DNA of 59,377 nt, the filler included, from Sphacelaria rigidula (taxonomy: Eukaryota): NCBI GenBank assembly GCA_964200075.2. It is 6 parts of 6 records of this genome, joined end to end, with 100 filler letters (N's around TTAATTAATTAA, not from the genome) between each part and the next. Parts side by side here need not be neighbours in the genome. Positions count along the whole stretch, not along the records: positions 29,742 to 39,553 come from CAXNAA020007706.1; 5 more parts are not named here. One strand, given 5' to 3'. The position numbers were made by a program, and so were the translations under genes. Below, one piece after another: positions 1 through 59,377 of the stretch (positions within the stretch are counted from its first letter, which is position 1; the number at the start of each line of letters is the position of its first letter). The notes beneath the pieces were generated by a model that was not told where the DNA came from, did not search any database, and saw only the letters and a program-made list of their open reading frames with translations.

Positions 1-144
1 AAACACACCACGGCGCTTCGCGCTCCGTAATTGAGTGCGAGGCTGGTTCGGCGAAAACCCGGCGTGCTCCGCCCCGGCTTTGTAGGGATGCAAGGTCGAT
101 GGTCTTATGAATATGGCATGCAGGATCATGAGTACACCCCCCCC
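1..144 (+). mobile_element. Dispersed repeat, poly(C)-terminated family, copy 1 (runs off contig start)
   Basis: ...gaaaacccggcgtgctccgccccggctttgtagggatgcaaggtc...catgagtacacccccccc closely matches 7070-7171 and ~56325-56467. Confidence 0.8.
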
Positions 145-349
145 GCGCGCGCGCGCGTTTATGTCAGCATCTAATGCCCAGTCAGGGGCGTTCGAGCCTC
201 ACGGTGTTGAAATATCTTGTATAGATATTCATCTGAGATTTCCATTTGAGATGGGCCATCGGGGAGTGGAGGCAAAGGCAGTGGAAGTAAATTTGTGGCG
301 TTAGACCAATCAAGGCCTTGATGATATGCCGGGAACAGGGACTAGACCC

Positions 350-877
350 AACCGGGCATGAATCTGCGAATTACATCTTGAGGTCCGAGGTATATATGAC
401 GGGGTACGTCCCAGATGCGTATCTACATTCCGGGTGGGTGTCGATCTGCGATATACCAGGTTCGGATGAAAATCCCCGATGTGTCCGGCACCGCACGTGG
501 GCGTTCCAGAAGGACGTTCCAGATTGATACCTAGGTCCCAGCTGGGCATCCGAGATATCGAAGGTACAGGTGGACATCGCAGACTGATCTGATATCCCAG
601 ATGTATAACGCCGGTGGATATTCCAGACGGACATCAATATCTCAGATGTATTTCCGAGGATACCTCAAGCGGATATCTGGGATATCCGAGATAGACATCC
701 CAGGTGGATTTGACGCCCCCTGTGAATGTCCCAGACGAATATAACATCCCATATGGACATCACAGATGGATATTCATATATCCGTACCCCATCCATATAC
801 CATCTGGGATACCCATATATTTATATCCTAGATAGATATCTGAGATGGATATATGACAACTCACGTGAATGGCAGGG
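350..877. repeat. Degenerate GATATC/GGATAT/ACATCC-motif-rich repeat tract, probably subterminal repeats of a non-autonomous DNA transposon
   Basis: Many short gatatc/ggatat/catccc motifs in both orientations. The tract ends in atggcaggg, as does the motif-rich tract ending at ~2938. No clean unit can be defined by eye. Confidence 0.4.
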
Positions 878-1832
878 TTCAATATACGAAATGGAGATTG
901 TACGAAAAAACAGGTCTCTTCCTAGTCCGCTGCCACATATGCATACTCCTTGGGGCGCTGATTGTTTCGAAAAATGCTTAACATACTTCACCTTACAGAG
1001 CTATATCCTGGAGACACGCGCCAACCAGTGGACACTCGTGGATGGCATGGGACACATACCACAGACAACGCGAGACGTGTTGTCGACGACGTGGCGTGAT
1101 TGGCGCTCGTTGACGAGCGGTGTGTGCACTGAACCCCACATGCGCGACAGCAACTGACGGCAATAAACAGGAGCACGTGCTGTAAAAGGAGCCACTGTTG
1201 TCAAATGGCTGAGCGAGCGACACCACGATAATGCGGGTGAACGAGTGACGAGTATGGACTGCACGAGAGCTATAGGGCAATCGAATGGAGGGCGCTACAC
1301 TTGAAAAAACACCAACAGTGGGGATTGTTGAGGACGAATCGCAGGAGCTCTCAAGTCAGCGAAGCCGATGAGCGCCGTGCATGCGATCTCCTTAGAGTGT
1401 GGCTATCTTGATGTTGGGTAGAAGACGCGAAGGAGTAGGGAACAGTATGATTAGAGATCCACGTCATGACAGAGAAGCAGCTCCCGACCTTGCGAACGCT
1501 CCCCCCAACACAACCCGATTTCTACCCCTCTCCCACATGTCCCTCCTGTATGCCAGGTCTTTTCCTTGAAGAGAGAACTAGCCTAGTAAGCAGCGTATCT
1601 CACACACGTTATAGTTGTTGTAGGGGGCTATGCCACATCCCAAAAAACATCTTTTCAATTGTTTTGATAGACGAAGGCGGTTCCACGTTAGGGTTAGGCG
1701 TGGGCATAGACGATCCAGGCAGTGCTCAGTATCAGCCCCGCAGGTAGAATATTTCGTTTAATGTGTACGCGGCGCAATTGCTGTCGGTTCAAGTATTCAA
1801 ATGTTGGACTTTCCGAGTTTTCGCCCGGGATA

Positions 1833-2350
1833 GTATACGAGCTGGTCCAGCGTAGACACGGGATTGACCCTCAAAGCAATATCTCATCGACACAGACGAG
1901 TTGGGCCATGATCCGCAGATCGTATTAATCGTCTAATCAACGGAAAGATACCCATGCGCTCAAAATTCTAGGCCAATTCTTTCTTGTCGATTAGAAGCCA
2001 TGTCAAGTAATTCTAATACCGTAGGGACAGGGTTCATACTAAAGTCTATTTAAATCCCGAACGGTATATACATCGGATGATGGAAGAGTTTTGGTACGGA
2101 AATCTCCGGAGCATGGGAAAACGATCGGTACCCTCACTTCCACCTTTTTGGTATTCGTTGTCGATCTCGAGATAAGACGCACATCATATTTCGTCCTAAA
2201 ACCAATATACTACGAGCAAAGGCACTACATGCACTGAATCTGGGTTCCGCGTCTCAGTGTTTGACAGCTGTGCTTGGAAGTTCAGTAAAGAGAGTCGCTA
2301 GGGCGTAATATATGTACATAAATCATTTCACTTTTTCACCACTTTCGCCG
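1833..2350 (+). repeat. Dispersed repeat homologous to 14290-14610 (opposite strand, different contig)
   Basis: Shared ctcaaagcaa..tctcatcgacacagacgagttgggcc.tgatccgca.atcg and atctcgagata...accaatat..tacgagca...gcgtctcagt.tttga blocks. The ORF track shows SNISSTQTSWAMIR vs SNVSSTQTSWAVIR. Confidence 0.8.
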
Positions 2351-5300
2351 AGTTTTCTCTGGCGGCAAGGAATCTCATCACACGCTGTCTTTTGCAGTGC
2401 ATGAAAAAGGCGCAGCGGTACATTACCGTTCAGGTTTGGGTGTCATCTGATACCTGTGGCGCGTGTTCTGGCCATCGAAAGTCGCTCGCACTGGCTCTTT
2501 TTTGCGGGGTGCCGATCCCGAACCACAGAAGCCTTCCCAAGTTCATAATATACTTCAAGGAGCAGGATGATTGTTGGCGGGGTATTTTCCCCCCGTGATT
2601 CTCTTTGTCGGGTTCTCGTTCATTTGGGAGTACGAGTACACCGCTTATGCCGCCAATGCCACCAGAACATGATAGCAATGCAGTTGAAAACAATTGAACA
2701 TTGCCTTGGCCTCAGTCAGCAGCAAGCACCAGATCGTGCGGTGAGCCTTTGACGGGTTGAACAAGGCACACAAGTGGGCAAACGTCCCCACTGTGGGTCA
2801 ACTGTGTAAAACCAACAAAAGGGGATGCCGAAATCCCTGTGATCATGCAACCCGTAGGATGCACCTGTGAAATATAGGCGCAGGGATATCCTTGTGACAG
2901 GGTTGACAGGTTCATCATTGTGACAGGGATGGCAGGGAGAATCATACGAGTACGCACCTCATGTATCTTTCGACGACTTAGTACTGAATTTTCAGTACAA
3001 GTCAAGCGTTACTTTGCTTGTAGATTTCTCCGCCGTGTCTGAACGAACCAGCCTGAAAATTGGCACAGAGGTAGACCATAACACAGACAGCATATTACAG
3101 AATCGGCGGCACGTTTTACGTGTTGCGCCAGACGCACGAAGTGAATACGGATTCTGGGCAATGCCATCGATACACTCTTAAAACGGAATCCCCTCGGTCC
3201 AGACAGTGTGAGACGTCAGTGAATGCATATATGGACACGCAGATACGCTCACTTCCACATCATGATCTGCTGAGTGGCTGCTGCCCCGGCAAACGAGCAT
3301 CGATCCGTATTGGGTACACTCTGGATGATATCATTCTGCGCGATACCTATCTTGGTATCGCCTGTAGAGGTTCTCACTTCAGGAGGCACGGTCGTGCAAG
3401 CGCTGTCAGTACTTTTTAGTGCTGCGCCAAAAGAAGGAAAAAGTCAAACGTACGCCGATTTTCGGATACAAGAACCATTTTATGAGAAACCAGCCTGGAT
3501 CACCCACCTTTTGACCCCCAAGCAGGGCAACCCGCCAACACATATCTCAGACACTTTGCATCACCCCACAGAGCAGAGCTTAGTCTGCTCTTCAGGTTCG
3601 CCTGGCTCCGAGGTTTCGAGATTGGCCGCTGAACCAAAGTTCGTGCGCAAAAATCTGTGCTTACCGACCCCCGCCTGTTTGGGCAAACTAGTAGGTGTAG
3701 CTCACATGAGCGAGTGCCCCTGAGGGACGACCTACGGCCCAACACACCGCATATCTGAAAAGCTATTATCAAGGCTGGATCTTCGGCACAAGTTGCAGGT
3801 CGAGAACGTGACCATATCCTGCGTTCGATGGGTTGCATGGTGTTGCACGACGATAAATGGCGACCACGCTTGGTGTTTCAGCGCACCACCGCGCCCAGGG
3901 CGTGGTATATGGAGTATATGGTCCGCTTGAAAAAGAAGCATCCCATTTACTTTCGTTGCACTGGAGAACGCCACAACCGTTTGCATGCATGTCTGGCAGC
4001 GCAGCTGATGTGTTTGAAATTTGAAAAGTCTGTCATGAACACTATATATAGTGCAGTATAATAAGCTGCTGCAATGTACGGTCTACAGACAGTATAACCG
4101 TGCCGTACACTACATAACCGCATATGATATGCGGCGTAATCAGGGCGTAACCGCACCTCATGTCTATTTTAGTACTTTCCTCAGGCAAACCACCATTTTT
4201 CAGTGCAAACTTGAGTTGTGGATTTCTCGCCTGTGACTTCGTGTTCTATCATGGAACTTTGCACACTAGTTGGTCACAACACAGGCAGCATATGCCCCAA
4301 GCATCCACGCGATTAGGCCTGGAAACACCGTACAACATGGCCCGAGCCCATTTTGGAGAATGCCGTCCATGCGCTCTTAAAACAGCCATGCAGCTGTCCA
4401 GACTTCGCGCACTACAGGTGGAAGCATACGTGCACGCGCAGATGCACAAACTTGGACATTTAGCGCGGCTGGGCGACCGATGTGGTAAAAAACTGACACC
4501 ATTCTGTACTGCAACCCTCTGTGGATCATGACCGTGTGTAGTGTACCGATCGGCACACAGTCTGTAAAGCTGCGCATTTCATGACGCACGACCCTACGCG
4601 CGCTGTAGCCGCTGCGAGGCGCTGAAACTTCGCCCATCTGTTGTACGAACCACAGTCAACAGTTCCACGTCGCTATATCTGTCATTGTGTACCGCAGGAG
4701 TGCGCACTGGAGGGAAAAGTGGTCAGATTCTGTTCCGATATTTTTTCTTTGGCGCAACTGTGGAGTATACCTCTTTGCAGTGACATATCAGGGACTGATG
4801 CCACACATGTATATAGACCCAGCGCAAGCAGGGACAAGGTAGGAACGTTCCGCAAGGACGAGATCACCGTCGAGGACCCTAAAATGCCGACGTAACTAGA
4901 CAACTTGGGGTGATGTCAGGAAGAGCCTAATATAGGACGATCCAACATCCCCCAAGGCCCGGGTTAAGTAGCGAATCCACAACCACCTTCCACTACCATC
5001 GCGCGGAAGGGACGGAAATAAATCAAGAAGGCCGACCTGTGGAAACGCGGTGACTCGAAATAGCATAAAAAAATAAGTTACCCAACCTGCGAATGCACGA
5101 CCTTGTCATTCCCTACCATGTAGCGAGCGAAAGAAAGAATGGTATCGGATGGTCTTACCGCATCCCAACCCACAAGCTGGGGGTGGAGGCTTTCATCGTG
5201 TACATTCTCCGCCGTACCCCAATGAATAGGTAACGTTACATTCTGCGCGGACAAATTTTTTACCGGCAACCAGAGTAAACGGTACCCTCGCTGAAAAAAA

Positions 5301-5885
5301 TCCAATCGATTCCGCAGCAGATGTACCGTGTATCAGCAAAAGTTCATAGATGAACATCAGGCCATAAGCATGTATCTCATCCGTTACGGGTCCGTTTGCT
5401 CCGTGCGATGGCTTGAACGATAGCTAGAGACTGTGTGAGTGTTTTCCATGTGTTGCTGTGTCCATGTGGGGCTTGTGGGACGGATGCTGAACGTTGGCGG
5501 ATGTAACAGATTACGTCAACTTTGACGTGAAAAGCAAGACGACCCATAATATTAATCCGTTGGGCGCGAGGATCCTGTGATCGACTTTGTTGAATCAGCA
5601 TCGTTGAGTATCGTTCGCTGAATAAGCTTTCAATCATCGCGGCCATCTTTTCTGCAGTCACAGCTTCAAACTCGAAAAAAGCAGCGGCTAGCCAATGGCG
5701 CGCGACAGAAAATATTGAAGCAATCGCACCGTCGATAATGCCAACGCCGTTGATTCTCCGCGTCGCGTCTCATCAGCTTTGGTGAAAACAAAACTGACAA
5801 GAAACACACCTTGGAGGCGCGCTTCATTATCGTGTATGGTACCGGTCGACCACCCCCCCCCCCGAGGTGCTATATATACTCCGGC

Positions 5886-6992
5886 TCGCACACGTGGACA
5901 AATAGCACCCTGTGGGGCACGTCTACAGGGTCCAGGGAAACTGCGCAGCGTTTCTCGCTGGGATCTGGCTGTAGTTGTTTTTTTTTGCGCCCCATAGGAC
6001 GCGTCACAGGGTTTCAGGGAAATTGTGCAGGGTTTCTCGCGGGGATTTGTCTGTAGGGTAGTATTTTGTGCCACACAGGGCGCTTCACAGGGTTTCGTCA
6101 TTCCGTGGAGAATTCATCGCTGTTGATATGCTGTACAGCCTTTACAGCGCACATATTATGTACTCCATACAATATGGGCATGGTACTGGCAGAAAAAAAC
6201 GGTAAGAATATTACAGAAGTAGGGCTCGAACTCGCACTTTGGTTCAGTGGAGCGCGCCAGTGTGCACATTGAGCTATTTGGCTTGGTGTTATGTGCGTTT
6301 TCTTCTGCTTTCATCAACTATCAAGCAAAAACCTCTCTGAACAAAAGCCTACTCGGCTGAGTGATTTTGGTAGACTGCGCACCACGGGGTTTTCAAAAGC
6401 AATGTGCATTGATATGCGAGGTATACATTCACCGAGGGGCACCTTATCACGCCGGGTTTGTGCTGTAAGAACGGGTGTGGACATACACACGTAACCAATA
6501 TGTGGGATCTTTACTCAGCGAAAGCTGTTGAGAAATATTATACTTTGGGGCTATAGGATGAGTTGCTCTCAACAACTTTTGTTCCGTGTATGATCCCATA
6601 CGCTGGTAACGGTGCAGTATGCGGGATATGCACAGCTGACGCTGCTTGCAATAAATAAAATGGGCGAAAAAAGGATCTATTTTGAATAGCTTCTCCTGCT
6701 GTCCGAGATGAATTCATTTTTGCCCGATTCAAATCGGGCAAAAATGAATATATCTCGAACAGCAGGAGAAGCTATTCAAAAAAATATAAATGTACAGATT
6801 TTAAACCAAAATAATTTGGAATTTTCGAACTTGGGAAGGCCTCTCCTCAGGGTTGCTTGCAGGGTTTCGACAAAACCGGTAGATGCTATTACATGTACTA
6901 GGGTTTGCAAATGCTGCACGGAGGTTTCCACAAAGACTGTGGAGAACCCTGTGCAGCTCGTCCTACAGGGTGCTATTTGTCCACGTGTGCGA
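5886..6992. mobile_element. Non-autonomous TIR element (~1.1 kb), perfect 28-bp TIRs
   Basis: TCGCACACGTGGACAAATAGCACCCTGT at 5886-5913 and its exact reverse complement at 6965-6992. acagggtt-type subterminal motifs at both ends. No TSD visible at the TIR edges. Confidence 0.75.
6680..6781. repeat. Near-perfect palindrome/hairpin, ~50-bp arms, 2-nt loop
   Basis: ttttgaatagcttctcctgctgtccgagatgaattcatttttgcccgatt-ca-aatcgggcaaaaatgaatatatctcgaacagcaggagaagctattcaaaa. Confidence 0.9.
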
Positions 6993-7069
6993 AAGGGATG
7001 CATGATCAATGGTCAAACGACGAAGGCAAGCAACAAATAAATGAGTACGCCCCCTCCCCCAGGTGCTAG

Positions 7070-7171
7070 CCTGGTCCGCCGAAAACCCGGCGTGCTCCGT
7101 CCCGGCTTTGTAGGGATGCGAGGTCAATGGTCTGATGACTATGGCATGCATGATCATGAGTACACCCCCCC
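7070..7171 (+). mobile_element. Poly(C)-terminated element, short copy flanked by 9-bp direct repeat AGGTGCTAG
   Basis: AGGTGCTAG at 7061-7069 and 7172-7180. The body matches the copies at 1-144 and ~56325-56467, which extend further left. Confidence 0.8.
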
Positions 7172-7568
7172 AGGTGCTAGGACACATCGTACTGGCATCT
7201 GCCCAGGTCCCACTAACAGTACTCCTCATCCTCACTGTTCCCCTGATCCTACCTCAACTCAACCCCAACCCTTCGACTGGCAGGTCTGCTCTGAACGTTA
7301 GGTCTGCCGCTTCTCGTCATATTTTCGGCCTTACGAGAAGCAACTTGCACCGTGTTCGATAATAAGTGATCGTGGAAGAGTCGAGAGCTTTGCGGGTAGG
7401 AAAAAGACATAATAGTGGTCAAACGAGCAGCAACATACGGAAGGCCGTGACGGTTTGTAGCGACGGGTAGGTGCGGTCGCAGACATGAATGAAACTGAAC
7501 GTCGCACAGCAAAAAGAACCGTATGTCTCATTCGTCCTCTGCTGCCCGCGATGCAACAACGCACGCAC

Positions 7569-7781
7569 CTGTAATGCGTGAAAGGACCGCGTGCTTAGAG
7601 GACCGCATCGGAATTTGACCACCCCTATGATTAGGGTTAGGGTTGGGGTTGGGGTTGGGGTTAGGATCAGGGGCATGGTACCTGCAGAGACTGGCCCGAT
7701 TGGGATTGAGAAACGCCGATCCTGAGGTGTTTTGAACTACGGCGCGGTCCTCTAAGCACGCAATCCTCTCACGCGTTACAG
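7569..7781. mobile_element. MITE-like element, 38-bp imperfect TIRs, internal TTAGGG/TTGGGG run
   Basis: ctgtaatgcgtgaaaggaccgcgtgcttagaggaccgc (7569-7606) vs reverse complement at 7744-7781. Telomere-like run at 7631-7665. Confidence 0.7.
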
Positions 7782-9814
7782 TACATTCCTTTGCAAATAT
7801 GATCGCGACAGGCGCGATCGACCGAAAATGCAGAGAGTAAGAATCTGGGCTGAAACGTGTCAGGACCCTCGATGACCGGTCAGCCCGTAAGTCACGTAAG
7901 ATTGAGTGCCGATGTTTTTTTTTCCTCAAGAATGTGGAGAAGATACAAATATCTTCAGATCCCCGATGTGATCGGTAGCAAGCGGAAAGAGCCAGAGAAA
8001 ATCGCCAATTACGAAAAAAGTTACAAAATGCCACAAAATGAATAGTTGGACCGCCCACTACTGTACACGGAATACTTTGCGTGTAGCATCTTGCGATGGC
8101 ACGTCAAATTATGTTTCATCGTATTCCCGTGTGGACTCAGACCCACCTACCTACACCAAGAACGCTCGGACGCCGTTTTTTCAGAACGCTGATGTGCACG
8201 ATTATAGACTACATAGCTACGAGCGACGACACAGCGGCGATGGAAACCACTTTTGTGTCCATTCCTGAAAGGAGTGTTGGAATGTACTCCGCGAGACGAG
8301 GGCTCACTTCCAAGATGAAGGACCCCTTGCTTTGTCTTTGCCGGAAGATTGAATTATCTCAGGGTGAAGGTTCACCACACGAACCATCGTTCCAGGCATA
8401 CGACAAACGGTGTAGCGACGTATAAACCCTTCGCTACAAAACATCCACCGCGTCCACTCATGGCGTGACTTAGGCCATGACCGGCCATGACCAGGGGCAC
8501 TCACATTTTCATTTTCGTCGGTTCGACGATCGACCTGGCGCGGCCAGCCGTCAGCAGAGGCGGGAAAGCAACAATAAAAACCAGCATCCCGATCCCTAGC
8601 AACACCACGTCCCATCGCGGTTACAGCGCCAGCTCGTCGTGTCGAGGGATCAGCATATCTTTGTGGCTGGCCATGTAGCTGATTTTGTCCGCCGCAATCC
8701 CCTCCATAACAACACTCCGGTGAACCAGATCGTACTGCCCTCGACGCCGCAGACAGTGCTGGCGTCTCTGTATCAGAAGCATTATCATGCTGACACCGCG
8801 TGGTCTTGTCAACGTCGGTGGTCGCGTGCTCTTTGCTTCCCTCGGAGAGTCGGGGCGGGGTTGCCGCGGCTTTGTCACCACTTTGTCGCCGGTCACGAAA
8901 AAATGGATTCATAACTCGATCACGCCCGATTCAAGTCCCTTGCGGCCGCTGCGCATCGCACTGCGGTGCAATAAAATCACACAACAGCCATGCGTTCGAG
9001 TCAGGAATCGATGTGAAATATTCATCAACATATACGGAAATAATTAGTCTGTATATCCAAGGTTATCGACACCCTACGCGGGAGTCACGGAAACGCGTTA
9101 ATGTAGCAAAATTCTGCAGTGTGTCAACGGGTAACTATAGGTCGTTGTTCGGGACGATTGGTGTAGTACCGCTACTATTATTACAAAGAAAAATACGATG
9201 TGCTTAGACTCTCAGAACGCTCTGAGTCTAGCGAAGGGTTTTCCCTTGGAGCTGGTCCCGGTTTGCGGATAATAGTTGTTTATTTCCGAGGGGGAATGCC
9301 GGGCATGGTGTGTTTGCCATGTCGTCATCGCCGAAATGTTGCCGAAGATGCGCCAGCAAAAGTCGCCGAAACGTGCTCCGAGGCATACCTCGCGCAAAAG
9401 CATCGCGTTTTACGTACACACAGTCGACGAGATGCCGTCCAACACGTCAACATGTAGGAAGCGCTGAATTTTCATGCAAACTTCATCCGGGAGAATCTCT
9501 CAATAAAATAAACGGTCGAGGTTTTCCAGCCAGTCATCTAGATGAGATGATACTGTACCTCCCGGAACAGCGGCTAGTTTGAGGAGGCAAACTCACATGT
9601 AGATCAAAATGACAAAAGCCGAGCACGCCGAGTAGGCGAGAATCCCCACGCGCGGTATCGTTTTTGTCGATGTCACCCATATAAGAGGCTTCATGCAGTC
9701 TGAAACCAGCTATCATGCGCTGTATGGGCAATGTCTTCGTGACAGTTTCGGGGCTGGTTTGGGGGGGAGGGGGGGGGGGGGGGGGGCCGTGGGGTCCTTG
9801 ATGCAATAGCCATA

Positions 9815-9914
9815 NNNNNNNNNNNNNNNNNNNNNNNNNNNNNNNNNNNNNNNNNNNNTTAATTAATTAANNNNNNNNNNNNNNNNNNNNNNNNNNNNNN
9901 NNNNNNNNNNNNNN
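9815..9914. other. Artificial contig spacer (N44-TTAATTAATTAA-N44)
   Basis: 100-bp N run with a six-frame stop linker. Confidence 0.98.
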
Positions 9915-10529
9915 GACAGCAGGAAATACTTCCAGCAAGAAGGCGGTTAGTTAGCGACTGCTGAGTTGGTGTCGTAAGACGGTGACACGGTACACAAGCG
10001 CAGATATACAAGCAGCACACAGTTGATTGATTCATAGATTTTCTGATATTCATTCATTGATTCGCTGCGCACTCAGCCGTGGTGACAGGAAAAGAAACAC
10101 ACAAAACAAACAAAACAAAGCAAAGGCAAGAGCAACGCACTGCCTGTTGTGTACTGTCTGTTGTAGCTATGCTGAAAGTAGCATATGTAACCGATAACGG
10201 CTTATAAAGACAGAAACGGTAAATAATGGTTCGAAACCGCTATCCAATTTTTTTCATAAAACCATTACCATGATCACCAATAAAATGGCAATGGCCAGTT
10301 ATAACTGGTACCATTTTCGAGCTCGAATATAAGCCGATATCTTGCACGCATCACCTGATGATCGGGGGATATACTCCACGATAAATCACCTGGTGTAGGC
10401 AGCACACTGTTCAATATCACCTGATGTAGGGATATATATCACCTGACGCAAGTATGAAAATCATATATACCACATGTCATATACCCCTTCAGTCATATTT
10501 TGCTGAAGAAGCTCCATATAGGGTAAATA

Positions 10530-11127
10530 TTTCCTCTGTTTCATAAGTCTGTGCAGTTACATTTGTACGAGGCCTTCACAATGTCCACTTTGATTTTCGT
10601 TTTTATTAATGCATTCGTTGGCGTTTTTTTTAGCCAAAAGCATCAGTCTTTCCACCACGTGGGTGCTTGACCCGCGCAGCCTCGCGGCCGAGAAAAAATA
10701 GATCGGTCAAAACATGGCCATTTTTCGCTCTTTTTCCCCGTCAAACATGAGCGACCCAGGAACACGAAAAATCGCGGGAAAATGTGAAAAAAAAAATGAA
10801 AATCGCAAAACCACCATTGATTTCGTATATCTCCGTGACGATGACCTACGCACGCCGTATCTAACAAACTTTCAGCATGCAATCGCTAGTGCTCGACGTA
10901 AAAACTCCCAAAATCGGTCAACATAGGGGTATACCTGGACCAATAAGGGCCAGAATGTGGTATATTTAGACTTGCATTTAGTGTTGAAGACCACCTTCGG
11001 TTTTTTTTTAGTGAGCTTGGTATGCGCGTTTTGATTCTAACGCACCCGGGTACGGGATAAACGTCAACGTGGGAGTACTCTAACTATAAAGCGCCCATAA
11101 CGGCACAGACTTATGAAACAGAGGAAG
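10530..11127. mobile_element. Stowaway-like (Tc1/mariner) MITE with TA target duplication
   Basis: 30-bp TIRs (Y)TTCCTCTGTTTCATAAGTCTGTGC(A/C)GTTA, 28/30 identical (10530-10559, 11098-11127). TA at 10528-10529 and 11128-11129. Resembles the Stowaway CTCCCTCCGTT terminus. Confidence 0.8.
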
Positions 11128-11783
11128 TATACGATATAAAGTCATGGAAAATTAAATGTCATATCATATATCCTTCCAAAAGACATTACTGAAAATAATA
11201 TATACGAAGTATAGAATATCATACCGTATAGGGGGTGTATATGTAGGGTAGGGGTACATCCATACCAGGCTCTAGTCCCGGAGAAGCCCTAACCGGTTTT
11301 GACCCTGTAGTCAATTGCATGCAGAGTCAGTGTGTATGTTCCTTGTCTCCGCTGGATACAGCGGAAAGAAACAGGCAGCGTGCCGTCGCTCTCCACTGAA
11401 AACAGTCTACCGTATGCTGCTGGTGTCTCTGCCTAGCGTTCCACAACAATACTGCAGACTGTGAGGCCATGCCGGCAACACATGAGGGATCAGGCAGGCG
11501 GCATAGACCACGAGCAGATTAAAAAAGCACGTTGGTTGTGTACATGCCAACTATGGCGGAATTGTCAATACCGAAATAAGAAATACGGCTAGACAGCGAA
11601 GTAGTCCACCAGTAGTCCATCTGTAGGGGAACAAAGTGACCATTTTGATAGACGTGATTGGTCAGGATGGTCACTCCGCTCCCTCGAGCCTCCTTTTTGG
11701 TTCTTCATTTCCTTGGGACGCATTCATACACACATGGTTGCCTTGGCGAGATTTTCGGCTGTCCTTAAAACAGGCCCACACCA

Positions 11784-11828
11784 TGGTCGAATGACTAAGG
11801 CAAGCAACAAATGAGTACGCCCCCCCCC
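11784..11828 (+). repeat. Poly(C)-terminated family, variant subfamily end
   Basis: atggtcgaatgactaaggcaagcaacaaatgagtacgccccccccc matches 7009-7060 (atggtcaaacgacgaaggcaagcaacaaataaatgagtacgcccctccccc). Confidence 0.7.
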
Positions 11829-13609
11829 TCTGTCGCAAACCACCCCTCTACCCCCTGAAAAACCACGAGTGTCTCTGGACTGTCAGCCTGTAAAACTGTT
11901 CCGAGGCGACGCTGGCTGTCTAAGGGTTAACCCTTACACAGAGAGAGCACATCATTTCTTAAATCGGCATCGAATTCACCCGAGAAGAGTGTGCATGATC
12001 TAGATGGACTACCCTTGCGGTCCAAGGGTTAACGGCTCTCAAGTGTTTACGCCGGAATCCTTCGCGTACGCAACCCACACGTACAGTGCTCATCGGCAGC
12101 GGATTGATTATCTCGAAGTATGCCAAAAGCGTGAATCGCTCGGTGCCACGGTAAAAAACATTTGTCATCTTCTTCTATTGGTTGTTGACTCGTCGTCTTC
12201 GCTCGCGACTCGAGCGATAGTTCTCTGAGCCTGTTTCCCGTTAATACCGTGGATTGTTCCTGGCTTCTTTTTTTTTCCTCGCCTCGTCTTCTGTTGCCTC
12301 TTCCCAATCTTCATTCTCTTCCTCTTTTTTTCTTCTTATGCCGTATCAGTATTTGAATCTCGCTCTTGGAGAGCTGGAAGCTGAAAAATTCTGCTGCCTC
12401 AACAGGTCATCAAGTGGCATCTTGCTTCCCCAGCGTTGTATTGGTGCAGCGTCCCAACCTGGACGTCATACGGCAGGCGCCATTCGGGTTCTTTTCTAGG
12501 AACCGCCACTACAGTATATCTTTATCCTAGTGTTTCCCTTGTTTCATCTATTTTCTCTTTACTTTTCTTTGCTTCACTCTTCTTGGTTTCTCCCCTTCTT
12601 CAACACCATCTCCTCCTCCCTTAATTTTTCTTCGGCGAGTGTAGTGCCCCCTTCGGTGCGTGTTTCCGTCCATTTATTTACCTTGGACATGTGACCACCG
12701 CCGGATTCGTAGTGAATCACCTCAAGCGCGTTGGTCTATCGACCGAACAACCACCGACGAAAACAAAAATGGCAAACGCGCACGTGGTGACGGCGACGCG
12801 TCATCATGGGCGGCAGAAACACAAGTGATGCGAAATGGTATTTTCAAGTCCTCTCTTGTAGATTGACAACAGCTCGCCGCGAAGGAGAACCAAACGGCGG
12901 TGCCATACACCGCCGTCGCGCAGCGATGGAAACGTTACACCGTGGATTTCACGGTGCTGACTGTTACCAACACGTCACCGAAGCGAATGGTGAGGGACAC
13001 AAACCTAACCTCACCCGAGTTGCCTCGCCGTTCAGGTTGCGCACGGGGCGAAAGGAGCGCTTTCCTACGGATGCCCAGCCGCAGAATTTCTTCGACACAC
13101 GCATCACTTCGCACTGAAGCTTTGAGGCAAGATATTGTCGGAGACCGGTACCCTGCTCTGCATCAAGTAACCCCGCATCGAAATCATGGATGATTCTGGG
13201 GTATCAAACAGTAGGGGGGAAATAGGCGGCGCCAGGGGGGCGGTCGTCAGAAGAAAGTATCGGCAATGAAGGTGGGGCTAAGCGTGAGCATAAATGGCAA
13301 GTCCTGGCTTGCAACCGTATCATGCTCGAGGTACTTTGCTGCACCCAAAGCGAACGCAGCAACGCATATTCATACTCCGTCGAGCAGTAGCCGAATGCTT
13401 TCAACGTGTGCATAGTCGTACAGACACTTCTTGTCCATCGATGGAAATTGCGACCACGCGGTAAAACACGACGGGCGTTTTATCGGGTAAAGAAAAAAAG
13501 CAGATACCATGAGCAGCATCGGCGTTAGGAACCAACATCACCACTGATGCAACATACGGTACGATTACAAGCCTATCGCATACGGTACGAGCTGGGCCAG
13601 GCTAGAAGG

Positions 13610-13901
13610 GGGTTTTAAGTTTACAGGTGAAATCGCAATTTTCAAACTGGAGTTGGACACTGAAAATTGGTATGGACAATCACCAGGTCATGAAAAAAAT
13701 AATTATGCCGGGTCCCAAAGGGTTTTTTTATGGTTAAACGCCATTTTACCAAAGCCTGAAAACTGATTATTGTCCTAAACTCATGAAAAAAAAATCTTTG
13801 GGACCCGGCATATTGTTTGTTGTTACGCTCTGTTCATCGTCCGTTCCAATGTTCAGGTTCCAATTCCAAGTAAAAAATTGCGAATTCGCATTTTAAAACC
13901 C
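13610..13901. repeat. Long degenerate inverted repeat (fold-back, ~125-bp arms)
   Basis: Perfect 17-bp core tatgccgggtcccaaag (13704-13720) / ctttgggacccggcata (13796-13812). The arms extend to gggttttaa...ttaaaaccc. Confidence 0.8.
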
Positions 13902-14289
13902 GGGCCGGTGGAAAGTCGGAACAGAATTTTGCAGGCCGTTTACCGACCCAAGTTTGGTGTTTGTGTATTGAAACTTTGTGCGGGATCTCGCTGGGTCATG
14001 ATGAACTAAGAAAAATGGATCAGGTTGGTCAAGATTTATTTTTTCGCTGGCTGAGGGCGTTTTAGTATGGCAACGACCATTTTTTCACGAGCACGCCCGA
14101 ACTTTCCCCCCCCCCCAAAAATAAATAAATAAATAAGGCCCGTTTTCTTTCAGCAAACCTCTGTGGTTTTCCATGCTAAGTTTCAAATCACGTTCCTAAA
14201 AATTGAGCAAAAAAATAATTGAAATAAGGCATAAGAGCAATGCTTATTTCTCCTCAAAACTCCCCTAGAAACAAGAAGAAAAAAAATGA

Positions 14290-14610
14290 AGAAAGGGGTG
14301 AAGAGCTGTTTTATTTTATTTTATTTTATTGTGCACTCGCGGTTCTCCATACCAAATTTCATAGCACAACTCTCAAAAACTGAGACGCAATATCCAGATT
14401 TAGGGCATCTAGGGCCTCTGCTCGTAATATATTGGTATTCGTGTGGAAATTGTATGCGCCATATCTCGAGATAGATTGCGAATTGGGTGAAGGTGAGGGT
14501 ATATGTCGTCTCCCCGTGCGATGTGCGGATCACGGCCCAACTCGTCTGTGTCGATGAGACGTTGCTTTGAGACTTCAAATCCGTTTTTAGGGCGGCCCAG
14601 CTCGTATTGC
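14290..14610 (-). repeat. Dispersed repeat homologous to 1833-2350
   Basis: See the 1833-2350 feature. It lies immediately 3' of the 616-aa minus-strand ORF. Confidence 0.8.
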
Positions 14611-14826
14611 AGACAGGGCATCAAACACGGATGCACGGACGCGGCAACTTAACACTAAACCGCAATGCAGGCACCGCCCCGCGGACTCTTCAGTCGATTT
14701 GGGTTCTAAGCCCATGGCCGAAGGATGACCCATCGATTGGAGGCCTAAGCATCCGTGTGCGACGGCAACGCAAAAAGTATACATAAACGTGCGCACGATC
14801 ACCCTTGCAAATGTCACGGATCCGTC

Positions 14827-16677
14827 TCACCTTTTCGCAAATTCTTCTTCGAGACGCGACCATTTTCCGCGGCGCGGAGCATCCGGCGTAAGGACGTAGG
14901 TGACCGCGCCTGCAGAATCGATTTTCACACTCACCATCGACTCGGTCTTCGTTACCTCCTGTTGATCGTTTGGAGGTCTCACTTGGGACGGCACCGGCAA
15001 CACACCGGCGGACGTAACAGGAGCTATCTCTACGGTCCCCGAAGGCCACTGCCCGGTCGCCGAATAATCCGCCTGACGTCTCCCGTCGTTCGAGCGGTCA
15101 CGGACAGGGAACGTTCTTTCCCCAGCAGCTATCCCCGCACCGCCGAGTATCGCGCGTGGACGCGGCGGATCGACACAGCTCTCCTCTCCGGAGCCGGCAG
15201 TGCTTTCTTCATCGTCGTCTTCGTCGACGGGAGGTCGATGCGACGAAACGATATTATCCGGTGGTAGGTTCGGCGCCGCTCTACCGTCCCGTGGCGCGGC
15301 AGATTGTTCGCCAGCACTCCCGGTCTGACTGTGTGTATATTTCCGCTCCTTCGTGCTGTCAGCAGGTGAGCGCCCCCGGTCTGGAACACTGACCTCGGCA
15401 CTCCCGTTATCTTCCACACTGCCGCGACTGACACCGCCTGCCCCGCCCACGCTCACCCTGCTTTTTTCAGCGAACGTCAACGAACCACACGGGGACTCCG
15501 GGACTTGGCCGCCTTTGGCTCCCGACTTCTCACCCTCTGCACAACCGCGACTCTCGGAGTTACCTGCATGGGATTCCGATCGCCAGCTGGACCCACCCCG
15601 CGATGATAAAAACGTAAGACTACAGTCATGTGCCGATTCATGACTAGTGGGGAACTTTCGGTTCAGTCTCGGAATGCTGACTTCTAATGCTGACCAGCGA
15701 TCTGTCTTCTTGGACGGTGATGGCTGCGATGGAACCTTGAGTATGAACCCGTCGCTGTTATCTGCGGCTGCAGTGGCAACGCCGGCGCCGCGCGCTCCGG
15801 TCACATGTGTACCTTTACCCGTCATGCGCGCCTCTCCTGGAGAGTGCATCGGCCGCGCATACCTCTCTGGACACGAACCGTCGTCGTCGTCTTCTCCGCT
15901 ACGGTCATGCCCCCTCTTACTATAACCAGGAAACGTCGCAGATGTAGCATCATCACGGTTGTTTTGGGCACGTTCGGCTCCCACTCTGGTCATCGCCGGG
16001 TTGTGACCAGGGAAAGAATGCCCTCGCCCCGGAAACGTGGCACGGTTCGCGTTTTGGTGGTCATCGGACATCCACGGGCGACGGGGCTCCCAGCCGCAAA
16101 TGTCACCATTTGCTGAAGCACCAACTTCAGCGATCGGGGCTCTGCTAGAATAATTATTACTCATCACCGTCCCCCGCTCGGCGGGCGTGCTACTTACGGT
16201 GGCGCTGGCATCGCTGCATGCCAATGTCCCGCAGACGGGAGATGATCTGCCGTTATCGTTCTGTGCGCGCACGGTTCTCGGAGCGTGCGGAGAAGAACAC
16301 GCTCCACTGTCTTCGTCAGACGGTGGCGTCCCTTGGCTCCGACCATTGCTGCTTGACCTGTCGGCCATTGCGCTACCACGGCAACTCGCAGCCGGCGTAG
16401 TCGTTGTCGCCGACGCCCGGTCTGCTCGCGATGCCTTGACCGAGCTGGCGACCCACCGCTTACATAAGGCCTGGGGCTTTCGCTGCCCGCCGTCGAACAG
16501 AGCCTTCTCTAGAACGTTCGGTGCAATGATTGCCGCCGTTTCCGCCTCTTGAACAGTCCTTTCTGTGCTGCCTCTCGCGCCGACCGCTACGGACGACTCG
16601 ATTCTCAACAAGCTGTCAACCGCCGCCTCGCTCATGCACTGTAAGGAACAAACCGCGGGCTGGTTCGGTTGACGCAC
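14827..16677 (-). CDS. Long low-complexity (S/G/A/R/D-rich) ORF, 616 aa; probable large exon or TE-borne gene of unknown function
   Basis: Longest ORF in the window. The same frame continues after a single TGA into 14587-14817 (contains CLHC). No recognisable domain; start not established. Confidence 0.5.
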   Translation of the reverse strand: MRQPNQPAVCSLQCMSEAAVDSLLRIESSVAVGARGSTERTVQEAETAAIIAPNVLEKALFDGGQRKPQALCKRWVASSVKASRADRASATTTTPAASCRGSAMADRSSSNGRSQGTPPSDEDSGACSSPHAPRTVRAQNDNGRSSPVCGTLACSDASATVSSTPAERGTVMSNNYSSRAPIAEVGASANGDICGWEPRRPWMSDDHQNANRATFPGRGHSFPGHNPAMTRVGAERAQNNRDDATSATFPGYSKRGHDRSGEDDDDGSCPERYARPMHSPGEARMTGKGTHVTGARGAGVATAAADNSDGFILKVPSQPSPSKKTDRWSALEVSIPRLNRKFPTSHESAHDCSLTFLSSRGGSSWRSESHAGNSESRGCAEGEKSGAKGGQVPESPCGSLTFAEKSRVSVGGAGGVSRGSVEDNGSAEVSVPDRGRSPADSTKERKYTHSQTGSAGEQSAAPRDGRAAPNLPPDNIVSSHRPPVDEDDDEESTAGSGEESCVDPPRPRAILGGAGIAAGERTFPVRDRSNDGRRQADYSATGQWPSGTVEIAPVTSAGVLPVPSQVRPPNDQQEVTKTESMVSVKIDSAGAVTYVLTPDAPRRGKWSRLEEEFAKR

Positions 16678-18199
16678 AGTCTGGCCAAGCCAAAAATCAG
16701 TGTCGATGTTTCTCCTAGCGTTTTCTCGACTTCAAAGGTTACCACCTGTAGAGGGTAGGCGAACCACCAAACGAGCATGGACGAGGGCGGCAGGTATTGT
16801 GTGAGTGTAGCCAAATCCACAGGTGGGTCGTCGTCCGCGAGTAAATAACAGCCGCGCTGTGTTGCTGCGAGGAATCAGTTTGAAGACTTGAGGTGCACAA
16901 AAATGTGAGGGTTACGGATTTCATGTGTCGACGTGAGCATACGACCCGCCGTTGGATACTTGTGACTTGGATATCTTGCCCGACGGCCGACCTTCAGCTG
17001 TTTCCGTCCCGCGCTTGGGGCAGCACGCGCTTTCGCGACCGAAAACTTCACTGCTCTAAGCAACGATTTCAACGAACAATCGTCCACAACACGCCGACAA
17101 CCTGGGCCAAGCGCCAATCGCGACATGGATACGGACAATGAAAATCGATATCGACTGTCGATTTTTACCCTCATCAAGACACCCGTCAACCCAGCGGGAA
17201 AATATTCGACAACTTTTTTTTGCCGTACTTTGAACCCCTCCCCTTCCTCGGACTGAGTCCGTGGTCTCAAGCGATCAACCAATCTCTCCCCCAGTACACG
17301 CCTTGCATATTGGTAAAGCGGATTAGGTCAGCACTCCCGCACCGAGTCAACTCACGTCAAACAAACTCATTCGATTACTTTGTTTACTCATGTTCTCACA
17401 GCAAACTGGGTCCGGTTATCTCGGTAAAAAAATGGTTTGCAACTATAGTAATACCCGAGGGAGTGTTTCGGCAAAAAAAGAGATCGACAATTTGCGGCGT
17501 AAAAAGAAGATTTGTGTCTAGTACGTCCACGTCATTTATGTTCTCAGATGGCTTCAAGTAATCTTTACAGCTATTTGCGCGAGACCGGGGTGCAAAAAAA
17601 ACAGAAAATCTCAGCCTTTTCGCTAGAAAACATGCAGCGGAAAGGAACGGAGGGGGCACTTGACTCCTAGCTAAAATACCACCACGCCAGATACCACTTG
17701 TTCACAGAACCATGAAAACCCCACACAAGTGACTCTCACCTACCACGGCAACCCTGCAGATCAGGGCACGAGTCAAGCACAGAAATACATACACTGCGGT
17801 AATTGGGAACCGGCACTATCACCCTCTTGGTATGATGCATTTCTTTTTTGTTAGGGGAACTTCAGCATTTTTTACATGGTACAGCGGGCGACCAAATTGA
17901 GTGCACGCTTATGGAGAGCACAGGCAACCCAAACAATCCGGTGTGCTGCCTGTACTGCACGTTGCCCGCGTTGTCAAATCGTACTGTACGAAACACAAGC
18001 ACACATACTATACGCGGATAGAATAGACTGCACTGAACTGTCTCTACTGATCACGAGTGAACAAGCACCGCTTCACAAATTCGACCGTCTATCTTCGATC
18101 GCGCCAAAGCTTGCAAATTTGCTCGGACCTAAACCGCGCAAAACGGACAAATTACATTGATTGAATTTCATCGAATCAATTCCGCCACATTTTTTTTGC

Positions 18200-18620
18200 A
18201 CGATAATATATTTTTGCCAAGACATCGCCTCAGTACGTATCTCAGGACGTGTCTTGGCCCTTTTTTTTCGATCGCAAAATATGCGGTGGAAACGGATAAT
18301 CCGGTCTGATAGGTCGTGGTTTTCAACGATCATCGTTCATGCTGATGTCATGACCTATCAGATCGGAACGTCTGTTTTCCACCGCACGTTTTGGATCCAA
18401 GCATGATTTGCGTAGACACAGCCTTCGGCCGTGTTTTTTCTTCAGCAAATCATTTTTAGATAAGAAAAGAGCGGCGGAATAAAAAAAAAATCCGATCTGA
18501 TAGGTCAGGATGAGTAGTTATTTTTGTCCACGTCATTCATGTTGACATGACGATTTATCAGATCGTTTTTTGTTCTCTTCTACTGCATTTTTAGATCGAA
18601 AAATATTTTGGCCAAAATCA
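18200..18620. repeat. Two degenerate ~200-bp units each with a (GA)TCTGATAGGTC...GACCTATCAGATC hairpin; third copy at ~19390-19590
   Basis: Hairpin modules at ~18301-18366, ~18492-18565 and ~19463-19526. The gtccacgtcatt(t/c)atgtt motif occurs in the latter two and also at ~17525. Confidence 0.7.
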
Positions 18621-19728
18621 TCTTTCATGGCAGTCACCAATCTCGATTTTTTCGAGCATCGGGAGAAAAAAAAGTCAGAGAACGCATTTTATGGACACTG
18701 ATTTGGACCAAATCGGTGAAAATCATTCCGAGATCGTGACTCCTCCAATTTTTTTTGAGGTGACGTACATGCATTGATGTACAATGGTAGGGTACGAGGT
18801 GTTTGTTATTTTTGCAACGGCAGCAGAAGACAGTCTAGTCACAGCGCGCAAGTGTGCCTGTCCGCGCCAGCTGCTGGAGCAGCTTCGCACGGGGTTTGAC
18901 AAGCGGATAATAAGTGCTGACGCCGTACCCTGCGGCGATGATAATATTTCAGGCTGCACTGCGCTGCTATATGCATCACTATTACGAACGCTACTGTACT
19001 TTCCTGGTCTGTTGTCGCTGTATTCAGGAGTGATGTACGGCACTGCACTACTGAGCTCTGCTCGCGCAAGGTTTGTTCACTGTTATCACAATACCGGCTG
19101 TGCCATCATGTACTACCACACGGCATTATTATTCACTGGCCCGATGGAGTGTCCTGCACCGTATTGCCCTTAGGTACCAAGGTACCACACTGTACTCGAA
19201 GGATTGTTTACCGCCTGCCTGCTCTTCGGCTTCATGCACGAGTACGTAGTACCACCCTCACGCAGAAAATGACCGTCTGTGTACAGAACCGTTTCACAAA
19301 CCTGTGATACTGTATGTCTGTACCATAAAACGATCCCCCTGATTTCTTCAAAATCGGGGTCTAATAAACATCGGGATTCGTTGCCATAAAAGTTGGTCCA
19401 AGACACACGCCCTTCTTAGCAAATTACTTTTGATCGAAAACATGCGGCGGAAAAGAAAGTTTCGATCTGATAGGTTATCATTCATGTCCACGTCATTTAT
19501 GTTGAAGTGACGACCTATCGGATCGAAATGGTCTTTCTCCCCGCACATTTTTATCGGAGAGTAAGGTGCCAAGACACGGCCTGAGGCTTATTCCTCTCGT
19601 GGAGGCCATATCACTAGTTGGTAGGTTTAAGAATTTTTTCAAGTTCATCATTTTGAAATAACGCAAACACCAGACCACGGAAGGCGTCCGCATCAGATGC
19701 CCAGTACGACTGTACCACGCAGATATCG

Positions 19729-19828
19729 NNNNNNNNNNNNNNNNNNNNNNNNNNNNNNNNNNNNNNNNNNNNTTAATTAATTAANNNNNNNNNNNNNNNN
19801 NNNNNNNNNNNNNNNNNNNNNNNNNNNN
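19729..19828. other. Artificial contig spacer
   Basis: 100-bp N run with TTAATTAATTAA. Confidence 0.98.
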
Positions 19829-22800
19829 GCGCTGGAGACACCAGGATCCGCGTGGTGCAGATGGGCTGGTGGTGTATAGCGCTGGCCGAAGCTTGAGCTG
19901 TATGGGTCCAGGGTCATCGATGAAGCGCACGATGTATGTGTCGGCCGAAACCAGGTTAGCGGAGTGGGTCTGACCCAACCACCAGAGGTTGTCGCTGCCT
20001 TTGAACCAAAGGTAGCTGCCCTTGGGCAGGAGTCGCTGTTTCGCGAAGAACTTCGTCTTACAAGTTTTGGTGGGTACAAGTTCGTAACCATCGGCGACGA
20101 AGCGTAGTCCTTGATTGCGATGAAGTTTGCGGACTGCTGCGCCACGACGCATGTTGCGATATTTCTTGTTGTGAGCAAGATGCTGATGTTGGGATTGCGT
20201 CCAGTAAAGGAGGATTGCACGGCGGTGCAATTGCAGGTCGGATTCGCGTTTCCAAGACGCTCTCCGAAGACCGTGCCAGTGTGTCTTACACATGACAGCG
20301 ATTTTGCCACCTCGACCACGGGTTATCTGGTGGCCGGAGGTGGAGGACACTGTCAATCGTAGGGGTCGTTCCGTCACGTCGTCGGTTGTAACGTGATAGG
20401 GCGGGAACTTGGTCGAGTAGCTATTGAGAGCATACTGTGTGAGCCGTGCAGGCAGGTACTTGGGCATATCGCTTGTATCATGCGGGTTCGTGCAGGGTTT
20501 GCATCTGTGCACGGAGACGCGGGGCTCGGTGTCTTTGCCCTGGAAGTCGCGATGCAAGTCGAGATGGAGCAGTCTGTCACCGACGCGTTTTTCATCCGGT
20601 GATGATGACGATGATCCGACTTTCAGGATCTTGAATGGTCCTGTCCAATTGAGGGACAACTTTGTATTGAAGATTGTTTCGTTGGCTGCCTTGCTGGTGC
20701 CTTGGCGAATGGTCGACAAACTGTTGTAGATCCAAACCCACTCACCAACTTTCCAGTCAGGGCGTTTGTGCATGAGGCTGTAGAGAGCAGTGTTAGATCT
20801 CTCTAGGCGCAAGGTGTTGATAGCGTGTTGTTCACGCACGACGGTAAACGCTTTGCGTTGGCGCGCATGCGCTAGCTCGTGGTAGGATATCTGATCCTGA
20901 TCCAATCCTTGGTGGCCGTCGAACGTGTGTCGCTCAAACACGGTGATAGGCAGCCGCGGGTAACGTCCAAGATGGAGTTCGTTTGGAGAAAAGCCTGTGG
21001 CGGCATTAACCGAGTTGTTGTAGGACAATATGATGTGCGAGAGATGCAGGTCCCAGTCATTTTGGCGGTCATTGACAACCATAGAGAGCATTTGGGCCAT
21101 GGTGTGATTAACTCTTTCGGTACCACCGTTACCGTTCGGGTGGTAGACGCTCGTGGCAATTTTGCGGATGCCCAGAAGCTTGTAGAGCTCATCAGAGAAA
21201 TCGGAACAAAATTGCTGACCATTGTCTGAAAGTAGTCACTTTGGGCAACCGTAGTGCTTAATGTAATCGTGGACCAGTATGTCGGCCGTTCCGGCGGCAG
21301 TGAAATCTGCGGCGGTTGCCGCGTACATGGACGCGTGGCGGCTGAAGCGGTCAGTGAAGAGTAAGATGTAGGTGTTGCCGCGACCTGTGGTCGGTAGAGG
21401 GCCAAAGTAATCAAAGGATACAAGGTGGGCGGGCTCGTCGGGGAGTCCCATAGAGATGACGGGCCAGCGTAGTGTCTGTCGTGAAGTTTTTTGGGCTTGA
21501 CATTTGAAGTATCGCCGAATCCAGAAGCGGGTTGAAATTTCCATGCCAACCCACCAGTAGAAGCGTTCCAAGAGCGCGAGAGTGCGGATGACGCCAAGGT
21601 GACATGACAAGTCTGTGTGGCAGCCTTTCATGATCCAGGGGCGCATTTATAATGGTACATACATGCGCGTTGGTTTGTCATTGAGTAGTCGTGCGGTGCG
21701 TCCCGTGGTTGAGGCGGCAATTGCGCCTGTCAAAGTCGTGGGCCGACGCACGGGTAGTTGCACACCTTCATCCGTAGTAAAAAGGGTGCCTTTACGCACG
21801 AGCTCGTATACGTCAGAAATAACAGGTGGTGGCAGTGTGCCAACCGGGGCCAGAAGTGTGGATGGAAAAGGGACTGGACAGTCGAGTTGTAAGTACCGGA
21901 TGGCTGCGCGACAGAGCGGTTCTGCGTTTTGTTCGCGAGCCCAATCGCGGTGGGAGTAGCTGGCGAGAAACTCGCGTAGTTGATCTTCCGCTGGCGAGCC
22001 GACCAAACGTGGTGGGGCAGGCGGCGGGGGAATAGGCGACGGGGCAGGAATGCCGACGTCAATGTCTGTCCCGGAGGCCGGAGCTAAGTCGTCAGCGCCG
22101 TGCTCGGGAGCGGTAAATGTTGGCGGCACCGTGGTGGACGGCGGGGCTGTATCAGCAGTGCGCGGCGAAGATTGTCCACGGCGCGTGGTGCACGGTGCAG
22201 AAGTTTTTGCGGAGCGCTGCGTGTTGGTCCGTGGAACTAGTGCTGGGTGGCTCGTAGAGGTTGTAGGTGTTGTCGGTGGCGGCGGGGCACTTGGTGTGGT
22301 GCGGGCGGCAGACCGAGAGCGCGTGTTGTCGGAGATAAGGTGGGTGACTGGGGTGTCTCCGCGAAGAGTTTCGCGCGAGTACCGAAAGTGCGGGAATCGA
22401 CAAAACCGGAGATAGTAGGCTTTCACCCACCCAAGACGGCGTCATATGGTAGAGGGCGGAGTCCTCCCATATGCATACCGGTTTCCGGGCACTGGAGGTC
22501 GAGAGCGTAAACGGATGTTGCAAAACGTCTAACCGCGTGAATTCCGGGTTCATCGGGTTCCGTTAAATGGCAAGCCGGGCTGGAATCTGCGGCCGTAGGC
22601 GGCAGAGGTAGGCGAGAAAGAAGATCGACATTCCCGTTGGTTTTGCCTGGACGGCGCTTAATGGTATACTGGTATGCTGTTGGAAACTCCAACCATCATT
22701 GTACACGCGGGTTGTGTTCGCCAACCTTGGCGAGTTGTTCAAGTGCTCCGTGATCCGTATAGATCTCGAAGGGCACGTGAAAAAGATATTGTCGAAGGCG

Positions 22801-23274
22801 CTTAATGGCCCAAGTGATTACTCCGCCTTCCAGTTCTAGCGGGCTCCAATTGGCCTCGTTGGGCAGGGTAGCGCGGCTGATATAGAGGATGGGTCGGACG
22901 GAGGCATCAACCTGAGGTTGATTCAAAACTCCTCCAAATCCGTTTGTGCTGGCGTCAGTGTGGAGTTGGAAAAGACGGGAGCCATCTTGTACTGCCTCTC
23001 AATCAGGAAAGTATAGTACCGGCTTTTCGGTAAGCGTCTTGAGTAATTCGCGGGTGATATCCTCCATCTCGGTTGTGAAAGAAAACACGGCTCCTTTCTT
23101 GAGTAACCCAGTAAGGGGGCGAATCCGTTTAGATAAATTCGGCAAATATTTGCGGTAGTAGGATAGCCCGCCCAACAATGAGCGAAGTTGAGAAATGTTA
23201 GTTGGCATCGGCAAACCAGTCATCGCTTTGGCTTGGTTTGTATCCGGATGCAGTCCTGCTGTCGACGCCAAGTG
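19829..23274 (-). mobile_element. Decayed Ty3/Gypsy LTR-retrotransposon pol (RT C-terminus/connection, RNase H, integrase, chromodomain-like C-terminal extension)
   Basis: QLRSLLGGLSYYRKYLPN (RT thumb); LHTDAS...ELE...YTDH...DLLSR (RNase H); H-x5-H-LG..RT...RFYWW...KCQ (integrase Zn finger); DYFGPLP...TDRFSR...LLSDNG..F...YHPNGNGGTERVN (rve core). The RT-RH-IN order is Gypsy. In-frame stops at ~22999, 22696, 21647 and 21236, plus a frameshift near 22425. Confidence 0.95.
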
Positions 23275-23752
23275 TGATGAGGCTGTTGTGCTGTTATAGC
23301 AGGGACACAGCTTGCAGTCCAAGGTAAAGGCTCACAAGGTAAGTGGACAGCAGTCAGGCTGTCACAGCCCTGCACAATGCTGAACACAGGCTCAGCACAA
23401 TACATCTGACGAGTTCTCACGCGATGGTTCTTCACTTCTTCTTGATAGCTTGTCTCTAACTTCCAGTATCCAATCAATCCATCCAACCGAAACCAATCAA
23501 TGTGTCTCACCGATGCTTAGACTTATTTTGCTGGAAAGCAGTAAGGGAGCGGTAGGTAGTGTCGATGGTGGGGAGCTTTGGTCGTGTTCAATGAACAAAG
23601 CTGACATCATCTCTGCAATATACAGATTCACACTCGTACCTGACCAACTCTGAACAGGCCTGCAGTCGTGTATCTTAGAATACTCCAAGCACGAAATAGC
23701 CAGAAATGCAGATAGCCAGACTCGACAACGGGTCTGAAGCGGCATGACAACA
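23273..23752. mobile_element. Possible solo-LTR-like segment truncating the Gypsy RT
   Basis: Begins TGTGATG exactly where RT homology stops and could end ...ATGACAACA. No TSD found. Confidence 0.3.
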
Positions 23753-25435
23753 GGCTAGTATGCGTTTTCATGACACACATCATTTCGAGGTGTAGTAACT
23801 ACGAGCAGGGATGTACATTACCTGTTACCGGTAATTACCGGTAATGAGATTGGCGGTAGGTATCATGGTTTTTCCCGGGTAATTTCCCGGATATTCCAGG
23901 GGGTTCACTGCGGGCCTCCCTCATACCCCGGTCTCTTCATCAGAGGGGCCCCTCATTTTTTGAAAATTCCGCCAGCAGCACAACAGCCCACAGCAGATAA
24001 CACACAAACAACAAAGAACAAAGAACATGGCATCTAGCTCTTGGGGGGCGCTGCAGACCTCCGTCTCCGTCTCCATCGGTAGTGAGCCCAAATATCCCCC
24101 AAGGTTGCGGTAATTTATTATGAACTTAAGGCCAATTGCCTTGGAGGAGCCAGTCTCAGTCCACCTTTGCCCTGATTTTCTCACGAACAAAGGCTCAAGC
24201 TGTGAGAGCTAGGTTGCAAAGCGCTCAGCAGAGTGCAGTAAATCAATACAGGTCCAATACTGTGACAGCAGCAGTAATCGAATCCAGGTGTCCACACAAA
24301 CAAAATGGATTATCTCTTTCTTATTCACAATACGAACCGGAGCCAGTAGTTTCCCCAAGACCACAACTCTCCAGTAAGGACTCACTTGGAACTCAGAGCA
24401 ACGGCGGCAAGGCTGATGTTATCCTGGGCCCAAAATGAAGTGAGCTCAGATGCGCTCGGATCGATGGTATATCCACCTTACGCAGGAAATATATCCACAC
24501 CAAATCATAAAACAATAACCAAAGAGCAGAGATCCTCCATCCAACGAACATTCCTGGAACACTCTTTATTGTGCACATGATTATTCGATGTCAGACATCA
24601 GCCATACTGTATCTCCCATCGACTATCCAGAACACGTTGTATATCTGTATCTTCCAACAAGCTGACGAGCCACGGCAGCCAACCAAGAGTCATATCCAAC
24701 GTTCATTTACTCCGACATCTGATGTACACAGCGCCACGGTACCTTATCGACGCCAGTTCCTTCAAATACCATAACAGTATACTGATACAATGTGAGGGTA
24801 TACGGATACAATATGAGGGTAACAACACACAAACAGATATCGATTTCAAGTGGGGAGGAGGAAATAACACACCAGGTGCATGGGTTTTGTCGCACGTCGA
24901 AACGCGGACCGCCACCCGCACGAGGAGAACAAGCAGCAGCAATAGCAACAGCAGCAGTATCTTTATTGCCAGTAAATGTGTATAGTTGGGGTCGGTTCTG
25001 AATCAGCCGGTGCCGATGCTGCTGCTGCTCTCGATCGTAAACTGTCCGCGTTTCGACCGTGCGACAACACCCCCGCACCTTACGAGTGATGGCGACTGTG
25101 CTGGACAGCGATGGTACGTACTAGCCGCCGATGGGTCCATGCTTGCTTACTCGGCGAGGTTCTGGAAGATATAATAGCTGTGCGCTTCTCTCTGTGGGAG
25201 CTGTGCACGTGGAGTGTGTCTCCTGCGCGTGGGTACTGCTGGTGATGGCGTTGAACTCAGCGTGGCTACTGCTATTGATGGGATCCCAGCTGTCTGTCCC
25301 ATGAACAGCCCAACAGCCCACGCTTTGCAACCATGAGTGCTCCTAGCTTGAAAAACTCCTGCATATCTAGAAATGTTGCAAGTGAATTTCCTTTGGGACC
25401 TGATATCCCTGGCGGCCGTTCTAACACAAGCAGTA

Positions 25436-25859
25436 GACTTCACCACTTGGTAGTTCAAGATAGCTCTCGGAAATTAACGGCTTGTGGACAGGTGCAGCAT
25501 GGGATTTTGGTCTAGACACCGAAATCCGGATCTTTGACCCTGTTACCCCGAGGGTAGGTCACCTGCTGAATCGGCATCAATATGCACTTGAAAAAAGTAG
25601 GCGTGATCCAAATGGACTACCCTGCTCCTGGCGTGCTCCTAACGTGCGCAGAACGCGTTGGGCCTGGAGCGCCGATCTGAGGTCTGGCAACGCCTACTTC
25701 GCCTGGGGAACAAGCCGCACCCCCCATGCCCGAGGGTTCTCGGTATGTCTTCGTTGGGGTTGGGGTTAGGGTTAGGGTTATTGTTCTTCGAAATGCATCA
25801 GCACCTGCGTAAACCATAAATTTCCGAGAAATATTTGTCAACTACCAAGTGGTGAAGTC
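25436..25859. mobile_element. MITE-like element with ~65-bp imperfect TIRs (first 20 bp perfect) and an internal TTGGGG/TTAGGG run
   Basis: gacttcaccacttggtagtt (25436-25455) / aactaccaagtggtgaagtc (25840-25859); ttggggttggggttagggttagggtta at 25754-25780. Confidence 0.8.
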
Positions 25860-25889
25860 ACCTCGATTTTAAGTACGATGTACTGTACA

Positions 25890-26257
25890 CCATCCTTGTA
25901 CATGGGCGCCAAACGCTGGGCCGGGCTGGGCTTCTCACTCAGGGCTTCGATTTAAAGGATGATACTAGGTAGGCAGCGGCAACTGCTGTGTATCCAGGTG
26001 CTCCTAGGCGCAGGATGCGTGGGGTGTCCGTTTAACAAAGTAATCCCCAAAAAACCGACATCGATAGGGGGTTTTAGACTGGAAAAATCTAGCAGAAAAA
26101 CTATCGCAAGGATTCGATCGCAAGAATCTCGACGCAATTAAGTATCGCAAGAATTCGATCGCTAGAATTACGACGCAAGAATCACGACGCAAAAAATCTC
26201 TTAGTCAAATTTTTACCCCCAGCAGGAACCAACTTCACTTTGTGAAATTGGAATTGG
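25890..26257 (+). repeat. Dispersed repeat homologous to 30557-30860, with an internal ~14-bp atcgcaagaattcg minisatellite (26103-26190)
   Basis: Shared gtacatgggc.ccaaacgctggg...aggtaggcagcggcaactgctgtgtat.caggtgc...aaccaacttc.ctttgtgaaattggaat. Confidence 0.85.
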
Positions 26258-28574
26258 AATTTGAATGCATACAACGAGAATCGGCATTTTGGTAGGGCTG
26301 ACGGTCCCGTGTGCTCCTCGGCTGCGCACAACGCGTTTTCAATGAAAGCGGTGCCACAGGCGCCGATTTGGGGTCTACCAAGGCCTCACTTTCTGCAGGG
26401 AGTGTATGTACCGCCCTTGCCCGAGTGTATTCGGTGTGCTTCGGGTTTGTTCAACCCAACAAGCCTCCTTGCATGCCAGGTATCGCAAGCGCGGACGAAA
26501 AGCGACCCAGTGGCATGTAATATATGAAGAACGACACCGGAAGAACAGTAGGATTTTGATTTTTGAATGCAGTACTCTTTCTCTATATGAATTTTGGATC
26601 CATGCCGTTCTCTTCCGATGACGTGAGGCAAATTTTACCCCCACGAGCTTGGATAAGCCCTACAAGTCTCTCTGTTCGTGTTTTTGGTCGGTAACACTTT
26701 TTTTGCCCATTTTGGGGGGTCAGGCGCGCCCATAACTGTGCACCAACCGCATCGTGAGGCATTCGGCGGTACTACCTGCTCACTGCACAGCGGTAGGGTG
26801 CAAGGTGACAAAGCACACCGCAGGACGTGACATCCTCAGCCTATTCCTGTCCTACATTGAACTCGTGTTGTCCTATGCAGTTCGCCACGTCATGAACGCA
26901 GCCGCTTGTATCTGCGGCAAATGTGTAGCCGGGATATCACGCAACGCGCTACAGTATACCGCTACGTCACATTTTGTAAAGCTGTTCGTGTTGCATCTAC
27001 AGCGTGCGGACGCCTCCGCTGCTGTAATGGCTGCCTGTATCTTGGGCGAAGCTAAATGGTGGTAAAACAGCCGCAGCTGGTGCACCTACATATACCGAAA
27101 GGTGGAGACCGGCGTCCAGAATAGATGGGACGACAACACACACACAACACTCTATACGCATTACACTTCCAATATCGTGTTCGTACTGACTGTAGAAACC
27201 TTTCGTCCACGGTTGGGTACAAGTCCATACATAATGCAGGGTCTGGCACATCTCGACTTTTCATGTGACGGAGGGTCTGGTATGTTTCCACCTGTACATG
27301 TATGTAATAATATATGGCTCTGTTTCGCATCACACTTCCAATTTTCCTATCCTTTCTTACATTGCAATGGAATGGGAAAGGGACAGAAGAGACAGACGCC
27401 CTCAATGAAGAAAAGCAAGGACGGCATACAAGCACAAGAAGGGTCGGAAAGAAAGTAAGGGCCATAGATTGACGATGACAAATCTTTCGCGCGTCGCACT
27501 ACGCAATTTCTAGACATTATCGTTCTAGTTCGAGCGATATCGTTCCACGTGCGCAAGGATGCGCAGGAACGCGGAGCTGAGACCGTAGTCGTCGCTCGGC
27601 AAGTTCCCGCTAGGTTCTCCCGATCTATCCCTAGCCACTACTTGTAGATCCGTCTTGACGTACACGTACAACACGTGTCTCCCGGAATGCCAGTGGGTAT
27701 CGAACGAGGCAAACGCGCCAGTGCCACCATCAGTTCGACCGTGCTGGCAAATGCTTTGGATTGCGTCAGCACATAGCTGGTGAGGGTGCAACAGCGAACG
27801 TAGGGACGCCGCGGCGGGAGAAATTCACATTTGTATTTCGTTGGACATTCCTCATTCCTCATACGCTGACCGTTACCAGGGTGGTATCCCACGTTGCAAA
27901 TCATGTACAGGCTGGGCGGTGTTTCAGACTATGGTGCCTTCACGGTCGCATCAGAAAACCCGGCGCGTGTGCAAGGCATACCAAGCACGATAACATCGGC
28001 ATAGCACATACCCCCAACTTGTTTGAGAAATACCAGACGTGCTGGGACGTGCATCGTTTCGAACAAAACACCGTGAAGTAGGTGCGAGTGGGTGCCAGAA
28101 ACAAGTGAGATGCGCATCGGTTGTGATCTGCCAATACTGTATATCTGTAATAAGTCATCGGCAATTACCCGCTCATGTGGCACAGCCAGCTACCTGACGC
28201 TTTACAGTGCCTCTCATCACATGGACGGAGCCGCACTGGCGAATGCAGGGAGCCCGCTGTGGCGCGGAGTACTACTGTACAATCAGTAAAGCAGCAGCCG
28301 CCATGAGTACAGCAAGAACGGCCGACGGAGTTCAACTTTGTTTTGATTCAGAACCAACCAAGTGCTCTCGTAGTGCGAACATTTATTTCATCAGCTATCT
28401 GACTCTTCCCAGATTTCCGGGCCGGTCCCAGCTTGCCATCCAAAAGCTTGGTTGTTATCGATTCTTTCTTCTGTCGGGGATACCTGTTGGCGGTTTCATC
28501 TTCACTACTGCGCCTGAAACTTGGTGAGATCCAGTGCACTGGGCAACACTAGACCATCTGGTAAACTCTGTTGT

Positions 28575-29059
28575 GTCAATCGGCGCAAGTAACCGGAGGG
28601 TTATGCGAGGACTGGGAGTTTTATCGTCTTTTGTTGCACGCACGCGTCGCCTTTCATCGAATACTGGACGGATTTCCGTCAAACAAAGGCTGCTGTGTGT
28701 GGATGATGAGGTATCGCTTGAACAATGCGCGTGAGTGGCGGGTGTCTGTGCGTGTTTTTTCAGGGTCGGCAGCATACCTTGGACCTGCTTAGACGAACGA
28801 CCACACAAAAACATTGATTTGTGGAACGTGCAGATCTGGGTTCAAGGTTTTGAATTTGAATACAGCCGGTCAATCGGCGCAAGTAACCGGAGAGTTATGA
28901 GAGGACTGGGAGTTGTACCGTGTTTTGTTGCACGCATGTGTCGCCTTTCATCGAATACTGGACGGATTCCCGTCAAACAAAGGCTGTCGTGTGTAGATGA
29001 TGAGGTATCGCTTGAACGATGCGCGTGAGTGGTGGGTGTCTGTGCGTGTTTTTTCAGGG
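28575..29059. repeat. Local direct duplication, 2 x 191 bp (28575-28765, 28869-29059)
   Basis: gtcaatcggcgcaagtaaccggag...cgtgttttttcaggg repeated with scattered substitutions. Confidence 0.9.
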
Positions 29060-29641
29060 CTGTGTGCAGGTGTTGTGCTCCGTTGTTGCATCTTGCGAAG
29101 ACGGTTTGGTCTCCGCTGAGTTGCTTGATGTGCTGTTTTGTTGTGTTCGTCTCTCTGTAACCAAGCTGTAACATAAAGCATCAATAAGGACGCTGTGATT
29201 TTGCAACAAGAGAACCTGATGCATACTGCACACAGTCCATCTTCAGGTTCTAAAACTAGAGAACACCGCAGAACTACCGTGTTGTCTTGTGTTGAGGGTA
29301 GTATTCTGTCCTCCATACACCACTGCAAAAGTATATTGTTTTGAGTGTACTACCCTGTACTTCATATAATGGCGTCATGGTTCGAGCAGTTTTTCAAAAC
29401 GTTCTGCTCCTTACTCAAAAAGATCTCGTTTTCTTAGAAGTATTCCGAAAAACGAGAGTGTTTCTGTTACGGATCGCGGCGTGATGCGGTGGAAGGGGGA
29501 CAGTACAATGATGGGCCGTTGATTCGGAACGAAGATACGCGCCCGGAGGGCTGATCGCAGGAACTGGCTAGTACCTGCGGTCAGGGGTGAGGATGTTAAG
29601 TAATCCGTCAAGATACGGAGTACATAAAAACATGCCTCTTA

Positions 29642-29741
29642 NNNNNNNNNNNNNNNNNNNNNNNNNNNNNNNNNNNNNNNNNNNNTTAATTAATTAANNN
29701 NNNNNNNNNNNNNNNNNNNNNNNNNNNNNNNNNNNNNNNNN
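29642..29741. other. Artificial contig spacer
   Basis: 100-bp N run with TTAATTAATTAA. Confidence 0.98.
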
Positions 29742-29972
29742 CTGTCGAAGTCCTCAGAACGTAGCGTCCATGTGGCACACCCATACAACAGAGCTTCCAC
29801 CACCTCCGCTTTAAGCAGTCGAACTTTCAAGGATAGCTCGGCGTTGGGTCGGTCGTAGAGTTGGGAGCTATATTTTCGGATACGCGCCCATGCCGCGCTG
29901 ATACGGCGGTTGATTTCAGTGGAAATTTTCACATCCGCGCTGATAGCTCCACCGAGGTAGATGAACTTCCCA
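29742..29972 (-). mobile_element. RTE-clade LINE fragment, RT C-terminal region (5'-truncated, runs into contig end)
   Basis: KFIYLGGAISAD...EINRRISAAW...LSLKVRLLKAEVVEALLYGCATWTL is the typical YLG...LLYGxExW tail of RTE ORF2. Confidence 0.9.
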
Positions 29973-30110
29973 TACATATTTGGGGGTCGAAACGAAAATA
30001 TCAACATGAGAGATCGTTCGTTCGGTTGTCATAGCATCATCGCGGTTTCAGTATAGATTGACCTCGACCGTTTTCAACCGTACAGGCTGCAAAAGGTGTT
30101 TGGTGATAAA

Positions 30111-30354
30111 TTACTTTAGTCAGCGCTTTGGCCGACGTATTTGTCCTCGATTGTGCAATGGTTTCGGTCGAGGAGACCCCTGTTGTCATGGATTGCGGCG
30201 TAGTGGTGGTAAGGCAGTGCGATGATGGATAATTCATTACTTTAGTCAGCGCTTTGGATTACGTATTTTTCCTCGATTGTGCAATGGTTTCGGTAGAGGA
30301 GGCCCCTGTTGATATGGATCGCTGCGTAGTGGTGGTAGGGGTGTGCGATGATGG
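30111..30354. repeat. Tandem duplication, 126-bp period
   Basis: ttactttagtcagcgctttgg...gtgcgatgatgg starting at 30111 and 30237. Confidence 0.9.
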
Positions 30355-30556
30355 GCCAGTCGATCTGACGGGTAAAGGCCCGGAAGGCTGGCTGCAGGAA
30401 CTGGCAAGTGCTGCAGTCAGGGATGAGGTTGTTTTGATCCATTGGTGACGGATACGCAAACACACCTCTTCATATCCAGCTTGGATTCGATTCTTCGCGG
30501 ACGAGTCCCAGCCGGTATACCCCGGTGTCCACCTGAAAAGTGCTCGTAAACGCCAC

Positions 30557-30860
30557 CGATTCCAATTTCACAAAGAGAAGTTGGTTTCTGCTGCGGGTAA
30601 AAAATCGACGAAATTTGTTTTGCGACTCCGTTTTTGCGTCAGGATTTCTGCGACCTGATTCTTACGACCCGATTTTTCCACTCTGAATCCCCTATCGATT
30701 TCGTTTTTTGGGGGATAACTTTGTCAAACAGACACCAAACGCATCCTGCTCCAAGGGGCACCTGAATACACAGCAGTTGCCGCTGCCTACCTCTTATCAT
30801 CCTCCAAATCGAACTCTTGAGTGGGAACCCCCAGCGTTTGGTGCCCATGTACGGCGAAGG
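30557..30860 (-). repeat. Dispersed repeat homologous to 25890-26257
   Basis: See above. The ORF track shows GRQRQLLCIQV.LGAGCV in both copies. Confidence 0.85.
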
Positions 30861-31687
30861 ATCATTTTCATCTAGAATCATTCTCCAAAACGTACCTGAC
30901 AAGGGGGCAACACCCCCGTACAGACAGTAGCAATGAACAGGGGATTCTATAAAATGAGGTTCATCATTGAAATGAGGTTTGAAGACCCTAGCCGTTGAAT
31001 ATCAAAAAGCCCTCAAGAGTACCGCACGACGCTGCTGATGTGTAATTTTGGGGAGGAGTAGGAAGTGCGTCCGTGGTTGCACATGCCGCCCATCCCTGGT
31101 TAGCTGCGGGCGACGGACGGCGTCAACTTCACCATGGTCAGAAGAAAAAGCGGGAACCATGTCAACAATTTGTCCATGGGAGAGCGATGGATTGTCCATG
31201 ATGTTCTCACTGTGGTGCCTCGAGCCCGTGTCCAGCAGAAAATATATGGCGTCAAGGTGATCGTCACTGACGGGCATGAGGAGAGAAGTAGCTTTTCACT
31301 ATCCCGTAGACGAGCACATATCAAATCAGGATATCAAAATGGGATATCATGGAATATTGTGACAACGCGTTCTATAGAAGGCAATGATATCTAATATCCG
31401 TGCGGATTTTACCAGGTTCGAGCATACATGCCGCTGCAATGGACCACTCGACACAACACCAGCCCTACGGCGGGCGATAGTGTGGGAGTAACTCTTGGCA
31501 GGGAATAGATTAACCTCGTCACGGTTGCATGAGCCCTTGATTATGCTGGTCGCACTCCAACAGATCACCTAGGGATCCACTCGGGCAACCCGAGGCCTCA
31601 CGTGCTGAATCACGACATCACGACGATAGTCGAAGCCCCTAATCTTCCGCGACTGATGCGATGAGGAAAAGACAGGAATGCTACGCA

Positions 31688-34420
31688 TCAACCCCTGGCC
31701 CTCTTCTCCATTGTATCCAATACTGGCTTGGGAATCCTGTCACCAAAGTTTAGCTTCTCGCACGAAGCGACAACCAGCTCTGCTTGCATCCACTCTACGT
31801 CCGGCACTAACTTTCGCCTCTTGCTCTTACTGCTCATTGTACACCCTTCACTGTTCCCCACTGTCTTGTAATCTGCTGTGATTTTTCCTTTGCCGTATTC
31901 GCCGATGTTGTAGGCAGAAGCGTTGTTTCGAATGGCGGAGGTGGCCGGCGACCACCAGCGCACCTGGATTCCTGCTTCGCCATCGGTCCCCTCGCGCTTG
32001 TCCGTAACCCTACCCACCAAAAACGAAGCTTCGTCACCGACAAAGAAAACAAAATGTCCCTTGTCGAACGAGGGAACATATCCTGCTGGATGGCCATCTC
32101 CGTCGCCCCCGCTACCTAGCACTAAGTTATCGACACCACCTTTTCCCGGATCCTCATCGACAGGCGCCTTCCGCCCCCCCGCAGACCCCTCGACTACATC
32201 AACATCCCCATCTGCCCCCGCTCTCTCTTCCCGTGACCCTCCAGATGACTGCACGCCGTTACGCTTGAACCAATGACACGGGAGGTTCCACGGTACTGAG
32301 CCTTTCGCGGCCAGAAGTCGGTGGGACGTCGCCATGTCGTCTTTGATGGCCTGTTGTTTGTCGAAATCTGCGCGTCGCACGGGAGGGTGGAGGCAGTGCA
32401 TCTGAGGTATTCAGGGCTCGGATGCGCTCCTACGGTGGGGAAAATGATATGAGAAATAAGGGTAAGAAACTTGGACCCGCCGTGCGCAGCGAAAAATAAA
32501 TAAATAGAGTACACAGCGATCAGGATACAGTGTCACCACTTGGGGTGCTTGGAGGTGCAACGCACCGAGGGGGTAGAGGGCAACTAGCCGACTGTGGACG
32601 GCGTTGTAGCGAGCCAGTATGTTATCTCGCCGTGCGACATCCACCTCCTTCAGGTCGAATGGAGGTGCGCACTCCAGATCTGGAGTGGAACACCCATGCG
32701 GAAGAGCGGGTGAGGGGCTCCCTCGTAGATCCCGGCGGCCGTCTTTCCCGTGAAGACTGTAGCATGCATGTGCTTCTTCATGCCGACGGTCACCTGCTCC
32801 GTCCCCGCTGAGCGGATTTCGAATGAATGGGGCTGAGTCACGCCACGAATGGGCAGCACACGATCACCTCCACCGACAGCTCCTTTGAAGTTGCCGAGGG
32901 AGCGAAGAGTGCTGGTGAACACCTCCAGTGCCTTGTATGCCTTGCGAAAAGCTTCCGCCTGCTGCCTTCTCGTGAACAGGCAAACTCCCTTGCAGTGAAT
33001 GGAAATCCTGGTAAACAAATCCAATGCTTTTGTCGTCGGTTCTTGCTATATACATCTAAATTTCTTCTCATCGCCACCTCGCTGTACGCATAAAACATAT
33101 CCCTGAATATGCCAGTACGAAATCAGGCCGGTTTGTTCGATCCATGTTATTATGGTATTTTGGCGCGTAAGCACGTGTGCTGTGGATCATCGTGGATTCA
33201 TGTCCAGTCCACCTACGGCGCTTCGAAATCGCATATATCTGGACACCGTGTCGGCGTGGAATATCGCTGCCGGAGGCGATATTTCATCTGCTCCTAGGGT
33301 TTTGACCACCGCGTCTGTGGAGGCAACGCATGACTTATGCGACCCGTGTTTACAACGACAGAGGTACTTGTGCAGTGAGAGATCTCGTCTGAAAAAATGC
33401 GACAACATGAACGAAAAACAAATTCCAAAATATGGCGGGAGTATTGAGTGATGGGTGCGGTTTCACGCCTGCAGTATCACAGTAGAAGGCGAACGCGGTG
33501 GGGATGGTGTCTCCTTGCCCCCCGTCGTATTCGCGGATAAATTATAATCTGGTTTGACGTGGTCACGGCGAGGAACAGCGAGGTCGCGGGTAGATGATGT
33601 AACCATCACCGGGTCTTGTGATGGGTGGGTCCGTTCGTGTACTGGATAAAATCGACGTCTTCGTTGGATTCACTACGGTTCGTATAAGGAACAACCATTT
33701 TTTCCCGTGACACAAAGCTACATGATTCCCTCCACTCGTCACTGTTGTCTGCAAGGATAATCCCGACGCACCTCGAAAAGACCTAGTCTATCATGATGTG
33801 GGTATGTCCCACCATCATGAAATTAATCTCCACGCGGCCGATTGTCCCACGGGCCACAAGACATCCGAGGTATCCCAGCACGATGTGGTTCTTATTTTCT
33901 CCAACACAGTTGTCGAGTTGCAGATAAAGCTCATCGATGTAAGCTGGTGTGTCGCCGGTGCAGTGCAAGTCGAATAATCGGGTAAGCGCGAGGTGGATTG
34001 AAGTGCAAATAAGATTGCTCCCTGCACAGCGGCGAGCAACGACGGCGTCAGGGCGCGAATGTCAGTATTCTCGGGGGTTGTTGGCTACAAGGAATGCCGT
34101 AACAACTCATCTCTTACTCTCGGTCGGGATACGAAAAGGCCTCCCGAGCAGATTGCTCGGATAAGAAACCAAGATAGCCGAGTGTCTTCGGTCCCCCGCG
34201 GTGCGCAACTCATCACGGGCGGTGTCTGGTTCACGAATGCCGTGAGTGCGTGCACATCGCGTGGGAGAGCAGGAACTCACCTCCTCCGATTGTGAGGGGA
34301 GACAGGAAGAATTCCACGAACTGCCCTTCCACAAGTACTGCCATAACTTCTTGGCGCTCCGCGTATCCCCTGCCAGACGCGGTGATCGCCAACAACGACT
34401 AGCAGAAGTCATATGCACCA
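31688..34420 (-). pseudogene. Intron-containing DUF7869/Sola-like DDE transposase pseudogene
   Basis: Spliced reading: MAVLVEGQFVEFFLSPLTIGG-G|SNLICTSIHLAL...ELYLQLDNCVGENKN...FMMVGHTHIMID*VFS-R|ISIHCK...IRGVTQPHSFEI. GT-AG introns 34280-34022 and 33771-33008 both restore frame. TAG at 33784-33786 where Q is expected; frameshift near 32690. The last exon (32401-31688) has an aromatic beta-barrel-like segment (FVFF...FLVGRV...VRWW). Confidence 0.75.
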
Positions 34421-35569
34421 CTGAAGCAACATGAATGGATATTCAGGGAATCAGTTACTCACGTACTTGTTATAGCGTCCCGGCTCATGACAGAAACCCT
34501 CGAAGGGCGATAAGTAACTCGATATATGCCTTGACACCTCCTGCGGTCTCGGAAGAGACAATTCTCCGAACACCGTCTTTGCAGCAAAACGGTCGTGAGA
34601 AAACACATTGGAACATTCGTCACGCTTCATACAGGGTGTTGGCACCAAAACGTAGCATATTCCGGGCAGGATACTGTGTGGTGCCCTTGTATTTTTCGAG
34701 ATGAGGAGCAGAGAATGAAGGTATAAGGAATAGTCCAATTCTAAGGGCCGAAGAAAAGCGAGGGAAAACTTGAAGCGAGGGGGGGCGCAGACAATGACAG
34801 AACGATGTAGAACACACGTGTACGACCTGGAGATATGCAGGGAAACATCATCGCATCGGACTGAAATACAAAGGGGGAGGGGGGGAATGATGCTTCGTTA
34901 CCCGTGCTGTCGCGATAACCGCTCTCTCACCCGTCTGTGCCGTGTGTCAACGGCGAGCACATCGGTAACGCGAATTTCACGGGACCAACACTGCTGCTGT
35001 ACCGCATTGCCGACTCCACGAGAGTGTGGCGTGCACTGTATGACACCGCCCACGATGCTACACCCTACAGTACGCTCCGATGCGGCAGTCGGCTGCAGGA
35101 AGAGGACATACGCCTGCTCTTTCGGTTCTCGCTTCACTCGTTGCCAGGGCTCGGGTGTACAGATATGTTTGTATCCACGCGTGAGCGGGGGTGACCAGCC
35201 CATACACTCCGCTCCCCATTGCGGCAACGTGCGAGAAGCTGAGGTTAGTTGAGGTTGCTTGATTCGGATCTGGGATCAGCGGACCACTCCCTTTGTTCGA
35301 TCATTTCTCACTCTCACTGCTGACACCCACGGTTTCCGAATACGTCAAATGAAGATACTAGAGAACGGTTGATGCTGTTGAATCACGTTTGATTGCCCTG
35401 CCTGAACTCCGTATTGTTCGTCCACTGCGCTCTGTCAGCGCGCGCGGGGTAACTTGAATCGCGTGACGATGGCCCGAGCAAAAACAGAAATGTTCGACAG
35501 TAACATAACACATGTTTCCTACGCCCGTCAACGCGTGCCGGCACCCCCGCCCCCTCTTGAAAATGACAG

Positions 35570-38500
35570 CTGCATGTGCGGGTCCCGTCCATGACGACTC
35601 TACGGCAATGGAAAAGAGCGGTTGTGTCGACATCGCCAGAAGCGATGAAGGCCATCGCTTGGGCGTTTCAATGCGACAACCGTGGCGTTGACTCGGGAGC
35701 CATATCCCTGGCTTTTCTCAGAAGCAAGCAGTACGCAGACCTGCATGATAAACCCCAGGCCCAATCCATCGCGATCAACATGCTCGTCAGGTACACACCA
35801 CCCGTCTAATGCGGCTAGATAATCACATGACCCTTAGTTTATTGCATCTTGTGTCAGGGTCAATCGCTGGGGGTTTCGGCGTACGATGCATCGTGTAACG
35901 CACCCGAACCCGACGCCCACAAAAACACAGACGCCGACTGTGCATCGTTGAGGCACGCGCTTGAGCGGCCACCCTATGATCACACACCGCTCAACATGGG
36001 TAATAATATGCTCATTTCACATCGGCGATGATGACCGTTTTCAGACGCTAATGTTTCTCATCAACATCGGACTCTCGTACATTCAAAATCCCGTGAAAGG
36101 GTCTGCGAACACGAGAGCACCAGACAGAGTTGCCGGTGGGCGGGATATCAGTTTCGCCACATGCGGTTTCCCTTGGTCCCGTCATGCAGCACGTAACAGG
36201 TGAAAGGTCTGATGTACTCTTTGCAGCACACATTATATATTCGAGCTGTCCGCCGGTTCCAAACGGCGAACAAGACAAATCTTAAAGCGAGTGACTGGGG
36301 GCGTATCTCCACAGATGCACAAACAGCCGCAACCCTCCTGGAGCGTTCAGAAAGGCAGATCCCTCGTGAGGTGTGGACCGACGTCTTCGAAGAGTAAGTT
36401 TACATTGATTGTAACACACGCGTCGACTGCGGTGGACCGTAACCGCTGTCGTAGGCTACAGTATTTCGGAAGCAAGGATCGCGCGTGCAGCACATGTTTG
36501 TGTCACGCTTAGACTTGCGCCCCTTACGCTAGCAACCTTTCCGGCATCATTCCACCTTGCATAAAAAGCGTAGCGTTTCAGCAGGTGGCATAGATAGCGC
36601 AGCGTTTCGGCAAGTAGCGTAATCGATACTAATTTTTAAATGGGGGGCATACTCGAGCTTAAATTCTCCAGTAGAGGTGGCAACAATGATCTAAATGTCG
36701 ACGTGGTGTGATATGTTGGGGTTGAACTCTGCTATCATCGACCGCGGCCGGGTCTGATATACCAGTCATTCAAACTGCCGGGTTGACTTTCGTTTCTTTG
36801 TTTGACTCCATATATCTAAACATATATTCGCAGCGTGTAGTATGCATGTAGTGATCGGTGGGTCTGCATCCAGTCAAGAATGGCGCTTGTTGGATATTGC
36901 GAGCATAATTGAGCATAAATCCCATCTTGCGAGCATGGATCGTCGAGCTCAAATTTTGTTAAATTCGAGCATAGATTGCGCTCCACGAGCCGAATCTTTT
37001 GTGTAACTACTAGCATTACAAAATGACTTCATTACCATGAGGGGCAAAAGCGCTATAACACTCACGGGAGGCATTTTGCGCTCCGCGAACATCATCGCGA
37101 CTAGGGTTGCTCACGACTTGACTCGCGGCACATACGGGCTGGAGGATTTCAAGCTGCACGTCACGGACTTCATCTCATCAGTAGACAACAGCATAGAAGA
37201 GACACGGGCAAGCCTGCCCGAGGAAGAACGGGACGGAGCAGCCATGAACGCGTTCGAAGATGTCTGTTTCAGCAAACTCCATAGGCCGCTGGACCTGGTA
37301 CATGACCGACACACAAAAGTCAAGAGTTGAATGTTGGATAGTGAGTAATTCGGGCGATAGGTCGCCGAGACGATACAAACGTAAGGTGGATCGGACATGC
37401 TGCTGTGATAAATAAATCCAAATCGCGCAGAACGGGCTTGTGACGCGCAAAATTGGCGCATGCCAGTCATGGGCACAACTAGGATAGTACACCACGTGAT
37501 CGGGAGACAAGTGAAACATTTCCACGAGGTTGTTCACCTACATTTTCAACCACGGCCTGTTTTCGCAGAAAGCACAAAGAGGGGCCCTGAGGCGGTACAA
37601 CGATAGTTGGAGGAAGAGGTGGGACGAGGCCAACAACACCATCGCTCGCTTGAAGTTGGCGAACGCGGGCGACGAGGAAGGCGTCGACGAGGATGCTGGT
37701 GAATCGGAGGAGGATGGTAGCGATTGTCAACGACCGGCTGAGGGCAGCCGCAAAGACGAATTGTGTTCCTCGTGCGACCCATCATCAGACGTCAGGGGAG
37801 AAGGGATAGCATGAATCAACACGCAAGCCATTTCGATGGTGTCGACCACACCAGTTGACCTCCTGAAGTACAATGCTACCGTTGTAAGATCGCCACGTGT
37901 GATGATTGACACAGCAATCACCTTACCTGGAAGACCGCCAACCGCTCGACACTTTCATGCCGTCCTCGCAAAGGCAGATGCCATTGCGTACACTGCGGGA
38001 TGAAGCACCAGACCTTCTGTGAGCTGCTTGTGCCCGCCTCCGAGGATGCATCTCTTGCCGAGAGGAAGCGACGTCTCTGCCTTGTCTGCGAGGACGAGCC
38101 GGGGCGCCAGAAGAGGAAAGGGAACAGAACTGACGGGGTCGGGGGCGGAGGGAATCCTAAAAAGAAGGGGAAGAAATCGTCACAGGCAGGGCAAATGCTG
38201 CCCCCTGCCGGTCCCACCGTGGAAAGCAGAAGGTGCGAGGATAGGTTGCCGTTGTGGAGACTGTGTCGTCGACTGAAGCTTACCTTTAGATTGCTCCCTT
38301 GGACGACGGTTGTGACAGCATGCATGAGTCGGTCGACATGCGACACTGGGACCGTCAAGCGGAGCTGTTTGTAGGTTCTCCTGTCTTTCGTTCAACCTCG
38401 CGCACTGCTCGACTATGAAAATCTGACGGTGCAACCGCCAGCTTAGCCACCGTAATGGAACGCACGCCGAAGAATTACGCCGGATTGGCCCCCACCCCAA

Positions 38501-39553
38501 CGCCTGCTCAAAACCGCCAGCCAAACAATGAATGGCTATCCACCACGTGATGTTCGATTCCACGGTGCATGGAGGGCCTTGTTTACTCGACATGGACGAA
38601 AAGAAATAGAAGCGTGAATATTCCAATCTGCTCAATATGAGGATATTTTGTCATCGATTTTACGTGTAGGTTGTCGCCCCCCCCCGAACCAAGCACTCTC
38701 TCGGGAGGGGCTGTATCGGAGAACACGCGCTACACCCCGCGACGTGCGGACGACCAGCGCGCAACGAAGGGAAACTGACGATGCTATTGCGTGCTTGCGA
38801 CGTGATATTGTACACGGCTAATCTACTCCGCCGCCACTGCGCTCTTATTGACCAACAAGAGCCACTCCCTGTGAAGAGACCGCCGAAGCTCATCATAGTC
38901 TCCATCGATGTCGAGAAAACAATGCCGAGCACGACAAATGATGACAACAAGGGATACTTCAGGCGGTTCGTTGAAAAGGCACTGGAAGTCTTGCATCCGA
39001 TGGGCACCATCGCCTTTGCAGTCCCGCGGCCCTGAAATCGACACGGGCATCGTATCCAAGGTATCACGGTCTGCACGGTACGTGACAGGCACAACCGCGG
39101 CATCGATGTTGCTGAAAACAGGGTAGACACATCTGAGTCGGTATCCGCCGCACGAGCGCGGACAGGGTAAATTGTGTGCTTCGCTTCGTCCGTCACATTG
39201 AATCGCCGCGCCCTGTTGTGATGTTTGTACTCCCCTGGCACCCCCCGAACATCCACCGTCGCTGCGATCCACCGTGGTGCGCACCCCTACGCAGGAGCGA
39301 TCGAAGCCGACCCTTCAATGGTGGTCGAAGACGACTACGTGCTAGTAGAGTACTCCAGCCGCCACGGGGGCTCCCCAAAGAAACACGAGAGATATCATTT
39401 TTACCCTCACATGGAGGGCATTATGGTGGCACACAAGCAGCCGAGCGAAGAGAACAAAACATTCACGGTCAACCCGAGGGTGACCTTCGCCGATCCCTAC
39501 GGCACGAAGACCAACGGCAAAGTGCCGGAATGCTGGCAAAGATGGGCGGGGGG
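35570..39553 (+). pseudogene. Multi-exon gene remnant with acidic linker, PHD-like Cys/His cluster and beta-class DNA methyltransferase-like segment
   Basis: Coding-like blocks at ~35590-35790, 36280-36393, 37037-37320, 37530-37814, 37960-38170 (CHCVHCGMKHQTFC...LCLVC), 38670-39060 and 39295-39553. GT-AG intron 39061-39294 restores frame. Stops and frameshifts are present. Joining all blocks into one gene is inferred. Confidence 0.45.
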
Positions 39554-39653
39554 NNNNNNNNNNNNNNNNNNNNNNNNNNNNNNNNNNNNNNNNNNNNTTA
39601 ATTAATTAANNNNNNNNNNNNNNNNNNNNNNNNNNNNNNNNNNNNNNNNNNNN
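39554..39653. other. Artificial contig spacer
   Basis: 100-bp N run with TTAATTAATTAA. Confidence 0.98.
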
Positions 39654-40025
39654 TAGCTATCCCCTTGTCCATTATTCCTGCCTGGTTTCTCGTTATCCCT
39701 TCTATCCCTGCCCGCATTTGTTTCATCCCGCCGTCGGAATATTCGTTCGTTTTTTCCACTACACCTTCCCAAACTTCCTTCTTCTGCACCATCCTTTTTA
39801 CTTCCTTCCTAGCTTTAGTATACTCCTCCCATCCTACCGTAGTTTTGTTCGACATCCACCTCGCGTGGGCCTCTCACCTTATTCTGATAGCCTCTTTCAC
39901 TTCCTCATCTCACCATTTGATTGCTCTGTTGCATACGATTAGCTTCCTCCCTATGACTTTACTCGCTGTCTTCTTGACCAGCTGCTCTCATCCTTCTACA
40001 ATCTTCGCTCTTTCGATTTCGGTAT
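39654..40025 (-). mobile_element. LINE ORF2 fragment (linker between endonuclease and RT)
   Basis: KTASKVIGRKLIVCNRAIKW*DEEVKEAIRIR...WEEYTKARKEVKRMV...W, the (W)WxxEVxxAI helical linker of non-LTR ORF2, with stops. Confidence 0.7.
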
Positions 40026-41254
40026 CCTCACGCACGCGCGCGCGGGGGGGGGGGTACCCGGTAAATATCACGCGAGACACTTGTTTTCCCCATTCCTTGT
40101 TCACCTGTTGGGCTGTGTTGAGCCTAGGCGATGCATGAGGCCTTGCTCGCAGCATGTGTCTACCGCGAAGTCTCCGTGTCCATCTTCGGTGTTCCTTTCC
40201 ACATTTAGGTTGTGTTCCCAGTAGCGAAATGTTTCGATGTCGCCGGTCGCGACTGCCTGCACCCGAATCACATCGTGTTCTAATGCTGGCATTTTAAAAA
40301 TACCCCTGTTGGAACAAATCGCTTTGTCTGGTTCTTCACCTCGCTTGTTCCCGCGGACGTCTACTCACATTGTACAGGTATGGGATTACGCTCACGAGCG
40401 CGGACACAGTGCCCACCGCGTTTGAAATCGAAGGCGAAGAAGTCACTTGCACGGTGGCAATTTCTACACCCGCCGATGGCTGGACGGTCGGGGAGAACAC
40501 GTAAGTGAGCTACGATTTCCCCCCCTCAGTCTCGAACTCGGTCGCTCATCATTCCGAAGGCTGTTTATCGTCAACCGATAACTTCCTGGCTGCATCAACC
40601 CTTTCCTGATCGTCGAGCTCACGGGCGATCAACAAAATCTTCGTGAGATTGAGAGTAGAGGATGCCATTGAGAGTGAAAAGCGGTCAATTAGTGGATGAA
40701 TCGCTTCAGTTCCGAAATGCCCCTCCACGAGGCCCAATATACTTTCTGTAGTTGCTTGCCACTGAGGTCTTTGATATCCCTGAGTAGAATATCGAAGTGT
40801 AGCTGTAAGTACACGCCAGCGATGGAGGCACCCGAGGAAACATTGGCTGAGCTGAAGTCAATGATCAAAGCCACTCTCAATCAGCGCTCTATTCTCGAAA
40901 ACATTGATGGCAGATGTGATCGTTTATCCAGCACCGCGCCGACTTTTGTCAAACGAACGTTTTGGTACTCACGGCCTCATGTTCCGAGTACACGGGGTCT
41001 CCTCTTCAGCACCGTAGTTGAGCCTGGTACCATATGCGAAAAAAAGGTTGGGGCATGCTGCCCAGGAATCTTGGGCGTGGGACTGAGGGCTAGGACGTGT
41101 TGTCGAGGTACTCAGCCAGCATGTAGCGCCGCGCCCCAAACCGGAAAGTGCGGTATCCTTTTGTTCCAAACACTTGGTGCACCCTGATATACAGGAGATA
41201 CATTTGCTGACCACACACATGTATGCACACGTCCGTACCCGCAACCACACACAA

Positions 41255-41480
41255 CTTGACTGTTTCGTCTCATTATACTTGCTTGAACTTGTGCGTCAGG
41301 GGGGTGTTGAGCTTTGAAGCTGAAAACTTCGAGTGCTTCGCTGGGATCGCTGAGGTTGTTGGGGCTTCGATATGGTTTTCGGAAGTTGGTGGCGCACACT
41401 CCTTCAGACGCCACCGCAACTGTGTGGACGAGGTTACCATCAACTACCTGATCGTGGGACACCCGCTGGAATTTTGAGCG
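41255..41480 (+). pseudogene. hAT transposase remnant
   Basis: Frameshifted motifs (DCF)..H..LNLCV (~41259-41298) and DTRWNF (41458-41475), in the order and approximate spacing of the hAT CxxH-LNL and TRWNS motifs. Confidence 0.4.
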
Positions 41481-44299
41481 CAAAACAGATTGTTGAATCT
41501 AATGTAATTGTTGCACCTAATTGTCATTGCGTATGTGACGAACGTGGCTCGGGGCTTGGTAGCTCAAGAGAAGTCGAGTCTCGAATATTTTGGATATGTC
41601 GAGCCTTAGATGTTGTATATGTTTCTTCCCGCCGTTGTCGTCTTCGTCCTATCGTGTTTTTCTCTGGTTCTGTTAGTTGTCTTTGCCGGCGGGATATTGT
41701 GTATTCCATGCTCGTAACGCTGGTCGATACTATTTTGTTTTCCCGGGTAGGGTGTCTTCTTCGATACCCAAGCCTGAAGTTTACATTTCCGCGTTTCCCC
41801 AAAGCTCAACAACCGAAACAGCAGAATAAGCTTCAATCTTACAATGATGCTCAATTCTGGAACAGTGCTTTCTTGTCCAACGTGAATTCCAGAACAAGGC
41901 TCACCCTCATGTTGGGGTGATAAATTGTACGAAGAAATGGCGCTATCTTTCAGCGCTGTGGTCTTACAGAGGGCTTAAAAAGTCGTTGAAAGGCCTTAGA
42001 AGAGTTTCCACGCGATCGAGGGGCATCAGGGCAGTAAGAAAGCCATTCGGCATAATACTGTAGCGTTAGGGTAAGGATAGTGTTTTCCTTTTTGTAGTCC
42101 TTAATCATTCCAACAGTTAGATATGCTAGTCGTTTGTTTTGGCGCTAGGATAATGCACGTTTCACTCTTCAGGTATTCACGTACAAGTGTTTCCCTCTGC
42201 GTGTTTGTGGTATCGATCTTTTAGGAGTCCATATCACACTGAGGTATTTGCTGCCTGCCGTATCTCGAACGTCTTTTATGTCTCCAAAGTCTAGAGTCTG
42301 TGATTGCTGCGACATGCTTGGGTTTGGGAGTCATCGGGCGTCGGACTTACAGTTTCGCTTTGTCTTGAAATCAAGGTTCCTTGACCGAGAATGACGGTTC
42401 TGTGCACTTGGGGCTTTGAGCGATCACGATAGTTCTTTGCGGTTGGATTCCCCATGTTCTATGTAAGTTTCTCAACGATAATCGGGGGATAATGACGAGA
42501 GTTGTTCTGTGCAATTTTATCGTGACCTATGAAGGACCCGAACGACAGAGTCGCGGATGCGTCAGGCCACACGCAAGGGCCCATGCTCTTTCTCGAGTAC
42601 CAGTTTCTACATTCAGATGTTTTCTCCATATATTTAGCGTCGAACACCGCTCATCATCCCTTGCCTTGGAATTGCCTTTGTACCGTGAGAAGATCGCTTG
42701 TTACTCACGTTTACGCCATACATGGGGCGTGTGATGTGACATGTTCCGCGCGTAAACTATACCGTTTGTTTCGAAGTTCTGTATGGTGGGTTCTGCTAGC
42801 TCGTTGTCTGGGTTGGGTTGCCCCGTCCCGCCGGTTGTATGTGCATTCTTCCTATTTTTGTGTGTTTTTATCCTTCTCCCATCAATGCCCAAGCGTGCTG
42901 TGTCAGTACCCTTCTGGCGGGGTATTGGCCACCCCCCAAGTTTTTGGGTTTCGTACCACCGCATGACTTTTGTTATACGCCAACGTCTCTCGTAGGGGTC
43001 TTTTTCTCTCCTATACGCTCGTGTTTACCTTATCGACCGGCCTACGTACAAAACATATTTGGGGACACAAACCCACACCTGATCTTATCGATCCGTTGGT
43101 GTGATTCGACCGCAAAACCCTTGCATCCGACCGACGATGGAGAGCGACTGCTTCGCAGTCCAGTGTCGCCAAGTTCCCGAATGCCACCGACTCCACTGCA
43201 GTTCTGGACGTTGATGGTATTGCATTTACCTCCACAAACGCCATGCGATTGACGACTGCGGATACACTTTTTCGCTACCCCGCGAACTCCCCCATCTATA
43301 GGCTTCACTGAGCCGCGGTAGGCTCAGGGTTGCCCCCAAAAGGCATGGAATCTCCGGGAACGTGTGTGGGGTAGATTACGCGCCAACCTCGAAGACCCGA
43401 AACGTTTTCACGCGATCGAGGGGCAATAGACGGACGATAAGTACTGAAAAAGATGCTGAAGCTGACGGACAAAGTGCTCAAACGGGTGAACGATGCTGAG
43501 CTGCAGAACTTCGTTTTCACGAGCTCACCGTCCGGACAGCAGAGTTTGTTTACAAGAAGGGTCATGCAGGATCATACCAAAAGATCAAGTTCGTGGAACT
43601 GGAAGGGGAAAAGCAGAGCTCCTCAGCCTACATAAGGAGCGTAGCTCGCGAGCTATCGTAGGACACGCAAGCTATCCCGCAACGGTGGGTGAAGTGGTTT
43701 GAAACGCTTCTGAACGTAATCATGGATCTCAGTAAACAGATGCCAGAGCACACACCGCTCGCGGCGAAACCCTTGATGGAAGAAGGGAGGGAGCGTTTGG
43801 AAAGCTGGCCAATGGCAAGGCCGTTGCGACGGACAGCATCTGTGCGAACTGTTGCAGCTCGGCTACAGCACTCTGTCATCCTCAAGTGCCGCCACAACAT
43901 CGAGTCATGCTACAATAGGGGGACGGAGGGGGGGGGGTCATTTCTCTCGCGGAATTCTATTTCAAATTGTCGTGGAAAGCAGCAACGGTTGTTCGAACGC
44001 GCTTGTTACCTATATATAACGCTCATTCATACTGCTTAGCATCGTTTTCACCCAAAACAAAGCGCACCGCGAGTGTGTTGAGTTGTCTGACATACCCATG
44101 AGCCCATATTTCGTGGAATTAAACTCCCCTGTCCTATCGCAGCATGACGCCCTGTGTTCACCGTGTGAAGTCACGAAGTAGTGCCGCCGGAGTGGACATA
44201 CACCATCACCAAGGTGCTTTGGAAGAAACAAGATCCGCACAAATGCGGTAAATACCGCGGTACTTTGCGGGCGAGGTGGTCCTCAACATAGATGTGACT

Positions 44300-44885
44300 C
44301 AGCGCAATGCCGCTCCCGACCCGGCCGGTCGACAGTTGACAATTGCGTGCAGACGCCAAGAACTGGCCAAAGAGAATAATCTTCCACCGTACATTTGCTT
44401 TATCGACCTCTAAAAGGCATATGACTCATTGGAATGCTTCCTTCCCTGGAAGGTTCTAGGACGATACGGTATCCCTGTCAAGATGGTTTCCATCATCTGT
44501 CAGTTCCATAAGGGCATGCGGGTATGAGTACGCCTTGACAGCGGTGAGACGTGCAAGTGGTTTAACGTTAACCAGGCCCTCCGCCAACGCTGTGTGCTTC
44601 TCCCTGGTTTGTTGAGCATCTTCTTCGCAGCGGTGCTGGCGGTGACGTTCGACGGCTTCTCGGTAAATAAAGCGGTGGCGCAGGACGTCATCCGCATCAT
44701 TGAAACAGGTGGGAAGACGAGGGACGAACGTAGGAAAGTGATTTGAGCGATGCTACACGCCGACGACTCTGGCATTGCTTCGCGATCTCAGCCAAGCGTG
44801 GCAAAGATGATGACGGTCGTCATCGAAGTATGTGCGGCATTCGGCCTCGTCGTGGCGGAAACGAAGACGGTCACCGCACACATAC
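44300..44885 (+). mobile_element. Decayed RTE-clade LINE reverse transcriptase core
   Basis: RPGRSTVD...YICFIDL*KAYDS...WKVLGRYGIP.KMVSIICQFH.GM...LRQRCVL.P.L.SIFF...AMLHADD...CAAFGL.V...KT (RT motifs; YADD read as HADD). Several stops. Confidence 0.9.
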
Positions 44886-45423
44886 GCTCTGTGGTGAAGC
44901 TTGGTGGCAGAAAGATATCATGATGTGCGAGTCTGCTCGTAGACCCTGGATTCCGTGGCGCGTTGTTACTGCGTTTGCTACTGTTACTATTTCGGATTGT
45001 TCGGCCGCGGCCAGGACCCGCCTCGATCCGTTACTGGCTTGCCTTGGTCTACTCTGGGCCATAACCACGTTCTGCTCTTATGGCTGCGTCGCGGCTGTAC
45101 TGAGTAAGAGAGCTGCTTGTAGATATATCATGATGCTAAGCAAACACCTGGGTTCCTAGTCAGTAGTCTACACATGAGTGAAACTACTGTGTGGTTGTTC
45201 ACGATGGATAGCTATAGGTCGTACGGTGTGCCCACGTGAGAGCTTGGTTAGCTGGAACCAATGGTATCTCCTGGTACTCGTACCGAGAGACCTCAGCCAA
45301 TGTATTAGCTATACCACATCATTATGATGGCTCCCCGAACATGAACCCAGATGTGATCGATGTCACTTCTGAGATCCACAGCAACAATGGCTAGGCCTAG
45401 ACGTGCTTCTACAAGTGCAGAGT

Positions 45424-45664
45424 CATCCTACGATAGGGGGGGGGTATTTTGGGCCATTTCTTGCACGAAATACCTAGTCAAATCGTCCGTAAAAGCAGCA
45501 ACGGTTGCTCCAACAAGCTTGTCATGGATACTTGACGCCCATTCATGCCGATTGACGTCGTTTTGAACCAAATGCAAGCGTACTGCGAGTGTGGCAGATC
45601 GTCTGACACACTCATAAGCCTCTTTTTTCGTGCAATCAAATGCCACCCCCCCTATCGTAGGGTG
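45424..45664. mobile_element. Small TIR element (~240 bp), CA(C/T)CCTACGATAGGGGGGG termini
   Basis: catcctacgataggggggggg at 45424 and ccccccctatcgtagggtg ending at 45664. No TSD seen. Confidence 0.6.
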
Positions 45665-46699
45665 CCTCTGCAGCAGAGTGATGTACGACAACCCGTACAT
45701 TGCCCTTGGCCACCAATGTTTGTCTCATAAAGGCTGAAGTGATCGAGGTAATGCTATGTGGGTAAGTGGCCTGGACGGTCGCACCCGAGAAATTCGACGC
45801 GATACCGGAGACTCGCCAGGCATTCCTGCCCAGGTGCCTCAACAAGCGTCCCTCAAGCCGTCGCGCTTCCGACTACCACAAGCTGCCATACTATGGGGTC
45901 CTCGAAAGAACTAAGAACTAGCTGCAAGTGCATTGAGGCTACCGTGATGAGGCTCATCATCGCACACGCCGGCCACGTTTTATGCATGCATGATGATGAA
46001 CGCCCCTCAAACATAGTCACGCGTGGAGTGATGGTCGGGGGGAAGACGAAGGCAGGCCGGTCAGCAAGATGCCTACAACACTATCACGGAATACTGCTCC
46101 AACGTCGGAATAAACACGACATCGTAGACGCAGGTTGCTGAAGATGTTTCCGAATGGTGCCGAATAGGAGGGGAGGGGGCTACGATGTATATGACAACCT
46201 GGACCATGGCACACCGTGCTAAGGACTTCTTTGCTGTGTGACCAAGGGTATGTTGACAGACAACTTTCGGACACGGACCCCCCCCCCCCGCCCCTTTCGG
46301 AGGCGATTTTTCGAACATTGTCATGATGGTTTCTTCATTTTTCTTGTTAATGTTGTCGAATGAAACTGATCAACAAACACTGACAAAAAACGAAACGTCT
46401 GACGGGCTTTGCGAGGTTTGTATGTTTGCTTCTTCTCTTTGCCCACCCTGTCCCAATTACCATGGGTGCCGGCAACGCTCACACACATCTATGTACAATA
46501 CACGAGCGCGCGGTAGCGATGTCCTATAGCGAAGGTAGCAACATTATCCCACCCCTTGCCGAATCCGCCTGGACTAGTGGTAGTTAGTCGGGGCACACGA
46601 CACGGAACGTGACCCCGTAAATGTAATAATGGTAAGTGATATACTTGGCGAACGTTGGCCCGAATCAGTCCGCCCCACTTTCTCATGCGCATGGGTCCT

Positions 46700-49465
46700 T
46701 CCATGTTTTTGCCCGGTGTTTCCCTCCTGTTACTACCCGCCCGCCCCCTTTTGCTACCTCCTTCCCCTTCTACCCCCCGTCCTCTTCGCCCTTCCGCCTT
46801 TTCGTCCTCTTCCTCACCCTCGTCGTCTCGTTTTATCCTCATCTTCATCCTAATCCCCATCACCGTCCTCGTCCTCTGCTTCATCCTGGCCCTCTTCCTC
46901 ATCTTCTGAGGGCCGGGTGCCCGACACACTGCGTCCCAGCGCGCCGTCCCCTGGCACGGCCCGGCGCGTGCACGGGGGGAAAGCGTCGTCGTTCTGACGA
47001 GCGCGAAGCTTCCCACCTTCAAAGTTGTTGGGCACCTTCACCTTCTCGCTCTCCGAGACAGTAGTGACCTCGTTGGATGCCTCTGTGATTTTCGTACAGT
47101 CCTCAACGAGTGTGTCCCCGTTCTGGCATCTAACGACGTGATCGGTCATGTCATACTTCCACATGTACGTATCTTGAGCGCAGAATATGCACTTCACGAC
47201 GATTTTGATGCACGGTGAAGTATCCGAACCTCCTCGCGCACGTTTCAGAGTAAGAGCAACAACCTAAGGAGGTGCTTCCTTCCGAGGAGTGAATGAACAG
47301 GTGGAGTGCATGAACAACCTAAGGAGGTGCTTCCTTCCGAGGAGTGAATGAACAGGTGGAGTGCATGAGGGGTGCAGCCTTGCCGGGTGGATCGTTAATT
47401 GTGGTACGGCACCCCGGGCCACCACAGAAGCCGCGTACAGTGCTCATCCGCAGAGTCTGCGATGGGAGAAAAGAGGAAGTTGCAAGGCCGATGAGGTAGC
47501 ACGCAAGATAAAGATGGGGACACTCACCTCCAGCGAACACCATGGCCACATATCTTGTTCACTCGGACAATGACCGCCAAATGAAGAACGATCAGAGCAC
47601 CTCCCCTAGACATGAAAACTAACTCACCTCGTGTTTCAAAATGTGGCCGCCGACGTGCAACCTCAATTTCGATCGCGGAACATGGGAAAAACACAGCTTG
47701 CACCAATTTTCCCCCGCACCTGTTTCCCCGGCCGGTGCCGCATACGCTGTGTCAGGCTCGACATGGGACATATCTTCGTGAATCGGAAGTGGGTTAACGT
47801 CGGCGCGGGCGATGTTCTGAAGAGAGAGGTGTCGTCAAGCCTTCAGAGTGCCAACCTCGTCCATAAGGAGGTTTTCACCTGCATCGAGGTCAGAACAACT
47901 GGACCAAAACGAGGTGCAGTCCACAGCGTTGTCCAGCTCTACCGACTCTTGCATCGTCGGCCCCGCACCGAGGACGGCGCATGTGACGGTCTCCTTTATC
48001 ACAATCGGCTCCCGGACTACATCGGGGTTTACCGGCAAGACGAGGCGATACTTGCACAATAGCTTCCCTTTGTGCATTCCCAGCTCTCCCCAGTGGTCCC
48101 ACGAGTCCGCAATAGGCGCACTGGTTGTCGCCGGGATTACCCCGAAAGCGGAAGCTCCGTCATCCGCCTCCGGCGCGGCATGCTCCGTTTGAGCTCCACT
48201 ACCCTCCTTTCGACAACCTCTGCACCGCCCGCCCGCGGGGGTCTCCTCGCTCGGCGCTGTAGTGGAAGAGAACAGACCAAGAGTGAACTAGCCTGGGGGC
48301 ATCGCAACCATCATCACCAATGGGTCTCCGACACCAAGTCCCCGCGCATCTGTGTTGCCAATCCCAGCGCGTTGTATATCGTCACCTCCAACACCTGGCA
48401 AGCCGGGAACGACCGATGGCCCCACCGCGAGGCCTCGTACGCACTTCAACCGATCTCTCGACGCGTTCCCGAACTGAGATCCTATTAACTCCGCCAAGAC
48501 CCGCTGCTTGTGCAACGGCTTGCCATCTACACCGCAATGGGGCGAACACTCGCTGCCCCCACTTTCGTTTTTTTGAAGAAAGGTATCTAGCTCAACACTC
48601 GGATCGTCAACGGCGTCATCCGTGCCCGACGGATAGCTCTGTCCGCCTGCACGCGGGGCGTCCTCGTGTGCAGGACTCATTTCACTTGGCATCAGCATCA
48701 TCCTCAACTCGAAGGCCGGGAAACCCTCCGCTAGGACTTCGAATAAAGGCAAAAAGAACTCGTTGGTGACGGGAACACGATGGAGCCAAGCATTACTCCG
48801 TTGGATTTTCTCTCACTACTTGCGACTAAAAATGAGGTGACCAATAATCTCGGCGTGACAGATACGCAAGAGGTATGTCTACCGCCATTCCGACGAGTGA
48901 ATACCACAAAACAAATCAGATCTAAACAGTATAACGAAATTCAACGGCTTGATATATCTTGCCATTGTTCCTGCAGTATCAATGTCAAACACCTACAGTT
49001 GTTCATCTTTGTGTGCCAAGACCACAGAACACCCGACTCCCCCTTCCCCCTCACCCTCGGCTTACACGAACGGCAACAACGTCGTGACGCCAAGCTTCTT
49101 CAAGTCAGAGATGGTGTCGCTGCTATCAATATTATCTGAAAGGAAGGGTGACGCTAAAGAATGTTGATGGCATCCCCCCTCCCATCGTATCAGCATGAGG
49201 GAAAGTCAACATTTCGCACGTTGGTGTTGTTTCCTGCGCCGTTGTCATCCCAGTGGCGGGTCGTGGTGTGATCCAGAGTGCCGTTGAGGCGCTCGGAGGT
49301 TTGTTTCCATGCTAGATTCTTCTCAAACACCTGCTCTACCCTAATCGCAGGGCTAAACTCGTCGCTCAGCTCTTTCGGGTTGTAGCCAAAATACACCAAG
49401 GCGTAGTAAATATAGCATGTAGGATCCTGGATGATGACCAGAGGACAAGGGCATCCTGTGGATGA
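46700..49465 (-). pseudogene. Decayed large gene, probably transposon-associated, with C-terminal Cys/His-rich (Zn-binding-like) domain and acidic tail
   Basis: Blocks RLNGTLDHTTTRHW...NVRNVDF; HKQRVL...SRDRLKCVRG; GFCGGPGC...STC...SPC...KCIFC...WKYDMTDH; E/D-rich tail. Multiple stops; 5' part lost at the contig end. Confidence 0.5.
47258..47367. repeat. Perfect 55-bp tandem duplication (frameshifting)
   Basis: aacaacctaaggaggtgcttccttccgaggagtgaatgaacaggtggagtgcatg x2 (starts 47258 and 47313). Confidence 0.95.
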
Positions 49466-49565
49466 NNNNNNNNNNNNNNNNNNNNNNNNNNNNNNNNNNN
49501 NNNNNNNNNTTAATTAATTAANNNNNNNNNNNNNNNNNNNNNNNNNNNNNNNNNNNNNNNNNNNN
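49466..49565. other. Artificial contig spacer
   Basis: 100-bp N run with TTAATTAATTAA. Confidence 0.98.
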
Positions 49566-50925
49566 AAATACTCAAGTATTTACTCTACTCGACGTTTGAG
49601 TAGGTCGAGTACGGCCTCCAATACTCCACTCAAATTTTGAGTAGGTCGAGTACGACCTCAAATACTCTACTCATATATTGAGGAAACACTCTCAGTAATA
49701 CTTGAGTGTAGAGTATCACTTGAGTATGACCTTAATACTCTACTCAAGTTTTGAGTAGGTCGAGTACGGTCTCAAATACTCTACTCAGATTTTGAGTAGG
49801 TTGAGTATGGTCCCAAATACTCTACGGTATTTAAATTTTGAGTAAGTACTCCGAGTAATACTCGAGCATGGAGTATCACTTGAGTATGACCTCAATACTA
49901 TACCTAAATTTTGAGTAGGTCGAGTACGGCCTCAAGTGCTCTACTTAAATTTCGAGTAGGTTGAGTGTCGTCTCAAAAATACTCTACTCAAAGTTTGAGT
50001 AGGTTGAGTACGACCTCAAATACTCTACTCAAATTTTGAGTCAGCACTCTCAGTAATACTCGATACTTGAGTATAGAGTATCCCTTGAGTATGGTGAGTA
50101 CCCTTGACAGTCGGCGACTTCGTGACGTCAGTTCACAGACTATGTTGAATGCATGGGCGAACGACGACCATCAATCAGATGTGCGGCATTACATCACAGC
50201 CAACAAGGAGTACGAGCGAATGATGGCCATAAAAAAATCAAGAAACGTGCAGGTCAACGAACCTACTTGCCCCTGCGCCCCATCTGACCAGCCCCCACCC
50301 ACGGCAGTTAATGCTCGATACCTCTTGACGCCTTCGATATCACTTTCAGTACAGAGCGCCACTCATCATCATCGAGTAATGGAGTAATGGAGTAGTCGAG
50401 TAGGTATTTTCAAAATGAGCGACTCTACTGGCTACGATTTGACAAGACAGTTTGACCTTGAATCAACACTCATCATGGGTGGGCAACTCTAGGAATACCT
50501 CGGTATTTCTTCTACCCGAGTTTCAATATCTTGCCTACGAACTTGAATATTGAAGTTGAAGTTATAGGTTTTCGGTACATCTGATCCGGCCTCAGATACT
50601 CCACTCAAATTTTGAGTAGGTCGAGTACGGCCTCAGATACTCTACTCGAATTTTGAGTAGGCCGAGTACGGCCTCGGATACTCTACTCGAATTTTGAGTA
50701 GGCCGAGTACGGCCTCAAATACTCTACTCAAATTTTGAGTTGGTCGAGTACGACCTCAAATACTCTACTCAAATTTTGAGTAGGTCGAGTATGGTCTCAA
50801 ATACTCTACTCAAATTTCGAGTACGTTGAGTACGGCCTCCAATACTCAACTCAAATCTTGAGTACTAAAAGTATGACTCTTCAAAAATACTGAGTATCGA
50901 GTATACTCTACTCGACCTACCCTTG
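49566..50925. mobile_element. Non-autonomous hAT-type element, copy A (left TIR cut by contig start)
   Basis: Ends ...tactctactcgacctacccttg (50925). 41-bp subterminal arrays at 49566-50100 and 50590-50880. Colinear with 51606-53562. Confidence 0.9.
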
Positions 50926-51605
50926 GTTCATTGTGTATCACCCAAATTTGTTTCCTTAACCTTCCGTGCACAAAGTCCAGTTGATTTCAAATGAGAAACC
51001 ACACAAGAGACACCGGGCAGTATATATACAGTACAGGACTTGCAATTCTGTAGGGCAGGGTGTACACAGTGACGAGAAAAAATAGAAAGAAAAAACCAGG
51101 AAAACAAGAGAAACGTCAAGAAAATAGAAGAACAACCGCTAGTTGCGTTTTTTCCCCGTACAATCTGGTTCCTGTCGTTGAAAAAGCGAAGACGTGAGTT
51201 GTATTTTTCCGTCATGAGGGACAACGTGGTGCGCGGGAGTGGGTGCTGATCCAAGTCGCAAGACCAAAATGTCAAGCAGGTACTGGAGAAGGGATGGGTC
51301 GAAGAACCGAAGTATGGCGGGGGGCGGGGGGATGGCAAGATAAAAATTAGGCATGTGCGAGTGCAGGCAGAGCCCGTACTCATGGCCCATCTAACGCAGC
51401 GGTTCGTCGTATTTATTCGGCTTTGATATTGCTCTTGCCTCCTTGATTTTTTTTAAGTTATCCTGTCCCATTCGGGTATACCTTTCTTGTTATCGGTGCA
51501 GTTATGGACGAGCAATCAGGCGGCATCTTGACGAGCCGAAATACACAGCTTATATCCCGAATCCACCGTATTGCGGATACTGTCGCCAACGGTATAACTT
51601 TTTTC

Positions 51606-53562
51606 CAAGGGTAGGTCGAGTAGAGTATGTACTTTTGAGTACTCGAGTATAATACTCGAGTATTTACTCTACTCGACGTTTGAGTAGGTCGAGTACGGCC
51701 TCAAATACTCTACTCAAATTTTCAGTAGGTCGAGTACGATCTCAAATACTCTACTGAAAAATTGAGTAAGCACTCTCAGTAACACTTGAGTATAGAGTAT
51801 AACTTGAGTATAAACTCAGTACTCCACTCAAATTTTCAGCAGGTAGGGTACGACCTCAAATACTATGCTGAAAGTTTCAGTAGGTTGAGTACGACCTCAA
51901 ATACTCTTCTCAAATTTTGAGTAGGTGGAGTACGGCCTCAAATACTCTACTCAAATTTCGAGTAGGTCGAGTGTCGTCTCAAATACTCTGCTCAAAATTT
52001 GAGTAAGCACTCTCAGAAATACTTGAAAATAGAGTACCCCTTGGGTATGGTGAGTACCCCTAACAGTTGGCGACTTCGTGACGTCACTTCACAGACCATG
52101 TTGAATGCATGGTGTGGTAAGCCAAGCTCTCGGAGGCTTTATGGTTTTGTGCTGAACCAGTTCTACGGGTAAAAGTAAGATGAGTGCGTATGGGAACCGG
52201 GGTAAAACAACTGAAAATAGCTCTAATCCGGGGTACAGGGATTGTGCTATAGAGTGTTTCTAGGCATTGTGAGCCACAAGTCGAGGTTTGTACACAGGTG
52301 TTGAGGGTAGATCAAGGATCAAAACTTGTGGGGTACTCCCGAGTAGAATGATTCTTTGAAAGGTAAAGTCACAGATTTGGGTTCAAGTGCGTGAGAATGG
52401 ACAAAAGGGTTAAGGGCTAGCCAGGCGCATTCGAGCATCGATGCACCCCCCCCTGATGATCACTTCGTTCTGTATCCTTCTCTCAGCCTCAGCAACAGCT
52501 TTGTTCTGCAGTTGTAGGTCAAGTTTCGGTCTGTTTCCGGTCATAGATTGCTTTTGTGTTGATTTCTGGGGTCTTCCAGTATCGTAGCATCAACAATCAA
52601 TACAATTGACAACACATCACCTTTCGACAACTTTTTGGGACTCTACACGTTTCATCACTTCGAGGTTCTGCGAATCGCATCGCCTCAGCCCCATAACAGT
52701 GGTTCAACCTTTGTTGGAGATCTGAGCGCAAGGTCGTCTCCTGACAATGGGCGAACGATGGCCATCAATTAGATGGGCGGCGTGACATCACAGCCAACAA
52801 GGAGTATGAGCGAATGATGGCCATAAAAAAATAAAACAAAGTGTGCAGGTGAATGAACCTACCTTTCCCCAGCGCCCCATCTCACCGGCCCCCACCCACG
52901 GCAGTTCATACTCCCAATTCTTCGATACGATTTTGACGATTTGCAGTACCCCCGCCAGTTTACACGGTACAATCCGAACGCCCTTCGACAATACCCCAAC
53001 ATTCATTCTACCCTAGTTTTGTACCATTTGGTTCTGATCCGAATGTTTGCTGAGGTTGGAACTTGAATCAACACTCATCATGGGTGGGCAACTCAAGGAA
53101 TACCTCGGTATTTCCTCTACCCGAGTTTGAGTATCTTGCGTACGAACTTGAATATTGAAGTTTAGGTCATGGGTTTTCAGTACATTGGGTCCAGCCTCAG
53201 ATCCCCTATTCAAATTTGAGTAGGTCGAGTACGGCCTCAAATATTCTACTCATATTTTGAATAGGCCAAGTATAGCCTCCAATACTCTACTCAAATTTCG
53301 AGTACGTTGAGTACGGCCTCCAATACTCTACTCAAATATTTAGTAAGCACTCTCAGTGATACTTGAGTATAGAGTACTACTTGAGATTGACCTCAATACT
53401 CTACTCAAATTTCGAGTAGACTGGGTATGATCCTAAATGCTCTACTCGAATAATTGAGTAGGTTGAGTATGGTCTCAAATACTCTATTCAAACTTCGAGT
53501 ACTGAAAGTATGACTCTTCGAAAATACTGAGTATCGAGAATACTCTACTCGACCTACCCTTG
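51606..53562. mobile_element. Complete non-autonomous hAT-type element, copy B, with 22-bp TIRs, 8-bp TSD and 41-bp subterminal tandem arrays
   Basis: TIR CAAGGGTAGGTCGAGTAGAGTA at 51606-51627 and reverse complement at 53541-53562. TSD CTTTTTTC at 51598-51605 and 53563-53570. Repeat unit ctcaaatactctactcaaattttgagtaggtcgagtacggc. Confidence 0.92.
52113..52746. mobile_element. Solo LTR (634 bp) nested in hAT copy B
   Basis: TGT...ACA termini. 4-bp TSD ATGG at 52109-52112 and 52747-52750. Copy A shows the empty site (gc-atgg-gcgaacg, ~50151-50163). Confidence 0.88.
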
Positions 53563-53742
53563 CTTTTTTCTCTCTCTCGCGTCTAAGTCCTTCCCTTCCT
53601 CGAGACGAGTCCATGGTCTCAAGATATGAACTCATGTCTCCCCCGGTTTACGCCTCCTTACATTTTGGTATCGCGGGTTAGAGCAGCACTCCCTCCCCGC
53701 GCGTCAACTCTCGCCACCCAAACTCAACCAAACAGACGCTTT

Positions 53743-53890
53743 TTTCCTACTCACATCCTCACGCTGTCAACGACGAAAACCAAATACTGTTATGAGAAAA
53801 TAAGTCAATCTAGACGCATCTGGCGGGAGCCGAACACGCGCTTTTCCCGCTCTCATGGTGTCAGTTGGACCATTACACCACCGGGACGCG
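53743..53890 (-). mobile_element. tRNA-derived SINE-like copy
   Basis: Minus strand A-box-like TGGTGTAATGG and B-box-like GTTCGGCTCC. Body motif tttcctactc(a/g)catcctcacgct is shared with 56612-56634. Confidence 0.55.
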
Positions 53891-53976
53891 GCGGCGCCTT
53901 TCTATTGAAAACAATCCGAAGGTGTTTAGGGTGGGGTACGGGCGCGGGTACAGGTATGGCTTAGTGTTTCAGATGC

Positions 53977-54132
53977 AGTGAGGGTCTCCCCATAGTGCGG
54001 TGAAAAACACCTGTAGCGATTCCGATCCACTACACTAGAGACAAGTACTTTCACCGTATGGTGTGGGGTCCCGTCGTAGTGCGGTCACGTCGGGCTGGCG
54101 ACCTCCCGCACTATAGTGGGATCCCCTCACCG
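53977..54132. repeat. Small imperfect inverted repeat (MITE-like)
   Basis: cagtgagggtctccccatagtgcgg vs ccgcactatagtgggatcccctcaccg. Confidence 0.5.
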
Positions 54133-54466
54133 TTTCCCGGAATGCTCGGTATTTTCAGCAGCCGATATTTGAGATACCTCGGAGTACCCATGCTGAGAAC
54201 CCGGGGCACACTGGGGCTCTGTAGCTTTCCTCACCAATTTCCTTTTCCCACCAGAAGCACCTTCGGAAAAATTGTGACAAACCAAGAATACCGGCGTGAG
54301 GCATATTGCTAGTAATCCTGCGGCATTGCATAACGTCGTACTAGGAGTCCGCTACTGTACTGCATCCAGCTGGATTTTGACGCGGTATAATGTTGATACG
54401 TTGTACGTGACGTCCCCCAGCGCTGAGGCTTGATTTGATTTGACTTGACTTTACACAGGGCTCCGC

Positions 54467-54551
54467 GTGTAACGAATTTTGTGATGTGTAACATTAAGCT
54501 GTGACGTGTCACGAACTTTGTGACGTGTAACGAACTTTGTGACGTGTAACG
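54467..54551. repeat. 19-bp minisatellite, ~4.5 units
   Basis: gtgtaacgaactttgtgac repeated with variants. Confidence 0.85.
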
Positions 54552-55657
54552 TAAAGAGCGCTGGTGAAATCGACATCTTGTCCACTTTGATGGTGGAAAA
54601 AGAATGACGGTCGGGCGTACTGATGAGTGTTTTGCCCTGTGTCTTCTCGCCCTCAAAGAGGGCTCGACACCTGAAGACGCCTCGTGTAGTCCCCCTTGTC
54701 CACTATTTTTTTAGTGAGAAAAGAAAGTACCTTGTCGAGGGCGGTCATGCAACACTCGATGGGTACCCCCCTCTGCTTTGGTTGGACCCGTTTTACTCCC
54801 TCTCGTGACTTTGACGCCTCTTTTTGTCCTTGCGCCAACCGGGTTAGAAGCTTACTTATCTTGTCGCAGGCCGACTCCCCACGCCCTTTTATTACCACAC
54901 CCAATAACTCCACACCTGGTTGTCTTCGACCCCCTGCTACCCCCGTTTTCCTCCGGACGCCCTCCCTGCAGCCCACCCGCCACAGTACCCTGGGCCGTCA
55001 ACCATGCAGGTAGCGTTGCTCCGCGCCCACGCCCTCGCCCCACGGGCACCGGCACAATATTCGCGAGCCTGTCATTTCCCCCAACACCCGCACCACCCCC
55101 GATAGTGACGCCGTTGTCTCTCTCTTTAGCTGTCTCTGCTTGTCTACGTTCCCTGCCTGTTTGCCTCCTACCTCTGCGCATGTGTCTGGCTGGCTGACTG
55201 GTCTGTTGACGCTGTTTCCTTTTGTGCCTCCTTTCCTGTGTCGCCGTCCCTGGCGCTGTATGTGTTCTCGTCGATGTATCTAGCGTCACTTTTCTCTCCT
55301 ATCTCAAGACAACAACACACCGTATCACACCACACACTGGACATTCAGGGAAAAGAGAACATGAAGCGCGCCGCTTTCTCTTTCACTATTCTGTTTCTCT
55401 AAGCCATTCCTGTAACCTCCCGTTCTGTTTGCTCAACAACAACAAAAACCATGCATGCTTTTCCTGTAAAATCATCCCCACCCATATGATCGTCCACCAT
55501 AATTTCCCAGATTACAGGGAAGACATGACATATCTCTCTTTTACACATATCTATATATTTATGTAGATATTCCAGCGAAAATGTTACCGAAAATTTCTCC
55601 TTGTTTCTCCTCATTGTTCGCACGGGCGTGTTCTCATTTTTTCAATCATCTCATCAG

Positions 55658-55810
55658 GAAGACTTCAAGACACACGAGCTGCCTTTAGCTCGCATCAAGA
55701 AAATCATGCGGCTGGAAGATGACATAGCAGAGCTCGGAACCCCTCGCTTTATGATCGCGGCGGAAGCTCCCATTGTTATCGCCAAGGCATGCGAGATCTT
55801 CGTGCTCGAG
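55658..55810 (+). CDS. NF-YC: NF-YC/HAP5-like histone-fold protein, internal exon (51 aa)
   Basis: cag|[51 protein letters not shown]|gt carries the [10 protein letters not shown]...MI.AEAP...AKACE.F..E signature. Phase-0 splice sites. Confidence 0.92.
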
Positions 55811-56324
55811 GTGGGTGGGGATTTTCAGGGAAGTTCACACGAGTTTGTAGTTGGAAAAAAACACGGTATAAGCATACTTGATTGTAGTATTTTTCTCATA
55901 ACTTTTTACTCAACCTCCCCCTATCCTCCCTTTCCTCTCTCCGCCTCGAACTCCCCCTTGTTAAGGTTGGTGTCCGGTGTACACAACGCTGTAAAACACG
56001 CCACTCACTGCGTAAGCTAGGCAACCAGGTTGCCGTTTTTTTCCTCGCCTGCGTGTTTTTCTGCGATAACCGTGATGGTGGTCGAGGTAGATCATATTGT
56101 GCGCGGTAGAAGAACCTCAACTCCGCGCAAAGGGAATGCTTGTACTACGTAGTGTCTGAATGGTGAGACACCCATGAGGTTTGTAGCACGTGGCTGTCTC
56201 TGGAAGTGGCAGTGCCAGAAAATAAAGCGAGTCATTGGCGGCTCTCATCTAGATGCACGATAATCAGCGCTTCGGGCCGAACAATCTTAGCAGGATGCAG
56301 CTCACCCTTCGTGCGACTCGCCGA

Positions 56325-56467
56325 GCACATCACGACGCCTCGTGCTTGGTAATTGGATTGCGAGCCTAGTCAGACGAAAATCCGGCGTGCTCCGTCCCGG
56401 CTTTGCAGGGATGCAAGGTCAACGATCTTACGACTACAGGATGCAAGATCATGACTACACCCCCCCC
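56325..56467 (+). mobile_element. Poly(C)-terminated family copy inside the NF-YC intron
   Basis: cacgacgcctcgtgcttggtaattggattgcgagcctagtcagacgaaaatccggcgtgctccgtcccgg...catgactacaccccccc aligns with 1-144. Confidence 0.8.
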
Positions 56468-56611
56468 TCTATCTCGGAACGAGTCCGTAGTCTCAAGGAA
56501 CCAACCCATCGCTTCCCCCGGCACCTATACCCGCGATATTGATTTTATGTAGACGATTGGATCAGTACCACTCCCCCCCCCCCCCATCCCATCCACTGTC
56601 GTCGAATTTCG

Positions 56612-56753
56612 TTTCCTACTCGCATCCTCACGCTTTTCCAAGAACGGAAAGTGGATTCAGCTCAAAAAGATGGTACACAATCCGCCGGGATTCAAACCCG
56701 CGACAGCCTTCCGCCCTGACCGACCGTTGGCGTATCAGCTAGACCGCTGCCTC
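56612..56753 (-). mobile_element. tRNA-derived SINE-like copy in the NF-YC intron
   Basis: Minus strand CGGTCTAGCTG (A-box-like) and GGTTTGAATCCC (B-box-like). Shares a body motif with 53743-53765 at similar spacing. Confidence 0.55.
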
Positions 56754-58391
56754 GAGCAAAGCTTGCGAACGCTCGGGGCGCCTACTCCACACGACTGCCG
56801 TGAGGCAGTCTAGCCCAGCCTCCGGGTATCCGGCACACGTACCCGCCTGCGGGGTAAAAGTTGGGTCAGCTGTCCTCCCTTCTTCAAAGAAAAAAAAAAT
56901 AGCTGGACCCCCGAGGCACGGCGGATAGATGGAGGCTGGGCCAGCTGACTGATTTTTGAATGTATCCTGGCGATAGTGTCGGTAATTCGAGGAGTTAGAC
57001 GCTGAAGTTTTGACACAATATTTTTATCATCAAATCGTAAAACGAAACGTCTCCAGACACGCTATCACGCAACAACAGGAGACGTTCCCTGAACTCAATG
57101 CAGTACAATAACGTCATCGCCAAAACTTCGCCAATCGACCAGCGGCGGTGCCGTGCATTACCAGGTTGGTCTGTAGTTCACAGCGATATGCTCAAGTCGA
57201 GCTTATTTGGTGAACTTGACGAGTTATGGGGTGACATGCAAATGTGGGATGTACTGCTGGTCCAGCTCGTACTACTATCTTAGATCTTCCCGAGGGCTGG
57301 CAGTCTCAAGTGCAGCACTATTCTCACGTGCACAGCACGCGTTTTTGGCTCAAATTGGAGCCAATTGATAGTCTGCCAATGAATGCACCCCTTGCCTAGA
57401 GCACCGCCCGTTTCGTACCGCCCCCCGTCCGTGGTTGTGCGCCCGCCTTCGGTTGCCGCCGCGTGTGTTGCAGCTACGGCTACGGCTCGACAGAAACAGA
57501 ACGGGTGTTGAATCGTTGGCTTTTGGACTAAACGAGCTCGCGTATACCCCCCTCCACCGACCGGAGTATCCCCATGTATGCATGCATGGCGCAACTATAT
57601 GCCCATCGCGAATCCCCGCTTGTGCTGTTAGGAGAGTTTGCGATTTGTAGCGACGGTACTAGTGTTTGTCAAGTCTCATTTTGATGACGAGAAGAACATA
57701 AAGTGAAGTCTCAATCGGCTGCAGTTATGGGATTCGAACCCCAAAGATCCACCTACAAACTAATAAGCGTTGTTGGTGCGACGAGTGGCATATCTAGGTT
57801 AGGTGCCCCTTTCCCCCATCCCCAATTTTTGGCCTTATAAAAAAAAAAAAAAACAGTATTCAAAGCCTCCATTAGCTGTTCGTCAGCTTGAGGAGTGTCC
57901 CAACGAACGCAGACAAGTGGTGAGATGAGCTGATCTGTCCCCTTCATACACACACGCACATACATACCATCCTGGGTGCCGCGCGTTCCCCAGGAAACTC
58001 CGAAGTTTGTAGCCGCCTCACTGATTTTTTTCAGTCACCACATCAATTCAACCTTTCTGACTCGCGGTCAAATGGTATCAAAGTCTCGCGAGCAGTGTAA
58101 ATACTTTTGCTCCGACCTCATGCACATTCTTTCAACACGTGAAGCAACTTCATTTTCAGTTCTCTGACCACGTCTGGCGGCTTCATCCTTTGTAACTTGA
58201 AACCCGCCCCCCTTTCCCCCCACCAAACCTGGGCTCATGTTTTTGTTCGGGTGTGGTACCGACGCTGCAAGACTTACCACCGCTCGATTGATGTATCATG
58301 TGAATTAATGGGGCGCGGCGCCGTGTGTGTCTGTATATTTCTCCGTATGCCCTTCTCTGTGTCTTCTGTGTTGCTTCTACGACATGAGCAG

Positions 58392-58520
58392 ATGGCGCTG
58401 CGAGCGAGCTCGTTGACATCGGAAAACAAACGGCGGACCCTTCAACGGAACGATATCGCCATGGCCGTGTCGAAAACAGACACGTACGACTTTCTTATCG
58501 ACATCGTGCCGCGAGAAGAG
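58392..58520 (+). CDS. NF-YC: NF-YC/HAP5-like protein, next exon (43 aa; either splices at GT 58521 or reads on to TGA ending 58538)
   Basis: cag|[43 protein letters not shown] carries the [12 protein letters not shown]...DFLIDIVPR signature. Joins in frame to 55658-55810 across a 2581-nt GT-AG intron. Confidence 0.92.
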
Positions 58521-59280
58521 GTGATTGAAACGAAATGAAAATTAGCGAATTCGGAGAAGTACTCTTCTTGTGTAGTCTCTCTGTTTTTTGTTTATTCGCT
58601 TTTGTTCTTGTTGCCTTGTTTCTAGTTGTACAGCACTGTTTACCATTCGTACAGCTCTAAGATTTGCCGAGTGCACTCATTTTTCCTCGTCTCCTCCACA
58701 GGGAGGTTGAAAATATCATACCAATTCAGAATCTTCTTGTATGTAGAACACAAAACGAAGTGTCGTACTATAAAATATCTCCACCTGGGGGAGATTTTTT
58801 GCTAAAAGAAACGGGGTCTTTTTGGCGGCAGCGCAGGGCTCTGTTTCGTTCACGAGGAAATTGAACTTAGATTGGTTTTGCACATGGCCACCATACTTGT
58901 CACCACATAGACGCATTCTGTTTTGTCGACTTACACTCGGGACATGGATCGGCATCACTGTTCCGAAAAAACTACGGCGAACCAGATATAATAGCTGACC
59001 GAAGGGTATATGTTGCTCGCGAGGGATAAATTCCCTAGCCCAGCATGCCAATGTTACCGGCAGTACACTGTAGTCACTGGGTTACGGTAGCACTACTAGT
59101 GTTTTTTTTCAAGAGATGTTAAAAATGCTGGTGAGCCCTCTACTCTTGTACAGGGTCTGGGTGGGAGTTGTTCACTTTTATAGCTGTTCTCCATAACACC
59201 CCTTACAGGATAAGGGTTAGGTACGAGAGTAGTGAAACAAACCTGCGTCATGCGTCATGATCCAAATAATAAGTGTCGTT

Positions 59281-59317
<37 letters not shown>

Positions 59318-59377
59318 CCCCCCCTCCCAAACCCAGGGAGGCCCTTTTTCAAAAAACACAATTCTTACAAAGCATTT

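What the first reader, a model, noticed from the sequence alone, without database searches (positions are those of the whole stretch)
31688..39553. Best candidate system: transposase head-to-head with a PHD-like plus DNA-methyltransferase-like gene
Within one contig, the minus-strand transposase pseudogene and a plus-strand multi-exon gene remnant diverge from a region around 34450-35570. Both are intron-containing and similarly decayed by scattered nonsense and frameshift changes, as expected if they were inactivated together as a single >8-kb element. Inference: a large DNA transposon carrying its own chromatin-reading/DNA-modifying cargo. TE-borne DNA-modifying enzymes are known in other systems (TET/JBP with KDZ transposons; methylase domains in DIRS elements). 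I do not know of this specific pairing, but cannot check the literature.
Basis: inference. Interest (0 to 1): 0.7.

Follow-up and report, generated by a model that had tools for sequence, protein, structure and literature searches.

The report
Decayed algal transposon carrying methylase-like gene
This is a dead copy of a large brown-alga DNA transposon that carries, next to its transposase, a gene with a zinc finger and a DNA-methyltransferase-like domain, a pairing already published for Ectocarpus in 2025.

Summary
The window is six ~9.8 kb chunks joined by N spacers, and the finding lies in chunk 29742-39553.

- **Minus strand.** A DUF7869 transposase gene (Pfam E 5e-19) has two canonical GT-AG introns, a TAG stop and a 5-bp frameshift.
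- **Plus strand.** A multi-exon gene has a C4HC3 zinc finger (92% identical to a Sphacelaria rigidula protein fragment) and an MTase-like domain. It is broken by a TGA in a conserved PRPW motif and by two 1-bp deletions, and the chunk end cuts it off.
- **Homology.** Its full-length relative is an 1116-aa Ectocarpus protein. A model of that domain matches beta-class N6A/N4C DNA methyltransferases (CcrM Z 12.6; hhalign E 7.8e-5).
- **Copy number.** DNA contigs of the same organism show many diverged copies, and a repeat boundary at 30935|30936.

The interpretation (a large transposon with DNA-modifying cargo) is supported but already in print: Dinatale et al. 2025 describe Ectocarpus Sola1-1_Ec32, 21.5 kb, with a ParB-like plus DNA-methyltransferase gene opposite the transposase. 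So this is a new member of a known kind.

One new point: 0 of 21 family members carry the canonical (D/N/S)PP(Y/F/W) catalytic motif, so the "methylase" may not methylate. Linkage at other loci of this genome was not tested.

The parts
30936..31687 (.). Probable left terminal and subterminal region of the element. It begins AACAGGGG at 30936.
   Evidence: table 7: 85 (X1) and 82 (X4) contigs start matching at 30936, with unrelated sequence before it (consensus agreement 0.36). Another 83 and 82 contigs of a different, very abundant repeat stop matching at 30935. Summed depth in bin 31054-31381 is 7.5-10 thousand, against 0.6-1.5 thousand further in. Contig 25 of X7 runs from 31206 to 31814, into the transposase 3' end. 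The Ectocarpus element starts AACCG. The right end is not in the window.
31688..32410 (-). 240-aa open frame ending in the stop at 31688-31690; probably the C-terminal part of the transposase gene, with no known domain.
   Evidence: ORF. It is in the same frame as 'APPFDLKEVDV...', separated from it by one stop. No Pfam hit. Atlas lead only: 6 of 30 hits fall in clusters where 12% of members carry DUF7869, score 0.91. Possibly-RNA contigs cover 31611-32192 (table 8).
32600..33007 (-). Transposase exon 3, with a frameshift near 32681.
   Evidence: tblastn with P0001 residues 102-213 matches 33018-32683 at 66% identity, E 2e-45. The acceptor AG is at 33009-33008. Five letters at 32681 are left out in contigs of depth 1408.6 of 2126.1 (X1) and 1127.7 of 1127.7 (X4) (table 4).
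33008..33771 (-). Transposase intron 2 (764 nt, GT..AG).
   Evidence: Read: AG|GTGCGT donor at 33771-33770 and cag| acceptor at 33010-33008. The splice restores 'VFSR-ISIHCKGV', matching P0001 'VFSRLSVHCKGV'. Contigs of other copies cover the intron (records 4 and 5).
33772..34021 (-). Transposase exon 2, the DUF7869 core (DNCVGENKN...GHTH), with an in-frame TAG at 33785-33783.
   Evidence: Pfam PF25273, E 5e-19. P0001 and P0002 are 58-64% identical across this piece in tblastn and 66-68% in the BLASTP. The TAG stands where P0001 has Q.
34022..34280 (-). Transposase intron 1 (259 nt, GT..AG).
   Evidence: G|GTGAGT donor at 34280 and tgcag|G acceptor at 34022. The splice gives 'TIGGGSNLICTSIH', against P0001 'TVGGGGNLICTAIH'.
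34281..34344 (-). Transposase exon 1 as far as it can be traced. The true N-terminal part was not found.
   Evidence: tblastn with P0001 residues 1-30 matches 34344-34255, E 6e-7. No protein-like minus-strand frame lies upstream.
34487..34681 (+). Possible first exon of the cargo gene (start of the ParB-like region), with two in-frame stops. Weak.
   Evidence: Smith-Waterman against P0044 residues 69-137 scores 40; 8 of 200 shuffled queries reach that score.
35585..35794 (+). Cargo gene, middle region.
   Evidence: tblastn with P0044 residues 246-316: 31.5% identity, E 0.009, collinear with the other matches.
37752..38191 (+). Cargo gene: two exons (37752-37796 and 37976-38191) encoding a C4HC3 zinc finger and a KKKGKK stretch, with an intron between them.
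   Evidence: P0004 (S. rigidula) matches at 87% and 92% identity, E 1e-29. The pattern C-x2-C-x9-C-x2-C-x3-H-x3-C-x19-C-x2-C has the same C4-x3-H-x3-C core as Ectocarpus P0044. No GT follows 37796 in this copy.
38781..39060 (+). Cargo gene, MTase-like block A (PPKLIIVSID...LHPMGTIAFAVPRP-stop), with TGA at 39033-39035 where the family has W.
   Evidence: P0006 is 91% identical.
39061..39294 (+). Cargo gene intron (234 nt, GT..AG).
   Evidence: Read. The splice gives 'HRIQGAIEADPS', against P0006 'HRIQDAIEVDPS'.
39295..39553 (+). Cargo gene, MTase-like block B (VEDDYVLVEY...MVAHKQP...FADPYG...). It carries a 1-bp deletion near 39537 and is then cut by the chunk end.
   Evidence: P0007 is 82% identical and P0008 59%. 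tblastn with P0044 residues 655-721 gives E 1.5e-5. An extra A behind 39537 is seen at depth 706.7 of 1372.5 (X1) and 663.9 of 705.7 (X4). It restores 'CWQKMGGG' as in P0007.

Best explanation
The stretch from about 30936 to beyond 39553 is the left 8.6 kb or more of one decayed copy of a giant cut-and-paste DNA transposon of a brown alga close to Sphacelaria. It is the counterpart of Ectocarpus Sola1-1_Ec32.

**What it carries.** The element has a DUF7869-type transposase gene on the minus strand. On the plus strand it has an accessory gene whose product has four parts:
- a probable ParB-like DNA-binding N-terminus;
- a helical middle region;
- a C4HC3 (PHD-like) zinc finger with a basic stretch;
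- a circularly permuted beta-class N6A/N4C DNA-methyltransferase-like domain.

**How it most likely works (inferred).** In intact copies the transposase cuts and pastes the element. The accessory protein binds the element's own DNA or chromatin, through the ParB-like part and the finger, and acts there through the methylase-like domain. It does so either by marking DNA or, if the domain is inactive, as a binding scaffold. The likely effect is on the element's own transcription or silencing.

**Shown versus inferred.**
- Shown: both genes, their introns, their breaks, the fold, the multi-copy state, and homology to the Ectocarpus protein.
- Inferred: that the two genes move as one unit in this genome, the Sola1 assignment, and any activity of the cargo.

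This copy is dead. Both genes carry stops and frameshifts that other copies in the same organism lack.
For: **Transposase.** Pfam DUF7869 at E 5e-19. Brown-alga homologs at 66-68% identity. Two canonical introns and the TAG stop.

**Cargo.**
- 32 family hits in 1.84 billion representatives, of which 8 are below 1e-10.
- A profile of these fragments finds Ectocarpus P0038 at E 3.7e-47. Its 90% cluster holds the 1116-aa P0044.
- tblastn of P0044 on the window gives collinear matches at 35585-35794, 38862-39032 and 39324-39527.

**Fold.**
- AlphaFold model of P0045: mean pLDDT 51 overall, 83-93 for residues 31-110.
- Foldseek: 27 PDB matches at E 0.001 or better, led by M1.HpyAVI at 4.7e-5 and CcrM at 2.2e-4.
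- VIA-align: CcrM Z 12.6 (187 aligned residues, rmsd 4.2), M.MboIIA 11.7, M.RsrI 11.3, rotifer N4CMT 11.0, M.PvuII 10.7.
- hhalign of the family against YhdJ plus 8 phage methylases: E 7.8e-5, probability 61%, 233 collinear columns. The reversed control gives E 0.44.

**Multi-copy.**
- 5364 (X1) and 5730 (X4) contig pieces were laid at 85% likeness or more.
- Collapsed contigs inside both genes have depth 303-558. The exact flanking contig 29925-30594 has depth 25-35 (table 8).
- There is a repeat boundary at 30935|30936 (table 7).

**Published precedent.** PMC12477816 (passages; supplementary table).
Against: - No contig or other locus was obtained that shows the two genes side by side a second time. 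The metagenome scan found 1 locus, a 22-residue chance-like match. Two viral scans found none.
- The transposase N-terminal part could not be found upstream of 34344. A possible cargo first exon starts only about 140 bp away. So this copy may be rearranged, or the junction may be misread.
- DUF7869 was not tied to Sola1 by any search. No paper in the library names DUF7869 or PF25273.
- Pfam, NCBIfam and PHROGs give no significant ParB, PHD or methylase hit on P0044.
- The N-terminal 560 residues folded with pLDDT under 50 almost throughout (one search was still waiting; result).
- That P0044 (1116 aa) is the paper's 1104-aa protein is my inference.
Confidence: 0.8

Rival explanations
1. Two unrelated repeats lie side by side by chance. 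On this reading a DUF7869 transposon fragment landed next to, or inside, a different element or gene family that carries the ParB/MTase-like gene, and the two do not move together.
For: - No second locus with both genes was obtained.
- The transposase 5' part is missing.
- An internally deleted form joining 32215 to 34933 exists in runs X6 and X7 (table 5), so rearranged copies are about.
- Giant algal transposons often hold nested insertions (PMC12477816, passage).
Against: - The same pairing, on opposite strands, is curated as one family with 282-bp terminal inverted repeats in Ectocarpus.
- Among the loose ends shown, none lies between 31200 and 39553 other than 4 single or double contigs at 33796-33842. 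However, 1206 rows were not shown.
- Summed depth is alike over both genes, 530-1560 in all bins from 31710 on except one bin over the conserved transposase core.
Confidence: 0.12
2. The stretch is a remnant of an inserted giant virus (phaeovirus-like) rather than a transposon. On this reading the methylase-like gene is viral.
For: - ParB-plus-methylase genes are typical of phages and prokaryotes (PMC4738411, passages).
- Brown-alga genomes hold many inserted viral elements (PMC11890097, abstract only).
Against: - Both genes have canonical spliceosomal GT-AG introns.
- There are many diverged copies, with diverse flanks at 30936.
- A transposase gene is present.
- There is no relative in IMG/VR by two single-protein scans, which reach close relatives only.
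Confidence: 0.03
3. The plus-strand gene is an ordinary single-copy host gene that happens to lie beside a transposon.
For: The Ectocarpus relative is annotated as 'expressed unknown protein'.
Against: - The frame is broken by at least one stop in a conserved motif and by two 1-bp deletions.
- Contigs of other copies, at depth 335-375, cover 36907-37201 and 38207-38421. The unique flank has depth 25-35.
- S. rigidula alone yields several different fragment proteins on different contigs.
Confidence: 0.03

Closest known systems
Sola1-1_Ec32 of Ectocarpus (Dinatale et al. 2025, Genome Biol 26:320, PMC12477816)
   Same: - Both are brown-alga giant DNA transposons.
- In both, the transposase and a large accessory gene lie on opposite strands.
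- The accessory protein has a beta-class N4C/N6A DNA-methyltransferase-like domain. The window's gene is homologous to Ectocarpus P0044.
- The left end here starts AACAG; Ectocarpus has AACCG.
   Different: - This copy comes from a different order of brown algae. Its best named matches are Sphacelaria rigidula fragments at 86-92% identity, and about 30-31% to the Ectocarpus protein over the matched stretches.
- This copy is dead and is cut at 39553.
- TIR length, TSD and full length are unknown here.
- The paper's supplementary table calls the extra gene 'Ectocarpus specific', which the present copy and Pylaiella P0019 contradict.
Plavaka accessory genes PAG2 and PAG3 of the red alga Bostrychia (Petroll et al. 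2025; preprint 10.1101/2025.02.11.637652, one passage read)
   Same: Giant algal DNA transposons whose accessory proteins combine ParB-type DNA binding with nucleic-acid or chromatin-modifying domains. Those authors propose that the proteins bind and modify their own element.
   Different: - There the N6A methylase is fused to SET (PAG2) and ParB is fused to a 2OG oxygenase (PAG3), on a Plavaka/KDZ-type element.
- Here ParB-like, zinc finger and methylase-like parts sit in one protein on a Sola1-type element.
- No tandem inverted-repeat array was found in the window's part.
Bacterial and phage beta-class DNA amino-methyltransferases (CcrM, M.RsrI, M.MboIIA, M.PvuII, YhdJ; Pfam N6_N4_Mtase)
   Same: The fold and the permuted order of blocks are the same over about 220 residues (Z 10.7-12.6; hhalign). 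The N-terminal 'NT-IH-G' resembles YhdJ 'KTIIHGD'.
   Different: - No Pfam hit.
- 0 of 21 members have (D/N/S)PP(Y/F/W), whereas all 9 reference enzymes keep D or S first and Y last.
- The Ectocarpus protein has GIGVETTT where YhdJ has DPFAGSFTT.
- It has introns, a zinc finger and long extra regions.
Rotifer N4CMT (Adineta vaga; PDB 8s9o/8s9n/8s9m)
   Same: A eukaryotic protein with a bacterial-type beta-class amino-methyltransferase domain joined to a chromatin-type reader module (the reader module is recalled, not from a call). Structural match Z 10.6-11.0.
   Different: It is a host gene that silences transposons (recalled), not transposon cargo. Its catalytic motif was not examined here.
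KDZ transposons with TET/JBP genes in fungi, and DIRS1 elements with an inactive methylase domain
   Same: Mobile elements that carry DNA-modification-type domains. The DIRS1 domain is judged inactive because of substitutions in catalytic residues (PMC4738411, passage).
   Different: Different transposase superfamilies and different enzyme folds or classes.

Membership tests
Sola1-type giant DNA transposon (as Sola1-1_Ec32) | Transposase homologous to Sola1 transposases | tested here: inconclusive
   The gene hits Pfam DUF7869 at E 5e-19. No Sola1 reference protein could be fetched. No held paper names DUF7869 or PF25273, and Bao et al. 2009 is not held. The assignment rests on the shared cargo gene.
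Sola1-type giant DNA transposon (as Sola1-1_Ec32) | Accessory gene on the opposite strand, homologous to the Ectocarpus ParB/MTase gene | tested here: met
   The fragment profile finds Ectocarpus P0038 at E 3.7e-47. P0044 gives collinear tblastn matches on the plus strand. The transposase is on the minus strand. That P0044 is the paper's 1104-aa protein is inferred.
Sola1-type giant DNA transposon (as Sola1-1_Ec32) | Terminal inverted repeats and 4-bp target-site duplication | not testable with these tools
   Only a probable left end (30936, AACAG...) lies in the chunk. The right end lies beyond 39553, and no whole genome is held.
Sola1-type giant DNA transposon (as Sola1-1_Ec32) | Many dispersed copies | tested here: met
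   82-85 contigs per DNA run have unrelated flanks at 30936. Contigs of other copies at 85-99% likeness lie over both genes.
Beta-class N6A/N4C DNA methyltransferase (N6_N4_Mtase) | Fold and permuted block order (motif IV region first, motif I region last) | tested here: met
   VIA Z 12.6 to CcrM, with the top 17 rows all DNA amino-methyltransferases. Foldseek E 4.7e-5. hhalign E 7.8e-5 over 233 columns, control 0.44. Tested on the Ectocarpus relative with the family alignment, not on the window's broken copy.
Beta-class N6A/N4C DNA methyltransferase (N6_N4_Mtase) | Match to the curated family model (PF01555) | tested here: not met
   There was no PF01555 hit in any of these scans: 49 window ORFs, 31 family fragments (best was Eco57I at E 0.077 in 2 of 31), P0038 at E up to 10, and P0044/P0045 at E up to 1.
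Beta-class N6A/N4C DNA methyltransferase (N6_N4_Mtase) | Catalytic motif IV (D/N/S)PP(Y/F/W) | tested here: not met
   0 of 21 members that cover the region have it, in either possible register: x-P-P-K by hhalign, or the four residues after the strand in the model. The window reads RPPK / IDVE.
Beta-class N6A/N4C DNA methyltransferase (N6_N4_Mtase) | SAM-binding motif I (FxGxG) | tested here: inconclusive
   Only the Ectocarpus cluster covers it: GIGVETTT aligned to YhdJ DPFAGSFTT. Model confidence there is low. The window ends before it.
PHD finger | Cys4-His-Cys3 zinc-binding pattern | tested here: met
   The window and P0005 read C-x2-C-x9-C-x2-C-x3-H-x3-C-x19-C-x2-C. P0044 has the same core, with x11 before the last pair. 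P0004 has Y in place of H. The canonical spacing x4-5-H-x2-C is recalled and differs by one residue on each side.
PHD finger | Match to a PHD family model | tested here: not met
   No PHD family at E up to 1 for the window ORF 37910-38371, nor for P0044, P0047 or P0041. The only trace is a non-significant phmmer match to the ASH1L PHD, E 6.3.
ParB N-terminal domain | Match to ParB_N (PF02195) or a ParB/Srx-like fold | tested here: inconclusive
   No Pfam hit on P0044. The model of residues 1-560 has pLDDT under 50 almost throughout. An Atlas lead goes to DUF3723 only. The 'CLDGNHRLRAL' likeness to ParB-type nucleases is recalled. The domain is stated for the Ectocarpus protein in PMC12477816. 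In the window there is only a weak match at 34487-34681.

The most novel reading that the evidence does not exclude
The methyltransferase-like domain carried by these brown-alga transposons may be a pseudoenzyme, or an enzyme with a new active site.

- The whole family keeps the beta-class fold but has lost (D/N/S)PP(Y/F/W) in 0 of 21 members.
- At least in Ectocarpus it has also lost the glycine-rich SAM loop.
- It has gained its own strongly conserved motifs: PPKL, LHPxGTxAFxxPRPW and GAPNGGPR.

If so, the cargo would be a DNA or chromatin binder that mimics a methylase, as METTL14 or the DIRS1 domain do. That would go against the published prediction that it writes 4mC or 6mA.
Probability: 0.35. 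Interest if true: 0.55.

Novelty: new member of a known kind. Interest (0 to 1): 0.3.

Why it matters
Brown algae such as Ectocarpus are reported to lack cytosine-5 methylation (recalled). A transposon family that brings its own DNA-methylase-like protein is therefore one of the few candidate sources of DNA marks, or of mimicry of them, in these genomes.

- This copy shows that the Ectocarpus pairing is not species-specific. It also occurs in a Sphacelaria-like alga, so it is old or mobile among brown algae.
- The missing catalytic motif gives a concrete test. If intact copies do not methylate DNA, the published functional guess needs revising.
- The copy in the window itself is dead and ordinary.

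Tried and rejected
**Family and profile scans**
- Pfam on 12 and then 49 ORFs gave nothing beyond DUF7869.
- PHROGs and NCBIfam on 7 proteins gave only E 0.08-0.26 hits, among them phrog_18293 'methyltransferase' at P0044 residues 749-784, E 0.2.
- A PDB sequence search with profile A1 gave a best hit of E 0.16, with MePCE at E 1.8. P0038 gave 0 hits, and P0044 gave 3 hits at E 2.5-6.3.
- hhalign of A2 against YhdJ alone was not significant, E 0.29. It became significant only with 9 reference sequences.

**ParB-like domain**
- The second fold job (whole P0044) left the ParB-like and zinc-finger parts under pLDDT 50, so there is no fold test of them.
- A ParB_N search in 5 phage records gave 0 matches and yielded no control sequences.
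- A phage 'DNA methyltransferase' fetched as a hoped-for ParB fusion was a C5 methylase.

**Searches for other loci**
- A single-protein metagenome scan gave 1 locus with a 22-residue match.
- Viral scans with P0044 and P0001 gave none.

**Expression**
- No RNA holder is listed for the stretch.
- Runs X6 and X7 are only guessed to be RNA. Their contigs over 31611-32192 and the 32215-to-34933 joint therefore say nothing firm about expression.

**Resources not available**
- A cluster look-up of 10 more fragments gave no organism names, so the family's range beyond Sphacelaria, Ectocarpus and Pylaiella is unknown.

**Ideas dropped**
- No parS-like inverted-repeat array or long internal repeat lies in 30900-39553.
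- I first read the 'LFTR' before exon 3 as a duplicated target site of an insertion. It is just the polypyrimidine/AG end of a canonical intron.

Full report
**Setting.** The window is not one contiguous stretch. Ten runs of 44 N, in pairs around the spacer TTAATTAATTAA, split it into six chunks of about 9.8 kb. The finding lies in chunk 29742-39553, so its right edge is an artificial cut. G+C is about 50-54%. The best named protein matches are to brown algae: Sphacelaria rigidula at 86-92% identity, then Ectocarpus and Pylaiella.

**Minus strand: a real, broken transposase gene.**
- ORF 33783-34061 hits Pfam DUF7869 (PF25273) at E 5e-19, 69 bits against a cut-off of 26.
- It is 68% identical to a 238-aa partial S. 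rigidula protein, P0001.
- tblastn with P0001 gives three collinear pieces.
- Read on the DNA, these pieces are exons joined by two canonical introns. The first has donor G|GTGAGT at 34280 and acceptor cag|G at 34022. The second has donor AG|GTGCGT at 33771 and acceptor cag|G at 33008. Both splices restore the P0001 sequence.
- The copy is dead. TAG stands at 33785-33783 where P0001 has Q.
- There are 14 nt where P0001 has three codons, just upstream of 'APPFDL'. In the DNA runs most other copies lack five letters at 32681 (table 4).
- A 240-aa open frame (31691-32410) follows in the same frame and ends the gene. It has no known domain.
- I could not find the N-terminal part of the transposase upstream of 34344.

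**Plus strand: a real, broken multi-exon gene.** Pfam sees nothing in 49 of 49 plus-strand ORFs of 35 aa or more. Homologs do exist, however.
- *Zinc finger.* Positions 37752-37796 plus 37976-38191 match S. rigidula P0004 at 87% and 92% identity. They encode C-x2-C-x9-C-x2-C-x3-H-x3-C-x19-C-x2-C followed by a KKKGKK stretch. This is a Cys4-His-Cys3 pattern of PHD type. Its core recurs in the Ectocarpus protein, but no PHD model matches it.
- *Fragment family.* Reading 38418-39551 through its stops and searching 1.84 billion representatives gave 32 hits, 8 of them below 1e-10. All are fragments of 74-196 aa, falling in two blocks.
- *Splicing.* In the window the two blocks are joined by a GT-AG intron at 39061-39294.
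- *Breaks.* The invariant PRPW reads PRP-TGA. Other copies have one more base at 37491 and at 39537, and the extra base at 39537 restores 'CWQKMGGG'.

**What the cargo is.**
- A profile of the fragments found Ectocarpus P0038 at E 3.7e-47.
- Its cluster holds the 1116-aa P0044 and the E. siliculosus models CBJ26631/CBJ26632.
- P0044 matches the window collinearly at 35585-35794 (E 0.009), 38862-39032 (E 0.16) and 39324-39527 (E 1.5e-5). There is a weak further match at 34487-34681, where 8 of 200 shuffles reach the score.
- An AlphaFold model of P0045 with the family alignment is confident only for part of the domain: mean pLDDT 51 overall, 83-93 for residues 31-110. It nevertheless matches beta-class DNA amino-methyltransferases throughout.
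- By Foldseek, M1.HpyAVI scores 4.7e-5 and CcrM 2.2e-4.
- By VIA-align, CcrM has Z 12.6 (187 residues, rmsd 4.2), M.MboIIA 11.7, M.RsrI 11.3, rotifer N4CMT 11.0 and M.PvuII 10.7.
- As an independent check I aligned the family profile to E. coli YhdJ plus eight phage methylases. This gave E 7.8e-5, probability 61%, over 233 collinear columns, against E 0.44 for the reversed control.

So 'DNA-methyltransferase-like' is right as to fold and descent.

**The catalytic motif is missing.**
- In 0 of 21 family members that cover the region is there a (D/N/S)PP(Y/F/W) motif. This holds in both possible registers: the hhalign register (x-P-P-K, with lysine where the aromatic residue should be) and the register suggested by the modelled strand.
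- The nine reference enzymes all keep D or S first and Y last.
- The Ectocarpus protein also has GIGVETTT where YhdJ has DPFAGSFTT. This rests on one sequence cluster and on a low-confidence part of the model.
- Activity is therefore doubtful.

**ParB-like part.** I could not test it. There is no Pfam hit. The whole-protein model is under pLDDT 50 there. The Atlas gave only a DUF3723 lead. The domain is stated in print for the Ectocarpus protein.

**Repeat status and one end.**
- Contigs of four runs were laid at 85% likeness.
- The exact flank 29925-30594 sits in a contig of depth 25-35.
- Contigs of other copies inside both genes have depth 303-558. The tool warns that this is no copy number, so I take it only as 'many copies'.
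- At 30935|30936, 82-85 contigs per DNA run begin to match with unrelated sequence before that point (agreement 0.36).
- At the same place an abundant neighbouring repeat stops, where its consensus would go on (agreement 0.86-0.87).
- This is what an insertion end looks like. The element then starts AACAGGGG, against AACCG in Ectocarpus.
- Runs X6 and X7 hold a form that joins 32215 to 34933, an internally deleted derivative.
- No listed contig bridges the two genes.

**What is known.**
- Dinatale et al. 2025 (PMC12477816; passages read, supplementary table) describe Sola1-1_Ec32. It is 21,549 bp, with AACCG..CGGTT termini, a 282-bp TIR and a 4-bp TSD. [quoted passage not shown]
- They cite similar cargo in green and red algae.
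- The Bostrychia preprint (one passage) describes Plavaka accessory genes with N6A-methylase plus SET and with ParB plus 2OG oxygenase.
- Iyer et al. 2015 (PMC4738411, passages) list ParB-linked eukaryotic adenine methylases and note inactive transposon-borne methylase domains in DIRS1. The passages I read do not describe this brown-alga family.
- Searches for 'DUF7869' and 'PF25273' found no paper.

**Verdict.** This is a decayed member from another brown-alga lineage.

Three things remain open:
- co-linkage at other loci of this genome;
- the Sola1 assignment of DUF7869;
- whether the cargo methylates anything.

The last of these is the only point with some novelty.

Noticed in passing
window 9815-9914, 19729-19828, 29642-29741, 39554-39653, 49466-49565: The window is six equal chunks of about 9.8 kb joined by N44-TTAATTAATTAA-N44 spacers. 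Features cannot be assumed to be neighbours across these joints.
   Followed up: yes
window 30559-30935: A very abundant repeat (summed depth about 100,000 in bin 30726-31053). It stops at 30935, where most copies continue with a shared sequence. It looks interrupted by the insertion of the element. A related stretch lies in chunk 3 (30556-30852 matches chunk positions 6070-6429 at 80-82% identity).
   Followed up: partly
window 32215 / 34933: Runs X6 and X7 (kind only guessed as RNA) hold a form that joins 32215 to 34933, skipping 2717 bases with GATTCT between, at depth about 170. The two DNA runs laid do not show it. It is probably an internally deleted derivative that lacks the transposase core.
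   Followed up: no
window 29742-30028 (-): An open frame at the chunk's left edge looks, by recall only, like the C-terminal part of a LINE reverse transcriptase. It was not scanned.
   Followed up: no
window 30110-30354: Tandem repeat with a 126-bp unit, 1.9 copies, 89% matches.
   Followed up: no
window 21239-21646 (-): Integrase zinc-binding domain (Integrase_H2C2, E 5.9e-10): a retroelement fragment in chunk 3.
   Followed up: no
window 14830-16731 (-): A 634-aa stop-free frame with no Pfam family at E 0.001.
   Followed up: no
window 55529-56017 (+): Histone-fold match (CBFD_NFYB_HMF, E 5.7e-7) in an open frame of chunk 6.
   Followed up: no
P0012/P0029 and P0010/P0017 (family fragments): Block-A and block-B fragments share contig lengths pairwise (5501 and 5847 bases). 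This is as expected if gene callers split one intron-containing gene into single-exon proteins. Most of the family is therefore annotated only as fragments.
   Followed up: partly
PMC12477816, supplementary table: The table calls the extra gene of Sola1-1_Ec32 'Ectocarpus specific'. Homologs in Sphacelaria, Pylaiella and this window show that it is not.
   Followed up: partly
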